A stretch of 59,734 nt of DNA from a virus. Its lineage: Duplodnaviria; Caudoviricetes. Position 1 is the first letter of the stretch. Each line of letters opens with the position of its first letter. A program made the translations under genes and the position numbers. This document shows, one piece after another, positions 1-59,734 of this stretch. The stretch lies in IMG/VR virus record IMGVR_UViG_3300032676_000325, positions 1 through 59,734 of that record; one strand, written 5' to 3'. The notes beneath the pieces are model-generated. The model was not told where the DNA came from, did no database searches, and saw nothing but the letters and a program-made list of their open reading frames with translations.

Positions 1-280
1 CGGAACCCTGACCCACATACAGGCTTTCAAGCCATCGTTTGAATTGGATGAACTCGATGTCCCTGTCATTGTGCCACACATCAATTGACACCCTGAAATG
101 GAAAATATGACGATGAGGATTAGCAAGGAACGATACATCATATTCATCTCCAGTTTTAAGTAATGGGTCAGTGGCGGCCGCTGGATAACAGTGAATTCCT
201 TCTTTGGTAAAGCTAACCCAGATCTTTCTCTTAGCTGCAATTATAATTCTATCTACTAGATCACGTTCTGCTTGTATCAT
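1..280 (-). CDS. QueD-like T-fold protein (DpdL-like), partial, runs off the left edge
   Basis: Not in the ORF track. Manual translation from ATG 280 gives MIQAERDLV...KEGIHCYPAA...SFLANPHRHIFHFRV...DRDIEFIQFKRWL. It has LxxxHRHxF instead of the QueD CxxxHGH motif, an ATGA overlap with the upstream gene, and lies near a TGT-like gene. Confidence 0.75.
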   Translation of the reverse strand, partial: MIQAERDLVDRIIIAAKRKIWVSFTKEGIHCYPAAATDPLLKTGDEYDVSFLANPHRHIFHFRVSIDVWHNDRDIEFIQFKRWLESLYVGQGS

Positions 281-468
281 ACTCTACCATGCTCTTCTGA
301 CCACAGCGCATCATTGCGAGCAAGTTGGTCTGGGGTTAATAAACACTCTGTTAGAATAAAACGTTTACTCATATATGGAAGTTTTTCTAATTCAGTAGCT
401 ATAGTTACTCTGGCCTGTAGATTAGCTAGACGCTTGCTTTCTACCCATTCTTTATATAATTTAATCAT
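277..468 (-). CDS. hypothetical protein
   Basis: 63 aa ORF with 4-nt overlaps to both neighbours. Confidence 0.65.
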   Translation of the reverse strand: MIKLYKEWVESKRLANLQARVTIATELEKLPYMSKRFILTECLLTPDQLARNDALWSEEHGRV

Positions 469-1022
469 TTAATAATCTCATCTTTACCATATTGATCCCA
501 ATCGGTAAAGGTTTCTCTAGTGGTTAATGAATTTAATGTATGACACCACACACCTGGATTGGTTGCATTGAAGTCTACATCGTCTAGCTTAATTGTAGCA
601 TTATAACCTAGATGTTGTAAATAGGGCAATTTAACCGAAATCTGCGGAATAAATCTACGTTTCTCAATTAATCCACCTTCTACTAATCCTGCTACATCCT
701 TTACATCTAAATCTAAGGTACACCAGAAACCTGCTTCTAAGCATACATGGATCATATCTTCCCAAGGGCGCCAAACACCAACATTGTTAACGTCACCGTT
801 GGCATCAAAACTTTGATTAGCACCAAAGTAAATGTGTTTAATCTGATTAGGTGTTAATTGACATTTAGCATTGTAATCGTTGATTATTGCTAAGATTTCA
901 TCAGCCTCGTGTACTCCTACAACAAATAACGTAGGCATTCCGTAAGCGGGAGTACGCTCAATTTCTTCACCTACAAAGAATGTTACTGCTTCGGCTACAC
1001 CTTCATTATAAACACGTTTCAT
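465..1022 (-). CDS. hypothetical protein in the deazaguanine operon
   Basis: 185 aa, translationally coupled; globular-looking sequence (HIYFGANQSF, DDVDFNATNPGVWCH). Confidence 0.75.
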   Translation of the reverse strand: MKRVYNEGVAEAVTFFVGEEIERTPAYGMPTLFVVGVHEADEILAIINDYNAKCQLTPNQIKHIYFGANQSFDANGDVNNVGVWRPWEDMIHVCLEAGFWCTLDLDVKDVAGLVEGGLIEKRRFIPQISVKLPYLQHLGYNATIKLDDVDFNATNPGVWCHTLNSLTTRETFTDWDQYGKDEIIK

Positions 1023-1204
1023 AGTTTAATTAACTTTTCCCTAGTTTCTTCAATTTGACGACGTATATACGCTTTCTCTTGTTTCATTTTACTTAAACCG
1101 ATATCATCTAAGTAATTAGTATAACCTTCTTTGATCTGTTTGTCAAGCCCGGTATGGTATTGTTCTAACTCTGCTAAATGACCTTCTAGTTTTGTTTTAT
1201 CCAT
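1019..1204 (-). CDS. small coiled-coil protein (DUF465-like)
   Basis: 61 aa helical pattern (HxxLDKQI...MKQEKAYIRRQI), coupled to neighbours. Confidence 0.6.
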   Translation of the reverse strand: MDKTKLEGHLAELEQYHTGLDKQIKEGYTNYLDDIGLSKMKQEKAYIRRQIEETREKLIKL

Positions 1205-2769
1205 TATTCCCCCAATCCTGCTTCTAAATCATCTAATTTGCTTTCATCTAAACCACTGTCATCACGGTGATGCTCTACTTCAACTTCAACTTCTTGGTAG
1301 TTTCTATTATAAAAGGTATTGGCATTAATAGTTTTCTTACCTGTTGCGCCACGTGTACCGATAATCTGTTGCCAAAACTTATTATGATATTCAATAATAG
1401 CTTCTGCACTTGCACGATCTGGTGCGGCAAAAATGCTATCAACCACATTTTTAAAGTATACACGATCAAATGTTTCTTGTACTAACATATATGGTACAAC
1501 TCCTTGATCATACTGTCTATTTGCTTCTTGTACACTATTAATATGGCTCCAAACGTTATGACCCATTTGAATAGCGTAACTGAAACTATCCCATGATGTC
1601 TTACCTTCTTTACCTATTTTATTTAGGTCACCTTTAGCATAATAACATACATCATTGATCTGTATACGATTACTTATAGGACTGTCTGTGAAATTAGCAA
1701 AACGACCATCTTGTAGTACAGCATCACTAAACTTACGTGAATCTTTGGCGTATTTTTTATCATCTACACTTGGGACCATACGATATACCCATTTCTTACG
1801 ATCTTCAATTTCAGTTTGGATATAAATTTGCCCGTTAGCAGAAGCCAGGAATGGGCTTGCGCAATCAAAGGATATAGTAAATGCTGGGTTGACATATTTT
1901 CTTACAGCACGTTGAATATCAGTTAGCAAACAAGCCCATTCTAGCTTACTTGTACCCAAGAAGTGCATCCAATCATGAACGCCTTCTTGTAGTAAATTAT
2001 CGTAGCGCAATGCTACTAAACGTCTTAGAATTAAATGAACATCACACATGTTCTGTCCACCCATAGCCCATCCATTAAAATGACGGCCTGGATATTGCTT
2101 AGGATCACAGTACTTTTTCATACGATCATACCAATCGTCTGCATCAGCATGTGTTTCGCCCTGAAGAACGTTTAAGAACTTACAGTTACCATTACGATTG
2201 TTAATAAACCAATCATTGTTTATGTAAGTGCCTTGTACAGCTTCGTCATAGGTATTAATACCTGTGGCTTTACGACCTGCCGGACTACGGGCCACCCAAG
2301 CTGGGATATCTAAACACATACCATAATCCATGTATGCGTCCATCCAAGTTAATACTAATTCACGTTTCTTTTGTGCTTTAGGGCAGTTAGGATCCTTCCA
2401 ATCACCTTCCCAAACACCCTTACCAATTTGGAAACCACCTGAATCACCTAGGATAAAACTCTTACTGCGATCTCTGTTTCTGACCATGTCTTCTTTTGGA
2501 CTGTGCTTGTTAACATCTAACTCTGCGTGACCTGCTGAATACAAACTCCAGTGATAGGGAAAGTAAGCTTCAGTTGGATTGAGCCAATTAAGTCCTTCCA
2601 TGCCATTTTCAAAGTTTGCTGGAATACGTGTGCTGTCAACATACAAGTTACCGTTAGCATCCGGAAAACGTTGTTTTCCTACGTAAGTGGCATAAAAACC
2701 ACTCAATGCTGGTAGGAATACAGCATAATCTTTCTGTTTACTGGTTAAATTATCAATCTCGTGTGTCAT
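1204..2769 (-). CDS. dpdA: tRNA-guanine transglycosylase-fold protein, probably a DpdA-type DNA 7-deazaguanine transglycosylase
   Basis: TGT signature DSGGFQ plus LDIP, HFLGTS and SFD motifs; in the same operon as a QueD-like gene and replication genes. Confidence 0.75.
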   Translation of the reverse strand: MTHEIDNLTSKQKDYAVFLPALSGFYATYVGKQRFPDANGNLYVDSTRIPANFENGMEGLNWLNPTEAYFPYHWSLYSAGHAELDVNKHSPKEDMVRNRDRSKSFILGDSGGFQIGKGVWEGDWKDPNCPKAQKKRELVLTWMDAYMDYGMCLDIPAWVARSPAGRKATGINTYDEAVQGTYINNDWFINNRNGNCKFLNVLQGETHADADDWYDRMKKYCDPKQYPGRHFNGWAMGGQNMCDVHLILRRLVALRYDNLLQEGVHDWMHFLGTSKLEWACLLTDIQRAVRKYVNPAFTISFDCASPFLASANGQIYIQTEIEDRKKWVYRMVPSVDDKKYAKDSRKFSDAVLQDGRFANFTDSPISNRIQINDVCYYAKGDLNKIGKEGKTSWDSFSYAIQMGHNVWSHINSVQEANRQYDQGVVPYMLVQETFDRVYFKNVVDSIFAAPDRASAEAIIEYHNKFWQQIIGTRGATGKKTINANTFYNRNYQEVEVEVEHHRDDSGLDESKLDDLEAGLGE

Positions 2770-2911
2770 CTTTTAATTTCTCGTATGTTTTATGTTGTTC
2801 CCAGCGATCTTTTAAATCCGGGTTTTGTGCTATAAAGCGTTCGTACCATTCCCATTCTACCAGACGTTCTGCCACTAACTTAAAGGTAGTTCGAATATTA
2901 CTGTGCGTCAT
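2753..2911 (-). CDS. small hypothetical protein (52 aa)
   Basis: Manual translation MTHSNIRTTFKLVAERLVEWEWYERFIAQNPDLKDRWEQHKTYEKLKDDTRD; ATGA overlap with the upstream gene; fills the gap exactly. Confidence 0.6.
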   Translation of the reverse strand: MTHSNIRTTFKLVAERLVEWEWYERFIAQNPDLKDRWEQHKTYEKLKDDTRD

Positions 2912-3246
2912 TGAGCATCTTCTTCTTTGGTAAGAATATCCATGACTTGAAACTTCTCATAAGCATCTTTAAGCCCAGGATGCTTTTCCATGCGCTCTTT
3001 AAGAGTAGCTTCTTCTCGCTGTTTTTCTATAGCCCAACGAATAGCACTATCAGCATCCCAGCTTAGACCAACAGTTACACCCTGACTCATCAGTTGCCAA
3101 CTACTACCGTCATAGACTTCTACTGATTGATTAGTGGGGTTGTATCTTAACTGCCCAACATTCAGCATACCATTATTGTAAATGTTTGGAGGATAGTTTC
3201 CTGTTACTGTTACGTAGGCACTACTTGTTGTTAGGTTTTTAATCAT
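2908..3246 (-). CDS. hypothetical protein
   Basis: 112 aa, coupled ORF; C-terminal HPGLKDAYEKF. Confidence 0.7.
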   Translation of the reverse strand: MIKNLTTSSAYVTVTGNYPPNIYNNGMLNVGQLRYNPTNQSVEVYDGSSWQLMSQGVTVGLSWDADSAIRWAIEKQREEATLKERMEKHPGLKDAYEKFQVMDILTKEEDAQ

Positions 3247-3247
3247 G

Positions 3248-3982
3248 CTATTTTGATTGTGCTGGTAAGATATAGTTGTAAGTTGCTAGACCTGTATCTA
3301 CACTAATTTGTAATACACCATCATTACTTAATCGGAATGTTTTATCACCGCTTAAATTTAAGATACTGATCACAGCCGCTACAGGAAATGACAATGGTTT
3401 AGTCAATGAACCAGTAATATCAGCTTGGAATACAAAGTTACCTGCATGTGAACTATGATCACCAAAGAACATTTTCAAGTTTTTGCCGTCAGTCTTGGCA
3501 GTAAATATTACTTCATCACTATTTGCACTTGACATAAACTTTAAACGTTGAATATTTGCTACAGTTGGTTCAAACTCTACGTCCCAGCTTAGTTGTTTGC
3601 GTGAAATAACACTTTTAACTTTGTCGCTGATAATTTCTTGACTCATAAAACGATAGTCGTTTTTAAAGTCGCCTGCTTTGTTTTCAAAGTGTAGTCCTGT
3701 TGGCACAGTTACACCATCTTTGTCTTGTGTGTTTAATGAAATCTTAGCATTTTCTTTGTATTCCGGAATACCTAAGATTGTGTTTAGTTTACCTAAATTT
3801 GGCATACCAAATACACCAATAAACTCTGGTACTGGATTGTTTACTTTTGCTTGTACAATAACACTGCGATCTTCAGCAATTGCTTCGATCGAAGTTTCTT
3901 TACTTGTACCTGTTACTTTAACTAGATCGATAATTCCTAATCCATAAGTGTTTTTTACGATGTCTAATAGATGATCTTTCAT
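3248..3982 (-). CDS. putative DNA sliding clamp (T4 gp45/PCNA-like)
   Basis: 244 aa, beta-rich, ends YNYILPA, strong AAGGAG SD; two genes downstream of the family B polymerase; a clamp loader is present in the window. Confidence 0.65.
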   Translation of the reverse strand: MKDHLLDIVKNTYGLGIIDLVKVTGTSKETSIEAIAEDRSVIVQAKVNNPVPEFIGVFGMPNLGKLNTILGIPEYKENAKISLNTQDKDGVTVPTGLHFENKAGDFKNDYRFMSQEIISDKVKSVISRKQLSWDVEFEPTVANIQRLKFMSSANSDEVIFTAKTDGKNLKMFFGDHSSHAGNFVFQADITGSLTKPLSFPVAAVISILNLSGDKTFRLSNDGVLQISVDTGLATYNYILPAQSK

Positions 3983-4004
3983 TTACTTCTCCTTTGATAA
4001 TATA

Positions 4005-4033
4005 TTGTATATGATGTATTTAGGTTTTACAAT
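4005..4033 (-). promoter_or_regulatory. sigma70-like promoter with an embedded TAAATA late element, upstream of the clamp gene
   Basis: Minus strand reads TTGTAA-aacctaaatacatcata (17 nt)-TACAAT. Confidence 0.5.
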
Positions 4034-4965
4034 TATTTCGGTAATATTTTTCCAAGTGCCTGGTGTGCTTTTACTGTAGATAATTCGCCCGGTTTCTTAA
4101 TTTCTGCCCAACTGGTATATGGTGATTTCCAATGCTCAACACCTCCATCTTCGAAAGATAGTACTTCATATCCTGTTTTTTCACATGCGGCCTGCATAGC
4201 ACGCACAGTATTGTAGTTAAATATCTCTGATTCAGTTGATTTAGCAGATGAAACAACATCACAATTATTGTAACTAAACATGAATACCCCACCTGGTCTA
4301 AGTAGGTTGTAGACTGAGTTTAAATAAGGTTCAATTTCAGTAATTGTGCAATATTCAAATAAATTCCAGCATAATATAAATCCAAACTGCTCTTGAGGTA
4401 ATTCCCCAAATTGATCAACTGTGTATAATCGTAGTCTATCTTGATATTGTTTTGGATAATCTTTAATTACATCATTAAGCTGATCTATGTTTTCTCCTAC
4501 TAGATACAGGGGATCACAAGTAATCATACAGTCAATCCACTGCTTTTCTCGTGTATTAAGCTGTAATCCTGGATAGTGCCAATCACCATATTGTCGAATT
4601 CTAACCTTGATGATTTCTAATAGATCTTGATTCATTGGATACAATGATGGCTCTTTATTAGCAAACTTGCTTTGGAACTCGGGTGTATTAAACAGTTGAT
4701 TAGCTAATGCATCTATGTCTACAGTAATCTGATCTATTAATTGTTTTACTCCAAGAACAATCTTTTGATTTTCTGTATCCAAATTCTGATACATTTGAAT
4801 TAATTGATGTATTTGATCATCATAACCAGCATTAAAGTTATTAATCTGTGACATCTTTAAGCTGATAGCTTTTTGATCCATAAATTCGGCCAAACCATCG
4901 TTTAAGGTCTTTAATCGATTAGTTAAATCATTTTTAAAAATTAATAGTTCACTTATTGTCTTCAT
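4033..4965 (-). CDS. class I SAM methyltransferase-like protein with N-terminal coiled coil
   Basis: C-terminal FGFILCWN and LLRPGGVFMFSY motifs; the glycine loop is degenerate. Confidence 0.6.
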   Translation of the reverse strand: MKTISELLIFKNDLTNRLKTLNDGLAEFMDQKAISLKMSQINNFNAGYDDQIHQLIQMYQNLDTENQKIVLGVKQLIDQITVDIDALANQLFNTPEFQSKFANKEPSLYPMNQDLLEIIKVRIRQYGDWHYPGLQLNTREKQWIDCMITCDPLYLVGENIDQLNDVIKDYPKQYQDRLRLYTVDQFGELPQEQFGFILCWNLFEYCTITEIEPYLNSVYNLLRPGGVFMFSYNNCDVVSSAKSTESEIFNYNTVRAMQAACEKTGYEVLSFEDGGVEHWKSPYTSWAEIKKPGELSTVKAHQALGKILPK

Positions 4966-4968
4966 ATC

Positions 4969-7632
4969 TTATCCAAAACTAAACAAACTGTCAAATGTTG
5001 TGTTAATATTAGTATGTGCAGCAATGTCCCAATCAAGTACCCCTAGCAAATTTTCTACCTTTTGATCTACGATAGTGGTTTCCATTAATCCGTCATCAAA
5101 TGGTAAATCTTTAAACCAAGTTGGGATATGTAATTCATCTGTTGGATAACCTACACTGGTATATCCTAGAGGATTATCTTTAAGTTTACATACAATAGTT
5201 TTCATACCATCAACAATACTGGTACTATAGTTATCTCCATGCATACGTTTTAAGTTATTCCAATTCATCGCGGCTCGAACGTGTCCTGGCATATTGGCTT
5301 TACCCTCACGAGCTTCTGCGGCGGTGTATTTGGTCAAGTTGTTAACACGTTTAGGTGTGCCCTTTTCCCAAGCCGGACGATCTTGGAATGCTATTTTAAA
5401 TTCGCGTACTTTTTCAATAATAGATTCACGATCCTTGCCAGTTAATACATCATGTAAAATATCACTTAAGAAATCTTGCACAACTTTGGGAGTATCACTA
5501 CGTTTTAAGTCTAGACCCATGGCCTTAACTTTGCCCGGTTTACCTTCTTTATCTAAACGCTTGCCCTCTAAGTCATAGATCAACACAGCATAGCGTTTCT
5601 TTTTAATAAACAAACCTTTGCTTGCAACTACTTCACGCCCACCTTTAATAACTTCACCCATATGGCGTGGGCAATGAAAACTACGTTCCATCATTGCTGG
5701 AAAACTTTCGTTAACTTGATCTGATATGCTGTCATACATTTGTACAGCGATATCTTTATTCCACTCGATATTGCCGGCAGCTACTTCATCTTTAATGGCA
5801 GGCCAAGCACTAAAATAACATGAGTCAGTGTCACCGTATATAATAGCATCGCCCACGTGATCATACTTGCCGGTAATACATTCATTAATGAACGCATCCA
5901 TGTGTTTGGCAATAGTACGACCAGTAAGAGTAGTTGACTGTCCAATACGCTTATCAAAGAAACGACAACCTGGATTCAATAGTGCACCATATAAGCTATT
6001 CAAGTTAATTTTCTTAACTAATTGTCGCTTGTCCCAGAACGCAATTTCTTCCGGATCAGTGGCTTCTTTCTTTTTGGCCTGTAGTTCTTTACGTTCAGCA
6101 TACCAACGCTTTAACAAACTAGGTACAATTGCTTCTGTTTCAAAACTAAAAATAGTACCATTGGCTGATAAAATCCAAGGTTGATTGCTATTGAATATCA
6201 TATTCCATACTTCGTTAGCGGTATGTGATGTTGACCCAGCCCCACCTTCCCAATCGATAGTAATTTCAACACCTGCTTTATTTTCCATAACGGCTTCGTA
6301 TTCTAAGGTGCCAAACATATTTTCCCATGCATCAGCAAAACTTGAACCAGAAGCTATTTTTTGTTGAATATAATGATCAGTCATAATAGGACGGAGTTGT
6401 CCTACAATAGTTTCTGGACCCATATTCAGCGCACGAATAGCACTTGGGTATAGTGAGTTAATATCCACTGAACCGATGTACTCATGCATACCTTTTTTAG
6501 GATGTGCTACATACGCACCAGCCGCTTGTGTGTCACCTTGACTATCACGGCCTGCACGATTCATTACTACTAGGCCCTGTTGATGTGCTTGATTGATAAT
6601 TGCCTGCTCTGTGACTGCTACAGCACCCATAGTTGTTTGTAGTAGTACAGTATTGTCGTGCGCAAGTTCATTGGCCAGATCTAAAAAGCGTAGTTTCTTG
6701 TCTAACTTGCCTAGCAACATAGTATCCTGTCTATTATAATCAATAAACTTAGGAAAGTCTTTGTTGTACAGTTGATCTAAGGTACCTTCATAGGCAACCT
6801 TACGCTCATCTAATTCATATTCACCAATGGCATCTAAGCTGTAACTATGACGTTCTTCGTAGGTGTACTTTCGATATAATTGCATATAGTCTAGGTGTAC
6901 ACGACCAATTAAGTCGAATGTGATACTGGTAGCACCAAACCGCTCGAATTCACGTTGTTTAGGATATTGACCCCATAAACATAAACGTCTAGTATCATCT
7001 TTGCTTAATACACGCACAATACGACCTACTGTATAGGGAATATCATAGCCTTCACTGTTCCAACCGCTTAAGATATCAGCATCGTCGATTAAGTTAAGGA
7101 ATGTGTCTAACATGTCCTGTTCACGGTCAAACAAGAAACAGTTTTCATATTGATTACATATTTCCTGTGCTGAATCCCAACTATAACTCTTAGGAGGAAC
7201 TACTAAGGTAACCAGTTTGTCTAACCAATCTAAGTATACTGAAATAGCAGTGATAGCATTAAATGGATCATTAGTAGGAGCATATCCACGCTCGGGGTCG
7301 AAGTCTACCTCAATATCGAAGAACGCTGTTTGTAGTTTAGGTGATGCAACGCCAGAATAATTATCTTCTAAACAACGGAATACAGGATTGATATCACTTT
7401 CCCATAAACGCTTACCATTTTGCATGCGTAGTTCTTTATGGAACTCTTTACCTACTCGAGTGCTGAATCTACTAACAGGGGTGTCGTAGATAGTACGGAA
7501 CTTACCTTTGGGATCATCGTAATAAAATACATAATTTGCTGGGAATTCTTTATATTCTCTACTACCGTTGTTGCGTTCAACGATATAGATACGATCTTTA
7601 GCACGATCGTATAGTGCGTCTACATAACTCAT
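4969..7632 (-). CDS. family B DNA polymerase (T4 gp43-like)
   Basis: ExoI FFDIE, ExoII WNSEGYD, ExoIII YNRQD, DINSLYPS, KINLNSLYG, YGDTDS; C-terminal TFDSLF resembles a clamp-binding peptide. Confidence 0.97.
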   Translation of the reverse strand: MSYVDALYDRAKDRIYIVERNNGSREYKEFPANYVFYYDDPKGKFRTIYDTPVSRFSTRVGKEFHKELRMQNGKRLWESDINPVFRCLEDNYSGVASPKLQTAFFDIEVDFDPERGYAPTNDPFNAITAISVYLDWLDKLVTLVVPPKSYSWDSAQEICNQYENCFLFDREQDMLDTFLNLIDDADILSGWNSEGYDIPYTVGRIVRVLSKDDTRRLCLWGQYPKQREFERFGATSITFDLIGRVHLDYMQLYRKYTYEERHSYSLDAIGEYELDERKVAYEGTLDQLYNKDFPKFIDYNRQDTMLLGKLDKKLRFLDLANELAHDNTVLLQTTMGAVAVTEQAIINQAHQQGLVVMNRAGRDSQGDTQAAGAYVAHPKKGMHEYIGSVDINSLYPSAIRALNMGPETIVGQLRPIMTDHYIQQKIASGSSFADAWENMFGTLEYEAVMENKAGVEITIDWEGGAGSTSHTANEVWNMIFNSNQPWILSANGTIFSFETEAIVPSLLKRWYAERKELQAKKKEATDPEEIAFWDKRQLVKKINLNSLYGALLNPGCRFFDKRIGQSTTLTGRTIAKHMDAFINECITGKYDHVGDAIIYGDTDSCYFSAWPAIKDEVAAGNIEWNKDIAVQMYDSISDQVNESFPAMMERSFHCPRHMGEVIKGGREVVASKGLFIKKKRYAVLIYDLEGKRLDKEGKPGKVKAMGLDLKRSDTPKVVQDFLSDILHDVLTGKDRESIIEKVREFKIAFQDRPAWEKGTPKRVNNLTKYTAAEAREGKANMPGHVRAAMNWNNLKRMHGDNYSTSIVDGMKTIVCKLKDNPLGYTSVGYPTDELHIPTWFKDLPFDDGLMETTIVDQKVENLLGVLDWDIAAHTNINTTFDSLFSFG

Positions 7633-7702
7633 ATTACTCCTAATGCCACTTGTAGCTGGCTAACTTTTCTGCATGTACGTAAGTGTACGACTCAAATAAC
7701 TA

Positions 7703-8263
7703 TTATAACTTAAATCTATGGAATGGGCAACGTTTAATGTTACCATCTTTATACTTTTCATATTGTTCTTGTCTACGAGTTACTACTGCGGTATAGTGTT
7801 TCTTAGACCAAGGTTTATAGTACGATGTTTTTAACAGTGCTCGATGGCCATCGAGCACAGGATCTAACCGATTAACTAATACCACAAAATATTTACCACC
7901 ATTAAATAATCCTGGATATATGCTAGAAGTTTTAATAGCTTGACCATACTGTACGTAGTACCCTTGTGGTATTACTTCTTGATTAAGTTTATTAATCAGG
8001 CGCTTGATTCCCCAATGCCATTTAGTTCTAGGCGGCATAGCTAATACACATATTTCTAATTTAGGATCTGCTACAAGTCTGCGTATATTGTCTGCGATAA
8101 ATTTTTTAATACTACCTTCATTCCACGCCTGTACGTCAACTATGCCCTTAAGTCTTGCGGCTTTGGCATATGGACAAACTGCAAATTTATAGTCATAAAA
8201 CTTGTTATCTACTTCAACATAGTTTTTAATCCAATCCCATATAGCGGCCTGCACTTGAATCAT
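7703..8263 (-). CDS. hypothetical protein (CPYA motif, DUF1415-like N-terminus)
   Basis: 186 aa; W-I-x-x-Y-V...VCPYAKAAR. Confidence 0.6.
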   Translation of the reverse strand: MIQVQAAIWDWIKNYVEVDNKFYDYKFAVCPYAKAARLKGIVDVQAWNEGSIKKFIADNIRRLVADPKLEICVLAMPPRTKWHWGIKRLINKLNQEVIPQGYYVQYGQAIKTSSIYPGLFNGGKYFVVLVNRLDPVLDGHRALLKTSYYKPWSKKHYTAVVTRRQEQYEKYKDGNIKRCPFHRFKL

Positions 8264-8940
8264 GTTAGTCCTTTAAACACATACAAAGTTAGTCCGCCGT
8301 TTCTAGCGTTAAATAAGTTGGCTAAATTAACTAATTTATTGTTGATACTTGGGGTTACTTCTAGTAATTCGTAGTCGTTAAACATATTAAGAACTTCTCG
8401 ATGTGTAAGGGCTATTTCGCATGGATTGGCTGTTTGGTCTAATTCTAATCGTTTATTATTATAACTAATAGATAATAAATTTTTAATACAATTGCCCCAA
8501 TTATTGTATACTCCTATAATGACTATACCATTAGGTTTTAATAACTGTTTAATTTTATCTACAGCATCTATATAATTGGATACGTGAGTGATAAAACTTT
8601 GGGCAATTATAATATCAAATTTGGTCGTAGTAGAGTAATCAAAGAAATTTTGCTTGACAAACTTTGCATTAAGCACACTATGTTGTTTGGCAAAATCACT
8701 GGCATAATCGGCACCTGTACTAAAATCTAACCCTTGAAATTCACCACTGGCATACCTTAATGCAAATAAATTAGTAAGCAACCCAGTACCGCACCCTACA
8801 TCTAATACCTTTTGTTTGTGATCTATATAGTGATTAATGACTTTAACATAGGGATTAATAGTTACATCGTAGTTAGATAACTGATCAAATGTGTATGGAC
8901 CGGGAAATGGATTTTTATTGTAGAATTCTTGTACACTCAT
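8260..8940 (-). CDS. SAM-dependent methyltransferase
   Basis: VLDVGCGTG, GLDFS, FDIII, LLKPNG. Confidence 0.9.
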   Translation of the reverse strand: MSVQEFYNKNPFPGPYTFDQLSNYDVTINPYVKVINHYIDHKQKVLDVGCGTGLLTNLFALRYASGEFQGLDFSTGADYASDFAKQHSVLNAKFVKQNFFDYSTTTKFDIIIAQSFITHVSNYIDAVDKIKQLLKPNGIVIIGVYNNWGNCIKNLLSISYNNKRLELDQTANPCEIALTHREVLNMFNDYELLEVTPSINNKLVNLANLFNARNGGLTLYVFKGLT

Positions 8941-9029
8941 TTATAGATATAAGGATCTTCTTCCTTGAGTTCTCTACGTTTTTTAAGTGTAGTAAAAAAT
9001 AATTTAATTCGTAAGATTAAGTTTTTCAT
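8937..9029 (-). CDS. 30 aa peptide ending in DPYIYK
   Basis: Manual translation MKNLILRIKLFFTTLKKRRELKEEDPYIYK; overlaps both flanking genes (ATGA with the methyltransferase). Confidence 0.55.
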   Translation of the reverse strand: MKNLILRIKLFFTTLKKRRELKEEDPYIYK

Positions 9030-9612
9030 TAATTAATTCTTCAACTTTATTAAACATAAGTTGATTTCCTTTAGGGGTTAAGTGATTTATGTCACCTCTA
9101 TTCTTAACAAATATACGATTAATGTCGTAGTAGTCGGACAATACATTATATAACTGTTTCTTATTAACATTGATCAAATGTATTTGATTTAACTCGTAAT
9201 TATCTAATATTGATAAAATTTCTTTACAAATCAAATTACTGATATCATGATAATAGTCGAGTTCAAAATAGCGTTCAAAGAAATCAACTGCCAACTGACA
9301 ATCAGAATCATCTTTATGTGCTAATAGATCAGTATATATTAAATCGCTGTCTTTATGTAATACATTATTGGCATGTATGGGATGCAATTTACAATGTATT
9401 CTATTGGGACTTGCATGACTAACTAACACTGTATCAAATTTAGATAAATCAATTGATTTAATCTGTTGTAAGATTTTGTATTCACTTACTGCAGCCTGTG
9501 CTATATTAGTAACATCATACTTATCTGCCAGCAAGTTAGGCCATCCCTTTTTGTCAGGATACTTAACTTGCCAGTTAGCAGCAAAACTATCGCCACAGAT
9601 TAATATCTTCAC
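9004..9612 (-). CDS. SGNH/GDSL-type hydrolase
   Basis: N-terminal ICGDSF, C-terminal DINHL. Confidence 0.7.
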   Translation of the reverse strand: MKILICGDSFAANWQVKYPDKKGWPNLLADKYDVTNIAQAAVSEYKILQQIKSIDLSKFDTVLVSHASPNRIHCKLHPIHANNVLHKDSDLIYTDLLAHKDDSDCQLAVDFFERYFELDYYHDISNLICKEILSILDNYELNQIHLINVNKKQLYNVLSDYYDINRIFVKNRGDINHLTPKGNQLMFNKVEELINEKLNLTN

Positions 9613-9615
9613 AAT

Positions 9616-9876
9616 TTATAATGTGCGACCAACAGTTTCCAAGATGTCTGTAAGTTCTTCGTGATCAGCATTAGTATCTGTAAATTTACTTTTTTGTGCG
9701 ATCTTAATAGCTTTTTTTAGGATAGCTGGTTTAATTTCTAATTCTTCTGCTACTGCTTTGATTGTATCGCTTAGACCTGCATTTAAATCTTCAACTTCTT
9801 GCATTACTTGAATGCCTTCGTTTACTAACTGTGTCAATTTGGCCTTTTGCTCGCTTGAAAACATACGTGATGCCAT
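9616..9876 (-). CDS. small dsDNA-binding protein (T4 DsbA/GapR-like)
   Basis: 86 aa helical; IKAVAEELEIKPAILKKAIK pattern; AAGGA SD. Confidence 0.6.
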   Translation of the reverse strand: MASRMFSSEQKAKLTQLVNEGIQVMQEVEDLNAGLSDTIKAVAEELEIKPAILKKAIKIAQKSKFTDTNADHEELTDILETVGRTL

Positions 9877-9901
9877 GTGTTGATTCCTTATTAAAAAATA
9901 T

Positions 9902-9930
9902 AGTTTATACTAATTAATTATCCATGTCAA
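9902..9930 (-). promoter_or_regulatory. sigma70-type promoter
   Basis: Minus strand TTGACA-N17-TAAACT upstream of the ORF starting at 9876. Confidence 0.65.
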
Positions 9931-9938
9931 CAGCTATC

Positions 9939-9946
9939 TATAAATA
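9939..9946 (+). promoter_or_regulatory. T4-type late promoter TATAAATA
   Basis: Exact TATAAATA 5 nt before the ATG at 9952. Confidence 0.65.
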
Positions 9947-9951
9947 TTTTT

Positions 9952-10689
9952 ATGTTTACATGGCCATATTTTCTCATTACATTTTTAATAGTATATCATC
10001 TAGCTAACAATATATTTTCTATATATGTGCATAGGTCAGTGGGCCATAATCATTTTGTTATAAATTATTATTTAGAACATTTTTTTAGATTTTGGCTATG
10101 GTTTACCTTAGCCTTTGGCAGTTATTATCGTTGGAAGGAACAATATGCAGGACAGCATAGGAAACATCATAGATATCCCGATACACCTTTAGATCCACAT
10201 AGCCCGCATCATTATACAATTAGACAATTGCTTGACTATAGCCATAACGATCCTACTAGGGCTAATTTTGTCACAGACGATGAAATTAAATTATATGCCC
10301 CGGGTGTAATGCCTGTTGATGATTGGATGCAACAACACATATACAGCCAATACCCCAAGGGTGGCATCTTATTAAATTGGATTCTACAAACTATTCTATT
10401 TGGTGCTACGGGATTTATTGCTGGAGCCTGCATATACTTCTTTATTAAAGATTATACAATCTTAGCAGGTAACTATAGTCTACATGTAATTGGATTTAGA
10501 CCAAAAGGAACCAAAGATAAATCTGTAAATTTATCCCCTATAGGAGTTATTATGGGTGGAGAAAGCCTTCATGCCAATCATCATAATGATGTCAGCAAAC
10601 CTTACTTTCATAGAAATTGGTGGGAAATTGATACCGGTTGGATTTATTGCAGATTGTTTATATTGCTTGGATTAATGCAGTTAAAGTAA
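9952..10689 (+). CDS. membrane fatty acid desaturase (delta-9-like)
   Basis: His boxes HRSVGH, HRKHH and HANHH; DPHSP, GESLH and WWEID motifs; hydrophobic segments. Confidence 0.92.
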   Translation: MFTWPYFLITFLIVYHLANNIFSIYVHRSVGHNHFVINYYLEHFFRFWLWFTLAFGSYYRWKEQYAGQHRKHHRYPDTPLDPHSPHHYTIRQLLDYSHNDPTRANFVTDDEIKLYAPGVMPVDDWMQQHIYSQYPKGGILLNWILQTILFGATGFIAGACIYFFIKDYTILAGNYSLHVIGFRPKGTKDKSVNLSPIGVIMGGESLHANHHNDVSKPYFHRNWWEIDTGWIYCRLFILLGLMQLK

Positions 10690-10732
10690 TGCTTGAATAA
10701 TGTCGTCTAGGGGAGTAGTAGTCCATCTAAAA

Positions 10733-11407
10733 TTAATTTAACCATAATGCTCGTGCTACATCTAACATTGAAGTATTAGTCCACCTAAACTGAATAGTTA
10801 CTCTATAATCATCTCTACGTCCGGCTGGGCGTTCAACGCTGTGTATTTCATTGATATTGTAAAGCCAAGTTTCACCTTTAGCTGGGCGTGCTATGGCTAC
10901 ACACTCGACTTTGTCTATGTCTGGAATAGACTTAGCAGGTAATTTGTGTGGTTCTCTTACAGCCCACCAACAGGTAGATTCATCAGCTGTGGTTACTGGA
11001 CAAATAAGTGTAACATCACGGTTGACATCGGAATGTGGTGCAAGATAATCGCCATTGGTCATGACCTGCATTCTAACATAAGGTGGTTTAGGCATGTTAC
11101 GAATTGATTCCGGTAACCGATTAAATATTTCTCTATCTAGATCGTCGGGCAATTGATATACACGTAATTCAATTGGCTTTTGGCCTGCATAATAGTCTAA
11201 TATTTTTTGTCTGTATTGATCAAATATTACTTGTTCTTCGGAACTTTCGATACTTTCTAAATAACGATTGTTTATCTTAGAATCACTTTTTTCGAGATAT
11301 TCACCGTTTAATATAAGTTTATCGTGATCAATTGTTAGCAGTTGATTAATTTGTTGTTCGATACTAGGTGTTAATAGGTCTATATCGGTTTGTAGAAAAT
11401 ATTTCAT
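10733..11407 (-). CDS. 2OG-Fe(II) oxygenase-like protein
   Basis: HxD (PHSD), distal H (IHSV) and R (YRVTIQ). Confidence 0.7.
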   Translation of the reverse strand: MKYFLQTDIDLLTPSIEQQINQLLTIDHDKLILNGEYLEKSDSKINNRYLESIESSEEQVIFDQYRQKILDYYAGQKPIELRVYQLPDDLDREIFNRLPESIRNMPKPPYVRMQVMTNGDYLAPHSDVNRDVTLICPVTTADESTCWWAVREPHKLPAKSIPDIDKVECVAIARPAKGETWLYNINEIHSVERPAGRRDDYRVTIQFRWTNTSMLDVARALWLN

Positions 11408-11482
11408 TGAAATTCTCGTATATAAAAATATTTAGTATGGATACCCTAAGCTCATAAATATTCAAAACAGGGGCATTGCATA

Positions 11483-12172
11483 TTGATTATTGGCTACAAC
11501 TATTCATTAATCGAAACTGATATTAAACTTATTGGTTATAAAGATTCCACTTATGTAGCCGATACTAAGTATCAGATACTATCTGACTCGCAAATTCGTT
11601 CAGTTAAAAGTTTTGATATAATTGAACCTGCTGAATTCTACAAAACTGATCTAAGTAATTTTAAAAATACAGCATTTATTGTTTGTGTATTTAAGGACTT
11701 AACTGAAAGAAAACAAATAGTTGAGTATATAAAAACACACAATCTAAAGAAATTTAGTTTTATTCATGATTCATCTAGTTTAAATATCAAAGAAATTACA
11801 ATTAGACCGGGTTCAATTGTTATGCAGTATTGCATCCTGGCACACCGAGCAGAAATAGGCGAAGATTGTTTAATTGCACCATATAGTTTGATCAGTCACA
11901 ATGTAAAATTAGGCAACAATGTAAACATCTGTCCTGCTACTGTAATCAATGGCAGTACTATTATAGGTGATTGGTGTTATGTAGGATCGAGAAGTACATT
12001 CAAAGATGGAGTATCTGTGACAGCTAATACATATTTGGGTATGGTATCTACAGTTAATAAAACCCTAGAAGAACCTGGTACATATATGGGTAATCCTGTT
12101 AGACGATTAAACGATCAAACAGTGTTTGAACATTTTAATTTTAATTCTGCAGCACCTTCTGCCCAGGCTTGA
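11483..12172 (+). CDS. hexapeptide-repeat O-acyltransferase (NeuD/PglD-like)
   Basis: Left-handed beta-helix repeats (IGEDCLI, SHNVKLG, IGDWCYVG) and YMGNPVR; TAAATA at 11455-11460; TTG start uncertain. Confidence 0.85.
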   Translation: MIIGYNYSLIETDIKLIGYKDSTYVADTKYQILSDSQIRSVKSFDIIEPAEFYKTDLSNFKNTAFIVCVFKDLTERKQIVEYIKTHNLKKFSFIHDSSSLNIKEITIRPGSIVMQYCILAHRAEIGEDCLIAPYSLISHNVKLGNNVNICPATVINGSTIIGDWCYVGSRSTFKDGVSVTANTYLGMVSTVNKTLEEPGTYMGNPVRRLNDQTVFEHFNFNSAAPSAQA

Positions 12173-13332
12173 TTTATTATGTCTGTGACCAATGTTTTAA
12201 AATCATTTTTAAAAAAATTGTAATTATTTATAAACCTACTTTTATTTTCCTTCCATAATTTCTTAACTACCTCCGTGTCTTTTAGTAGCGATAGATTTAA
12301 TTCTATTGCCTGAGACAATCGAAGTGCTGGATCAACGATATTATCGTAACTGTGATCAACAATATCATCAAACATGTCAAATCCCTGTTGGCGTAAATGA
12401 TTAACCGTGCCTAGTGTAGAAATAAAAATAGGAAAATTGGCACCTAGTATATTATTAACATATTTGTCATTGGTAAAGGCACTTGGTTCAAAATAGGTAG
12501 TATCAGTAATAATCTCTATAAATGTTTTCTGATATGTCTTAGAGAGTGCATTGTAATTTTTATTTAATGTAGGATTAAACGCTATCTCAGTTAATGTATC
12601 TTTAGAGATTTTTGAAAATCCTGAGAGTAATATGTTTTTAATAGGATCATGCACGGTATCGAAACACCAATCTAAAAAACAATCAATTGAGGTATTCTCA
12701 TAAGATCTTAATGTAATATAACCGTACGGGTCTAGTCCTTTGCCTAATAGGTAGCTGACTACAGCAGGTCGATGCGGCCTATTAACATTGTTTAGGCAGA
12801 TAAAAGTTTTATCTGAATTAAAATCTTTATTAGGTTCAATTATACAATCTTTAAAATGTATACTTGATCGTAATAAATTTCCAGATTTAGTACACTTGAT
12901 AATTAGATTGCTGGGTATATTGCACTGTGTAGTTTCTCTGTCAAGATAATCCACAACACTATAAAACAAGATATTTTTATTAGGATTGTTGTTAGCAGCA
13001 TTTATTAAATTTAATATGGTATCACTAATTAGAAACGGAAAAGAATAATTATTATTTTCATATTTTACATATCGGAGAAGATCAGAATGATGCAGATGAT
13101 CTGAATGATAAATTACAATATTCTTTTCGGAAAATTTATGTATATTTTCTGCTATAGTATGATCAGATAATTCTGTGAATACAAGTCGATAATCTGTAAT
13201 TCCATTTACATCTAGTTGATCAGTGATACCATTGCATAAATTGTCAAATAACTCTCGAATTCCAGATTCCCACTGTGGGAGATAGTTAATAGACAATGGA
13301 CCAGTACGGCCCCATATTAAAGCATTATTCAT
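12115..13332 (-). CDS. putative glycosyltransferase-like protein
   Basis: FICLNNVNRPHR...FIEIITDT...GFDMFDDIVDHSYD, resembling GT-B-like phage proteins; very AT-rich. Confidence 0.5.
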   Translation of the reverse strand: MNNALIWGRTGPLSINYLPQWESGIRELFDNLCNGITDQLDVNGITDYRLVFTELSDHTIAENIHKFSEKNIVIYHSDHLHHSDLLRYVKYENNNYSFPFLISDTILNLINAANNNPNKNILFYSVVDYLDRETTQCNIPSNLIIKCTKSGNLLRSSIHFKDCIIEPNKDFNSDKTFICLNNVNRPHRPAVVSYLLGKGLDPYGYITLRSYENTSIDCFLDWCFDTVHDPIKNILLSGFSKISKDTLTEIAFNPTLNKNYNALSKTYQKTFIEIITDTTYFEPSAFTNDKYVNNILGANFPIFISTLGTVNHLRQQGFDMFDDIVDHSYDNIVDPALRLSQAIELNLSLLKDTEVVKKLWKENKSRFINNYNFFKNDFKTLVTDIINQAWAEGAAELKLKCSNTV

Positions 13333-13343
13333 GCAATTACTTA

Positions 13344-13763
13344 TTAGGTAATTCTACACTTACGTAGTATTTTGGTAGCTGTTTCAAATTGTATTGCTAG
13401 ATTGTCAAATAAGTCTTCTGACGGACGAGCCATAAATGCACGAGTTAGATAAGCATTTTGACCTAGATCACTATAGTAATTACAACTAGGCCAACGGCGT
13501 TTACCCCATTCCATACTATTAATTAATAAACACTCGTCACCTACTGCTTTTAACACTTCTTTACGTTGGAGTGCAGGTAAGGTAACACTGGCTAATAGTT
13601 TGATACCTAAGGGTTCTGTATTGATCGTTGGTTTGTCTAGATAGTGTGCAAAAAGATGTACTAGATATGCTTCTACGGTATGTTCTAATTCAATAGTTAA
13701 TGCTTGCTCTGCTTCTTTAATAAGCTCGTAAGATTCTTTAACGTAGACTTCCCAATTGGTCAT
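13344..13763 (-). CDS. hypothetical protein
   Basis: 139 aa helical ORF abutting the upstream gene. Confidence 0.75.
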   Translation of the reverse strand: MTNWEVYVKESYELIKEAEQALTIELEHTVEAYLVHLFAHYLDKPTINTEPLGIKLLASVTLPALQRKEVLKAVGDECLLINSMEWGKRRWPSCNYYSDLGQNAYLTRAFMARPSEDLFDNLAIQFETATKILRKCRIT

Positions 13764-14177
13764 TTATGGTAGTACCACCGGAGGTGCTTTAAGGTATTCA
13801 GGATAGGCCTTGTCAAAATCACGCATGATGATACCAGCTACTTCATGTGCTTCATTTTCGATTGGGCTACCTGTGTGCCAACTGGTTGAATCTAATCGAT
13901 GTTCTTCACCTTGTACATAGTGTGTCATTTCGTGCGCTAAGGTACGTAGAATATCCACCGGTTGGCGATTGGCTACGACTACAGATATAGCTCTTTCTTC
14001 GTTGACAAAACGACCAAATGTTGGAATATTTGCATCTGGTATTGATTTAACTAATTTAATTTTTGGAATGTGATCTAAACCCAAATGCTTAACAGCAATA
14101 GGCAAGAAGTCACGTAGTGCATCAATTAAAGTTAATTGTTTAGATTCTTCCTGTTCAAACATTTCGAATAGGTTCAT
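13764..14177 (-). CDS. zincin-type metallopeptidase, candidate internal virion protein
   Basis: HEXXH (LAHEMTH) plus downstream ENEA; N-terminus MNLFEMFEQEE. Confidence 0.75.
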   Translation of the reverse strand: MNLFEMFEQEESKQLTLIDALRDFLPIAVKHLGLDHIPKIKLVKSIPDANIPTFGRFVNEERAISVVVANRQPVDILRTLAHEMTHYVQGEEHRLDSTSWHTGSPIENEAHEVAGIIMRDFDKAYPEYLKAPPVVLP

Positions 14178-17100
14178 TATAGTAATCCTGCCAATTTACG
14201 TAAAAGGTTAATGCTTTCGTTTGTTTGATTTATAGCACGAATATCCAACGCACCAGTAGCTAATCCTAGATCTTGTTCATGTTCACGTGCTTTTCTTACA
14301 GCATAAACAACATCGCCTTGTCTTACGCGACTAACCACTTGACCAGTTGCGGGATTATAAATTTCCCATTCGCTGTGCTCTGGATCAACACCTTGCGGAG
14401 CCTCTTCATCACTCTCACTGCCCATAAGGTCATTGATATCCTCGTCATCATGCGATCGCATATCCTGTGAAATCTGCTCACGCTCGCGACGCATACGTTC
14501 ACGCTCATCAGCATCATCTGCAAAAGTATTAGTTGGTGCGTCATCGTCTGGGTTAATACCGTTAGCACGCAATTGACGTTTAAGTAAAATTCTAATATAA
14601 GCTAATTGTTGATCAGTTAGAGTAAGGTTACGGCCAGCATCTTCACGCGATAGATTTCTTAGCATATTGATAAGATGCATATCTGCGCTATAACTTAGAT
14701 CATTAGCAATGTAATCTTTCCAATGCTGTGGCAATGTGTCAAACACTGGATTTCTAGTAGTATCATCGTTATCTACAGCATCATTATTGCTACGACGGCG
14801 TAGTTCAGTCTCAATAGCTGTCTTGACAAATGCTACTTGATTACTATATAAGCCACTACCGATGCCTCTACCTGCTTCAATATGATCAAGAGCCTGGCGT
14901 AATTCTAAATCATGATGTTCACCTACACGCTCTAGCCATGATCTAGTACCTTCTGGTAAACTGTCAAATAGTTCTCTAGGACCAGTTTCACCAGCATCCT
15001 GTCTGCGACGCAGTTCATCATCAATGGCTCTAATCACAGCATCGCGTTGTTGTTGTGATTCTAAACTGGGATTGTGTTCACCTTGTTCAATTTGACGTCT
15101 AAAGTCAGCAATAACTTCTGTGCGTCTATTAGGTAATGTGTCAACCCAATTACGCCATTGTTGTGGAATAGCATGTACCGCACCACTACCCTGTGTAGCA
15201 GCAATGGCTACTAAGTCATTGGCATCAACATTCAATCCGTGTTCTCTTGCGAACAAGTCCACTGCTGCAAGTTTAGCCTGACGTGGAGTAACAGCATCAA
15301 CATATACAGAACTGCCACTTGCGGAACTAACTCTCCAACGTGTCATTTCATCAGCACTGTCACTACCATCATTGTTTGTTGCCTGTCTATTAGCAATAAT
15401 ATCATCAATTAGGTTAAGCAGATAATTGGTATCGTCGTCAGTTAGGCCAGCACCAGCATACGAACCTGATTGTAGTCTACGCTTAGTTTCACGTAGGTCA
15501 CTATCTAATGCTCGCGGAGCAATATCTCTTGCCCATCGTTGCCATGGAGTTGGCAATGTGTCTGGCATAGGACCCGCTGTGTTACGGGCATTCTGTCGGC
15601 GGCGTAGTTCGTTATCAATTTGTTGGATAATCCAAACATTAGCCGCTTGATCTAAACCATCCCTGCCGTCTTTAATTCGTTGTCTAACTTCGTTTGCTAT
15701 TGCTAAGGTAACATTAGGTAATGTATCTTCAACCCAACTCTTCCATCCTTCAGGTACTGAGTCTGGTATTTGTGTACTGGATTCTTTACGGAACTCAATT
15801 AGTTCATTAATGTAGTCTAATAGATACTGTGTACTCTCATCGTCTAGATAACTAAAATTCCCAGCTTTAAGTTCTTGTTCAATTCTGAACAGTTCATTTG
15901 CGTCTGCTGTTGGTGCTTTATCTTTGATCCAATTTATCCAACCACCAGTCAATGATTCTGGTGCTGGTTTAGTTGGTGATGGACCCGGAGGAGTACGTTC
16001 AAACGGCTCAGCCTTAAGTTTGCTGATACTGTCCTCACGCTTCATGCCTAACTGCTTACCACCTTTGATAATAGCATCTGTAACACTTTGCGCAAAGACC
16101 ATTTGCTTGCCGCCAGTACCGTCTTTGTTCATAACCCAGTACTGTTGTTCTTCACCTTTCTTCTCTTTACGAGCTGTCTGTGCCTGACGCACATTGCTGA
16201 CTAATTCGTCTTTGTTGATCTGCCCCATAGCATAGCGACTGAATAGGGATACTGAATTGTTAGGATCAGTCCAATCACCTTCATTTGGGCTTACTAATTT
16301 ATATAACTTCTTAGCGTATTCTTGTTTGTAAGCATTATCATCTGTGGCAATGCGTAAGGCCTGTGCTAGACGTAGAGCAGTACCAGTTAGTTTAGTTAAG
16401 TCTTGATCTAAATAGTCGCCACCTGGGCCACGGAACTCCACATACTTGTCTTTGGTATTGATACTTGTATACTTTTGTGTAACACCACTGTGTACTAATT
16501 TACTTGCAGCTGCACCAAGATGTTCTTTCATCTTGTTTAATAAGGCTGTGGCATTCTCTGGATTCTGTTGAATCTTTTCTTTAACAATCTTCATAGCACT
16601 CTTACAGTAGCTATTGTAAGTACGACCAAATTCTGATAGTACATGCTCGTCACCGAGGAACAGTGCTAATTTAACATAATCCAATGACTCAATAGTCATG
16701 TTAGGTACACTGATATTCATGTGTAGGCCAGTTGACTTATTAGTATAACAACCTTCTGACTTAGCCCATGCTTGAACTTTTTTCAGCATTTCAATACCAT
16801 CTTTAAGTGGCATTGCTGGACTGATAAACTCTAAACCCGCGTCATCGCTATCAGCATCAATACTACCATCTGGTTCAATAATGAAGTAACCTTGTTCTTG
16901 TTGTTGACTACGACTACCACTGTGGTAGTTGCTATAACCTCGTGCTGGGAATCCTGTGCCGTCTGTGAATGCTTCTGCTACTTGATCTACGTCAGCACTA
17001 CCTTCATCACGGTAGTTAGCATCATACATGTGTGGCCAATCTAAGTCCCAATAGCGATGTGCGTCCTGCATGTCATCAACACCAATTGACTCTAACCAAT

Positions 17101-17749
17101 CTGTTTGGCTGGCATAGCTGTCACGCCACTCATCTTGCAGTTCTTCTTCGGCAGCTTCGCGGGCACGTTCGTATTCGCGACTGTCTGCTTCTTCTATCTG
17201 TTCATCAATCCAGCGATCCATCCATAGTAATGTTAATTCACGTACACGTTCTTCTATAGCGGCATCATCGTCGGGTAATAACTCACCTAATTCTTTCTTA
17301 GCATCTGCGACAAAATCATCGTATTGATTGTTGCTGGCATCGCGAGCATCATCCTGTAGATTCTCGCGAGTTTTCTTAATTACTTCGTCGTAGTTTTCGT
17401 CTACGTAGTTCTGTGAGCCTTCATATTGCCATTCTAAATATTCGTTATATAATTGGCTACGGGCACGTTCGGCATCACTACGACCCATACTGCTGAATTC
17501 ACCATTACGGAAGAAGTTAATAATTTCGTCAATGTCGTAGGCGCTTTCGTTGGCGTCCCAGTCGTATTCCCATTCAGGCTCATCATCACCTGATGATGCA
17601 TTTGGCACGCACATTTCAAACTCAATACCCATTAGCATGCCTTCTGCTTCTGGACTATTGGCGAATTTTTCAAGGCTACTAGGACTCATTGATACTTCAT
17701 CAATGATCTCTGCTTCTCTTAAGGCTTGTTTAATTTGACTATAACGCAT
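14177..17749 (-). CDS. putative amidoligase (COOH-NH2 ligase) with C-terminal tandem helical repeats
   Basis: GIEFE, DGSI, GLEFISP, STGLHMN, KY and VEFR motifs; acidic insertion; six W-x-x-W...ELRRR-type repeats; ends LRKLAGLL. Confidence 0.8.
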   Translation of the reverse strand: MRYSQIKQALREAEIIDEVSMSPSSLEKFANSPEAEGMLMGIEFEMCVPNASSGDDEPEWEYDWDANESAYDIDEIINFFRNGEFSSMGRSDAERARSQLYNEYLEWQYEGSQNYVDENYDEVIKKTRENLQDDARDASNNQYDDFVADAKKELGELLPDDDAAIEERVRELTLLWMDRWIDEQIEEADSREYERAREAAEEELQDEWRDSYASQTDWLESIGVDDMQDAHRYWDLDWPHMYDANYRDEGSADVDQVAEAFTDGTGFPARGYSNYHSGSRSQQQEQGYFIIEPDGSIDADSDDAGLEFISPAMPLKDGIEMLKKVQAWAKSEGCYTNKSTGLHMNISVPNMTIESLDYVKLALFLGDEHVLSEFGRTYNSYCKSAMKIVKEKIQQNPENATALLNKMKEHLGAAASKLVHSGVTQKYTSINTKDKYVEFRGPGGDYLDQDLTKLTGTALRLAQALRIATDDNAYKQEYAKKLYKLVSPNEGDWTDPNNSVSLFSRYAMGQINKDELVSNVRQAQTARKEKKGEEQQYWVMNKDGTGGKQMVFAQSVTDAIIKGGKQLGMKREDSISKLKAEPFERTPPGPSPTKPAPESLTGGWINWIKDKAPTADANELFRIEQELKAGNFSYLDDESTQYLLDYINELIEFRKESSTQIPDSVPEGWKSWVEDTLPNVTLAIANEVRQRIKDGRDGLDQAANVWIIQQIDNELRRRQNARNTAGPMPDTLPTPWQRWARDIAPRALDSDLRETKRRLQSGSYAGAGLTDDDTNYLLNLIDDIIANRQATNNDGSDSADEMTRWRVSSASGSSVYVDAVTPRQAKLAAVDLFAREHGLNVDANDLVAIAATQGSGAVHAIPQQWRNWVDTLPNRRTEVIADFRRQIEQGEHNPSLESQQQRDAVIRAIDDELRRRQDAGETGPRELFDSLPEGTRSWLERVGEHHDLELRQALDHIEAGRGIGSGLYSNQVAFVKTAIETELRRRSNNDAVDNDDTTRNPVFDTLPQHWKDYIANDLSYSADMHLINMLRNLSREDAGRNLTLTDQQLAYIRILLKRQLRANGINPDDDAPTNTFADDADERERMRREREQISQDMRSHDDEDINDLMGSESDEEAPQGVDPEHSEWEIYNPATGQVVSRVRQGDVVYAVRKAREHEQDLGLATGALDIRAINQTNESINLLRKLAGLL
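14560..15960 (-). repeat. six degenerate ~60-70 aa protein repeats
   Basis: SLTGGWINW, SVPEGWKSW, TLPTPWQRW, AIPQQWRNW, SLPEGTRSW and TLPQHWKDY, most ending in an I-x-x-E-L-R-R-R-like helix. Confidence 0.75.
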
Positions 17750-17755
17750 ATTAAG

Positions 17756-17761
17756 TATTTA
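17756..17761 (-). promoter_or_regulatory. late promoter TAAATA
   Basis: TAAATA 6 nt before the ATG at 17749; no SD. Confidence 0.6.
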
Positions 17762-17776
17762 TCGCTTGTTTTATCT

Positions 17777-17856
17777 TGCTCACTTTTGGCATCCCTCCAG
17801 GCCAGCAGCCGGCCACACCGTACCGTTACGAATAACGGGTCCTAAGGTGGTGTTCT
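17777..17856 (-). ncRNA. candidate structured RNA
   Basis: GC-rich intergenic patch with a CCGUUA-UUCG-UAACGG hairpin enclosed by CACC/GGUG, followed by a GGCCG/UGGCC hairpin. Confidence 0.5.
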
Positions 17857-17955
17857 TTACGACAGTATTACAGTAAAAACAACGGCCCATGACCAAGCAA
17901 CAAGTCCAACTACTATGGTTAGGGGTAAGTTTTCAAATGTAAAATATTCTTTCAT
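17857..17955 (-). CDS. 32 aa single-pass membrane peptide
   Basis: Manual translation MKEYFTFENLPLTIVVGLVAWSWAVVFTVILS; ATGA overlap with the upstream gene. Confidence 0.55.
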   Translation of the reverse strand: MKEYFTFENLPLTIVVGLVAWSWAVVFTVILS

Positions 17956-18428
17956 AGATATCCTACCCAAGCAGGACCTTTATATCCTTGTGGGTACGCT
18001 TGTAAGTGTTGTATAGTTCTATGCCAGCCTTCTGCTAAATCGTATCCCTGTGCTGTTTTGAATACAATAATAGGTTCTTTGCTTACACCCTGTGTTTGTA
18101 TCATTGCCTGTTGTGTAGCGTGACGTTCAGCATCTTTAGGAACACCGTAAGGGTTAGCACTTCCGCCTGCACGAAGTTTAATACGTTGTTGTGTTTCTGG
18201 TGTAAAAATGTCTAAGGTAATTGATAATGTTTCTAAACGCCATTGACGAACTGGATAATCTTTTTTAATACCCTGCATCCAATCTGCCAACTCTGCTGAA
18301 TCAGTGATGCCTTTGGCATTTTTATATAACCAATCATTTACTACATACGGTGGCCATGTAGGAAATTGTTGCTGTAGATAATCTTGCAGCCTGTTTCTTA
18401 ACTCAGTTATGAATTCTTTTGATCTCAT
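17952..18428 (-). CDS. ParB/Srx-like domain protein, candidate internal virion protein
   Basis: EPIIV...YDLAEGWHRT; N-terminus MRSKEFITE. Confidence 0.7.
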   Translation of the reverse strand: MRSKEFITELRNRLQDYLQQQFPTWPPYVVNDWLYKNAKGITDSAELADWMQGIKKDYPVRQWRLETLSITLDIFTPETQQRIKLRAGGSANPYGVPKDAERHATQQAMIQTQGVSKEPIIVFKTAQGYDLAEGWHRTIQHLQAYPQGYKGPAWVGYL

Positions 18429-19336
18429 TAGCAGTTCCAGCGACGGCGTGCTTTACAAATTGCCTTATCTGGAGTTTTGGCACAGCTGATATTGTGCATT
18501 TTCATCTGTCCCTTGCTACGTGAGCAGTAGCTCTTACGGCGTTTGCTGGCTTTGCTACCTTTTTTAAGTTTGCTAGGTTTAGTGGTAACGGCTGTTTTTA
18601 ATTTGCTACCAGGATGTTCACGACGATAAGCATTGACAGCTTTCTTACTCATGCCGTCAGTTTTGTCTTTCTTGTTGACCTTTTGCCAATCTTCATTCAC
18701 TGGTTCCTGTGTAACAGCAAATACATATAGTTCATCATCTGACAATGATTCTAAATCTTCCCAAACAACTTCACTATCAACATTATTCTTAGCGGCAATA
18801 TGCTCAACTATTGTTTCGATCATGTCAAACTCTAGATCTAGTTCTTCGTTTATACCTGCTTTTTTCTTTTTAGCAATAGCAATAGCAGCCTGTTGTGCAG
18901 CATTAGCGGCTTCATCTACAGTAGATTCGCTGAGATCAAATTTTGCGTCGTTGACCCAACTTGTTACATTAGCAGCATATTGTGCTAAGATTTGCGGATC
19001 AACATTTTGTGCTAAGTAATCTTCAAATTCTAAGTCGCCTAATCCTAAAGTATCTTCGTAATAATCATTCCACGCATGACCGATTTCACTGTCCCAACGA
19101 TCTAACCATTCATATCCATCATCATCACCTATTCTTGCAATTCGCCATACACCCTTGGCAACTTTTCTTGCATTTTTTGTTGTTTGAGATTGGATATCTT
19201 CTTCTACGCTTTCATTTGGCACACAGTTATTAACACGAACGCCACCTTTGATCTTAGTGCCTTCTTTGTGTTTACCTTTCCAGCATTTTGGATCTAGACG
19301 TTGTTTTACTTCAGCTAAAAATTCAATTGCTCTCAT
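18428..19336 (-). CDS. modular internal-head-like protein
   Basis: N-terminus MRAIEFLAE; CWKG...NNCVP module, acidic middle, basic C-terminal RRKSYCSRSKG...RRRWNC module. Confidence 0.75.
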   Translation of the reverse strand: MRAIEFLAEVKQRLDPKCWKGKHKEGTKIKGGVRVNNCVPNESVEEDIQSQTTKNARKVAKGVWRIARIGDDDGYEWLDRWDSEIGHAWNDYYEDTLGLGDLEFEDYLAQNVDPQILAQYAANVTSWVNDAKFDLSESTVDEAANAAQQAAIAIAKKKKAGINEELDLEFDMIETIVEHIAAKNNVDSEVVWEDLESLSDDELYVFAVTQEPVNEDWQKVNKKDKTDGMSKKAVNAYRREHPGSKLKTAVTTKPSKLKKGSKASKRRKSYCSRSKGQMKMHNISCAKTPDKAICKARRRWNC

Positions 19337-19527
19337 TTCTTTTTCCCCGATTTCATATTAGCACACCAATGTGCCATGCGTTGCTTTTCGCCTGTACTAT
19401 GTGCGGCTATACTACGTAATTTACTCACTGACTGTTTACAGTTAACACCACTGCGTTTGGCTAGACCTTTACGTCCTGGTTTCTTGCCATCAGCAAAATT
19501 TTCTATGATAAATTCGTTAGCTCGCAT
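19333..19527 (-). CDS. small basic protein, candidate internal virion protein
   Basis: MRANEFIIE followed by a basic 55 aa module. Confidence 0.75.
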   Translation of the reverse strand: MRANEFIIENFADGKKPGRKGLAKRSGVNCKQSVSKLRSIAAHSTGEKQRMAHWCANMKSGKKK

Positions 19528-19546
19528 AATTTATTCTATTTACCAT

Positions 19547-19891
19547 TTAGTTTAATTCTATAACTGGCATATTTAATCTTCTAGCGCCAGGCTCCTCTCG
19601 CATAACAGTGTTGATAGATAATACTTTATTATTGTTTCTGTCGGAAAAATACATACATCCAAGATCGATCCATGTTTGGTTATCACGTAGTCGAAATTTA
19701 CCTTGGTCTAATACAGTTTCTAATTTATCATTCATATTAGGTGATACTACCATGTCTAGCATTCTAATAACATAGTGCCATGGAATTCCACGTTCTTGCG
19801 CACGATCTTGTACATGCTCACTGACTCTCAAAATTAGATTGCCTAATTTGCGTCTTATTAAAGATTCTATTGCAAATTCTTTTACTCTCAT
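19547..19891 (-). CDS. hypothetical protein with a DUF4258/BECR-like motif
   Basis: N-terminus MRVKEFAIE; SEHVQDRAQERGI resembles the HAxxRMxERxI motif. Confidence 0.55.
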   Translation of the reverse strand: MRVKEFAIESLIRRKLGNLILRVSEHVQDRAQERGIPWHYVIRMLDMVVSPNMNDKLETVLDQGKFRLRDNQTWIDLGCMYFSDRNNNKVLSINTVMREEPGARRLNMPVIELN

Positions 19892-20601
19892 ACTATAAAA
19901 TTCCTAAACCAATCAGCACTGCCTTCACTTACCTGTTTCGACTCGGGTAGTTTAACACCTTCTTTACCTAGTGTTTCACGTGCATCTGCTACTAATTCTT
20001 CGTAATCTGAACGAGGTTTAATTTTGTGTATGATTGTATCTACACTGGCTAAATCTTGTGCTGTACCAGTAAATAGTATCTCTGCAATTTCTTTAGGATT
20101 CCTAGTAATAGTTTCGTTGGTTTCTCTATTAACTAATCCATTTTTATACGACCATTTAAGTCCGCGTGCTTTGGCAATACTGGCCAGCAGTACATGTCGA
20201 TGCATACCCTTATACGAGCTACCCTCTGGACTTCCCGTCATGCTAAATTTCTGCCAATCTGGCTCACCAAACATAAAGTCTGTTTGTACATACCCATTCT
20301 TAGGGTTACCTAGGATAGGAGTTTTTACATGTACATTATCTCCCGACTTCTTAATATCAGATTGATTTATACCACGGGATAAGAGCTGTTGAACTAATAC
20401 ATCTTTGGAAATTTTATTAATATCAACTGCTAGGTCTAGGTCACCTGATGTTTCTTTATATCCGGTTGATCCTAGCATGTTGTCTACTAGATTAAGACCG
20501 GTAATTTTTTCTAACCATTGTACAGTAGGGACAACATCATCTCGTCTAATGCGTTGAGTAGCTGATGTATTATCTGCGTTCTTGAAAACGTTACCACCCA
20601 T
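19888..20601 (-). CDS. Pol-beta superfamily nucleotidyltransferase
   Basis: hGS-x6-SGDLDL motif plus a third Asp (VQTDFM); start placed at ATG 20601 because of the GGAG SD. Confidence 0.75.
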   Translation of the reverse strand: MGGNVFKNADNTSATQRIRRDDVVPTVQWLEKITGLNLVDNMLGSTGYKETSGDLDLAVDINKISKDVLVQQLLSRGINQSDIKKSGDNVHVKTPILGNPKNGYVQTDFMFGEPDWQKFSMTGSPEGSSYKGMHRHVLLASIAKARGLKWSYKNGLVNRETNETITRNPKEIAEILFTGTAQDLASVDTIIHKIKPRSDYEELVADARETLGKEGVKLPESKQVSEGSADWFRNFIV

Positions 20602-21130
20602 ATGCATGCTCCAATCCTTGTACTACTGTATTTAAGCTATCTTCGTCAGCTTGGTATTTGATACCAATACCACCTTGAGAGATCCATTTGTTAATATTAG
20701 TGCCTCGATCATCAATTAAGATATTTGGGCTACCGTCTGCATTTACTGCATATTTCTCTTTGGTGCTGGTAATGACGATATCAGCTGGTTGTGGACTTAG
20801 TTGTTTACTAATCCATACACGTTTCCAATGTTCACTGTTTTTAAAATCACCACGTAGGGGACTTGAGCAAATACAGTATTCCGGCACATAGCTTAAGACT
20901 AATTGTACTAGACTATCTGCTGTGTCAAATTTAGGTAAACGTGCAAAGAAATCAGTGCCTACCATTTTGTTCAGAGTAGGGTCTTGCTTTGCTGGAGGAA
21001 TATCTCGGTATTTTCCGCTTGGAATACCTGCTAATTTGGCATATTCTGCAAAAAAATCAGCCAAAACACCGTCTAAATCTAGATAAATTTTAGTCTCTGG
21101 TGTTGCTTTAATTAACTCATTTGCTCTCAT
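20591..21130 (-). CDS. HAD 5'(3')-deoxyribonucleotidase-like protein
   Basis: YLDLDGVLADF, CSSP, K and ILIDD motifs; N-terminus MRANELIK. Confidence 0.85.
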   Translation of the reverse strand: MRANELIKATPETKIYLDLDGVLADFFAEYAKLAGIPSGKYRDIPPAKQDPTLNKMVGTDFFARLPKFDTADSLVQLVLSYVPEYCICSSPLRGDFKNSEHWKRVWISKQLSPQPADIVITSTKEKYAVNADGSPNILIDDRGTNINKWISQGGIGIKYQADEDSLNTVVQGLEHAYGW

Positions 21131-21136
21131 AATTTA

Positions 21137-21165
21137 TATTTATCCGTATATATGCTTACTAAATA
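21137..21165. promoter_or_regulatory. divergent pair of TAAATA late promoters
   Basis: Minus-strand TAAATA at 21137-21142 (6 nt before ATG 21130) and plus-strand TAAATA at 21160-21165 (5 nt before ATG 21171). Confidence 0.6.
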
Positions 21166-21170
21166 CCGTT

Positions 21171-22343
21171 ATGTTACACTCTTCTGAACTAAAAGTCAAT
21201 CTATCCGATTACGAGAATTTCTTAATATGGTTTAATCAATCTAACTACGTAACTGCTAAGTCATTAGATGAATGTACTCGATGGGAAATACGAGAAGCAT
21301 TATCTTATTATTTCTTTAATTTAAGTATTAGCAGTGAATTAATGTCAATAATAGATTCTATTAGATTTGATAATAGTTTAGGATGGGCTACATTGTCATT
21401 GGTTGACGAAGCAAAAATACAATATAAACTACGTCAGTTAGGGTATGAATTAACCTGTGTTGACCAATGGCCTACTACTGTAAATGAATTTAAACTTATA
21501 ATTGAAGATTACAGTCCCTCAAAACTTATAAAAAATAAAATACAAATAGTTCCTATAGTTGCACAAAAGATTGTAAGTAAACTGTCACAGACATTTGTGG
21601 TTAAATTTGGTTATTTAATCTTTTGTCTAGTAATGTTAGGATATTATCATGATTGGATAATGTTAGCACAAGGAGCACTGTTTGGATATCTGATGTGGGC
21701 TTGGGTTGAATTTGCTGATCATGATTATATGGAACATAGATATGTAGTACCAAAAAACAAAGTAATAAAACATTTTGTTGAGTATCTTTGTTATATTTTT
21801 ATGCCAGCGACCTATGCTAATAAAATAGAATCTATTAGATTACACACATATCATCACATCTATTGGAAGGGTGAAAAAGACAAATATACGCAAAGTATTA
21901 ATGATATTCCTGTGCCGGGGTTTTTTAATCCCCCATTGTTTACTAAACCAAATGCAAAAAATATGCAACGATTACTTAATGAATATCCCGAGTTTCCATA
22001 TATTGTTAAATATTTTAGAGAAATTGAAATATTAATATCGTTAATTGTTATAGCAACCTTGGGATTTAAATTTTATTTCTTTTTCTTTTTAATACCTATA
22101 TTAATTCGGCCACCTCTGCAAGCACAACATGATTTTTGGCTTACTAATCTAGGTGAACGTGATCATTATCTATTATTTCCGCTGGCATTAAATCAAGCAT
22201 GGCATGTTACGCATCACAATAATTTTAGAATAGTACCTAAAACTTGGAGCGAAGTGTTTAACGGACCATGGTGGGTTAAGTATGTTAATCCTCAATACTA
22301 CTTTGGTCGCCTTTTCTTCAAACTCAGATACAGAGACAAATAA
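21171..22343 (+). CDS. desaturase/hydroxylase-family membrane protein with an extra N-terminal domain
   Basis: His boxes HDYMEH, HTYHH and HVTHH; TM segments; N-terminal WEIRE...DEAKIQ...WPT domain. Confidence 0.75.
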   Translation: MLHSSELKVNLSDYENFLIWFNQSNYVTAKSLDECTRWEIREALSYYFFNLSISSELMSIIDSIRFDNSLGWATLSLVDEAKIQYKLRQLGYELTCVDQWPTTVNEFKLIIEDYSPSKLIKNKIQIVPIVAQKIVSKLSQTFVVKFGYLIFCLVMLGYYHDWIMLAQGALFGYLMWAWVEFADHDYMEHRYVVPKNKVIKHFVEYLCYIFMPATYANKIESIRLHTYHHIYWKGEKDKYTQSINDIPVPGFFNPPLFTKPNAKNMQRLLNEYPEFPYIVKYFREIEILISLIVIATLGFKFYFFFFLIPILIRPPLQAQHDFWLTNLGERDHYLLFPLALNQAWHVTHHNNFRIVPKTWSEVFNGPWWVKYVNPQYYFGRLFFKLRYRDK

Positions 22344-22365
22344 AAACCGCCCTTTCGAGCGGTTT
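22344..22365. terminator. terminator between convergent genes
   Basis: AAACCGC-N8-GCGGTTT hairpin. Confidence 0.7.
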
Positions 22366-22371
22366 ATTAAA

Positions 22372-25359
22372 CTAATAAAAACCTGGACCCCAATTTATGA
22401 CTATTGGAACAATCTGTTGCAGATGTACAGTGTAGTCATAATATCCTTCACTATTACCTGGATCATATGGTGACCAAATACCAATGTATCCATTTTCTTG
22501 TGTTGGACGTTGTGCTCCACCTGCTGAAAAAATATCATATTGATATCGACCTTGATTATAAACTCCATACGCTGTTGTTTCTGTAACCAACGCTGCTGAC
22601 GGTATAGCTGTAGCAGTAACAGTTGATGTCAGATCACCATGGTAATATTCTGGACCTTCTACTAATTCAATACCAACAGCCGCCGCACCATTTTGATGTG
22701 TGCTTTCACCGCCAGTACCAGTGTATGATAGTACTGTTTCGCTTGCAATTGAATTGCCCATCTTCATAGTAAAATAATCGTGGTCATCTATGTTACCTTG
22801 GAAGTGGAACACAACTGCGTCAAATACAGGAGCAATAAATGTTCCAAATGATGATGCATTACCAAAAGTAGAAATAGTTACAGCAACATTAGCACCAGGA
22901 GTCGTTGCATAAAGTGCTGTTTGTATTCCGGTAGCCGTTATATATTCTATAGTTAATCCATATACGCCACCGGGCACAGTCCAATAGTAAGTGCCTGGTA
23001 AATTCCAAGTCATTGTTCCGGATGGAGTTAATGAAGTATCATTTACTATAACTCCCGCTGAACTGCCTTGACCTTCTAAAGTTAACACCATATTAGTGTA
23101 GCCATCAGTGTGATAATTGTTAACAATAGCAACGTCAACATACTCTGAACTACCTATAACAAAATTGCCACTTGTTTGACCGCCGACTATTCGATTTGAC
23201 GCAATACCAGAAATATCATAAGTTATAGTTGTTCCAGGAACACCCTGTATATTTGCTACGGTAAATCTAACTGCATTACCTTCATTAACTGATGAAACGT
23301 TGGCTGATACGCTATATGATGTGCTCAATGATGTATTGTTAATAATAACTGATGTATTAGCTGTAGTATTGTCAATTATCATACCTAATGTTTTTGGGCC
23401 AGTAGTAGTATGTGCAGGAATAGTACTTATTACCGCGGTATTGCCGGTACCAACAGTAAAATGTCCACTTAATGATCCAGTACTTAAGAATGTAGGATTA
23501 TAACCTGTAAGTGTGTAATTAACATTGGTGCCTGTAGATAGTCCAGTGGTTGTTAGGGTAAATGCAATAGCATTTCCTTCGTTGGCAGATGCTACATTGG
23601 CTGATATTGAATATGTAATTGCAGGTGATATTAAATTCTCTGCGCCGGTAATTGTACTGCTGGCAATCAATGGTTGCCAAGATCCATTGACTTTAACCCA
23701 AGCATTTAATAATGCTTTCCATGAATTACTTACTTTAACCCAAGCATTATCGACAGGTAACCATGATCCTGATTCTTTGATGCTGATGTTAAATGTTCTA
23801 GTAAACACAAGTACGGCAGCGCCATCTTGTCCTGCATAACCAGCATTATTTCCTGGATAGATTGGATTTAGTGCTCCACCCGGTGCTGTTCCGCTACCAG
23901 ACTGGATAATAGTACCAAAATTAACTCCACCAAGTCCGCCTCCACCAGCACCTGATCCACTGCTACCGGCTGAACCGCCATACCAACCCCCGCCTCCACC
24001 TCCACCTGTAACAGGTCCAGATGATGAATTTTGTCCAATTCCGTATACTCCTGAAGCAACACCAGAAACACTTGTCGGTCCTGCACTGCCCCCAATAGCT
24101 CCACTTGGTCCGCCTCCGCCACCACCGCCACCTCCGGCAGCAACACCAACTACATTGCCGTTGATTAGAATAACAGATGCACCACCACCACCGCCACCTT
24201 GTCCGCTACTAGAATTTGCGATGGCCGCAGTGCCTCCTGAATAATTAGTAGGTGTAAGTAAACTTGCACCACCTAAATAACTTTGTGCTGCTTCGCCGAC
24301 AACAACTTTAATAATATCTCCTGCATGCACTTGAACAATTCTTGATGAAAATCCACCGCCAGAACCAAGACCGCCAGCACCACCACTAACAGTTGAATAT
24401 TCTGGAATATCAGTGTATAACGGTTCAACAACTGCGGCTGCACCTGGAGTTCCAGCAATATTCACTGATGAATAGCTAATTAATACATATCCACTTTGAC
24501 CAGCATTTGATGCCGTGGCTGTTGTACTTCCACTTGGAATAACCCCAGTACCTGTAGCACCCGATGTTGCAGCAAATGATTTGTCTGATCCCATTGATCC
24601 GTCGGCGCCGGTAACAACTCCGCCTCCGCCACCGCCGCCACCGCCGCCATCTCCGGAATTATTTTTTGGATAGCCATTTGATCCAGTTGCTGTTGAGCCT
24701 GGCACATAATCACTGCCACCACCACCGCCACCGCCGCCGGCAGCAACAACTACAATTGTACCATTAATAGCAACTGAAGAAGCTCCGCCGCCACCACCAC
24801 CAGCACCCGATGTTCCACTATATCCACTTGGGTAGCCGCCGCTGTCTCCTGGGTATGCACCAGTTCCGCCACTGCCACCACCACTACGGGCAGTTTGATT
24901 AGCACCAGCGCCACCGGCACTGCCGACATTAACTGAAATAGTTGATCCCGGAGTTACTGCTAAAGTAGTAGTAATCAATTGACCACCATATCCAGCAGCA
25001 CCTAGGCCTTGTGGTGCGCCACCATCATCAAATCCGCCCCGACCACCACCCCCGCCTACTGCGGTAATTGTTACATGTGTAACACCTTGCGGAACTGTTA
25101 TAGACTGTGTACTGGCTGATATAGTTATTGTTTGACTAGGAATATAAATACTTGGTGTTCCAGGAGTTGCAGCTGTAACCACTGTGCTTCCGGATAAAAC
25201 TTTTTCTGATCCACTTATAACTGCGGTTGCTGGACCAGCAGTACCTGCGGCACCACCTGCTCCCCATAGGTAAAATTGTAAAGCTGATATACCTAACGGC
25301 ACTGTATATGTATATGTGCCTGCTGAACTATATGTGGTGGTTTGTGTACTAAGACTCAT
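22372..25359 (-). CDS. glycine-rich tail-fibre/virion surface protein with Ig/Calx-beta-like repeats
   Basis: Poly-Gly loops, WVKVxxxW motifs and two SANVxSxNEGNAxxFT repeats. Confidence 0.75.
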   Translation of the reverse strand: MSLSTQTTTYSSAGTYTYTVPLGISALQFYLWGAGGAAGTAGPATAVISGSEKVLSGSTVVTAATPGTPSIYIPSQTITISASTQSITVPQGVTHVTITAVGGGGGRGGFDDGGAPQGLGAAGYGGQLITTTLAVTPGSTISVNVGSAGGAGANQTARSGGGSGGTGAYPGDSGGYPSGYSGTSGAGGGGGGASSVAINGTIVVVAAGGGGGGGGSDYVPGSTATGSNGYPKNNSGDGGGGGGGGGGVVTGADGSMGSDKSFAATSGATGTGVIPSGSTTATASNAGQSGYVLISYSSVNIAGTPGAAAVVEPLYTDIPEYSTVSGGAGGLGSGGGFSSRIVQVHAGDIIKVVVGEAAQSYLGGASLLTPTNYSGGTAAIANSSSGQGGGGGGASVILINGNVVGVAAGGGGGGGGGPSGAIGGSAGPTSVSGVASGVYGIGQNSSSGPVTGGGGGGGWYGGSAGSSGSGAGGGGLGGVNFGTIIQSGSGTAPGGALNPIYPGNNAGYAGQDGAAVLVFTRTFNISIKESGSWLPVDNAWVKVSNSWKALLNAWVKVNGSWQPLIASSTITGAENLISPAITYSISANVASANEGNAIAFTLTTTGLSTGTNVNYTLTGYNPTFLSTGSLSGHFTVGTGNTAVISTIPAHTTTGPKTLGMIIDNTTANTSVIINNTSLSTSYSVSANVSSVNEGNAVRFTVANIQGVPGTTITYDISGIASNRIVGGQTSGNFVIGSSEYVDVAIVNNYHTDGYTNMVLTLEGQGSSAGVIVNDTSLTPSGTMTWNLPGTYYWTVPGGVYGLTIEYITATGIQTALYATTPGANVAVTISTFGNASSFGTFIAPVFDAVVFHFQGNIDDHDYFTMKMGNSIASETVLSYTGTGGESTHQNGAAAVGIELVEGPEYYHGDLTSTVTATAIPSAALVTETTAYGVYNQGRYQYDIFSAGGAQRPTQENGYIGIWSPYDPGNSEGYYDYTVHLQQIVPIVINWGPGFY

Positions 25360-25362
25360 TTA

Positions 25363-26010
25363 TTATTCCTTGCTTCCGCAAATAGCATTATAGTCAGCCA
25401 TATTTAATGTATGACCGTCTGCGCTTAGTGCTGTAATTCTTTCTGTAACATGGTGTAAATCTAAATCTGATTCTGCATCTTCACGTGCATATTCTAATAG
25501 TCGAATAAACAAAGGAACATCAACTGTAATAGTGTCTACTGGAGAATCTTCTGCACTTTCACTCCATTGGCCACTACCGCTATGCCACTCATCATGATCT
25601 GAACTACCCCATGCACTATTAGGTCCTGACCATTGGTCTTCTGATAGTTTACTTGCCTGTTGGTGCACTTGTGTGCTGTATTCTTTACCATGTTTATTAC
25701 GTAATTGATTAATAAATCTATGATATTCGTGTGCTTTATTTGGATTTGTTTTAGCTGCACCTATTAATTGTCTTGCTGTAATTACATCTGGCATATGACT
25801 GTCTTCTGTGGCAATTAGGTTACTTACAGCCATGTCTTCATTTGCATGTTTAAAATATTGTACTTGACGTTCACGCTTTTCTGCACCAGCACGAGTAGGA
25901 TACTTGCCTAAGTTCTTACCAGTCTTTTTGCTTTTTAATTCGTAACCACCCTTGACTTTGACAATGTGCTCGGATAAGTCTGGTTGGCTAAAGAATTCAG
26001 TTAATAACAT
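25363..26010 (-). CDS. modular internal-head-like protein
   Basis: N-terminus MLLTEFF; short modules separated by xxE sites; TAAATA at 26041-26046. Confidence 0.75.
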   Translation of the reverse strand: MLLTEFFSQPDLSEHIVKVKGGYELKSKKTGKNLGKYPTRAGAEKRERQVQYFKHANEDMAVSNLIATEDSHMPDVITARQLIGAAKTNPNKAHEYHRFINQLRNKHGKEYSTQVHQQASKLSEDQWSGPNSAWGSSDHDEWHSGSGQWSESAEDSPVDTITVDVPLFIRLLEYAREDAESDLDLHHVTERITALSADGHTLNMADYNAICGSKE

Positions 26011-26073
26011 AATAATAATCCATAATAATACTGTATATGATATTTATGCTATTTTAAATCAAATAGAAAAAGG

Positions 26074-26103
26074 TTGACAGCTTTAGATCAAAGAATGTAT
26101 AAT
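26074..26103 (+). promoter_or_regulatory. consensus sigma70 (early) promoter
   Basis: TTGACA-N18-TATAAT. Confidence 0.8.
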
Positions 26104-26137
26104 AGCTATGTCTTTAATCAACCTATGAGTAAACTCA

Positions 26138-26584
26138 ATGACACAAGTAGCAGAACTATTAAATGAAATTATCGGTGATCCAATTAACGGTCCATATGAA
26201 GGTGAGGACTATTGGATTGATGAAGATGGCACAATTCAAATTGCTGAAAACAATGCTATTCTTGCAGGCACTATTCTACGCAAGACTAATAACAGTGGCC
26301 AATTTGACACAAAGTTAGTTAAGATTGGTCAACGTGGCGATAGTATTATTTTAGGGTTTGATACATTACTTGATGCTGATCCGGTATATAAAGTACAAAT
26401 TGGATATATGCGTGATACACTTGCTGAAGTTAAGAAAGACAATGCTGGCAAGTTTTGTTTATATTTAAATAAGAAACGGGCAACACGTATGTTTAGTAAA
26501 CTTACTGCTGCTAAAGCGTTTCTAAGGAAATTAGACAAAGATCTACAATCAGATGGTGTAGAACCAGAAGCAATAGATGAATAA
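26138..26584 (+). CDS. hypothetical early protein
   Basis: 148 aa with its own promoter and terminator. Confidence 0.75.
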   Translation: MTQVAELLNEIIGDPINGPYEGEDYWIDEDGTIQIAENNAILAGTILRKTNNSGQFDTKLVKIGQRGDSIILGFDTLLDADPVYKVQIGYMRDTLAEVKKDNAGKFCLYLNKKRATRMFSKLTAAKAFLRKLDKDLQSDGVEPEAIDE

Positions 26585-26586
26585 AC

Positions 26587-26611
26587 AAAAAGGGCCCTAA
26601 GGCCCTTTTTT
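26587..26611. terminator. bidirectional intrinsic terminator
   Basis: AAAAAGGGCC-CTAA-GGCCCTTTTTT between convergent genes. Confidence 0.85.
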
Positions 26612-29153
26612 ATTGTTGCGGAGTTGTTCCAGTAGGGGTTTGCTGTGAATTTTTAGCCTGTTGCGCTAATGTTTTAAATTGATTAGCAATTTTAGGATCT
26701 TGTGATGCCGCTTTAACTACATTCATAGTTGGAGCAAGAGCTTTCATATCCATAGCATTAGTAGCAGTGCCTTGGCTTGCATCATCAATAGCTTTGGCCA
26801 ACTGTGGAGCCGCAGTAGGAGTATTAGTAGCAGATTTTAATGCGTTAGTTGCTTGTAATGCTGCCTGTTGTGCTTGCGGATTAGTCGGATTAGCACCTTG
26901 TCCAGGAGCCGCAGTACCTTGAGGTTGATTAGCACCAAATTCTTTAATCTGCATTCTGCCTTTGATTTTATTCGAATATGCAGATGCCTTTTTATGAAAT
27001 TCTGCACTTAAACGATCAAATGCTGCTTGTTTTTCTTCGTTAGATGCATTACTTGCCGCAATCTTTTCCATGCCTCTTCTAAATGCTGAGATAACAGGAA
27101 CAGTTTTGCTTTCACCTAGTCGACTGCGATTAGCCGCACGTGCTGCCATGCTACTTACGCCTGCTTGTGCTCGCTCTTTACTTTGAGCCTGTGCTTTAGC
27201 TGGGTTTTCGTTTTTAACAGTTAAGATATCTGAACTGAATTTAACCTTACTAGGGTTAATGCTGTCAATGTAATGTTGAATAGCTGGTGATTTTTTATTA
27301 GCATCAACTAGATCTTTCAACATAAACGGTTTGCCAGTTGCGGCTACTACCATATTAGTAATAACTTCTGGTGCTACGTCTGTATGTCCTTGATGAATAA
27401 GTTCTTGGGCAGCTTTTAGTACAGCACCTTCAACTGGATCAGCACTTTCAATACCTTCTGGAATATGTACTTTCTTGTGTACACCTTTAGCTTTACGATC
27501 CTTAATAGCTTTTTTAGTTTGCCAATTAGCAACATCTAAATCATGCTTAGTTGATCTTGGATCCGTTCTAGTTCTGCTTGGACCTGTACCGCCAGTTAAT
27601 GGATCCATCTGTCCACTTTTGTCCCAATTAGTATCAGTCGGATATGAACTCATACCTTCATCCATATCACGATCAGTGTAATCTAAATCATATTGTGGTA
27701 TTTTACGTGAGCTACCAGCAGTGTCGCTTATTCCACTACCAGTCTTAATACCAGGTCCTGGAACCTTATCATTGGGATTAGAAAAATATTTTCCACCTTT
27801 AACCTTAGTAGTTGATCCATGTGATGAATCCCAACCTTTACGGCGAACAGTTGTAACGTTACCTTTCTTTTCTACATCCATTTCACCGTGTGGTCCAGTG
27901 TATGTATGACGGTTTTCGTAGATAGCACGATAAGCTAGATTCTTACCATAGTTCTGCCCTATGTAAGCCATTGCTTCACCTTTAGTAGCAAATACCGTAT
28001 CAAGTACTGGCTGTTTAGTGTCTAAACTAACTACTTGGTAACCTTTAGCTTCTGGTTCTTTTTTAGCATACGGAGCATCAAGTTTTTCTTGACGAGCTTG
28101 ATCATATTCCCAATCTGGATCAGGTTCATGACTGCTACGTTCTTCAGGACCACTTTCCCAACCTTCATTTAATGATTTATAACCGTCAGCATAACCTTTG
28201 CGTTCTTGTGCAGAAATACATTCTTTAGAATTGTTCGGTTTACCTGCTCGAGCATCGGCACAACCTTTTTTATGTCCTGTATTATAATCAGCATCTTTTG
28301 CAGCATCATCTATGCCTTCACTGAATTTGCCTGGGAAACGAGTCCAATCGTAGTATTGTTCGATTTCTTTACTTGATGTAAATTTGTGTACTTTTTTGCC
28401 TGTTTTAGGATCTACTAAGTAGATTAAGTTTGATACACGCTCACCTTCTCTATTTGCTGGGTGTGCCGCATATACTTTGAATTCTAAACCAGATTGTTTG
28501 TTTTTAACAGTACCCATGTAGGTATTGTCATTGTCTTCATCTAGATCATGTGCCCATTTTCTAGCATCCGGATCACGATCATACATTTCTGCTTCTTCCG
28601 CATCACTACCAGCATAATCATTAAATTCAACATCACTGGCATTAAAACTATGTTTGCCACCATTGTAAAGTTGAACTACAACAAAACGCCCATCGCGACC
28701 TAATTCGGTAACTACACCAGTTTCACCTTGTCCTTCTACAGGTCCAGTGATGATAACATCGTCGCCTACGTTTAATTCTTGTGAGCTATCTTCTTTAACT
28801 GTGTTGTAACGTTTACTCGGTTTGTCTGGAGATGTGTATTCGCGTGATGGTCTAGCACCTTTGCGACTTGGACGTTTTTCTTCTACACCTAGGTCGTCTT
28901 CATTAAAGTTAGCAAATGCTTCTGCCAATTCCCATTCTAGGCTTTTGTTTTCAGAAACTTTTTGCAGGCCTTTAAGCATGTTTGGCTCAGCTGATTCTTC
29001 ACAACCGCCACCTACTCCTTGACCTGGTTTAGGGGGATTAGGATTTTTACCTGCCCAATAACCTTTAAATTTTGGACCTTCAGGATTATTTGCGGCTTTT
29101 TCCATGCTATCACCTTTGTTTTCAAAGATGCTTAGTAGTTTTTTCATGTCCAT
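26610..29153 (-). CDS. large low-complexity modular protein, candidate protease-processed internal head polyprotein
   Basis: Start reset to MDMKKLLSIFE at 29153; recurrent hydrophobic-X-E sites; includes a KOW-like segment (VGDDVIITGP...GVV). Confidence 0.75.
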   Translation of the reverse strand: MDMKKLLSIFENKGDSMEKAANNPEGPKFKGYWAGKNPNPPKPGQGVGGGCEESAEPNMLKGLQKVSENKSLEWELAEAFANFNEDDLGVEEKRPSRKGARPSREYTSPDKPSKRYNTVKEDSSQELNVGDDVIITGPVEGQGETGVVTELGRDGRFVVVQLYNGGKHSFNASDVEFNDYAGSDAEEAEMYDRDPDARKWAHDLDEDNDNTYMGTVKNKQSGLEFKVYAAHPANREGERVSNLIYLVDPKTGKKVHKFTSSKEIEQYYDWTRFPGKFSEGIDDAAKDADYNTGHKKGCADARAGKPNNSKECISAQERKGYADGYKSLNEGWESGPEERSSHEPDPDWEYDQARQEKLDAPYAKKEPEAKGYQVVSLDTKQPVLDTVFATKGEAMAYIGQNYGKNLAYRAIYENRHTYTGPHGEMDVEKKGNVTTVRRKGWDSSHGSTTKVKGGKYFSNPNDKVPGPGIKTGSGISDTAGSSRKIPQYDLDYTDRDMDEGMSSYPTDTNWDKSGQMDPLTGGTGPSRTRTDPRSTKHDLDVANWQTKKAIKDRKAKGVHKKVHIPEGIESADPVEGAVLKAAQELIHQGHTDVAPEVITNMVVAATGKPFMLKDLVDANKKSPAIQHYIDSINPSKVKFSSDILTVKNENPAKAQAQSKERAQAGVSSMAARAANRSRLGESKTVPVISAFRRGMEKIAASNASNEEKQAAFDRLSAEFHKKASAYSNKIKGRMQIKEFGANQPQGTAAPGQGANPTNPQAQQAALQATNALKSATNTPTAAPQLAKAIDDASQGTATNAMDMKALAPTMNVVKAASQDPKIANQFKTLAQQAKNSQQTPTGTTPQQ

Positions 29154-29154
29154 A

Positions 29155-29529
29155 TTATTTTCTCTTTTTCTTTGCTGATTTAGTTGCTTGTTTGTAAAAT
29201 ATGCTTTGTCCAAACCCATCGCCACCACCCATGCTGGTAGCAATACTGCCACTTGATGTTCCACCGCAACTTGCATCTTCTGACACTGTAGGTTGTATAC
29301 CCTGTTCGTGTTGTGAAGTAATATGTTGCATTACAGCGGTTAACATACCTTTAGCCTGTGCTACTTTTTCCTGACACCATTCAGGCAAATTTTCGTTAGT
29401 TTTGATCTCTCTACACAATTCGGTCATAGTACGAATAATAGTATGTAGATTGTCTTTAACTGAACCTGCTTCATCGTCATATTCTTCATGGCTGTATTCT
29501 GATTCGTTAATAAATTCTGATGGCTTCAT
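29155..29529 (-). CDS. candidate internal virion protein
   Basis: N-terminus MKPSEFINE; LPEWCQEKV helix; TAAATA at 29551-29556. Confidence 0.75.
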   Translation of the reverse strand: MKPSEFINESEYSHEEYDDEAGSVKDNLHTIIRTMTELCREIKTNENLPEWCQEKVAQAKGMLTAVMQHITSQHEQGIQPTVSEDASCGGTSSGSIATSMGGGDGFGQSIFYKQATKSAKKKRK

Positions 29530-29556
29530 TGGGATTTCCTTAATATAATGTATTTA

Positions 29557-29895
29557 TTAAATTGAGAAAGTTATTTCATTGTCCTGAACAGTAAACACAT
29601 TGCAAGTAGAAACAACCCCTTGTGCGGCGTTAGCTATTACAAAGTTCTCGAATCTAATAAAGGCCTGTTCGGGCAATTTTAAAATAGGATCTAATCTTAA
29701 AGAATGTTTATCACGTTCGATATTGACCCATAAGTCTTCTCTAATATAGATACTATCTTCCCAACGCCAAGTGCGTTCAGTAAGTAGATCTTTATCTAGA
29801 TAAATGCGATAACTTGGATTATTAAATTTTGGATTATGAATAGCCCAAGGTGGTCTTACACAATGCACATCGACTTGAATATTAATCAAACTCAT
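29557..29895 (-). CDS. hypothetical beta-sandwich-like protein
   Basis: 112 aa ORF abutting the upstream gene; loose resemblance to 30876..31316. Confidence 0.65.
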   Translation of the reverse strand: MSLINIQVDVHCVRPPWAIHNPKFNNPSYRIYLDKDLLTERTWRWEDSIYIREDLWVNIERDKHSLRLDPILKLPEQAFIRFENFVIANAAQGVVSTCNVFTVQDNEITFSI

Positions 29896-30846
29896 TTAAA
29901 TTAAACGTAATGCTCGAGCGTTTTTTGTTGGTGTATCTGGATGAACATCTACTGTAAGTGCATTTGACCAACGTGGATCTTTGGCTTCTTTTTTATTTTT
30001 GGGGATATAACCACTGGCTTCATTTACGTTAGGAGCCCAAAACTTATGCGGACCAAATAACTTATCAGCATGACCAATCTTCATTTTATCCATAGTAGAA
30101 GCCATCGGACTACGGTTCCACTTAGTAGCATCCTTAACTTCGTAATGCCATTTGCCACTCATTGTTTGTTTTAGACCCGCTTTAATTGCAGCTGATCTTT
30201 GTGTATTAGTATCGATGTTATAAAAATAATACCCTGGCTTAGGATCTTGCACGGTATCTTCATTTAGATCTTCTAATAACATACCTTTGCGTACTGCTTG
30301 ATATAATGCAGGTGCTAATTTACCCGCTCCTGTTGCTTGTACAAATGCCTGTTCGTCACCCCTAGCGGCTGCTTCTCGAGCATCACTTGCGCTTACTCCA
30401 GCAACACCATCTGCATCGGGATCACGATCACCACTTGATACAAAATTGATACTGTCAAATTGATAATCTTTACCATTGTAATCAGTTAGTAGTTTCTTAA
30501 AACTATCTAAGCGATCACTGCCTGCTACAAAAGTAATTGAACGATATCCTTTGCTATGTAACCATTGAGCAACTTGTATAATAGTTTTTAGTTGTGTATT
30601 ATAGACAATATGGCTTGCTTGTTGTGGAAATAATGCTTTAAGGAATTTAACTTTTGTAGCGTAATCTAACGGATTTTTCTTACTATCTTGAGTTTGACTA
30701 ACAAAAATAAAATAATCGCCACCTTGTGAGGTCTTAGCTACTGTGTCGATTAACTGCGCATGACCAACTGTAGGAGGATTCATACGGCCAAAACAAAAGC
30801 TCGCATGCTTGGGTGTAGTTGTTTCAAATAATTCAGTTAAAAACAT
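29896..30846 (-). CDS. HIGH-superfamily nucleotidyl/cytidylyltransferase
   Basis: FGRMNPPTVGH, NPL, VAGSDR and VSAS motifs; N-terminus MFLTELFE; TAAATA at 30868-30873. Confidence 0.85.
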   Translation of the reverse strand: MFLTELFETTTPKHASFCFGRMNPPTVGHAQLIDTVAKTSQGGDYFIFVSQTQDSKKNPLDYATKVKFLKALFPQQASHIVYNTQLKTIIQVAQWLHSKGYRSITFVAGSDRLDSFKKLLTDYNGKDYQFDSINFVSSGDRDPDADGVAGVSASDAREAAARGDEQAFVQATGAGKLAPALYQAVRKGMLLEDLNEDTVQDPKPGYYFYNIDTNTQRSAAIKAGLKQTMSGKWHYEVKDATKWNRSPMASTMDKMKIGHADKLFGPHKFWAPNVNEASGYIPKNKKEAKDPRWSNALTVDVHPDTPTKNARALRLI

Positions 30847-30875
30847 AGTAATCCATTGCGTATTACTTATTTAGT

Positions 30876-31316
30876 TTATATTGATTCTAGTAACCAGAGA
30901 TAATAAGGACTATTAAATGATAAAATATAAGTACCATTCCATCCTAAATTAATGCAATTATCTAAATATTCTACCATTTTCCCTTCAAATTCTTGTGGTT
31001 CATCTAATTTATATACTGCACTATGTAATAATTGATCTAGACTAATATCATCAATAGTAATATTGACAATATTAAGCATCATGTCATGTTCGATGATATT
31101 ATTGTTGACTATTGTATCTTTAGGAGTTTTGTTTTCTAAACGAATTTTGAGTTGATGTACACCATCATTGACTTGATGTGTAAACTTATGAGTTTGTGGT
31201 AGTTCACTAGATATTTCAGAGTTAACAATTAGTGTGTCATTTAACCAGATTGTATATTGTGGACGTTTGTCCCAATATGTTCCACTGACTGTTACTGAAA
31301 TATCTAATGATTCCAC
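30876..31316 (-). CDS. hypothetical protein
   Basis: 146 aa beta-rich ORF ending LGWNG...SPYYLWLLE. Confidence 0.7.
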   Translation of the reverse strand: MESLDISVTVSGTYWDKRPQYTIWLNDTLIVNSEISSELPQTHKFTHQVNDGVHQLKIRLENKTPKDTIVNNNIIEHDMMLNIVNITIDDISLDQLLHSAVYKLDEPQEFEGKMVEYLDNCINLGWNGTYILSFNSPYYLWLLESI

Positions 31317-31323
31317 GTGTTAA

Positions 31324-32109
31324 TTAAGGTTTACTTGGATCTACCGGAGCGCCACCTGTTAATACACTTAAATCACCTGCAAATTCATAGTGACCTGAAT
31401 GGTTTAGCAATACTTTAGCATGAGCATAAATCTCACCACCTAAAGCCGCCCAACGACGACAGAACAACCAATCTTCTGACAAATAGTGACCTTTTTCATC
31501 AATTGCTACGTCAAAGATTGAAAACATAGTTGGTTCATATTGTTTACCTAAACCTACATCATCTACATACTTGCATTCTGGGTGAGCAGCACATAGTTTT
31601 TCGTATACATGGCGTTTAAACATCATAAAACCTGTGCCCATTGTGTCCACTGGGAAAATATCGTTAATAATCTGTGTACCTGGTTTAACATTAATAACAT
31701 AGCTAATTGGCAAGGCTTTCTTAGGATATAGTCCGCCGATAACATCTTTATCAGTGGCTAACATCATAAAAATACTTTCTGGTTGGAAACGAATATCTGC
31801 ATCAATAAACATAAAGTGTGTAGCATCTTTATTGGTCATCATTTTAGCCATTAAGTTGTTACGAGCACGTGTAACTAATGATTCATTAACCATTGTATCT
31901 AATGACCATTGTAGACCCATTTTACTTGCCATTAAGATAAAACGTAAGAAACTTGTAAAACAAGGTTCTGTAATTTGTCCACCATAACATGGAATACCAA
32001 AGTGAATATGCACTTTGCTAAAATCATATTGTTGTGGTTGTGCTATCGGTGATGAGCCGATCATGCTCGGTGCATTAGGTTTAATACGCTTTGATTGTTT
32101 TGTGGCCAT
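31324..32109 (-). CDS. GT-A fold glycosyltransferase-like protein
   Basis: IPCYGG, ESLVTRARN, FIDADI (DxD), GTGFMM and LSEDWLFC. Confidence 0.8.
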   Translation of the reverse strand: MATKQSKRIKPNAPSMIGSSPIAQPQQYDFSKVHIHFGIPCYGGQITEPCFTSFLRFILMASKMGLQWSLDTMVNESLVTRARNNLMAKMMTNKDATHFMFIDADIRFQPESIFMMLATDKDVIGGLYPKKALPISYVINVKPGTQIINDIFPVDTMGTGFMMFKRHVYEKLCAAHPECKYVDDVGLGKQYEPTMFSIFDVAIDEKGHYLSEDWLFCRRWAALGGEIYAHAKVLLNHSGHYEFAGDLSVLTGGAPVDPSKP

Positions 32110-32131
32110 TGAAATCTCTCTTTTAATTGAA

Positions 32132-32296
32132 TTATGCTACTGTAATTTCTACAAGTGATCCTGCACCTGCAAGTTCTTGTACTACTGCTTCTAAACTTGT
32201 TACTGTATCTGCTGTTAGAATAACATCTGCTTCTTCATCGTTCCTTAGCAGTTTACTTACTGTGATTACTACGGTTTCTTCGTGTAACTTTGCCAT
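32132..32296 (-). CDS. small acidic protein (54 aa)
   Basis: Manual translation MAKLHEETVVITVSKLLRNDEEADVILTADTVTSLEAVVQELAGAGSLVEITVA; AAGGAAG SD and TAAATA at 32326-32331. Confidence 0.7.
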   Translation of the reverse strand: MAKLHEETVVITVSKLLRNDEEADVILTADTVTSLEAVVQELAGAGSLVEITVA

Positions 32297-32358
32297 GATA
32301 CTTCCTTATAATAACTGTATATAATTATTTACCATGGCATTACGGGGCATTAAAATTA

Positions 32359-34671
32359 TTATGCTACAATATATCCGTTTTCGTCAACGGTTTTGTTTTC
32401 CAATAAATCAACTGGTTGCGGAACAATAATAGTAAATGTTACTTTATCCCCATCCCAATCAGCAGTTACAATACTACCTGCTTCAACATTTTCAAACAAA
32501 ATCTTCTTACTTAACGGAACTTTGATTAGTTCACTGATCTTACGTGATAGTGGACGTGCGCCCATTGCTGGATCATATCCTACTTTTGCCAAGTGATCAA
32601 TGAGTGCTTCTGTGGCACGAATCTTAATATGGCGTTCACCTAACAAATCATTAAGTTCGTTGACAAATTTAGCAACAATCTTCTTAATACTAATGTCGTT
32701 TAGTTTGTTAAATTTAATCACCGCATCTAAACGATTGCGGAACTCTGGGCGGAAGAATTTTTTAACAGCACTATCATCTTCACCAGTTTTTTGTAAACTG
32801 CGACCAAAACCAATTGCATTTTGTTCGTTATCTGCAGCACCTAAGTTACTTGTTAGAATAAGGATACTGTGACGGCAATCTGCTTTCTTACCGTTTGAAC
32901 CAGTAATAATACCTTCATCCATGATACTTAATAACAGGTTACTAATATCAGGATGTGCTTTTTCAATCTCATCTAACAAGATGATTGAGTGCGGGTTACG
33001 TTCTACTTCGCTGATCAGTAAACCTCCACCTAGGTTACCATCTTCGTAGCCTACATAACCTGGAGGAGCACCGATTAGTTTAGCCATCGAATGTTTCTCT
33101 TGATATTCACTCATATCAAAACGTATTAGCTTCATGCTAAGGTTTTCACTTAATAGCTTACATAGTTCTGTTTTACCAGTACCGGTTGGACCTAAGAACA
33201 AGAAGTTACCTACTGGCTTGTTATGTGCTTTCATACCAGCTTTAGCTACATAGATCTTTTCTAACACTTGATCTACTGCATCATCCTGACCATACAAGCG
33301 ATCTTTAATAGTTACATCTAGTGTGCTTAGATTTTTAACTGTTTCTTCACTGCCTAAGTTTTCCATTGGAATCTTAGTTGCTTTGGCTAATGTTTCAACA
33401 ATTTCATCTTTAGTTACAATAAACTCTGGATTCTTAATCTTTAATCTAGCACAGCTCATATCAATAAGGTCAATGGCTTTATCTGGTAAACGTTTGTCTG
33501 TTTGATAACGCACACTTAGATCAACTGCAGCTTCAATTGCGTCGTCTGTAATTACACCTGCATGGAATGTTTCAAAATGCGTGCGCAATCCATGTAAGAT
33601 TTCTTTAGCTACAGTTGGGCTAGGTTCGTCAACACTTAATTTGTAGAATCTGCGCATCAATGCACGATCTTTTTCAAAGCTCTGTGTGTATTCTTCATAG
33701 GTAGTTGACGCAATAACTTTAATGTTACCTTTGGCTAATGCTGGTTTTAGCATGTTAGCAAAGTCCACTGAACTTGAACTACCTGCACCAGCACCTTGCA
33801 TTTGATGTGCTTCGTCAATGAATAAGATAGTTTTACCTTTTGAATTTAAAGCGGCTAATACATCTTTAAGTTTCTCTTCAAACTCACCACGGTATTTAGA
33901 TCCAGCAAGCAAGCTACCAATTTCTAAGTTATATACTATGTACTCTTTTAAATATTCAGGAACTTCACCTTTGACAATCTTATAAGCAATACCTTCAGCA
34001 ATAGCAGTTTTGCCTACACCTGGATCACCAATCATTAACACATTTGATTTGCTACGTCGAGCAAGTACCTGTGCAATTTCTTCCAATTCAACTTCACGTC
34101 CAATAACTGGATCAATCTTTCCTTCAGTAACCTGTAGATTTAAGTTAGTGCAATATTCTTCCAATACACGATCTGCAGGATCTTTTTTAGATCTAATATC
34201 TTTCTTAGCAGGTGAATGGGCTAAACGATCTTTGTTTTCTTCTGCATAGAATTCTATTAGTTGTTTGCGATTAATACCCCACTTTAGTAAGAAGTATGCA
34301 GCATGGCTGTTTTGTTCTTGACTAATACTTAGGAACAAATCGATTGGCTCCATTTGTTCACGTCCACTGAATAATACCTGTGTAAATGCACGATTAAATA
34401 CACGCTCTAAGCTATGTGTACGTTGTGGAGCAATATCTTCTTTTTCGATATTGACTAAATGGTCTTGTTTGCCAATATAGTCATAAATGTCACGAATTAA
34501 CTCTTCAACTTCTATACCATAGTTGTCTAAAAGTTTGTTAAAACTCCTAAATTCAGCTAATGCTAATAACAGGTGTTCTAACGTCACATATTCGTGATGG
34601 TAATCCTTAGCAATAGCGCAGGCTGTTTCAATAATTTCTTGTATTTCTGGATTTGAGTTTAGTGATGACAC
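32359..34671 (-). CDS. clpA: ATP-dependent Clp protease ATPase subunit
   Basis: Clp N-domain ([10 protein letters not shown]), two AAA+ modules ([16 protein letters not shown]), RFDMSEY, and an IGF loop for ClpP binding. Confidence 0.92.
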
Positions 34672-34698
34672 TGTGCAGTCCTTACTTTAAAATATTTA

Positions 34699-35547
34699 TT
34701 ATACGGTTTTTACTGTTTTAAGTATGTTTAATTGTGCGTCAGTTAGTGTAGGTGTTTTTACAATAACATTGACAATCAAATCCCCACGATGTTGCGTATT
34801 CATTTGATATAGTCCTTGCCCTCCTAAACCGAATTTGCTACCAAACTGACATCCTTGCGGAATCTTAATTAGGAAATCTTTGCCATCGATGCCACGTATT
34901 TCTTTCTCTAACCCTAACATTGCATCAATGCTGTCAATTTCTAAATTTAATACTAGATTAATTCCGTGTACTTCAAACCTTTCTATAGGTAATACAGTAA
35001 TAATAACATAAAGATCTCCTCTTGTCAAGGTATCAAACATATTATCACCCATTTGTGCGTATTTGATAGTAGTACCATTACTTACACCGCGAGGAATATT
35101 AACATCTACATTAAATCTATCGCCTTTAGTAGTCTGTACACTGACCGTTTTCTTTTGGTCTGCCATGGTTTCATCTAATTGTATTGATATATTAATGCGT
35201 AGGTCTTTATTTTTACGAGGTTGGTGATGTGCTTGTTGGAACGGGTTACGACCACCAAATCCTTGACTAAAGAACTGTTGAAATATATCCTCTGGGCCGC
35301 CGCTACCAAAATGAAATTCAAAATGGCTACCGTGTGGATTTTGTTGTCCAAATGGATTTGGATTATCGTGCTGTTGTCGTTTAACCGGATCAGTTAATGT
35401 TTCATAAGCGTTTTGAATCTCTTGAAACTTAGCAGTATCACCGCCCTTATCCGGATGATGCGCACTGGCCAGCTTACGATAAGCCTTTTTAATGTCTGAT
35501 TCAGTAGCATCACGTGCTACACCTAAAGTTGAATATGCGTCTGTCAT
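34699..35547 (-). CDS. dnaJ: DnaJ-class chaperone (type II, no zinc finger)
   Basis: J-domain HPD, G/F-rich linker and C-terminal GDL motifs; start reset to MTDAY. Confidence 0.9.
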   Translation of the reverse strand: MTDAYSTLGVARDATESDIKKAYRKLASAHHPDKGGDTAKFQEIQNAYETLTDPVKRQQHDNPNPFGQQNPHGSHFEFHFGSGGPEDIFQQFFSQGFGGRNPFQQAHHQPRKNKDLRINISIQLDETMADQKKTVSVQTTKGDRFNVDVNIPRGVSNGTTIKYAQMGDNMFDTLTRGDLYVIITVLPIERFEVHGINLVLNLEIDSIDAMLGLEKEIRGIDGKDFLIKIPQGCQFGSKFGLGGQGLYQMNTQHRGDLIVNVIVKTPTLTDAQLNILKTVKTV

Positions 35548-35554
35548 AATATAT

Positions 35555-35600
35555 AGTATATAATAAAAAAGGAGAACTGTCAAGCTCTCCTTTTATTTAC
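35555..35600 (-). promoter_or_regulatory. terminator hairpin overlapping a sigma70 promoter for dnaJ
   Basis: AAAAGGAGA/TCTCCTTTT inverted repeat whose loop contains TTGACA; N17 to TATACT; TAAATA just upstream. Confidence 0.6.
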
Positions 35601-35618
35601 TTCGGCATACTACTAACC

Positions 35619-36155
35619 TTAGATTTTTCTTCTGCGTACAATTCCGTTTGGATCTACAGTCGGATCTGGATGTGGAACAGTATCTGGATCTACTGAAACA
35701 TTAATTGTAACAGGCTGTGGTTGTTGAGCAGGTTGTGCGTATGTATTAGCCACAGGTTGTGCCGCATATGATTGTGGAACAGGAGGTGGAGTATACGGTT
35801 GAGCTACTGGTTGTGCTGTTGTACCTGCTGGGGGTTGGTATGTAGTACCCATTCCTGGACCAAATCCTACTGTAGTAGGAGTTGATGTAGCACCACCTAG
35901 TTTCTCTTGTGTACGTCCATAAGCACTAATACCAATAATAGCACCCATAGCCATATGGAATAATCCACCGCCTTGTAAGGTCAATGGTTGCCATTGGCTG
36001 GTTACTGTGCCATGATCATGTGCTTGTAGTAGGCTCCATAATACTGGAAATCCTATAAAATCCATAAAACAGACCAGCATATATAGCCAGCCCATCATTG
36101 GACGCCACTTAGTGGTCATCCAATGTTCTTGTTGTTTTTCATCTCTGGTTGACAT
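35619..36155 (-). CDS. holin (GTA 3TM-holin-like) with a Pro/Gln-rich tail
   Basis: WMTTKWRPMMGW, hydrophobic segments and GRTQEK; part of the lysis cassette. Confidence 0.7.
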   Translation of the reverse strand: MSTRDEKQQEHWMTTKWRPMMGWLYMLVCFMDFIGFPVLWSLLQAHDHGTVTSQWQPLTLQGGGLFHMAMGAIIGISAYGRTQEKLGGATSTPTTVGFGPGMGTTYQPPAGTTAQPVAQPYTPPPVPQSYAAQPVANTYAQPAQQPQPVTINVSVDPDTVPHPDPTVDPNGIVRRRKI

Positions 36156-36178
36156 CGTCTCGCTCCTTATTGATTTTA

Positions 36179-36427
36179 TTATGCTACGCTAGATAACGCA
36201 ATTAAGCCTTCGATGACTGCATACATTAGTTCTTGCGTTTGTAGATCGTCAGCAGCCGCGCTGATTGCTGAACTATCTTTTAAATCATCTACTAATTCAT
36301 TATATTCTTCAGCTGATAATTCGCCAGCTTGGAATTTTGTTAGGTAATCATTAGCATCTGCGGCCCAGTTTGCTACGTCATCACTTGGGTGGCCGTTTAA
36401 TTGTTGTAATTGGTCTTGTAAACTCAT
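36179..36427 (-). CDS. small acidic protein in the lysis cassette
   Basis: 82 aa, coupled to the upstream lipoprotein gene. Confidence 0.7.
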   Translation of the reverse strand: MSLQDQLQQLNGHPSDDVANWAADANDYLTKFQAGELSAEEYNELVDDLKDSSAISAAADDLQTQELMYAVIEGLIALSSVA

Positions 36428-36825
36428 CTTGGTTTAGCTCCTATAGCTGTTTGAATGGTTGTTGCGTCTTTTTCAATTGCAGTTAATTTAAGCTCGCAAT
36501 AGGCTTTACTTACTTCTGCTCCTGAGGCATAACGATCGTTAAGTTCTACAACAATCTTAGCCAACTCAGTGGTCATTTTAATTGCTGGATCGTTATGTGG
36601 AATAGCTGAACTGTAGTTCTTTAGTTCTTCAGCGTCAAACGCTAGACTATTTGCCAGAGTTGGCATACTGTCTGTGCCACATTTAGACTTTCCTAAATAA
36701 GCCAAAGTTCTAATAGCATTAATCTGTGCGTATTCATTGTTATCAAAGTGTGCTTGAAGATATGAGTCAACTAACACACAGCCTGGCAATGTTGCCAATG
36801 TCAATATTAATAATAGTTTTTTCAT
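36424..36825 (-). CDS. lipoprotein
   Basis: MKKLLLILTLATLPGC lipobox-type signal. Confidence 0.75.
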   Translation of the reverse strand: MKKLLLILTLATLPGCVLVDSYLQAHFDNNEYAQINAIRTLAYLGKSKCGTDSMPTLANSLAFDAEELKNYSSAIPHNDPAIKMTTELAKIVVELNDRYASGAEVSKAYCELKLTAIEKDATTIQTAIGAKPR

Positions 36826-37091
36826 TTTATACTCTCATTGATTTTCTTTTGTGTATTATACCATTCAATCCAAGCATCAACCTTAACCTGGCATTCGTGG
36901 TATTGACTGTAATTGTCTGCTACTACTTCTAATACTTCACTTAGTTTAGTAGTGCCTTCTTTGACTTCTTGTAGGCCAGGACAGGCTAATTTTAAATCAG
37001 CTGGTACATCTGGCCATTTGGCCGTTACCGGTACATCTTCTAAACAGCCAGTTAGCAATACAAAAGGAATTAAGATTAATAAACGTTTCAT
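36822..37091 (-). CDS. o-spanin (Rz1-like lipoprotein)
   Basis: LTGC lipobox, Pro-rich segment, NYxxYHEC; follows the i-spanin. Confidence 0.75.
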   Translation of the reverse strand: MKRLLILIPFVLLTGCLEDVPVTAKWPDVPADLKLACPGLQEVKEGTTKLSEVLEVVADNYSQYHECQVKVDAWIEWYNTQKKINESIK

Positions 37092-37609
37092 TTGTTATCT
37101 CCTTCTGGAACAACATCTAACGGAGGCAATGTTAAATTTAATTTAGGTTTCTCACCACGTGCTGCCGCATTAAGAATAGTAATTGCGTCAGCATCTACTT
37201 TACATTCTTTGTCAATTTCTGTAGTAACTTCTTTAATAACCTGTTGAGTAACTAATTTTGTATCATGTATTTTTTTAATCTTAGTTACGATTTTAGTTTG
37301 TATCTGAACATTGGCCTGTTGACTTTGAACAGCAGCGGCATCTACTTTAGCCTGTAGTGCCGCTGCCTTAGCACGCCATTCTTCTTCTACGCCATAACCA
37401 CCTTTAAAATATGCGCCAGATACCATTAGGCAGATACCAACAATTTTAATAATAGCTGCATATGGAATTAAGCCTGGTTTCCAAGGTGAAATTTTTCGTG
37501 AAATAACACCAGCAAAGAATCCTAAGATTGTAGCAACTAAACCAACAGCAAAAACAATGTTAATAGCCCACTCTAAAACACTATCTGGAATAAAATGTAA
37601 TAAGAACAT
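37088..37609 (-). CDS. i-spanin (Rz-like)
   Basis: N-terminal TM helices, coiled coil and a C-terminal Cys; follows the endolysin. Confidence 0.7.
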   Translation of the reverse strand: MFLLHFIPDSVLEWAINIVFAVGLVATILGFFAGVISRKISPWKPGLIPYAAIIKIVGICLMVSGAYFKGGYGVEEEWRAKAAALQAKVDAAAVQSQQANVQIQTKIVTKIKKIHDTKLVTQQVIKEVTTEIDKECKVDADAITILNAAARGEKPKLNLTLPPLDVVPEGDNK

Positions 37610-37610
37610 A

Positions 37611-38225
37611 TTAGCCTCCTAGTAATTGTTTAGCAGTTTCATATTTGGCTTTGCGTTCTTCTAGGCCAATGGTACCACCGTTGACACGTTTGGTCATTGC
37701 AACAATATCATCACGATCGCAAATATCATTTAGGCCATGTGTTTTCCAAAACCACATAGCTGACTCTAATGCGCCATCTAACGTTTCCATATCTGCTACA
37801 CAACTATCCAAATCCATCCCCAAACTTTGAGCAAAGTGTGTGTAATTATCACGGCCAGTTAATTGGATAGCACCACGACCACGGAATTTGTATCCGTCGC
37901 CACTTGACTCCGGGCCATTGCCCATGCGGTTAGCATAAATTTTGTTGGCAATTGCTTCTGGATTGTGTGCGTATGGTTGCGCTGATTCTACTGTTGGAAA
38001 ATACTTGTGGAAGATCTTGTTTAGGCCTTCTGCCTTATAGTTTAAGTTCTCTTTGAGTATTGTAAAACCGTTTGACTCATGTCCGCACTGTGCTAAGAAG
38101 CCCGCTGCACGATTAACAGTGTTAATTTCGTATTTGTCGAATGCCGAGTTTAGAACCTCTGCGAGGTCATCCAGGAATTTGTTAGTTGGGAATAGATGTC
38201 TTAATTGATCTGCTGTCACTTGCAT
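37611..38225 (-). CDS. glycoside hydrolase family 19 endolysin
   Basis: FLAQCGHES, ENLNY, RGRGAIQLTGRDNY and VNGG. Confidence 0.92.
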   Translation of the reverse strand: MQVTADQLRHLFPTNKFLDDLAEVLNSAFDKYEINTVNRAAGFLAQCGHESNGFTILKENLNYKAEGLNKIFHKYFPTVESAQPYAHNPEAIANKIYANRMGNGPESSGDGYKFRGRGAIQLTGRDNYTHFAQSLGMDLDSCVADMETLDGALESAMWFWKTHGLNDICDRDDIVAMTKRVNGGTIGLEERKAKYETAKQLLGG

Positions 38226-38245
38226 AGTTGAAAATCCTTATTTGA

Positions 38246-38854
38246 TTATTTTAATCCGGCTGCTATTCTTAAGCTCTCCGTATATTCATTTTTTGGTGCT
38301 TTGGTATTTACCTTAACACCAGCTGTTGCTCTCATACGATCTAGATCTGCACGTTCCTTGTCAGACAATTCGTCACCTTCTTCTTCGCTACCGTATCTTT
38401 TTGTATATTCTGATGCTGTTAACGGTATCAATGAATTCAATGACTCGATGCTTAGTTCGTGGTCTTTTTGTGATTTTTGATATCTAACACGCCATTCAGT
38501 TATGCTTTGTTCTGTTAGATTCATAATGTCATCCATCATTTCATAAATTTGTTTAGGTAATTCTGGGGTACGATCTAATTCTACAAATACTAGATAATCG
38601 CCACCTTCTTTTTCACCTGAACTAACATCAGCATCTAATACGTAGTTATAGCCTTTTTCGATAAAACTGACTAGATCGGCACTAGGTTCTTTACCCGATA
38701 CTTTAAAACTAACTACACAAACATCGCAGTCATCGCCCATCTTGGATTTATATTCGTCAATATGCAACTCTGGATGAACTAAGCGTTTTAAATCTCCCAA
38801 TTCTAGATTTTCATTGATTAACTTAGAATTGCGGTTGTACATTTTGCTCTGCAT
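38246..38854 (-). CDS. hypothetical protein (start uncertain)
   Basis: LINE near the N-terminus; C-terminal LRIAAGLK resembles the amidoligase C-terminus. Confidence 0.75.
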   Translation of the reverse strand: MQSKMYNRNSKLINENLELGDLKRLVHPELHIDEYKSKMGDDCDVCVVSFKVSGKEPSADLVSFIEKGYNYVLDADVSSGEKEGGDYLVFVELDRTPELPKQIYEMMDDIMNLTEQSITEWRVRYQKSQKDHELSIESLNSLIPLTASEYTKRYGSEEEGDELSDKERADLDRMRATAGVKVNTKAPKNEYTESLRIAAGLK

Positions 38855-39374
38855 CCTGTTGATCTTGCTGTGATTGGTCGAAATTCATTTCTGAATCATT
38901 ACCTTCTTCGTAAGCTGATTCAATATCTTCTAAGTCTAGGTTTTCGCTTTCTAATTCTAAGCTACCTTGTTGTATTTCTTGCATTAACTTTTTAGGCATA
39001 ACAATTTTAACTAACCAAACTGGGACTTTTTTCATTTTAGGCATTTTAGTGCCTGGCTCAAAGTCTTCTGGCTTTTTAACTTTAATTGGATATTCTAATT
39101 TATCTTTGCTATAATAAATTTCACAGTCGTAATCTAATAAGCGTTCACCGCCACGTGGATCTGGCATTAGTTTGTATGGCCACATAAATGTACAGGTTAC
39201 AAAATATTTTTCGTAAACTGGCCCTTCAACTAATTCGCCTTCTTTCCAATGTTTAAATACATAAAGATCAAGTTCATCTAATACACGTTCAAAATCCATA
39301 AGAGTATTCAGACTACTGTCGGTCATGAATATCTCTTTGGTATTATCGATAACGTCTTTAATTGCTTTGCTCAT
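38823..39374 (-). CDS. hypothetical late protein
   Basis: 183 aa; TAAATA at 39394-39399. Confidence 0.75.
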   Translation of the reverse strand: MSKAIKDVIDNTKEIFMTDSSLNTLMDFERVLDELDLYVFKHWKEGELVEGPVYEKYFVTCTFMWPYKLMPDPRGGERLLDYDCEIYYSKDKLEYPIKVKKPEDFEPGTKMPKMKKVPVWLVKIVMPKKLMQEIQQGSLELESENLDLEDIESAYEEGNDSEMNFDQSQQDQQDAEQNVQPQF

Positions 39375-39392
39375 AGTTTAATGCTCTTTTTA

Positions 39393-40046
39393 TTATTTAT
39401 CAATTCCACGAAGTTGCTTTGCTTGTACACCATGCCATACTTCTTGATCTAGCCAATACTCGTCTACGTGTTTAACGTACTTGGCATTAGGATCTTCTGA
39501 GATAAATTTAAAGATATCTGGATTGTTATAATCAACAGGAAAACTTAGGATTCTGCTGATATATTGTAGGTAGTGCTCACGATGTAAAAATAATGCCTCG
39601 TTTGATAAGAAATGTACAGGAAAAGTGCCAGTTAGTAGGTGATTATAGTAATAATCTTGCGCAATTGGCGTGGTAATTTCCTTGCGTACTCGTAACTGTT
39701 GTTCTGCATTGATATTCTTATCTCGAGTAATTATTGCAATTTTAACATCAATATCTAATGCCGATGCACGCTCTGCTACTTCTTTAATTTTAGGCACATA
39801 ACGTTGTCCGTCATAAAAGAACGGACAACTTACATTGGCTAACCAATGGTTATAACCGTCAAAATCTTTAGAAGTTAACTTATCTGGATTGACCCAAAAG
39901 TCTGCAAATGGTTCTTCATCGCTAGGTACCCAATACTTGTCTAGTAAACTTTTCCATCCACCTACATTTGGGTGCGTGCTTAATATGCGGCTGAATAAGT
40001 GATTGCCACTGCCTTGTGGACCTGTAATGATTAATAATTTTTTCAT
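39393..40046 (-). CDS. P-loop/sulfotransferase-like protein
   Basis: IITGPQGSGNHLFSRIL; paralog of 41038..41676. Confidence 0.6.
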   Translation of the reverse strand: MKKLLIITGPQGSGNHLFSRILSTHPNVGGWKSLLDKYWVPSDEEPFADFWVNPDKLTSKDFDGYNHWLANVSCPFFYDGQRYVPKIKEVAERASALDIDVKIAIITRDKNINAEQQLRVRKEITTPIAQDYYYNHLLTGTFPVHFLSNEALFLHREHYLQYISRILSFPVDYNNPDIFKFISEDPNAKYVKHVDEYWLDQEVWHGVQAKQLRGIDK

Positions 40047-41041
40047 AGTTTGTGTATATTTGGTTCTAATAGATCGTGTATTAATTTTGTGTTCTTTGGT
40101 AATGCTTCGATGCCATATCCTTTAATATTTAAATTGTAGTTGTATAAAAGAATATGTTGTATAAAAACATCTTTGGAAAAATCCATTCGATAATCAGATA
40201 AATCAATATCGTCACCTTCTACTATATTGTTTATTATTTCTGGCCAATTACGATAAAATCTAACATCGTGTAGTTGTTGCCATTTAATGTATATAGATTT
40301 CCAATAATCGAAATCATTGGCAGGAGTAATATTAAAAAAATCTAATATATTGTATATTTCTTTATCTAGATTATCTAGCATGTCCTTGGTTGTGATTTCG
40401 TAATGATTAGTTTTACTTATAGTAATATCAAAGTGCTCGTAGTCAAATGGTCTAATAGATAGTGCTAATTTTTCTCTATAATCCCATATCTTAAGATTAT
40501 CACCCCATTCTGCAGATTCTTCACCGAAAAATTTAGTATACAATTTCATTAACTCGTCATCAGATGTAGAATCAAATGCTCTTCCTCGATTAAACATATT
40601 ATATAGGATATCTTCTTTATTATTTCTAAGTATCAGCAACTTATAATTTTGCTCTATTAGAAAATTATTCATGTTGGTAATTATTTCATTAGGTAACCGA
40701 CGAATCTCATCATTCCACTTATTATTATTGTCATATACGTCATCACTGAGAAATTTTAAAATATCAACACCATTATCAGATATTTTCGGGGATACATATA
40801 TACTATGAAAACTTGTAGTAGTATTATTAATATCATCAATACAGTGTTTTAATAAATCAAGAGATGGTGGGTGTATTTTATTATGTTTATGAGCATTAAC
40901 TATACTAACGGGGTCTTTGGTTAGGGATTCCCAAGATTTAGATAACGGATTATAAAAATGCTGTACGCCTGAAAAATAGTACAAACTCCAATCTAAGAAC
41001 GTTAGTCCACATGATAATTCACCTGCCAAATAAGCTATCAT
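40043..41041 (-). CDS. hypothetical protein, WxxRE family (sulfotransferase-like)
   Basis: CGLTFLDWSL, WDYRE, W..IY..WQQ and DVFIQH motifs shared with the 42429 and 44832 ORFs. Confidence 0.6.
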   Translation of the reverse strand: MIAYLAGELSCGLTFLDWSLYYFSGVQHFYNPLSKSWESLTKDPVSIVNAHKHNKIHPPSLDLLKHCIDDINNTTTSFHSIYVSPKISDNGVDILKFLSDDVYDNNNKWNDEIRRLPNEIITNMNNFLIEQNYKLLILRNNKEDILYNMFNRGRAFDSTSDDELMKLYTKFFGEESAEWGDNLKIWDYREKLALSIRPFDYEHFDITISKTNHYEITTKDMLDNLDKEIYNILDFFNITPANDFDYWKSIYIKWQQLHDVRFYRNWPEIINNIVEGDDIDLSDYRMDFSKDVFIQHILLYNYNLNIKGYGIEALPKNTKLIHDLLEPNIHKL

Positions 41042-41676
41042 GGTTTGTCCTTGAATGTTGTGCCAAACTTATTACCGAGATCTAATTCATTGTAGTCAAT
41101 ATTGTGTATATATTTTGTGTTAGCATCATCGGCTAAGATCTTATCTAGTCTTGTGTCATTCCATGCCACTGGTATGTTTAATTGTAGACTCTTTAGATAA
41201 TTGTGCTTATACAAATATAGTAGTTCGTAACTTAAGAATATAGGAGTAGTTATCTTAGGTAATTGTTCTAATAGCATGTCTATAGTAGATTGTGTTCTGA
41301 TACGTGTCTGTTGATTGGCTAGGATAGTTTGATCTCGCCCAACTACAGCAAAATTCACATCAACTCCACAAGCTCGTACAGCATTGGCAAACCCAGCAAC
41401 ATCCGGGTTCCATATAGGATTTACGTCACTGCCCGGAATGCCTAAAGGACAACTAATACTGGTAAAGTAGTATTCACTTTGTTTCCAATCAAAATCCTTG
41501 AGTAAGGTATGATCTCGCCAACACGGCGCAAACGGTTCTGCAAAGCGATGAGCTTCCCAGTAATTGTCTAGGAGTGATTTCCACCCGTAGACTTCTGAGT
41601 GCAGACTTAAAACCTTACTCCATAAATGATTACCAGCACCTTGCGGGCCAGTGAGTATTAACATCTTTTTAGCCAA
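41038..41676 (-). CDS. P-loop/sulfotransferase-like protein
   Basis: ILTGPQGAGNHLWSKVL, GRD and LSYE; paralog of 39393..40046. Confidence 0.6.
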   Translation of the reverse strand: MAKKMLILTGPQGAGNHLWSKVLSLHSEVYGWKSLLDNYWEAHRFAEPFAPCWRDHTLLKDFDWKQSEYYFTSISCPLGIPGSDVNPIWNPDVAGFANAVRACGVDVNFAVVGRDQTILANQQTRIRTQSTIDMLLEQLPKITTPIFLSYELLYLYKHNYLKSLQLNIPVAWNDTRLDKILADDANTKYIHNIDYNELDLGNKFGTTFKDKP

Positions 41677-42205
41677 GTAAATCTCCTAACTCGTAAGGTA
41701 TAAATCCTTCTGCACGTTCTGGGTGCCACACTACTCCCCATATTGGTAGTTGACTATGTTTAAACGCTTCAACTGTATTGTCGTGTGAGCAAGTAGCCCA
41801 GGGCATCAAATCTCTACCCAATACTGCAATACTGTTGGTATGGAAACTGTTTACATAATCAGTCATGTCATCAAATTCAACCCTGTGTGCAGTATTTTGA
41901 TGTCCTTCTATAGGCGCATTAACTCCGCCATGTAGTTCGTTAATAAAAAATGCTCCATGACAAACGCCTAAAATTGGCACACCTTTTAGTAAAGCAATAT
42001 TGTAGTATATGGTTTCTGTATGAGTTCGATTAGGAGTACTATCTCCACCCGATAAGATTAACATATCAAAATCCGTTTCAGTATTTGATACATTAGCTAT
42101 TGGGACTAACTTATGACTATTAAGTAGCCCATGCCAACCTTGCTCTAGGCAATCGTAGGTAATGTTGTTGTGAACTATTTCACGCTGTGATATAGCTATT
42201 TTCAT
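41669..42205 (-). CDS. class I glutamine amidotransferase (peptidase C26-like)
   Basis: LSGG, GVCHG, VNSFH and WHPE triad motifs. Confidence 0.9.
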   Translation of the reverse strand: MKIAISQREIVHNNITYDCLEQGWHGLLNSHKLVPIANVSNTETDFDMLILSGGDSTPNRTHTETIYYNIALLKGVPILGVCHGAFFINELHGGVNAPIEGHQNTAHRVEFDDMTDYVNSFHTNSIAVLGRDLMPWATCSHDNTVEAFKHSQLPIWGVVWHPERAEGFIPYELGDLLG

Positions 42206-42432
42206 TTGAAGTATGCGAAGTAGATTAATCCAGCAATAATCATAAAGATCTGCGGAAGGAAATTAGTAATTAAACTCTTCTCGTTCCATTTAAATCCTAC
42301 ATAGACCCAGCCACAAGCACCTATAATTTGAAGTATACTATTCCAAGGAGTGATACCTAGAATGTGTAAAGGCATAGCACATAGAATCATTGTTGCTGAA
42401 AACCACTTAACTACTATTGTATAATCTTTCAT
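42202..42432 (-). CDS. small three-TM membrane protein
   Basis: 76 aa, three hydrophobic segments, coupled to neighbours. Confidence 0.7.
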   Translation of the reverse strand: MKDYTIVVKWFSATMILCAMPLHILGITPWNSILQIIGACGWVYVGFKWNEKSLITNFLPQIFMIIAGLIYFAYFK

Positions 42433-43457
42433 GTTCTCTCCAATAGAGGAATAAAATCAGTTGTATTAGTTGGAAATATATTTAAATTGTGACATTTAAT
42501 TTCTATATTATTATCGAATAATTTACGTTGTATAAAGATTTCGTCAAAGAACGAAATGTTATAAGAAGTCCAATCTAATTCAAGATTGTTGATCAATGCA
42601 GTTACGATAGTATTAATCTGTTGGTCCTTATATAAATGTATTTGTGTAGGAAGCCATTGCTGATATATTTTAGATACATCATTATAATTAATATCTTTAA
42701 TCTCAAATGTATCTAAAATACTTAGTAAGGTTTTTTCAAAATTATCACGTAATTGATCTAATTCAATAAATTTAACTTTGGGATATTTAGATTTAAGTTC
42801 TATAATTTCATCGTCGGTAATAATATTTGACATAGTTCGATCATAAAAATATTTTGATGATAGTTCTCGTAATTCCCAAAGTTCAAATTCATCAATTGAA
42901 GTATGATCCCATTTTAATAAATTTTGATTATCTATTTCGTATGATAGTTCGAGTCTGAGTTTATCGATTCCGTAGACTTTTCTTAGAGAAATCATACGAT
43001 CTGATTTCATGTTGTCTCTTAACCAAACATCTGCAGCAATACCTTCCCTTGATAGGTCATCATAGGTTCGAATTTTAAAGTAACTATTGTTAATTAAACA
43101 ATTGATTGAATTAATCGTGGGGTATATAAAAATAATATTTTTAAAATTGTCAACTAATTTTTTTAAATTATCGTTTAATATGCTAAATGTTCTTTTAGAT
43201 TCAATTGGAATATCATCTTTTAATAATACATGTTCATGCATTTGTGCAATAGGAAAATTATTTTCAGATTTTAAATACTGATCAAGATGTGATGGAAACA
43301 ATATACAAAATCTTCCTGGAAAAGAATTATGCACACTACCGGTAGGGGCAAACGGGATTTCTGAATTAGGTATTATACCACTAAAATAACTACAACACCA
43401 ATTGATTAGATTACCATATGCTCCGGCAGTATATAAAATTGCATTTGTATTTTTCAC
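42429..43457 (-). CDS. hypothetical protein, WxxRE family (sulfotransferase-like)
   Basis: Start reset to GTG 43457, below the terminator; YTAGAYGN, WELRE and DEIFIQ...FPTNT. Confidence 0.6.
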   Translation of the reverse strand: MKNTNAILYTAGAYGNLINWCCSYFSGIIPNSEIPFAPTGSVHNSFPGRFCILFPSHLDQYLKSENNFPIAQMHEHVLLKDDIPIESKRTFSILNDNLKKLVDNFKNIIFIYPTINSINCLINNSYFKIRTYDDLSREGIAADVWLRDNMKSDRMISLRKVYGIDKLRLELSYEIDNQNLLKWDHTSIDEFELWELRELSSKYFYDRTMSNIITDDEIIELKSKYPKVKFIELDQLRDNFEKTLLSILDTFEIKDINYNDVSKIYQQWLPTQIHLYKDQQINTIVTALINNLELDWTSYNISFFDEIFIQRKLFDNNIEIKCHNLNIFPTNTTDFIPLLERT

Positions 43458-43472
43458 TAAGTCCTCGTCAAT

Positions 43473-43497
43473 AAAAAAGGAGCCTAAGCTCCTTTTT
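43473..43497 (-). terminator. intrinsic terminator after the ferritin-like gene
   Basis: AAAAAAGGAGC-CTAA-GCTCCTTTTT. Confidence 0.8.
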
Positions 43498-43519
43498 CTG
43501 CTTATAAAATTAATTATGC

Positions 43520-44209
43520 TTAGTAAGCACTGTCCATTAATTTTACAGCTTCTGGTGTTGCAGTTGTGTTCATACATGACACTGCAAATAAATCCATACG
43601 CATTGTACGAGCAATTTGTTCAATACGAGCTTGAGTAGCTTCATCGGTTGCTAACAATTCTAAAGCACGACGACCAATGTTGCTGTGGAATCCTTCGTCG
43701 CGAGCAATTTTAGCGTATGTTGTGCTAATGAATTCGTCTTGAATACATTCAGCCATTTTGTCCCATACACGTTCTGCACGACCTTCAGCAATAAATTGAT
43801 AAGCCGCAAGTGCCAATGGATCGTTTTGTGCTTCATACTTAGCTAATAGAGCAGCACCTTTAGCTGTTGGTTTAGCAGCTTCGGCAGCAATAGCCGCTTC
43901 GACATCAACTTTTTCGCCTGTGATGTGTTCGATAACTTCTTTAACCATACGGAAGTGATTAGCTTCGTCAAGTGCTTGTTTGCTTAGTAATGCTAGGTCT
44001 TCGACTGAAGTATCAGCAGGGGCAGTAGCTACTTTACCAGCTATTTCAACCATGTTCATACGCTCGTTAACCATACGACCAGTAAAGTGTTCTACTAATT
44101 GTTCTTGGCTTGGGTTAGATGCAAAGTATGCTTCAACATTCAATTCACTTGCTTTGAATAGTGCTTCATTATCTTGTGCTAATTTAGCAACAAATTGTTT
44201 TGAGTTCAT
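43520..44209 (-). CDS. ferritin-like di-iron protein
   Basis: E...DEANH...E...DEGFH, i.e. a paired ExxH pattern. Confidence 0.8.
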   Translation of the reverse strand: MNSKQFVAKLAQDNEALFKASELNVEAYFASNPSQEQLVEHFTGRMVNERMNMVEIAGKVATAPADTSVEDLALLSKQALDEANHFRMVKEVIEHITGEKVDVEAAIAAEAAKPTAKGAALLAKYEAQNDPLALAAYQFIAEGRAERVWDKMAECIQDEFISTTYAKIARDEGFHSNIGRRALELLATDEATQARIEQIARTMRMDLFAVSCMNTTATPEAVKLMDSAY

Positions 44210-44226
44210 TTTATTTTCCTATAACG

Positions 44227-44790
44227 TTATTTTATCAATGTAACTAGAATATCTGGCCAGACGTTGGTTACACTGACCTCGGCGCAGAAGTTTTCTTTAA
44301 TCCACCCGGATGTGAAATACTCCCACTTACAATTATTTATCATCGCAAATTCCAAAATAGCTTTATTCTGTGCAGTTATTTCTGCCAACATACCTACACT
44401 GTCTTTGTATGCATCATAACAGGGATATTTGATTTGAAAGCCACCTGCTTCATGCCACCAGGCATAACTCGACATATCTGGGCGATAGACTAACATTTTC
44501 CAACCAGGGCATTCACTTAACTTATACGCCCAGTCATGACTTTTAACAAGTTTGCAACCGCCAGGTTCTGTCCATGCTTGGTCTACATAATCTAAATTTG
44601 GGATAGCATCGAACTCCATGCCACGGCCAAAGTAAGCACCAACATGTCCTGTATATGTGTGATGTGTGTAACTGCGGTTAGGTGTGCGATCGCTGGTATT
44701 CATACCCGGTATCGTTTCTAATACCTGTGCTATACCACTCCAACGTGAACCTGGTACTCCTGTAAAAAATATGTGATTGGGGAGATTCAT
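44227..44790 (-). CDS. P-loop/sulfotransferase-like protein
   Basis: FFTGVPGSRWS, LVKSH and LVYRP, resembling 5'PSB, KSH and 3'PB elements. Confidence 0.55.
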   Translation of the reverse strand: MNLPNHIFFTGVPGSRWSGIAQVLETIPGMNTSDRTPNRSYTHHTYTGHVGAYFGRGMEFDAIPNLDYVDQAWTEPGGCKLVKSHDWAYKLSECPGWKMLVYRPDMSSYAWWHEAGGFQIKYPCYDAYKDSVGMLAEITAQNKAILEFAMINNCKWEYFTSGWIKENFCAEVSVTNVWPDILVTLIK

Positions 44791-44831
44791 AATAAGTACG
44801 TATATAATATATTTACTTATAGAGGTTTAAG

Positions 44832-45740
44832 ATGTTGCATATTTTATTTGTCCCTGGTACATTTGGTAGTACTATTCAGTATATCTTACGTGCATTTAGT
44901 ACTACGTATAGTGCTGATAGATTGCCAAATATAACATACGCAGATATGATAACTCCTGATGGGTCGATGCATTCATATTATAAAACTGGACACTATGTGT
45001 GGAAATACGAACTCGATGATTTGGTTGGCGGGTTAATAGATAAACCATTGATAACATCACCTATATACCCGATGCCTGACTTTCATGCAGATGAATTGAT
45101 AAATTTCTTTAAGATCAATTTTCCCGACGACAAATATGTTTTTGTTTATGTAGATAGTTTAGAATATGCAGAAATTAATATGTTAGCACAATATTATAAA
45201 ATAGCTAAAGGTGTTTCTAATAAAACGTTAGAAATTTTCTGTGGGAAAAATGAGCACAATATTATCAATTGGAATATTAATTATAAGCATTGGAGTGAAA
45301 TGCAACTATGGGAACTTAGGGAATGGTTGAGCACATTCTATCCAACATGGGTTCAAGGATGGATTGATTCTTACAACTATGCTGACCAAAATTGGTTAAG
45401 TGTTAGTTCTAAAGAAATTTTAGATAATCCACATGACACATTTTTAAAGGTTTTAAACTATTCAGGTGAGATTGACTCTAATTTGATTTCAACATTTTCT
45501 GATTTTACTACGCACTGGCGTAGTCAACAACAATATCTATTAGACGAATATAATCTAATAAAGAAAATAGTTCAAACGTCGATAGCAAATGAACCATATG
45601 AGTGGTCCGAGTTAAATATTATCTCAGAGGCAATTATACAACAACATCTAAGATCAAACGGCTACGAGATTGCATGTTACGAATTAAATAAATTTCCAAC
45701 ATCTTCGACTGTATTACATTCTCTATTAGAAAAATCATGA
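44832..45740 (+). CDS. hypothetical protein, WxxRE family (sulfotransferase-like)
   Basis: FVPGTFGSTI, GSMH, WELRE and SEAIIQ...FPTSS. Confidence 0.6.
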   Translation: MLHILFVPGTFGSTIQYILRAFSTTYSADRLPNITYADMITPDGSMHSYYKTGHYVWKYELDDLVGGLIDKPLITSPIYPMPDFHADELINFFKINFPDDKYVFVYVDSLEYAEINMLAQYYKIAKGVSNKTLEIFCGKNEHNIINWNINYKHWSEMQLWELREWLSTFYPTWVQGWIDSYNYADQNWLSVSSKEILDNPHDTFLKVLNYSGEIDSNLISTFSDFTTHWRSQQQYLLDEYNLIKKIVQTSIANEPYEWSELNIISEAIIQQHLRSNGYEIACYELNKFPTSSTVLHSLLEKS

Positions 45741-46252
45741 ATCAAACACAACTAAATAAATATTTTTCATCTGTGTGGAAATCTAATCTAAATCAATACA
45801 AGTATTCCGGATGGGCATTAGTAGACAAAATTAAACCCAAAGAACAGGTCGTTGATGTAGGTTGTGGATTTAATGAATTCAAAACACATATACCTAACTT
45901 GATAGGCATAGATCCCGCCAACGACTCAGCTGACTACAAAGTTAGGATAGAAGATTTTGATATGCCCGATCATTTCGATGTAGCACTTTGTCTAGGCAGT
46001 ATTAACTTTGGTGGCGAAGCTAATATAATAAGTCAAATTAACTGTGTGGTTCGCTGTCTGAAACCTAAAGCTAAAATCTATTGGCGCTGTAATCCTGGTC
46101 TGCATGATCATGGAAACGAGGCTTGTAAAGATATAGATTTTTATCCGTGGACTATAGAAAAACATGCTGAGCTTGCTGACTTATTTGGATTTAGATTAGC
46201 AGTCGCCAGATGGGATACTGCAAATAGAATCTACGCTGAATGGTCCAGGTAG
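45737..46252 (+). CDS. SAM-dependent methyltransferase
   Basis: VVDVGCG, GIDP, FDVALCLGS and LKP. Confidence 0.85.
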   Translation: MNQTQLNKYFSSVWKSNLNQYKYSGWALVDKIKPKEQVVDVGCGFNEFKTHIPNLIGIDPANDSADYKVRIEDFDMPDHFDVALCLGSINFGGEANIISQINCVVRCLKPKAKIYWRCNPGLHDHGNEACKDIDFYPWTIEKHAELADLFGFRLAVARWDTANRIYAEWSR

Positions 46253-46368
46253 CTTAATACTTATTCCAGATCTTTCAAACTTAACTACACACTTTCAAAT
46301 CTTTTTTAGCTCTTAAATATTTGTGTACTGATGCTTTAATTAGTACAACACTTCAAAGGAGCATTAAC

Positions 46369-47115
46369 TTGTCAAGACATCGTAGATCAGCATCACGCAA
46401 CTTAAATTCATTCGCAACACAACAAGATAATACCGTAGTAAGTTTTAACAACTATGTCCAACAAAGGAAAACAGTCCACCTAATACCTAAAAGTTTAAAT
46501 CAAGAAGAATATATCAGCCTATTAACAGACCAATCTAAGTGTATTGTGTTTGCAACAGGCCCTGCCGGTACTGGCAAAACAATGTTAGCTATGATGGCTG
46601 GCATTAAAGCATTTAAAGAAGGAGAAGTAAGCAAGTTAATTTTAACTCGTCCAGCGGTAGGAGTGGATGATGAAAAGCACGGCTTCCTACCAGGTGATAT
46701 TAACGCTAAGATGGAACCATGGACTAGACCCTTGTTCGATGTCATTCAAGAGTACTATAGTCCAAAAGAAGTAGCACGTATGCTAGAAGAACAGATAATT
46801 GAGATAGCTCCCCTAGCATTTATGAGAGGTCGTACATTTAAGGGATGTTGGATAGTAGCAGATGAGATGCAAAACGCCACCCCTGGACAGATTAAGATGC
46901 TCCTTACACGACTCGGCGAAGGTTCTAAAATAGTAGTAACAGGCGACACACGTCAAGCAGATAGACGAGACCCGGATAATGGCCTATTAGACTTTAAACA
47001 TTTGTTTGAAGGATTTAAAAATAGTCGATATATTGCAGGTGTAGAGTTTAATCATAAAGACATTGCTCGTCATCCAGCTGTCGCGGAGGTGTTACGCCTA
47101 TACGGAGAAGACTAA
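46369..47115 (+). CDS. phoH: PhoH-family ATPase
   Basis: GPAGTGKT, RP, GFLPG, FMRGRTF, DEMQN and TGD; start reset to the TTG after AAAGGAG. Confidence 0.95.
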   Translation: MSRHRRSASRNLNSFATQQDNTVVSFNNYVQQRKTVHLIPKSLNQEEYISLLTDQSKCIVFATGPAGTGKTMLAMMAGIKAFKEGEVSKLILTRPAVGVDDEKHGFLPGDINAKMEPWTRPLFDVIQEYYSPKEVARMLEEQIIEIAPLAFMRGRTFKGCWIVADEMQNATPGQIKMLLTRLGEGSKIVVTGDTRQADRRDPDNGLLDFKHLFEGFKNSRYIAGVEFNHKDIARHPAVAEVLRLYGED

Positions 47116-47436
47116 CTATAACATAAACTTATCTGAGGGGATACTCGGAGTCTTAATAGTAACGACTTCTGTATCCTCCAGATATTCAATTTGACTTATA
47201 TCACCAGGTTCTAATACACAAATATCCCCAGCAGCAAATATTTCACCATTACAAATTTGACGTCCACTGATAACTAAAGTAATTTCAGTTATTTGTTTGT
47301 GGATATGGCTATCTGGTTTACCGCGTGGATTATGTTGGTAACAGATTTCGAAATCTTTAGTACGATGCACTGCTTGGTCAAAGTCTCCTATGAACCAACC
47401 ACGGGCTCCGCTATCACTTAGTTTGAAACACTTCAT
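47116..47436 (-). CDS. cupin-fold protein
   Basis: GWFIGDF, HxH...E.TLVISG and GDICVLEPG. Confidence 0.75.
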   Translation of the reverse strand: MKCFKLSDSGARGWFIGDFDQAVHRTKDFEICYQHNPRGKPDSHIHKQITEITLVISGRQICNGEIFAAGDICVLEPGDISQIEYLEDTEVVTIKTPSIPSDKFML

Positions 47437-47728
47437 TTAATTGATTAATACTGTCGTTAATATAATCTGCATACCCCTCTACATAATGTTCGAGTATAGC
47501 TTCAAAAGTTGCACCCGATTTAAAGGTATTTTTGACTATTTTTTCTTCAGTTAGATTCAAAATAACACTATTTTGAACATCTTTATCCTTTAATCCGCGT
47601 GTTAGGTATACTTGTTCTTCATATTCAATATTATTAGGATTAGCCATATATCCTGCTTTGTAAGTTTGTGCAGGATCTTTAGGGCGTGCTGTATATTTTG
47701 CTATTAAATAGATACTATTATTTGCCAA
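47414..47728 (-). CDS. hypothetical protein
   Basis: 104 aa, coupled ORF. Confidence 0.7.
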   Translation of the reverse strand: MANNSIYLIAKYTARPKDPAQTYKAGYMANPNNIEYEEQVYLTRGLKDKDVQNSVILNLTEEKIVKNTFKSGATFEAILEHYVEGYADYINDSINQLNEVFQTK

Positions 47729-48644
47729 TTTGTGTGAGCTCCACTAATGTTGCTGAAAGGTTAATTTCGGCATCACCTACCATACTGTGATTAACAAGTC
47801 CTTTACGAATTGCTAGGATAGCTTCGTCTTGTCCTTCTTCTGAGGTAGACCATAAGTCTAAGTTATCGTACATCCAACGATACATACCATCCATGTCTTC
47901 TACAGCGGCTTGGTTACAGATAAGTGTACGTGCTTCGCGAATTTTACCTGACTTAAACATAGCCACAGCATCTAACCGCCAATCTTTTGCACTGCTATCA
48001 TTTTCACCTGGTTTAGATAGTGTACCTGTAGTTGTATTAGATTGTAATAAATTTAAACATTTACGCAGGTCTGGATAAGTTGCTTTAATATAACTATCTA
48101 ATGTATCTAAGTCAAATTCGATACCTTCTGTAACTAACACAGTTGCAGCACGTGCTGTAAATTCAGTGTGATCAGTTTTCTCAATATGGAATCCTTGACA
48201 ACGACTATGGATAGCTGACATGATCTTATTTGGATAGTTACAGGTTAAGATGAATCGTACTGTTTGTGCATAGTCTTCCATAAGATTACGTAATGCTGGT
48301 TGAACTGATGCAATATTCATATAGTCAGCTTCGTCGATCATCACAATTTTAAACTTACCAAACGGCATAGTTTGACAAAAACCAATTAGCTTGTCAATCC
48401 ATTCTACTTTGCGTGCTTCTTTACTACCATTAGCATACATGACGTCATATTCATCTACGCCAAGTGATTTGATTAAGATTTTAGCCAGAGTTGTTTTACC
48501 TGTTCCTGGACTACCACTTAGCAGTAAATGTGGAATACTGCCTTGTTTGATCCACGTCTCAACTGTTTGTCTTTGTGCTGGATCTGTGAATACATACCCA
48601 TCAATTGTATCCGGACGATACTGTTCTACCCATAATTGTTTCAT
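47718..48644 (-). CDS. clamp loader AAA+ subunit (T4 gp44/RFC-like)
   Basis: LWVEQYRP, GSPGTGKTT, DEAD and SRC motifs. Confidence 0.93.
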   Translation of the reverse strand: MKQLWVEQYRPDTIDGYVFTDPAQRQTVETWIKQGSIPHLLLSGSPGTGKTTLAKILIKSLGVDEYDVMYANGSKEARKVEWIDKLIGFCQTMPFGKFKIVMIDEADYMNIASVQPALRNLMEDYAQTVRFILTCNYPNKIMSAIHSRCQGFHIEKTDHTEFTARAATVLVTEGIEFDLDTLDSYIKATYPDLRKCLNLLQSNTTTGTLSKPGENDSSAKDWRLDAVAMFKSGKIREARTLICNQAAVEDMDGMYRWMYDNLDLWSTSEEGQDEAILAIRKGLVNHSMVGDAEINLSATLVELTQIGK

Positions 48645-48674
48645 TGAAAGTCTTCTTTGCTAGATTGATAATAT

Positions 48675-48703
48675 ATTATATAACTGAAATAATAGTATGT
48701 CAA
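48675..48703 (-). promoter_or_regulatory. perfect sigma70 promoter
   Basis: TTGACA-N17-TATAAT upstream of the clamp loader gene. Confidence 0.85.
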
Positions 48704-49057
48704 CTATAAACTATTGCCGATAGTTTCATCAGACATAGGATCATCACTGACCATTAAGATATCGTTCTGATCAACTCGTCGAATAATTTTTTCACCTTCT
48801 GTGTCTTCGATCTCAACACCACGTGTCCATCTTCCATGCTTAACTAGAACATATTGTCCGACTTTAATATCTTGCTGACGATTACCAATTGCATATACAC
48901 GACCCCATCGCGGATGAATACCTTCTAATTTACCATCGCTATTTGGAATAATAATACCGCCATGACTAATTTTTTGATCAAAATTCATGTCTGTTACAAC
49001 TACATAATTTTGTAATGTTTTAAATGATTTGATTTTTCTTGGTTCGTATGGATTCAT
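48704..49057 (-). CDS. groES: GroES-like co-chaperonin
   Basis: GGIIIP mobile loop, GRVYAIG, IKVGQYV and DIL. Confidence 0.8.
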   Translation of the reverse strand: MNPYEPRKIKSFKTLQNYVVVTDMNFDQKISHGGIIIPNSDGKLEGIHPRWGRVYAIGNRQQDIKVGQYVLVKHGRWTRGVEIEDTEGEKIIRRVDQNDILMVSDDPMSDETIGNSL

Positions 49058-49065
49058 AAATTTCC

Positions 49066-49476
49066 TTAAATTCGTTTAACACCTTGTGATTTATTAGGTG
49101 CTGGATCTAATAATTCTTGTTTAATTTCTGTTTCTCCGGCAATTGCTTCTGCAAAACTACCACGAGGTTTAACATAGTTTGTTGATTCAACGACAGGGGT
49201 ATCTACTGCTACTGGTTGTGTTGTTGGCATTACTGGAGTATTTTGTGCTACAGCAATTGATTCTACAACATCGGAATTATCTGCCATTGGGGTATGCAAT
49301 GCATAATATTCTTGTTGTATTTGTGCTCGGGTTTTTACAATCTGCCCGCCAGCACCTAATAAATCACCACGGGCATTGGTTCTGGTATTACCGATTGCAA
49401 TAGTAGTTTCGTTAGCTAAACGTAGTCTATCCATATCAATGGTTTGACCGTTAGCAGTTCTGCGTATATTTGACAT
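49066..49476 (-). CDS. hypothetical late protein
   Basis: RTANG..IDM...AIGN..TNARGD.LG; AGGAG SD; TAAATA at 49499-49504. Confidence 0.75.
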   Translation of the reverse strand: MSNIRRTANGQTIDMDRLRLANETTIAIGNTRTNARGDLLGAGGQIVKTRAQIQQEYYALHTPMADNSDVVESIAVAQNTPVMPTTQPVAVDTPVVESTNYVKPRGSFAEAIAGETEIKQELLDPAPNKSQGVKRI

Positions 49477-49501
49477 TTTATTTCTCCTATTATATGCGTA
49501 T

Positions 49502-50014
49502 TTATTTGAGGAATTCTTCGATATCTAAATTATAATAGATGCTGTTGATCTTATGTACACCTAGCAAGAATAACACATAACTTGCTACGCTTGATCCACG
49601 ACCTACACCCCAAACAATGTTATTCTTTCTTAATGTATCCACTAGATATTTCATGTAACGTAATAGATTAAAAGCATCACGTTCTTGAAATAGCAGTAAT
49701 TCTTCACCTACTCGTTGTAGTTCATAATCTGCTGTACATAATCCTAAGACATAAGCAGCAATGTCTAGTTCCTTGTATTCATCTGGCATGCGCCACTTGG
49801 CTTGAAAGCGGTTATCAAAGAAACTGACGGTTTCTCCTAGTTCAATATACCCATGTAAGTGTGGAAGTTCTGCGTGTAATACATCACGACTTTTATTATA
49901 TTCTTGCGGATCTTCAACCTGAAACAGGCGCAAGTCTAAGTCAGGGTTTTTATACAGTAAGTTACACAATTCGTTACTATCTGTATACCTTCTGCCGTAT
50001 TCGTCGTATTTCAT
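49502..50014 (-). CDS. stand-alone DnaE (Pol III alpha) palm-like fragment
   Basis: RVGEEL...VWGVGRGSSVASYVLFLLGV matches the DnaE GRGS-x-x-S-x-V-x-Y-x-LGI segment; only 170 aa. Confidence 0.7.
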   Translation of the reverse strand: MKYDEYGRRYTDSNELCNLLYKNPDLDLRLFQVEDPQEYNKSRDVLHAELPHLHGYIELGETVSFFDNRFQAKWRMPDEYKELDIAAYVLGLCTADYELQRVGEELLLFQERDAFNLLRYMKYLVDTLRKNNIVWGVGRGSSVASYVLFLLGVHKINSIYYNLDIEEFLK

Positions 50015-50262
50015 TAGTCGCGTGTAATATCTTTTGAACTGTCTTCAGGAGAGATTCTGCCAGACTTTTGTGCATCTGCTAACATTTTTTGATTACGACG
50101 TTCCATTTCCATCATATAGTCTTGTGCTAACAATTGCAGTTGCCCTACCATATCCGGATTGCCAATACGATAGGCATAATTCATACGAGTTTGAATTTCT
50201 GCACGTTTAGTGTGAAATTCTTCATCTGACATTTTAGACAAGTCTGGTGCAAGTGGATGCAT
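50014..50262 (-). CDS. hypothetical protein
   Basis: 82 aa helical ORF, coupled. Confidence 0.7.
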   Translation of the reverse strand: MHPLAPDLSKMSDEEFHTKRAEIQTRMNYAYRIGNPDMVGQLQLLAQDYMMEMERRNQKMLADAQKSGRISPEDSSKDITRD

Positions 50263-50669
50263 TATAAGTCTCCGGTTTTCCTGTTTTCGCTGTAGTATGG
50301 ATCAAAGCTACCACCTGGATAACGTGCTTCTAACTTACGCACATTTTCGGCGATAACATCATTTGGATCTAAGTTTAATGCACGGCAAGCATTTACCCAA
50401 TACCACATAACATCACCTAGTTCACGTTTCATGTGAAAAATAGCTTCTTCATTTAATGGCTTACCTTGGAACACACATTTCTTAGGGATTTCAACAAATT
50501 CGCCACATTCAGCAGCTAACCCAATGGCTGCAGTTAATAACAATGCGATATTTACTGTGCTGGTTTCTCCCAATACGGTAAGTTGACTAATAAGGTCTGC
50601 TTCAAAATTTGAAGCGTCGCTGGTTACAGCTCTAACAAAGTCTTGATATTTGTTTAAATCGATTTGCAT
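50262..50669 (-). CDS. mazG: MazG-like NTP pyrophosphohydrolase
   Basis: GLAAECGE...ELGDVMWY...NVRKLEARY. Confidence 0.88.
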   Translation of the reverse strand: MQIDLNKYQDFVRAVTSDASNFEADLISQLTVLGETSTVNIALLLTAAIGLAAECGEFVEIPKKCVFQGKPLNEEAIFHMKRELGDVMWYWVNACRALNLDPNDVIAENVRKLEARYPGGSFDPYYSENRKTGDL

Positions 50670-50678
50670 AAATGAAAA

Positions 50679-50722
50679 ACTCCTTATACTACATTATATG
50701 CTAATGTAACATAAGGAGTCAA
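50679..50722 (-). promoter_or_regulatory. terminator hairpin overlapping the mazG promoter and SD
   Basis: 18-bp stem (two G-U pairs) followed by a U-tract; overlaps TTGACT-N18-TATAAT and contains AAGGAG. Confidence 0.65.
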
Positions 50723-50738
50723 GTAGTTTGGTTAAGAA

Positions 50739-51692
50739 TTAACTGATTTTATACCATTTGCTTTCTGTAGCATGGAAGAAAAATGTACTTGAGCTACCTG
50801 CCGATAATGCTATATTAGCACTCGGTGATAACGCCGTACCTGAATTTGGGTTAACTTGTAATCCAGCAATTGCTACGTTTGAACTAATAGAAACTGTAGT
50901 AGCATCTACGTTAGCATTTGGTAATGTTACTATCATACCAAAAGGTGTACTGGTAGTTGTTGGGGTAATAATTAAGCGTTCTACATTATTACCGATAGTA
51001 ACAGCTGCATTAGCTGCAGGAGCAGTTAATTGGTAACCACCAACAACACGTGCGCCTTTAGTAGTTAGTGTACCTGAAATACTAATATTGCTTACTGTCT
51101 GATAGTTATTAACTAGATCACTAATACTAATAGTAGTACCGCCATCGTTACTACTGAATTCATAAAGATAAAGACCTGTACTAGGGAAATTAATAGTTTG
51201 TCCAACAGCCCCTTGAATGTCACTTAAATTATCAACTACACTACTCGGCAATGTTAATGTATATGCAGTATTTGGCACAATAACCTGTAATCTAAATCTA
51301 GCATAAACACCAAGACTGGCAGCTGGCCAATTTGTAAATGCAGTAATTGTAGTTGCTTGACTAAGAGTAATACTTTGATAATTAGCAGCGGCCCATGAAA
51401 TTGAAGGTGTACTTGTACTCGGAACTCCGATATTACTAAAAGTATCCACAGTTGCTAACATTGCTGCATGAATAATCTGTGCATAATTCAAATCATTGTT
51501 AGTTGCTGACTGTCCAACTGAACCCAATGGTGCTTTAAGTAAAGCATTTTGTTGTAGGTCAGTCAACTCAGTAGCCGCAAAATTTAAATTGTTTTTGATA
51601 TTTGTAAAATTATCACGGAATCCTTGGCTGTCGTTATCTTGACCAGCAATCGGATACGTTCCGTCGATGTTATTAGGGTTAATGCTACTCAT
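50739..51692 (-). CDS. virion structural (tail/baseplate) protein
   Basis: YPIAGQDNDSQGFRDNF N-terminal motif; S/T/N-rich beta content; coupled to the large baseplate-like gene. Confidence 0.65.
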   Translation of the reverse strand: MSSINPNNIDGTYPIAGQDNDSQGFRDNFTNIKNNLNFAATELTDLQQNALLKAPLGSVGQSATNNDLNYAQIIHAAMLATVDTFSNIGVPSTSTPSISWAAANYQSITLSQATTITAFTNWPAASLGVYARFRLQVIVPNTAYTLTLPSSVVDNLSDIQGAVGQTINFPSTGLYLYEFSSNDGGTTISISDLVNNYQTVSNISISGTLTTKGARVVGGYQLTAPAANAAVTIGNNVERLIITPTTTSTPFGMIVTLPNANVDATTVSISSNVAIAGLQVNPNSGTALSPSANIALSAGSSSTFFFHATESKWYKIS

Positions 51693-54600
51693 TATGTAAA
51701 TACTCCAGTTTTAGCGAATTTAATATATTTATCTCCGGCTTCGGGTACAGTGTAACTATCTCGATTGTTAAGGAAGCGAGTACCGTTCTGATCAAATGAT
51801 AGGACAGTTGTATTAATCTGTTGTGGTATATCGCTATAGCTTGGATATAAATTACCAGGTTTAGGTTTTGTATCGTAGAAAATATTTATTCCGCCGTGCG
51901 TAACACCATTTCTTACGAATAATTTTAAGTTAGGAACTGCACTACTAATAGTAGTTGATGTTTGTACATATCTACCAACTATAGGATCATATACTGTCGA
52001 TGTAACAGGAAAATCCATTACATAAGTTAATGTAACAATGTTGTCATCATCAATATTAATCTGCCAAACACCTGCACGTTGATTAATCACTGAAAATTGT
52101 TGATTCTCTAAGAATCCAGGAACATAACTGGCTGCATCCCAACCTTCTGTACTATCATAATCCCATTCATCTTGAGTTGAAGATCCTCCCCATGTTGCTG
52201 AAATATTAGCCCAACCTTGATTATAAATGTTACTGATCTCTATACCAGTTTGATATTCTTGTTTAAAGAATACTAATAATTGACCAGAGGTATATGTAGT
52301 AACTCCATCTAATCCTAATATTCCATTGGCATCTGCAACTTCATTGATTGAAGTCACTGATCTACCATTAATAGATTCAAATGGTATGCTTACAGCATAG
52401 TCAATTGTTCCTGAATAAGGATATTGATCACTTCTTCCTGGATATCTATCAAATGTTGTTTCTTGACTAGGTATAAATCCACCAACATTACTGGTTGATA
52501 TCACCTGTGTATTGCCGCTAGGTATTGCATTGGCTGTTAAATAGCCAATGTTTATACCTATATTATTTGGAACAAATGTAGTATAATCCCATGTTCCGAC
52601 TACAGTATTAATAGGATATGTTATATATTGTCCGCCAATTAATATTTTTTGGGCCGTAGTTAATGATACTTCTTTAAGTATTTGATAGTTAGCACTGTAA
52701 ATATTGTCGAGATCATAACGATCAACAGTAAAGTCGAATGTATTTAGATCAAATCCCTGTTGTTGGAATCGCCAAGCAAGAGCTTCACTTGCTCCGGGTT
52801 TTGTATATGCTAACACTACTGCACGTTTAAATCCCAGCACGCTACTATCTCTTTGTAAGGTAGTCATCCAATCAGGTAATGCACCTTTATTTGCATAACC
52901 CACTACACTAACTATAGCATTATCCATATTACCAAATGCATTTGGGTATCCTGTTACATAGGCTACGTTATTAGCGTCATAATATGGATTTGCAGTCGAC
53001 AATGTAAAACTGTTTGCTGGAGATTGTCCTAGAGCATTGGTATTTTGATCTATAATTTCTGCATAAACAACTTCATATTTTATGTGTTCGTTACTTAGTT
53101 GTGTACCTGTTGGTATTGTAGAACTAGGTACATAGCCTAGGCTAAAATCAGTAGGGATAAATCCAATTGTGTCCTGGAACGTACCTATAACTTGACCATC
53201 TGAAAGTTGTATAACATCGTAACTACTATCTCGAGCAATAGCAGTTTGAATTGGCCCAAATGTTAAGCGTTTAGTATAATGATTAACTTCAACTGCTGCA
53301 GCATATTCTGCAAGTGCGCTTGGTTGTAAACCTGCTAAGAACAATGCTCGTATGTCTCTAGCAACTCCGTAATATGGATCTTCGACTCTATACAACATAT
53401 CTAGTGGAAACATAGATTGATCTTGCATAAGTGATTGGAATGTATCTCGTTGGCTCTGACTTAATAATGCTTTCAGATATAGGTTCTCATATGGAGAAGT
53501 GTTGCGTTCAACTACCTGTATAGTAAATGTCTGTGTAGCACTAATTGTATTATCAAAGTCGCTGGCTGTTACTGAGAATGTGTAGGTATCATCAAATGTG
53601 GTTGCTCTACCGTCAATAGTTGTTGTACCTTGATCTAAACTAAACACTTCAAAACTAACTCTACCAGAAATTAAACCTGATGAAGTTAAGGTTAATCCTT
53701 GCGGCAGTCTAATTTGTGATCCTGGTGAATAAGCTCCACTAAAACTACCATCAAAGTTTGCGCTGTTGCTATTTGACCCAGGTGTGTATGTATAATACAA
53801 TGTTTTATTTTTAGATGATATTGCTTTAACAAATAAATCGCTAACTTTACCGTTTTCGATAGTACCTAAATTGCTAGGAGTTAACCATGTAACTGTATTA
53901 TCTAAATCACCTAACACTGTTATAGTAAACAATCTAGTACTTTTATATTGTGCATTATCGGCAGTACAGTTTAATGGATAATCTTTTTTGTACACTGCAA
54001 GTTCAAAATTATAACTTGATTGTGCAGAAGTTTGTGAAGGCAAGTAACCTGTAATCCAACCCGAATTTATATCTATAATACTAGAAAATCCATTAGGTAA
54101 GATTAATGGCAATGTTAATGCACCTTGATCATATTTGGTATCATCATACCCAAATTCGCCGTGATCAATTAGTGAACCAATGGCTACTCCTGCACTTAAA
54201 ATAGAAGTTAAAACAGCACCTGTACTTGATCCTGCAATATTAGCTGTAGTACTATTTAAAACAAAAGTATAACTATTTTGGTATACAGCACCAATATCAG
54301 TTTGCGCTATAATAGTATACGGATAAGAGTTAACCATTGTACCATTTATAGATACATTCCCACCAGTGGTTGAGAATGAACCTGCTAGATATTGTAGTGA
54401 AATTAAAGATAGATTGGCTGCTGATGTAGTTACTATAGCATTTGCACTACCTTGTGTAATATAAGATCCCGCAGTGGCAGTTATTAGATTACCAGCAAAT
54501 AATATTGTACCAGTGGTATTACTGATAGTTGAAATTTGTGCATTAGCAAAACCTTGTGTTAGATATGTACCCACAGTACCTGTAACTATGCCATTACCAG

Positions 54601-55702
54601 TTAATCTAACTTTTGTGTATTGATTTACAGTAGCAGTATGCCAAAAAGTCTCATCAGTTGATGGATCCGTATATAAAACTTGTACCTGAGCACCGTTGGC
54701 CAAGAAAGGCACATTTGGATTGGCTATAGAAGTAGTACCTACATATAAATTACCATCAGTTACAATTTCATTGATAAACGGTATACCAAGCGGACTGGTT
54801 TCCTCGTCGTACGCACCAGATGATACAGATGGAATTTCATATTGAAGCGTATCGCCATCTAAGTCAATTGCTTGAATTTGGAATGAGAAATATCCACCTT
54901 GTCGTTCTGGAACAATGTCACTTTGTTGTGTTAATATGATTGGATTATGTAAAGGTTCAGTATTAATATTTACAAGATTAGAATCTACAGTATATGTATT
55001 ACTGTCAGCAGTTAAAGCAGCAGTTGGCAATACCAACATAGTATAAGTTGATAAATCAGAATTTACGCCATCGCTTGCTTCTATTGTAAATGTAAATTCT
55101 TTACTGGTTGTTCCTAAAGGAAATTGCCATCCTAATTCATCCCAAGCAGATTCATCCCAACCAGTTTCACTACTTGGGCCAACTTGGGCAATAGGTTTTA
55201 AATATCCGTATATTACCCCTGTGGAACTTAATGACAGCCCGTCTGGTAGACTACCAGATTTTACTGACCATGTTATAGTAGCACCAGGTATAAATTCAAA
55301 TGCATCTAGCTGTAGCGCAGGATAATTAATAGTTAGTATGTTAATTACAGTACCATCAAGAAATGATCCAAGATCAATATTTTTAGGAACAATAATCGGC
55401 GGAGCAACGTTGGTAATAGTTAGATTAAAAGTTCGATCGCTGACCTTTCCAGTAGAAGTATTAGTTACACGTACAGTAAATGTGTAGGTAACATTATTAT
55501 CTAGTGTAACATTATTGATAGGGACGCCTTGTAAGTATCCTGTGGCCATTACAACTTGTAATCCTGGAGGCAATTGACCAGAGATTTGATTGTATACTAA
55601 TGTTCCACCAGCGTCATCAGTGGCAGATAATTGGAATGAATAATATTCCAACTCCGGTACTATACCTAAATTACCTGCAGGTGTGCTCCAAGTTAAAGAC
55701 AT
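51692..55702 (-). CDS. large baseplate wedge-like protein with Ig-like repeats
   Basis: 1336 aa with repeated W.TP.GNLG and G.LP.GL.L...G.I.G Ig-like motifs. Confidence 0.7.
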   Translation of the reverse strand: MSLTWSTPAGNLGIVPELEYYSFQLSATDDAGGTLVYNQISGQLPPGLQVVMATGYLQGVPINNVTLDNNVTYTFTVRVTNTSTGKVSDRTFNLTITNVAPPIIVPKNIDLGSFLDGTVINILTINYPALQLDAFEFIPGATITWSVKSGSLPDGLSLSSTGVIYGYLKPIAQVGPSSETGWDESAWDELGWQFPLGTTSKEFTFTIEASDGVNSDLSTYTMLVLPTAALTADSNTYTVDSNLVNINTEPLHNPIILTQQSDIVPERQGGYFSFQIQAIDLDGDTLQYEIPSVSSGAYDEETSPLGIPFINEIVTDGNLYVGTTSIANPNVPFLANGAQVQVLYTDPSTDETFWHTATVNQYTKVRLTGNGIVTGTVGTYLTQGFANAQISTISNTTGTILFAGNLITATAGSYITQGSANAIVTTSAANLSLISLQYLAGSFSTTGGNVSINGTMVNSYPYTIIAQTDIGAVYQNSYTFVLNSTTANIAGSSTGAVLTSILSAGVAIGSLIDHGEFGYDDTKYDQGALTLPLILPNGFSSIIDINSGWITGYLPSQTSAQSSYNFELAVYKKDYPLNCTADNAQYKSTRLFTITVLGDLDNTVTWLTPSNLGTIENGKVSDLFVKAISSKNKTLYYTYTPGSNSNSANFDGSFSGAYSPGSQIRLPQGLTLTSSGLISGRVSFEVFSLDQGTTTIDGRATTFDDTYTFSVTASDFDNTISATQTFTIQVVERNTSPYENLYLKALLSQSQRDTFQSLMQDQSMFPLDMLYRVEDPYYGVARDIRALFLAGLQPSALAEYAAAVEVNHYTKRLTFGPIQTAIARDSSYDVIQLSDGQVIGTFQDTIGFIPTDFSLGYVPSSTIPTGTQLSNEHIKYEVVYAEIIDQNTNALGQSPANSFTLSTANPYYDANNVAYVTGYPNAFGNMDNAIVSVVGYANKGALPDWMTTLQRDSSVLGFKRAVVLAYTKPGASEALAWRFQQQGFDLNTFDFTVDRYDLDNIYSANYQILKEVSLTTAQKILIGGQYITYPINTVVGTWDYTTFVPNNIGINIGYLTANAIPSGNTQVISTSNVGGFIPSQETTFDRYPGRSDQYPYSGTIDYAVSIPFESINGRSVTSINEVADANGILGLDGVTTYTSGQLLVFFKQEYQTGIEISNIYNQGWANISATWGGSSTQDEWDYDSTEGWDAASYVPGFLENQQFSVINQRAGVWQINIDDDNIVTLTYVMDFPVTSTVYDPIVGRYVQTSTTISSAVPNLKLFVRNGVTHGGINIFYDTKPKPGNLYPSYSDIPQQINTTVLSFDQNGTRFLNNRDSYTVPEAGDKYIKFAKTGVFT

Positions 55703-55713
55703 TTATTATCCTA

Positions 55714-56049
55714 TTACCAAATAGCAACGTTTGCACGACGCCATGTATTTGTTGCAACACATATATAAATATGTCCGCTATCCCACGCTATTTGTCCTGT
55801 TGAACCAACAGAAGTGTTTGAGCTAGGAACATATGAGCTGTTAGCAATTAAGTTACCACTTATAGTAGCAGTGATTGCATCAATTTCATTTGCTACTTTA
55901 ATATTTGCAACTGCTATACCTATTGTAGTAATATTAGCAAAGTTACTATTTACTTGAATAAATGCATCACGTAAATCAGATCCTGTGCCATCGTTTGGGC
56001 TTGAACCTACGTTAATTGTATTGAATGGGCTGGGTGTGCTTATAGTCAT
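55714..56049 (-). CDS. short baseplate/fibre protein with a T4 gp9/gp10-like N-terminus
   Basis: INVGSSPNDGTGSDLRDAFIQVNSNF; C-terminal GQIAWD..IYICVATNTW; TAAATA at 56075-56080. Confidence 0.75.
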   Translation of the reverse strand: MTISTPSPFNTINVGSSPNDGTGSDLRDAFIQVNSNFANITTIGIAVANIKVANEIDAITATISGNLIANSSYVPSSNTSVGSTGQIAWDSGHIYICVATNTWRRANVAIW

Positions 56050-56099
56050 AGTTTATCTCATAATACTGTTTAAGTATTTATGTTAAAACTTTTATATGA

Positions 56100-56867
56100 C
56101 TATTTGTTTGTGCTGATTAAATGTTCGATAAGCCAAGCTGCTGGATCTAATTCCCACCAACTATGACCATGACGATAGTCGCCTGCACGTGCATGATGAT
56201 AATTATGCCAACCTTCACCAAGACTTAGCAAACTGGCTATCCAAGAGTTTTTTGCACTATCTTTAGTGGGTATAACAACATATCCGTGCATATGAGCAAT
56301 AACTGTGGCTGAACTAATCATCATATAACCACCACAAGCAGGTACACAATATAACCATATAACTAACCACGGGTTGATTAAAGCCAGTATTGCTACATAA
56401 GCAAATATAATTTTATAGTAATGCTTATTAAAAAACATTAATAGTGGATCTCGAAGTTCATTACGAATAAACTTACGACTAAATTTACTTCTATCCCAAA
56501 AATATGTCCATGCTTTAAGTACGCCAATACGATGTGGGTCATGTGGATCTTCTGGTGTATCTGAGTGTATGTGATGGTACCTATGAAGTCCTACCCAACC
56601 AATGATTGGACCTACAGTACAGATAGTGCCACAGAATACCATAATGTATTCCCAAAATCTTGTAGTTTTAAAGCCACGATGGCAGAAGTATCTATGAAAT
56701 CCGATGTTAACACCAAGGATAACAATCCAAAAGTATGCAACTAATCCTAGCCATAGATAGTTAATACTTATTGTACCTGTAAACACAGCATACAACCCAT
56801 ATACAACCAATAAATGATTTATTAGATGTAATATCTTAATGTGATTGTCATAGTTTAATTTAATCAT
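56100..56867 (-). CDS. fatty acid desaturase (delta-9-like)
   Basis: HRYFCH, HRYHH, GEGWHNYHH and WWELDP. Confidence 0.95.
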   Translation of the reverse strand: MIKLNYDNHIKILHLINHLLVVYGLYAVFTGTISINYLWLGLVAYFWIVILGVNIGFHRYFCHRGFKTTRFWEYIMVFCGTICTVGPIIGWVGLHRYHHIHSDTPEDPHDPHRIGVLKAWTYFWDRSKFSRKFIRNELRDPLLMFFNKHYYKIIFAYVAILALINPWLVIWLYCVPACGGYMMISSATVIAHMHGYVVIPTKDSAKNSWIASLLSLGEGWHNYHHARAGDYRHGHSWWELDPAAWLIEHLISTNK

Positions 56868-57625
56868 CGTTTTTCGAATCTTTTTAATATGCGACCATCG
56901 GTTGTGTGTATACTGTCTGCTGGCACGCTGTCATACACTTTACTGTTAATCCATAATACAGAATTATCACCTACTGTGATCTTAGGACTTGTTAATAGTT
57001 TTCTGGCAGGTTTAGTTGGTACGCACCAAACCCCTGGACCTACACGTACATTATTGCCAATTTCTGTATGTGCTAGACCTGCCCAACCACTGATGCTAGA
57101 GTTACGACCAATCTTAACTTCATTATGTAAGAATACACCAAATTCAATAAATGAGTAATCGCCTATTTCAATATCTACACCAAACGCACATTCACCTGAT
57201 ATAATAATACCTTTACCTAAACGAGCATTAGCTAATCTTCCGTACCATGTTGAATTAGGGTGAATTAAGTTTGGGCAATTTACTCCTGCACGATCTAATA
57301 GGTTAGCACGCTCTAATCTAACTATTTCGTTATCTAACCCGTGACCGCCTAGATATTGACGACCATCCCACCATGATGTAAGTGCAAATGCACAGGTTTT
57401 CTTCCACTTAATAGCCTGCTTATCACTTGGATCTAACAATTGTTCTTCACTGCCAATAATAGGAATGCCTGCAATATCAGTGGTATTGCCATAGTAGTAT
57501 TTGTCTAAAATACCTATGACTTCATAGCCACAGTCTTCCGCGATATATTGAATTAGCTTGATACAGTTCCTAGCACCTACAAAAATAATAGGTTTAGGTC
57601 TGCAAAAAAATTTGAATAAGTTCAT
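56864..57625 (-). CDS. hexapeptide-repeat acyltransferase (NeuD/PglD-like)
   Basis: N-terminal Rossmann-like part ([15 protein letters not shown]), NLIHP and beta-helix repeats. Confidence 0.8.
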
Positions 57626-57837
57626 CGACGATATACAATTCTTGCTTTGTTTAGGTCATACGGTGACATTTCAACATCTACCTTATCACCCATAATGATC
57701 TTAATTGTGTGCATACGTAGCTTGCCGCCGATATATGCAACGACTATGTGATCATTTTCTAATTTAACTCTGAACATACTGTTGCCTAATACTTCCTCAA
57801 CAACACCGCTCATTTTAATTACTTCTTCTTTTGCCAT
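57622..57837 (-). CDS. infA: translation initiation factor IF-1
   Basis: [26 protein letters not shown]...[28 protein letters not shown]. Confidence 0.97.
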
Positions 57838-58590
57838 CTACCTTGTTAACACTTTAATAAAAACAGGAGTCGGATCTATCAGCACATTATGTGAATAGAT
57901 CTTTTCAGTTGGATTGTTATGGTGAAATTCCTGCAAACTTTCACCTCCTGTTAAGAATCCTAAGCTAGGAATATCTCTAACATGGTTGATCCCTGGATGA
58001 CAAGGTAACCCATTTACGATTACATTGGCCATTAATTTTAATAGTATAGCTGGCCAACTGAATATAACTACTGCTAGGTGTACATTAATAATAGCAGTTA
58101 ATACAAATCCAAGCAACCAGATTCTGTAATAATTTACGTGTACTGATAATAGAAATTTATCACGCAATAGATCTTTGGGCACAGGAGTTTTTAACTTTTT
58201 AAAATAGGATTGGGGGTATAATTCTAATAGACCAGTCATTGCTACCCACGCACCATGTGCTGTTGGGCTATGCGGGTCCGTGATTAGATCAGTCTGTGAA
58301 TGATGGCGTCTATGTATAGCTGCATAGGTGATCGGACTGCCCATACTACATAAAATAGCAAAAGGTAATAACAATATTTCTACTATTCTATTTAATTTAA
58401 ATTGTTTGTGTGAATAATAACGATGTAATAATAGACTGTTACCGATGGTAGTAGTAAACCAAGCAAATAAGACTGCTATAATTGATTGATGTAATGTTAT
58501 AAATGTTAAGCTGTAGAGGAATAGTGCATATATAAACAAATTAAAATATGCAGTTTTCCAATTCTCTAATAGTTCCCCTACCCTTAGCAT
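57838..58590 (-). CDS. fatty acid desaturase-like protein
   Basis: HRYYSH, HRRHH and DPHSP; third box QEFHH; TATAAATA at 58596-58603. Confidence 0.85.
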   Translation of the reverse strand: MLRVGELLENWKTAYFNLFIYALFLYSLTFITLHQSIIAVLFAWFTTTIGNSLLLHRYYSHKQFKLNRIVEILLLPFAILCSMGSPITYAAIHRRHHSQTDLITDPHSPTAHGAWVAMTGLLELYPQSYFKKLKTPVPKDLLRDKFLLSVHVNYYRIWLLGFVLTAIINVHLAVVIFSWPAILLKLMANVIVNGLPCHPGINHVRDIPSLGFLTGGESLQEFHHNNPTEKIYSHNVLIDPTPVFIKVLTR

Positions 58591-58608
58591 AGTGTTATTT
58601 ATAGAATA

Positions 58609-58884
58609 TTACTCAGGTTTGCTAATAATAGCCCAAGTCATGAACTCTTTAAATGCTTTGTATACTGCTTCTGCTTCACCTGGGCCTTGTTCTACCTTTA
58701 CGCCACGAACGTAGAAGCCATCTGGGGTAATTTTAAGCATTTCGTCATCTGTGCCAGCATTAAAGATAACAGTGTTATTTTTGGATTCATTTTCCCAAAG
58801 TTCATACTCAACGTTGAGGTCTTTTTTAACTGCGTATTGATAATCTTCCCACTCATTCCAGTACCATTGTTTTTCATCACCCAT
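58609..58884 (-). CDS. hypothetical protein
   Basis: Start reset to MGDEK after the GGAG SD. Confidence 0.65.
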   Translation of the reverse strand: MGDEKQWYWNEWEDYQYAVKKDLNVEYELWENESKNNTVIFNAGTDDEMLKITPDGFYVRGVKVEQGPGEAEAVYKAFKEFMTWAIISKPE

Positions 58885-59062
58885 TGACTTCTCCCCACGG
58901 ACCATTACAACCTGACCAATCTTGTACGTCAGTGCTCCAGATCATTAAACGATTGTACACAGGATATAACCAATATCCATAAGTCCAGTGCATAGGTTTA
59001 CTGACTAAGTCTCCTAGCCAGTACAATGTCCAACTTAGAATATATCCGATTAACTTTTTCAC
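58877..59062 (-). CDS. small Trp-rich hypothetical protein
   Basis: 61 aa, coupled. Confidence 0.6.
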   Translation of the reverse strand: MKKLIGYILSWTLYWLGDLVSKPMHWTYGYWLYPVYNRLMIWSTDVQDWSGCNGPWGEVNG

Positions 59063-59601
59063 TCAGCAACTACCTTAGGTTTTGATTTCTTTCTAATAGC
59101 TTTTTTAGCTTCTTCTGCTGTTAAGGTAACCGTTACAGTATCTTCTACCTCTACTTCTAGCTCAATACTATCTATCCCCATACCGCAGTACGCATCGAAC
59201 TCACTGGCGATCTCTATTGCCTTAACTGAATCAGCACCAGCTCGCATAGCACCCAAGGCATATTCGGCACCAGACCCAATAGCAAAAACATCATTCTCTG
59301 TATAATCAAGGTACTCGTCGGTGCCTGTATACATATAAACTCCCTTCCACGGGGTCACCACCATCAAATGTGGATGACTATCACCTTGCCAAGTTGGAAA
59401 TTTAACGAATTCACCTACTTCTTTCTTACAAACACTATCATACCATTCCATGTATCGCTTACAATCAGTCGAATTACCAGTAGCACCTATTAGATGCCCA
59501 TTATCCAAACGAGTGATTTTTCTAAGTTTTCTTTTCATTGATCCAGCTGTGGTTTGTTTATCTGCTGACAATGTTTTACCATCCCACGCAATAACGGTCA
59601 T
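59059..59601 (-). CDS. Ntn-hydrolase, HslV/proteasome-beta-like peptidase
   Basis: N-terminal M-T-V-I-A, ADKQ, K, AIGSG..YALGA and D..C. Confidence 0.75.
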   Translation of the reverse strand: MTVIAWDGKTLSADKQTTAGSMKRKLRKITRLDNGHLIGATGNSTDCKRYMEWYDSVCKKEVGEFVKFPTWQGDSHPHLMVVTPWKGVYMYTGTDEYLDYTENDVFAIGSGAEYALGAMRAGADSVKAIEIASEFDAYCGMGIDSIELEVEVEDTVTVTLTAEEAKKAIRKKSKPKVVAE

Positions 59602-59602
59602 A

Positions 59603-59734
59603 TTATCCGCGCCTCATTTTACTAACATCAATGGCATCTTCTTGACGGAATACAGGAATACCATTTGACTTATGTAGTTGGCCAATACCAATTATAGAAT
59701 CACCTGTGTAGACTTTGTCTGCTGGACGAGCAGC
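59603..59734 (-). CDS. 3' end of a conserved T4-like phage protein (gp61.1-like), partial
   Basis: Manual translation ...KVYTGDSIIGIGQLHKSNGIPVFRQEDAIDVSKMRRG*. Confidence 0.6.
   Translation of the reverse strand, partial: AARPADKVYTGDSIIGIGQLHKSNGIPVFRQEDAIDVSKMRRG

Follow-up and report, generated by a model that had tools for sequence, protein, structure and literature searches.

The window analysed here, a 59,734-nucleotide stretch of viral DNA (Duplodnaviria, Caudoviricetes; IMG/VR record IMGVR_UViG_3300032676_000325, positions 1 to 59,734), encodes a 390-aa protein (21171..22343, + strand) in which a soluble N-terminal module stands in front of a membrane enzyme with three histidine boxes. 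The question raised by this gene is where such a module comes from, and what it could do for the enzyme that carries it. A sequence-only reading of the window had proposed that the N-terminal part is a compact domain shared with three sulfotransferase-like proteins encoded elsewhere in it, and that this domain perhaps docks on a common carrier or substrate, thereby tying scattered modification genes into one pathway. The 390-aa ORF and those of the 302-, 382- and 332-aa proteins are all present as described there, and the module itself is real, common to two enzyme classes and so far unnamed.

The fusion gene and its di-iron domain

The fusion gene is a single + strand gene with - strand genes on both sides, and a terminator-like G+C-rich hairpin (22344..22365) lies between it and the convergent gene of a 995-aa glycine-rich protein; three terminator-like sites were found in the region against 0.7 expected. 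The start codon chosen at 21171 matches the N-termini of 12 near-full-length homologs, all of identical architecture, namely an N-terminal module (residues 1-116; 21171..21518), a linker with transmembrane (TM) helices, and a membrane di-iron His-box domain (residues ~137-390; 21579..22340), each on the + strand.

The three boxes of this last domain, HDYMEH (21720-21737), HTYHH (21843-21857) and HVTHH (22203-22217), all on the + strand, follow the patterns HX4H, HX2HH and HX2HH, and their eight histidines (H184/H189, H225/H228/H229 and H345/H348/H349) are invariant in 13/13 desaturase-type sequences. When the model was compared with 48,161 chains only two reached Z ≥ 5, residues 137..388 matching SCD1 (4ymk_A) at Z 9.9 with an rmsd of 4.3 over 220 aligned residues; the top three Foldseek matches are likewise SCD1, at E 0.6-1, and there is a weak fold match to Scs7p (Z 4.5). 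All 30 of the 30 named language-model neighbours in the Atlas are FA_desaturase (PF00487 clusters; score 0.93), yet none of 13 members matches Pfam PF00487 or PF04116, even at E ≤ 1, and the 390-aa protein is therefore a remote member of the desaturase superfamily. Its C-terminal part belongs with the membrane di-iron enzymes of that superfamily, with acyl desaturation as the putative reaction.

The protein resembles SCD1 and the other PF00487 desaturases in its three His boxes and in the TM helices that precede box 1. It differs from them, beyond the missing Pfam match, in its N-terminal domain of ~115 residues, unknown in cellular desaturases, and in its distribution, since within the data searched the family occurs in viral or metagenomic contigs only. 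A precedent for phages that remodel host membrane lipids is given by the cyanophage vFADs, which one account (Roitman et al. 2017, PMC5776448) describes as delta-9 lipid desaturases acting on C16 chains at carbon 9. Like these, the present protein would be a phage-borne auxiliary membrane desaturase; it is set apart, on descriptions rather than sequences, by its lack of a Pfam signature, its occurrence in phages related to jumbo myoviruses and its extra module.

In front-end desaturases and in the yeast hydroxylase Scs7p, a cytochrome b5 domain bearing the HPGG heme motif is fused at the N-terminus. The phage protein also has a soluble domain ahead of its His-box membrane enzyme, but residues 1-116 contain a single His (H3), no HPGG and no Cys cluster. 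The module is not an electron-donor domain; its homologs sit in transferase-fold enzymes.

As the sequence-only reading had supposed, the module is predicted to form a compact separate domain, the model having pLDDT 74-92 over residues 1-113 and below 50 in the linker. Its predicted elements are helices at residues 3-10, 14-23, 37-47, 55-65, 77-89 and 104-107, with strands at 92-94 and 111-113. Compared alone with PDB folds, the domain gave nothing above Z 2.9, and the weak small-helical-bundle matches at or below that value, to a clamp-loader C-terminus and peptidyl carrier proteins, were given no weight; an Atlas search with residues 1-116 returned nothing usable except, at TM 0.35, a 311-aa cluster whose 533 members are all viral.

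Homology of the module to sulfotransferase-like proteins

The 302-aa protein (44832..45740, +; 191 homologs) carries an N-terminal Gly loop, VPGTFGST, a WELREWLS helix (45309-45332) and, at its C-terminus, the second part of the module (45543-45737). Corresponding segments are found in the 382-aa paralog (42429..43577, -), as WELRELSS (42855-42878) and the C-part (42432-42629), and in the more distant 332-aa paralog (40043..41041, -), as WDYREKLA (40463-40486), in which A replaces the S of the WxxRExxS motif, and a C-part at about 40064-40249. That the three are paralogs follows from pairwise E values of 6e-13 (302 versus 382 aa, BLASTP), 6e-4 and 8e-8. Searches of Pfam, PHROGs and NCBIfam yielded no family for these proteins or for the 390-aa protein. 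Additional Gly-loop proteins are encoded in the window, as are an amidotransferase and a methyltransferase. The 178-aa amidotransferase (41669-42205) scored best against gamma-glutamyl-CDP-amidate hydrolase, reaching 75 bits where the cut-off is 250; an MeOPN-type phosphoramidate pathway (background from PMC11800397) was dropped as a candidate, the hydrolase model having sub-threshold matches in 14/14 control genomes and being absent from two near-complete relatives.

The model of the 302-aa protein (pLDDT 93.4) matches at least 12 sulfotransferases at Z 9.6-8 over residues 1..274-277, and its top Foldseek PDB matches are all sulfotransferases, although P-loop kinases follow by a small margin (Z 8.6-7, over 1..213). 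Seven of seven matches in a PDB profile search of the family are SULT2A1 entries, weak at E ~0.1, residues 149-238 aligning to SULT2A1 141-243 such that WELREW is paired with SWEEYFEWF. In common with the PAPS sulfotransferases (SULT2A1, SULT1B1, the NDST1 domain, Sulfotransfer_3), the protein has a strand, a Gly-rich loop and a helix at its N-terminus. The three diverged paralogs have a predicted sulfotransferase / P-loop-kinase fold, with the enzyme class putative.

Canonical sulfotransferases bind the 5'-phosphosulfate of PAPS with a PKxGTT loop that includes a catalytic Lys, bind its 3'-phosphate with a GxxGxxK motif near the C-terminus, and have a catalytic His after strand 4. Among 90 sulfotransferase-like proteins of the present family, by contrast, the Gly loop, (P/G)GxYGTF, is 95-97% conserved (G9 95%, G12 97%) with a Lys or Arg in only 4/90, and GxxGxxK occurs in 0/90, the shared module occupying that part of the chain. 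At position 79 a His is found in 68/90, followed by Pro in 73/90; in the 302-aa protein of the window this residue is Tyr. Pfam matches are all sub-threshold, with Sulfotransfer_3 in 3/33 members (best E 0.0067) and Sulfotransfer_1 in 1/33 (E 0.041). The N-terminal cores of 90/92 full-length proteins form one cluster. Conservation along the chain is highest within the module, where R163, Q270, C282 and P289 are at 100% and W160, E164 and E266 at 98%, 97% and 94%, respectively. For the last 65 residues no library names a counterpart.

The His-box protein opens with ~115 residues that are homologous, apart from an internal deletion, to the C-terminal half of this virus-restricted family. Residues 1-116 correspond to two pieces of the 302-aa protein, namely the helix WELREWLS and the final ~65 residues, and the counterparts in the fusion protein are WEIREALSY (W38-Y46; 21282..21308, +) and the C-part (residues 54-113, reading ...W..LSLVDEAKIQYKLRQLGYELTC..WPTT...; 21330..21509, +). 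Alignment of 13 desaturase-type N-domains with 33 members of the 302-aa family by hhalign gave a probability of 98.7 and E 1.6e-16 over 63 columns (residues 240-302), and a second match on the WxxRE helix (probability 51, E 1.5e-4); the His-box part of the same alignment, as control, gave 0.1 and E 0.48. The profile-profile check that the sequence-only reading had called for thus comes out clearly in favour of the shared domain. At the level of single sequences, BLASTP with residues 1-130 finds the 302-aa protein at E 9e-7 (72-112 versus 258-300), with the WEIRE and WELRE helices paired at E 0.026, and the 382-aa protein at E 1e-4 over the WELRE segment; the N-domain profile matches the latter at residues 317-380. 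The WxxRExxS helix and the C-part are accordingly found in the 390-, 302- and 382-aa proteins with the profile of either family. For the 332-aa protein the proposal stands in part only, since BLASTP gave nothing convincing and the N-domain profile E 0.12, and it is apparently joined to the desaturase N-domain transitively, through the 302-aa family, whose profile matches its residues 177-326 at E 1.2e-9.

Searches in both directions agree: the desaturase N-domain profile matches 50/51 sulfotransferase-like ORFs, and the C-module profile 10/10 desaturase-type ORFs, in the window and related loci (not dereplicated). A profile built from seven desaturase N-domains alone recovers, among 1.84 billion proteins, 568 at E ≤ 1e-3, with sulfotransferase-like proteins down to E 1.2e-21. 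These 568 stand for module-bearing clusters at 50% identity, and both families are common in viral metagenomes from aquatic habitats. That the resemblance is due to chance or to the A+T-rich composition of the phage genome, as the non-significant direct match of the 332-aa protein might be thought to suggest, is already refuted by these hhalign, HMM and profile searches and retains next to no probability.

In structural terms, the desaturase module keeps the WxxRExxS helix and then a helix, the helix DEAxIQxxLR, a strand GYE, an FPT turn, a short helix and a strand, 14 C-module positions having an identical residue at ≥70% in both families. The modelled elements match one for one: helices 37-47, 55-65 and 77-89, strand 92-94, helix 104-107 and strand 111-113 with, respectively, 159-183, 234-251, 263-275, 278-280, 292-297 and 299-301 of the sulfotransferase-like model. 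What is missing is the ~65-residue insert that divides the module in two in the sulfotransferase-like proteins, where it forms a core beta-strand and three helices. The two halves, said by the earlier reading to be nearly contiguous in the desaturase and separated in the others, are indeed so: the RE motif and the DEA helix lie a median 40.5 residues apart in 26 desaturase-type proteins, as against 105 in 60 sulfotransferase-like ones, a difference far beyond chance.

Distribution and origin of the fusion

Among the best 150 of the 568 profile hits, 36 combine the module with a His-box domain and 114 are sulfotransferase-like proteins with the module in their C-terminal half, which bears out the sharing of the domain by two enzyme classes. 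One desaturase lineage (L060 and L062), whose 267-aa unfused His-box protein is nested among fused forms, has lost the module and kept an intact His-box ORF.

The loci related to the window, ~39 in number, have the sulfotransferase-like gene in a fixed slot, with replication genes on one side and a sugar/7-deazapurine-type modification block on the other; the phages concerned are related to jumbo myoviruses, the nearest DNA polymerase being that of Sinorhizobium phage Phosso (51.5%). Five long relatives with the sulfotransferase-like gene, two of them 95% and 98% complete, have no His-box gene (0/5). In the other direction, five desaturase-carrying records show no full sulfotransferase-like gene, these records being 1-26% complete, and none lies within 10 kb on either side of the desaturase on the 254-kb contig of L063. 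Because two near-complete relatives with the sulfotransferase-like gene are without the desaturase, and one desaturase lineage is without the module, the idea that the domain ties these genes into one pathway is unsupported. Outside such material, tblastn with the 390- and 302-aa proteins gave no match in 50,697 GenBank phage records, and pattern scans, which detect close relatives only, found no relative of either family in 185,579 prokaryote species, each represented by a single genome. Among the matches listed in full-text literature searches there is no description of a phage sulfotransferase-like/desaturase fusion, and nothing relevant on a jumbo-phage desaturase.

The tree of the 65-residue module is unrooted, with 4/126 branches supported; the best tree places all 36 desaturase modules together (p-AU 0.87), which is consistent with a single origin of the desaturase copies. 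The donor would have been a sulfotransferase-like gene and the desaturase the recipient, with the module captured once, since the WxxRE helix aligns to a helix native to canonical sulfotransferases, the module is present in all sulfotransferase-like proteins examined, and the data agree with one origin on the desaturase side. Very unlikely, on the other hand, is a transfer the other way, or a third source in which a free mobile domain joined a P-loop core and a desaturase in separate events. The predicted ability of the module to fold alone in the desaturase would suit such a history, and the unrooted tree by itself gives no direction; against this, the best 150 hits include no stand-alone module or third architecture, the short matches being fragments or a nonsense-interrupted gene, the WxxRE helix and insert align, albeit weakly, with native SULT2A1 elements, and sulfotransferase structures align as far as residue ~275 of the model.

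A putative role on the substrate side

Two TM helices separate the module from His box 1, which would place it on the cytoplasmic face of the membrane, the face that in stearoyl-CoA desaturase accommodates the substrate's polar end. In the sulfotransferase-like enzymes the module lies in what we take to be the C-terminal region that covers acceptor and nucleotide in canonical sulfotransferases, and there it may act as a lid on the substrate side. Our preferred reading, to which we give a probability of about one half, is that this lid was captured by the desaturase and serves it as a putative head-group/nucleotide-moiety recognition domain, choosing the lipid or acyl-thioester for the di-iron site. 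The reading draws on the presence in the module of the family's most conserved residues, and the placement of the lid on the weak SULT2A1 alignment together with general sulfotransferase loop anatomy. Counting against it are the absence of the PAPS motifs from the family, the dispensability of the module in at least one desaturase lineage (L060 and L062), and the relaxation of the Q and C, both 100% in the sulfotransferase-like family, within the window's own desaturase subclade.

The last two of these observations would equally suit a neutral passenger, that is, a fragment left by illegitimate recombination which has no specific ligand and, as a soluble N-terminal cap, only helps the protein to fold, to insert into the membrane or to remain stable. 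This is unlikely, given that the module is kept in 36/36 His-box proteins among the best 150 hits and in 20/20 of another set, that R41 E42 A43 L44 S45 Y46 is invariant in 13/13 desaturase-type sequences (W38, R41, E42 and S45 also across seven diverse N-domains), and that the module is more conserved among desaturases than the TM segment, pairwise identity in the N-domain being 38%, as against 29% in the TM segment and 47% in the His-box domain.

As the sequence-only reading suggested, the module may dock on a carrier or substrate that both enzymes share. In its broader form, as homo-dimerisation, contact of the soluble sulfotransferase-like enzymes with the desaturase, or contact of both with a third protein of phage or host, so that a modification complex is assembled at the membrane, docking is rather unlikely. 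Canonical cytosolic sulfotransferases form dimers by way of a short motif at the C-terminus, and the module is terminal in both classes, lying at the very C-terminus of the soluble enzymes and at the free cytoplasmic N-terminus of the membrane one; in the window, moreover, both classes co-occur with the Gly-loop proteins, amidotransferase and methyltransferase. The absence of the His-box gene from 5/5 long relatives nevertheless means that docking to the desaturase cannot be the primary role of the module, and its invariant polar R, E, S, Q and C resemble a ligand site more than an interface. Complex prediction from the 302-aa family and N-domain alignments, made without controls, scored 0.00 twice where the mark is 0.32 and is given no weight in either direction.

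If the captured-lid reading is extended, the module might be a portable lid for one polar group, either a 3'-phosphorylated nucleotide moiety (as in PAPS-like donors and acyl-CoA) or the head group of an envelope lipid targeted by the phage. Jumbo phages would reuse it to direct enzymes of unrelated chemistry, one a group transferase and the other a di-iron desaturase, to a single host molecule. This extension is quite unlikely; were it true, the module would be a domain-level 'address label' in a phage-directed pathway of membrane or envelope remodelling. More immediately, its definition provides an annotation handle for proteins that are invisible to Pfam, PHROGs and NCBIfam, and would illustrate how part of a fold, here a lid whose core strand has been deleted, can persist as an autonomous domain. 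Through it, access may be gained to the effect of jumbo phages on the host membrane and to the recognition target of the transferase family.

The fused protein and its desaturase part

The window, a whole IMG/VR virus record of 59,734 bases with an estimated completeness of 17%, carries a DNA polymerase for which the nearest relatives come from jumbo myoviruses (Sinorhizobium phage Phosso, 51.5%; Agrobacterium phage Atu_ph07, 46.7%; PBECO4-like phages, about 42.5%). The gene for the 390-aa desaturase-like fusion protein (21171–22343, + strand) is the lone + strand gene among − strand genes, and is parted by a hairpin at 22344–22365 from a convergent gene (22372–25359, −) for a 995-aa glycine-rich protein (Pfam Gly_rich_2, E 8e-6) that is probably part of the virion or a fibre. 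The sulfotransferase-like proteins with which the sequence-only reading had aligned its N-terminus by eye are of 302 aa (44832–45740, +), 382 aa (42429–43577, −) and 332 aa (40043–41041, −). None of the four proteins matches a Pfam, PHROG or NCBIfam family. Elsewhere in the window, a 1190-aa protein (14177–17749, −) has a weak amidoligase-like PHROG match over residues 257–477 (E 1e-7) and no family in Pfam or NCBIfam; its gene is kept beside the desaturase neighbourhood in two related loci, L002 and L063. An AAA+ protein of 770 aa that resembles ATP-dependent proteases (phrog_4871, E 3e-245) and, after it, a complete DnaJ homolog with both J domain and C-terminal domain (32359–35583, −) make up a phage-borne chaperone/protease pair.

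Three His boxes, in which all eight histidines are invariant, lie in the last 250 residues of the 390-aa protein. The fold of this part matches stearoyl-CoA desaturase 1, SCD1 (4ymk_A; Z 9.9, rmsd 4.3, 220 residues aligned), one of only two chains among 48,161 at Z of at least 5; SCD1 is also the top Foldseek match, albeit a weak one. All 30 named language-model neighbours of the His-box protein are FA_desaturase clusters, and Pfam PF00487 matches 0 of 13 family members. The His-box part is, then, a remote member of the membrane desaturase superfamily, in a branch restricted to viruses, with a putative desaturase or hydroxylase activity. Fusion of an N-terminal domain to a desaturase has precedents in the cytochrome b5 fusions. 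Phage desaturases, too, have been described, namely the cyanophage vFADs (PMC5776448). The 390-aa protein differs from both in that it carries a transferase-fold fragment. Neither this type of fusion nor the module itself occurs in any of the libraries searched, and a search of full-text literature returned no account of the fusion.

Homology and anatomy of the shared module

By pairwise BLASTP, residues 72–112 of the 390-aa protein match residues 258–300 of the 302-aa protein (E 9e-7), and its WEIRE segment matches the WELRE segments of the 302-aa and 382-aa proteins with E values of 0.026 and 1e-4, respectively. The by-eye alignments are thereby borne out for these two partners. The 332-aa protein gives no direct match, and is linked to the set solely by the profile of the sulfotransferase-like family (E 1.2e-9); the three partners are mutual paralogs (E 6e-13, 6e-4 and 8e-8). 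The N-terminal region is common to all 12 near-full-length homologs collected for the 390-aa protein, with REALSY invariant. When the N-terminal columns of this family are compared by hhalign with the 302-aa family (191 homologs collected, 33 aligned), 63 columns (54–116 against 240–302) match with a probability of 98.7 and E 1.6e-16, a second match covers the WxxRE helix (E 1.5e-4), and a control comparison with the His-box columns of that alignment gives E 0.48. Judged on these sequence profiles, it is the family-level comparison that makes the signal for a shared module decisive.

The signal also holds in both directions. Across the window and 47 viral loci, duplicates included, the profile of desaturase-type N-domains matches 50 of 51 sulfotransferase-like ORFs, the sole miss being the 332-aa protein, and the profile of the C-part matches all ten desaturase-type ORFs. 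A profile of seven desaturase-type N-domains only, searched against 1.84 billion representatives, finds 568 proteins at E ≤ 1e-3, of which 212 have E ≤ 1e-10; the best sulfotransferase-like match stands at E 1.2e-21. Only two architectures occur among the best 150 of the 568 matches: module plus His-box domain (36) and sulfotransferase-like C-half (114, short fragments included). Moreover, of 92 full-length sulfotransferase-like proteins, 90 have N-terminal cores that group into a single cluster, and this cluster matches the 302-aa core with an hhalign probability of 99.5; the module therefore goes with one core type across many diverged subfamilies. That it is instead an independent mobile domain is highly improbable.

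The sequence-only reading had also proposed that the two halves are nearly contiguous in the desaturase and apart in its partners. Indeed, the median distance from the RE motif to the DEA helix is 40.5 residues in desaturase-type proteins versus 105 in sulfotransferase-like ones. In the model of the 390-aa protein, residues 1–113 form a separate, confidently predicted unit, followed by a disordered linker at 115–127 (pLDDT under 50), and its elements (H37–47, H55–65, H77–89, E92–94, H104–107, E111–113) have counterparts in the same order in the 302-aa model (H159–183, H234–251, H263–275, E278–280, H292–297, E299–301). Missing from the desaturase are residues from about 171 to 237 of the 302-aa protein, modelled as the remainder of the long helix, a β-strand (189–192) and three helices; from the SULT2A1 alignment, this stretch is assigned to core sulfotransferase structure. 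Residues 1–36 of the desaturase, in two helices, have no counterpart.

The 302-aa model itself (pLDDT 93.4) aligns with many sulfotransferases over residues 1 to about 275 (Z 9.6–8) and with P-loop kinases over residues 1–213 (Z 8.6–7). Every top Foldseek match in the PDB is a sulfotransferase, and the best matches in the viral structure library are uncharacterised uncultured-phage proteins (E 1.5e-14, TM 0.65–0.73). In a profile search of PDB sequences, all seven matches are SULT2A1 entries at E about 0.1, an alignment which pairs residues 149–238 with SULT2A1 141–243 and sets WELREW on the native helix SWEEYFEWF. Of the canonical PAPS motifs, GxxGxxK occurs in none of 90 sulfotransferase-like sequences and a Gly-loop Lys/Arg in four; the family is therefore better named sulfotransferase-fold than sulfotransferase.

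Among 90 diverse members of this family, R163, Q270, C282 and P289 are 100% conserved, W160 98%, E164 97% and E266 94%. In other words, the module holds the family's best-conserved residues, at or above the level of the Gly loop. The C-part consensus is nearly identical between 37 desaturase-type and 89 sulfotransferase-like sequences, the same residue standing at ≥ 70% in each family at 14 positions, and mean pairwise identity within the desaturase family is 38% in the N-domain, 29% in the TM segment and 47% in the His-box domain. That the module is a neutral passenger is unlikely.

Distribution, history and genomic setting

The module tree is poorly resolved; the best tree found groups all desaturase copies (p-AU 0.87), as would be expected from a single capture. 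An unfused 267-aa His-box protein, 49% identical to the fused forms, occurs on metagenome contigs L060 (193–996) and L062 (104–907), where it begins about 20 residues ahead of the first TM helix, with upstream stops in all frames. As it is nested in a well-supported clade of 31, all other members of which are fused, it represents secondary loss of the module. Among other homologs, that of L006 (2295–3452) has one in-frame stop inside His box 1 (HEY*EH), which makes it a pseudogene unless the stop is a sequencing error, and L003 (5937–8148) and L004 (3141–5352) each carry two tandem fused paralogs, both with their own module, adjoining a 501-aa radical SAM protein.

The sulfotransferase-like gene, one per locus, occupies a fixed slot in about 39 related loci (e.g. 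L013, 9908–18290). Ahead of it lies a replication block of DNA polymerase and four conserved genes; past it lie genes for an unknown 400-aa protein, an NAD-dependent epimerase/dehydratase, a DegT-type aminotransferase, GTP cyclohydrolase I, a HIT protein, a PTPS/QueD-like protein, methyltransferases and radical SAM proteins, which together look like a sugar and 7-deazapurine-type modification block. Since the window starts within the gene preceding the slot, its own slot lies beyond the left end. The three paralogs of the window are located in a modification island (39393–46252, both strands), together with two paralogous 212- and 217-aa proteins with a GPQG(A/S)GNH loop (38% identity to each other), a 187-aa protein with an N-terminus resembling that of the 302-aa protein (E 5e-4), these being the island's three short Gly-loop proteins, a 229-aa ferritin-like protein, a 171-aa methyltransferase-like protein and a 178-aa class I glutamine amidotransferase (41669–42205, −). 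The best NCBIfam model for the last, gamma-glutamyl-CDP-amidate hydrolase (E 7e-21), scores 75 bits against a cut-off of 250 and is likewise sub-threshold in 14 of 14 control genomes, such that this match is non-specific. A similar amidotransferase gene again adjoins a sulfotransferase-like gene in virus record G009. In the close relative L008 the 332- and 382-aa genes are absent, and another paralog stands elsewhere, after a methyltransferase gene.

The proposal that the shared domain ties these genes into one pathway is not supported. No His-box gene is present in five long records that carry a sulfotransferase-like gene, one of which is 95% and another 98% complete, and in L005 the conserved slot is without its sulfotransferase-like gene, the fused desaturase lying across the polymerase on the other side; the pairing of the two families is therefore not obligatory. 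In five desaturase-bearing records (1–26% complete), the module is seen only inside the desaturase gene. The main rival reading, of the module as a docking or dimerisation piece, is considered unlikely.

A putative ligand-recognition lid

Beyond its observed homology, architecture, conservation and distribution, the module is best read as a sulfotransferase-like lid captured by a desaturase for substrate recognition, a reading to which, as a whole, we give a probability of about 0.5. The homology and origin of the module are very probable: it would have been carved from a sulfotransferase-like gene, keeping two pieces adjacent in the parent fold and losing the core strand between. The His boxes of SCD1 are cytoplasmic by established topology, and the module, which two TM helices separate from His box 1, would thus face the cytoplasm as well.

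The lid role is more tentative, and is held to be somewhat less likely than not. In canonical sulfotransferases, the part replaced by the module covers both acceptor and donor nucleotide; as the module takes this place and carries the parent's best-conserved polar residues, it may act as a ligand-recognition lid. On the desaturase, such a lid would choose or place the polar end of the substrate, for which one attractive candidate would be a 3′-phosphorylated nucleotide moiety, common to PAPS-type donors and acyl-CoA.
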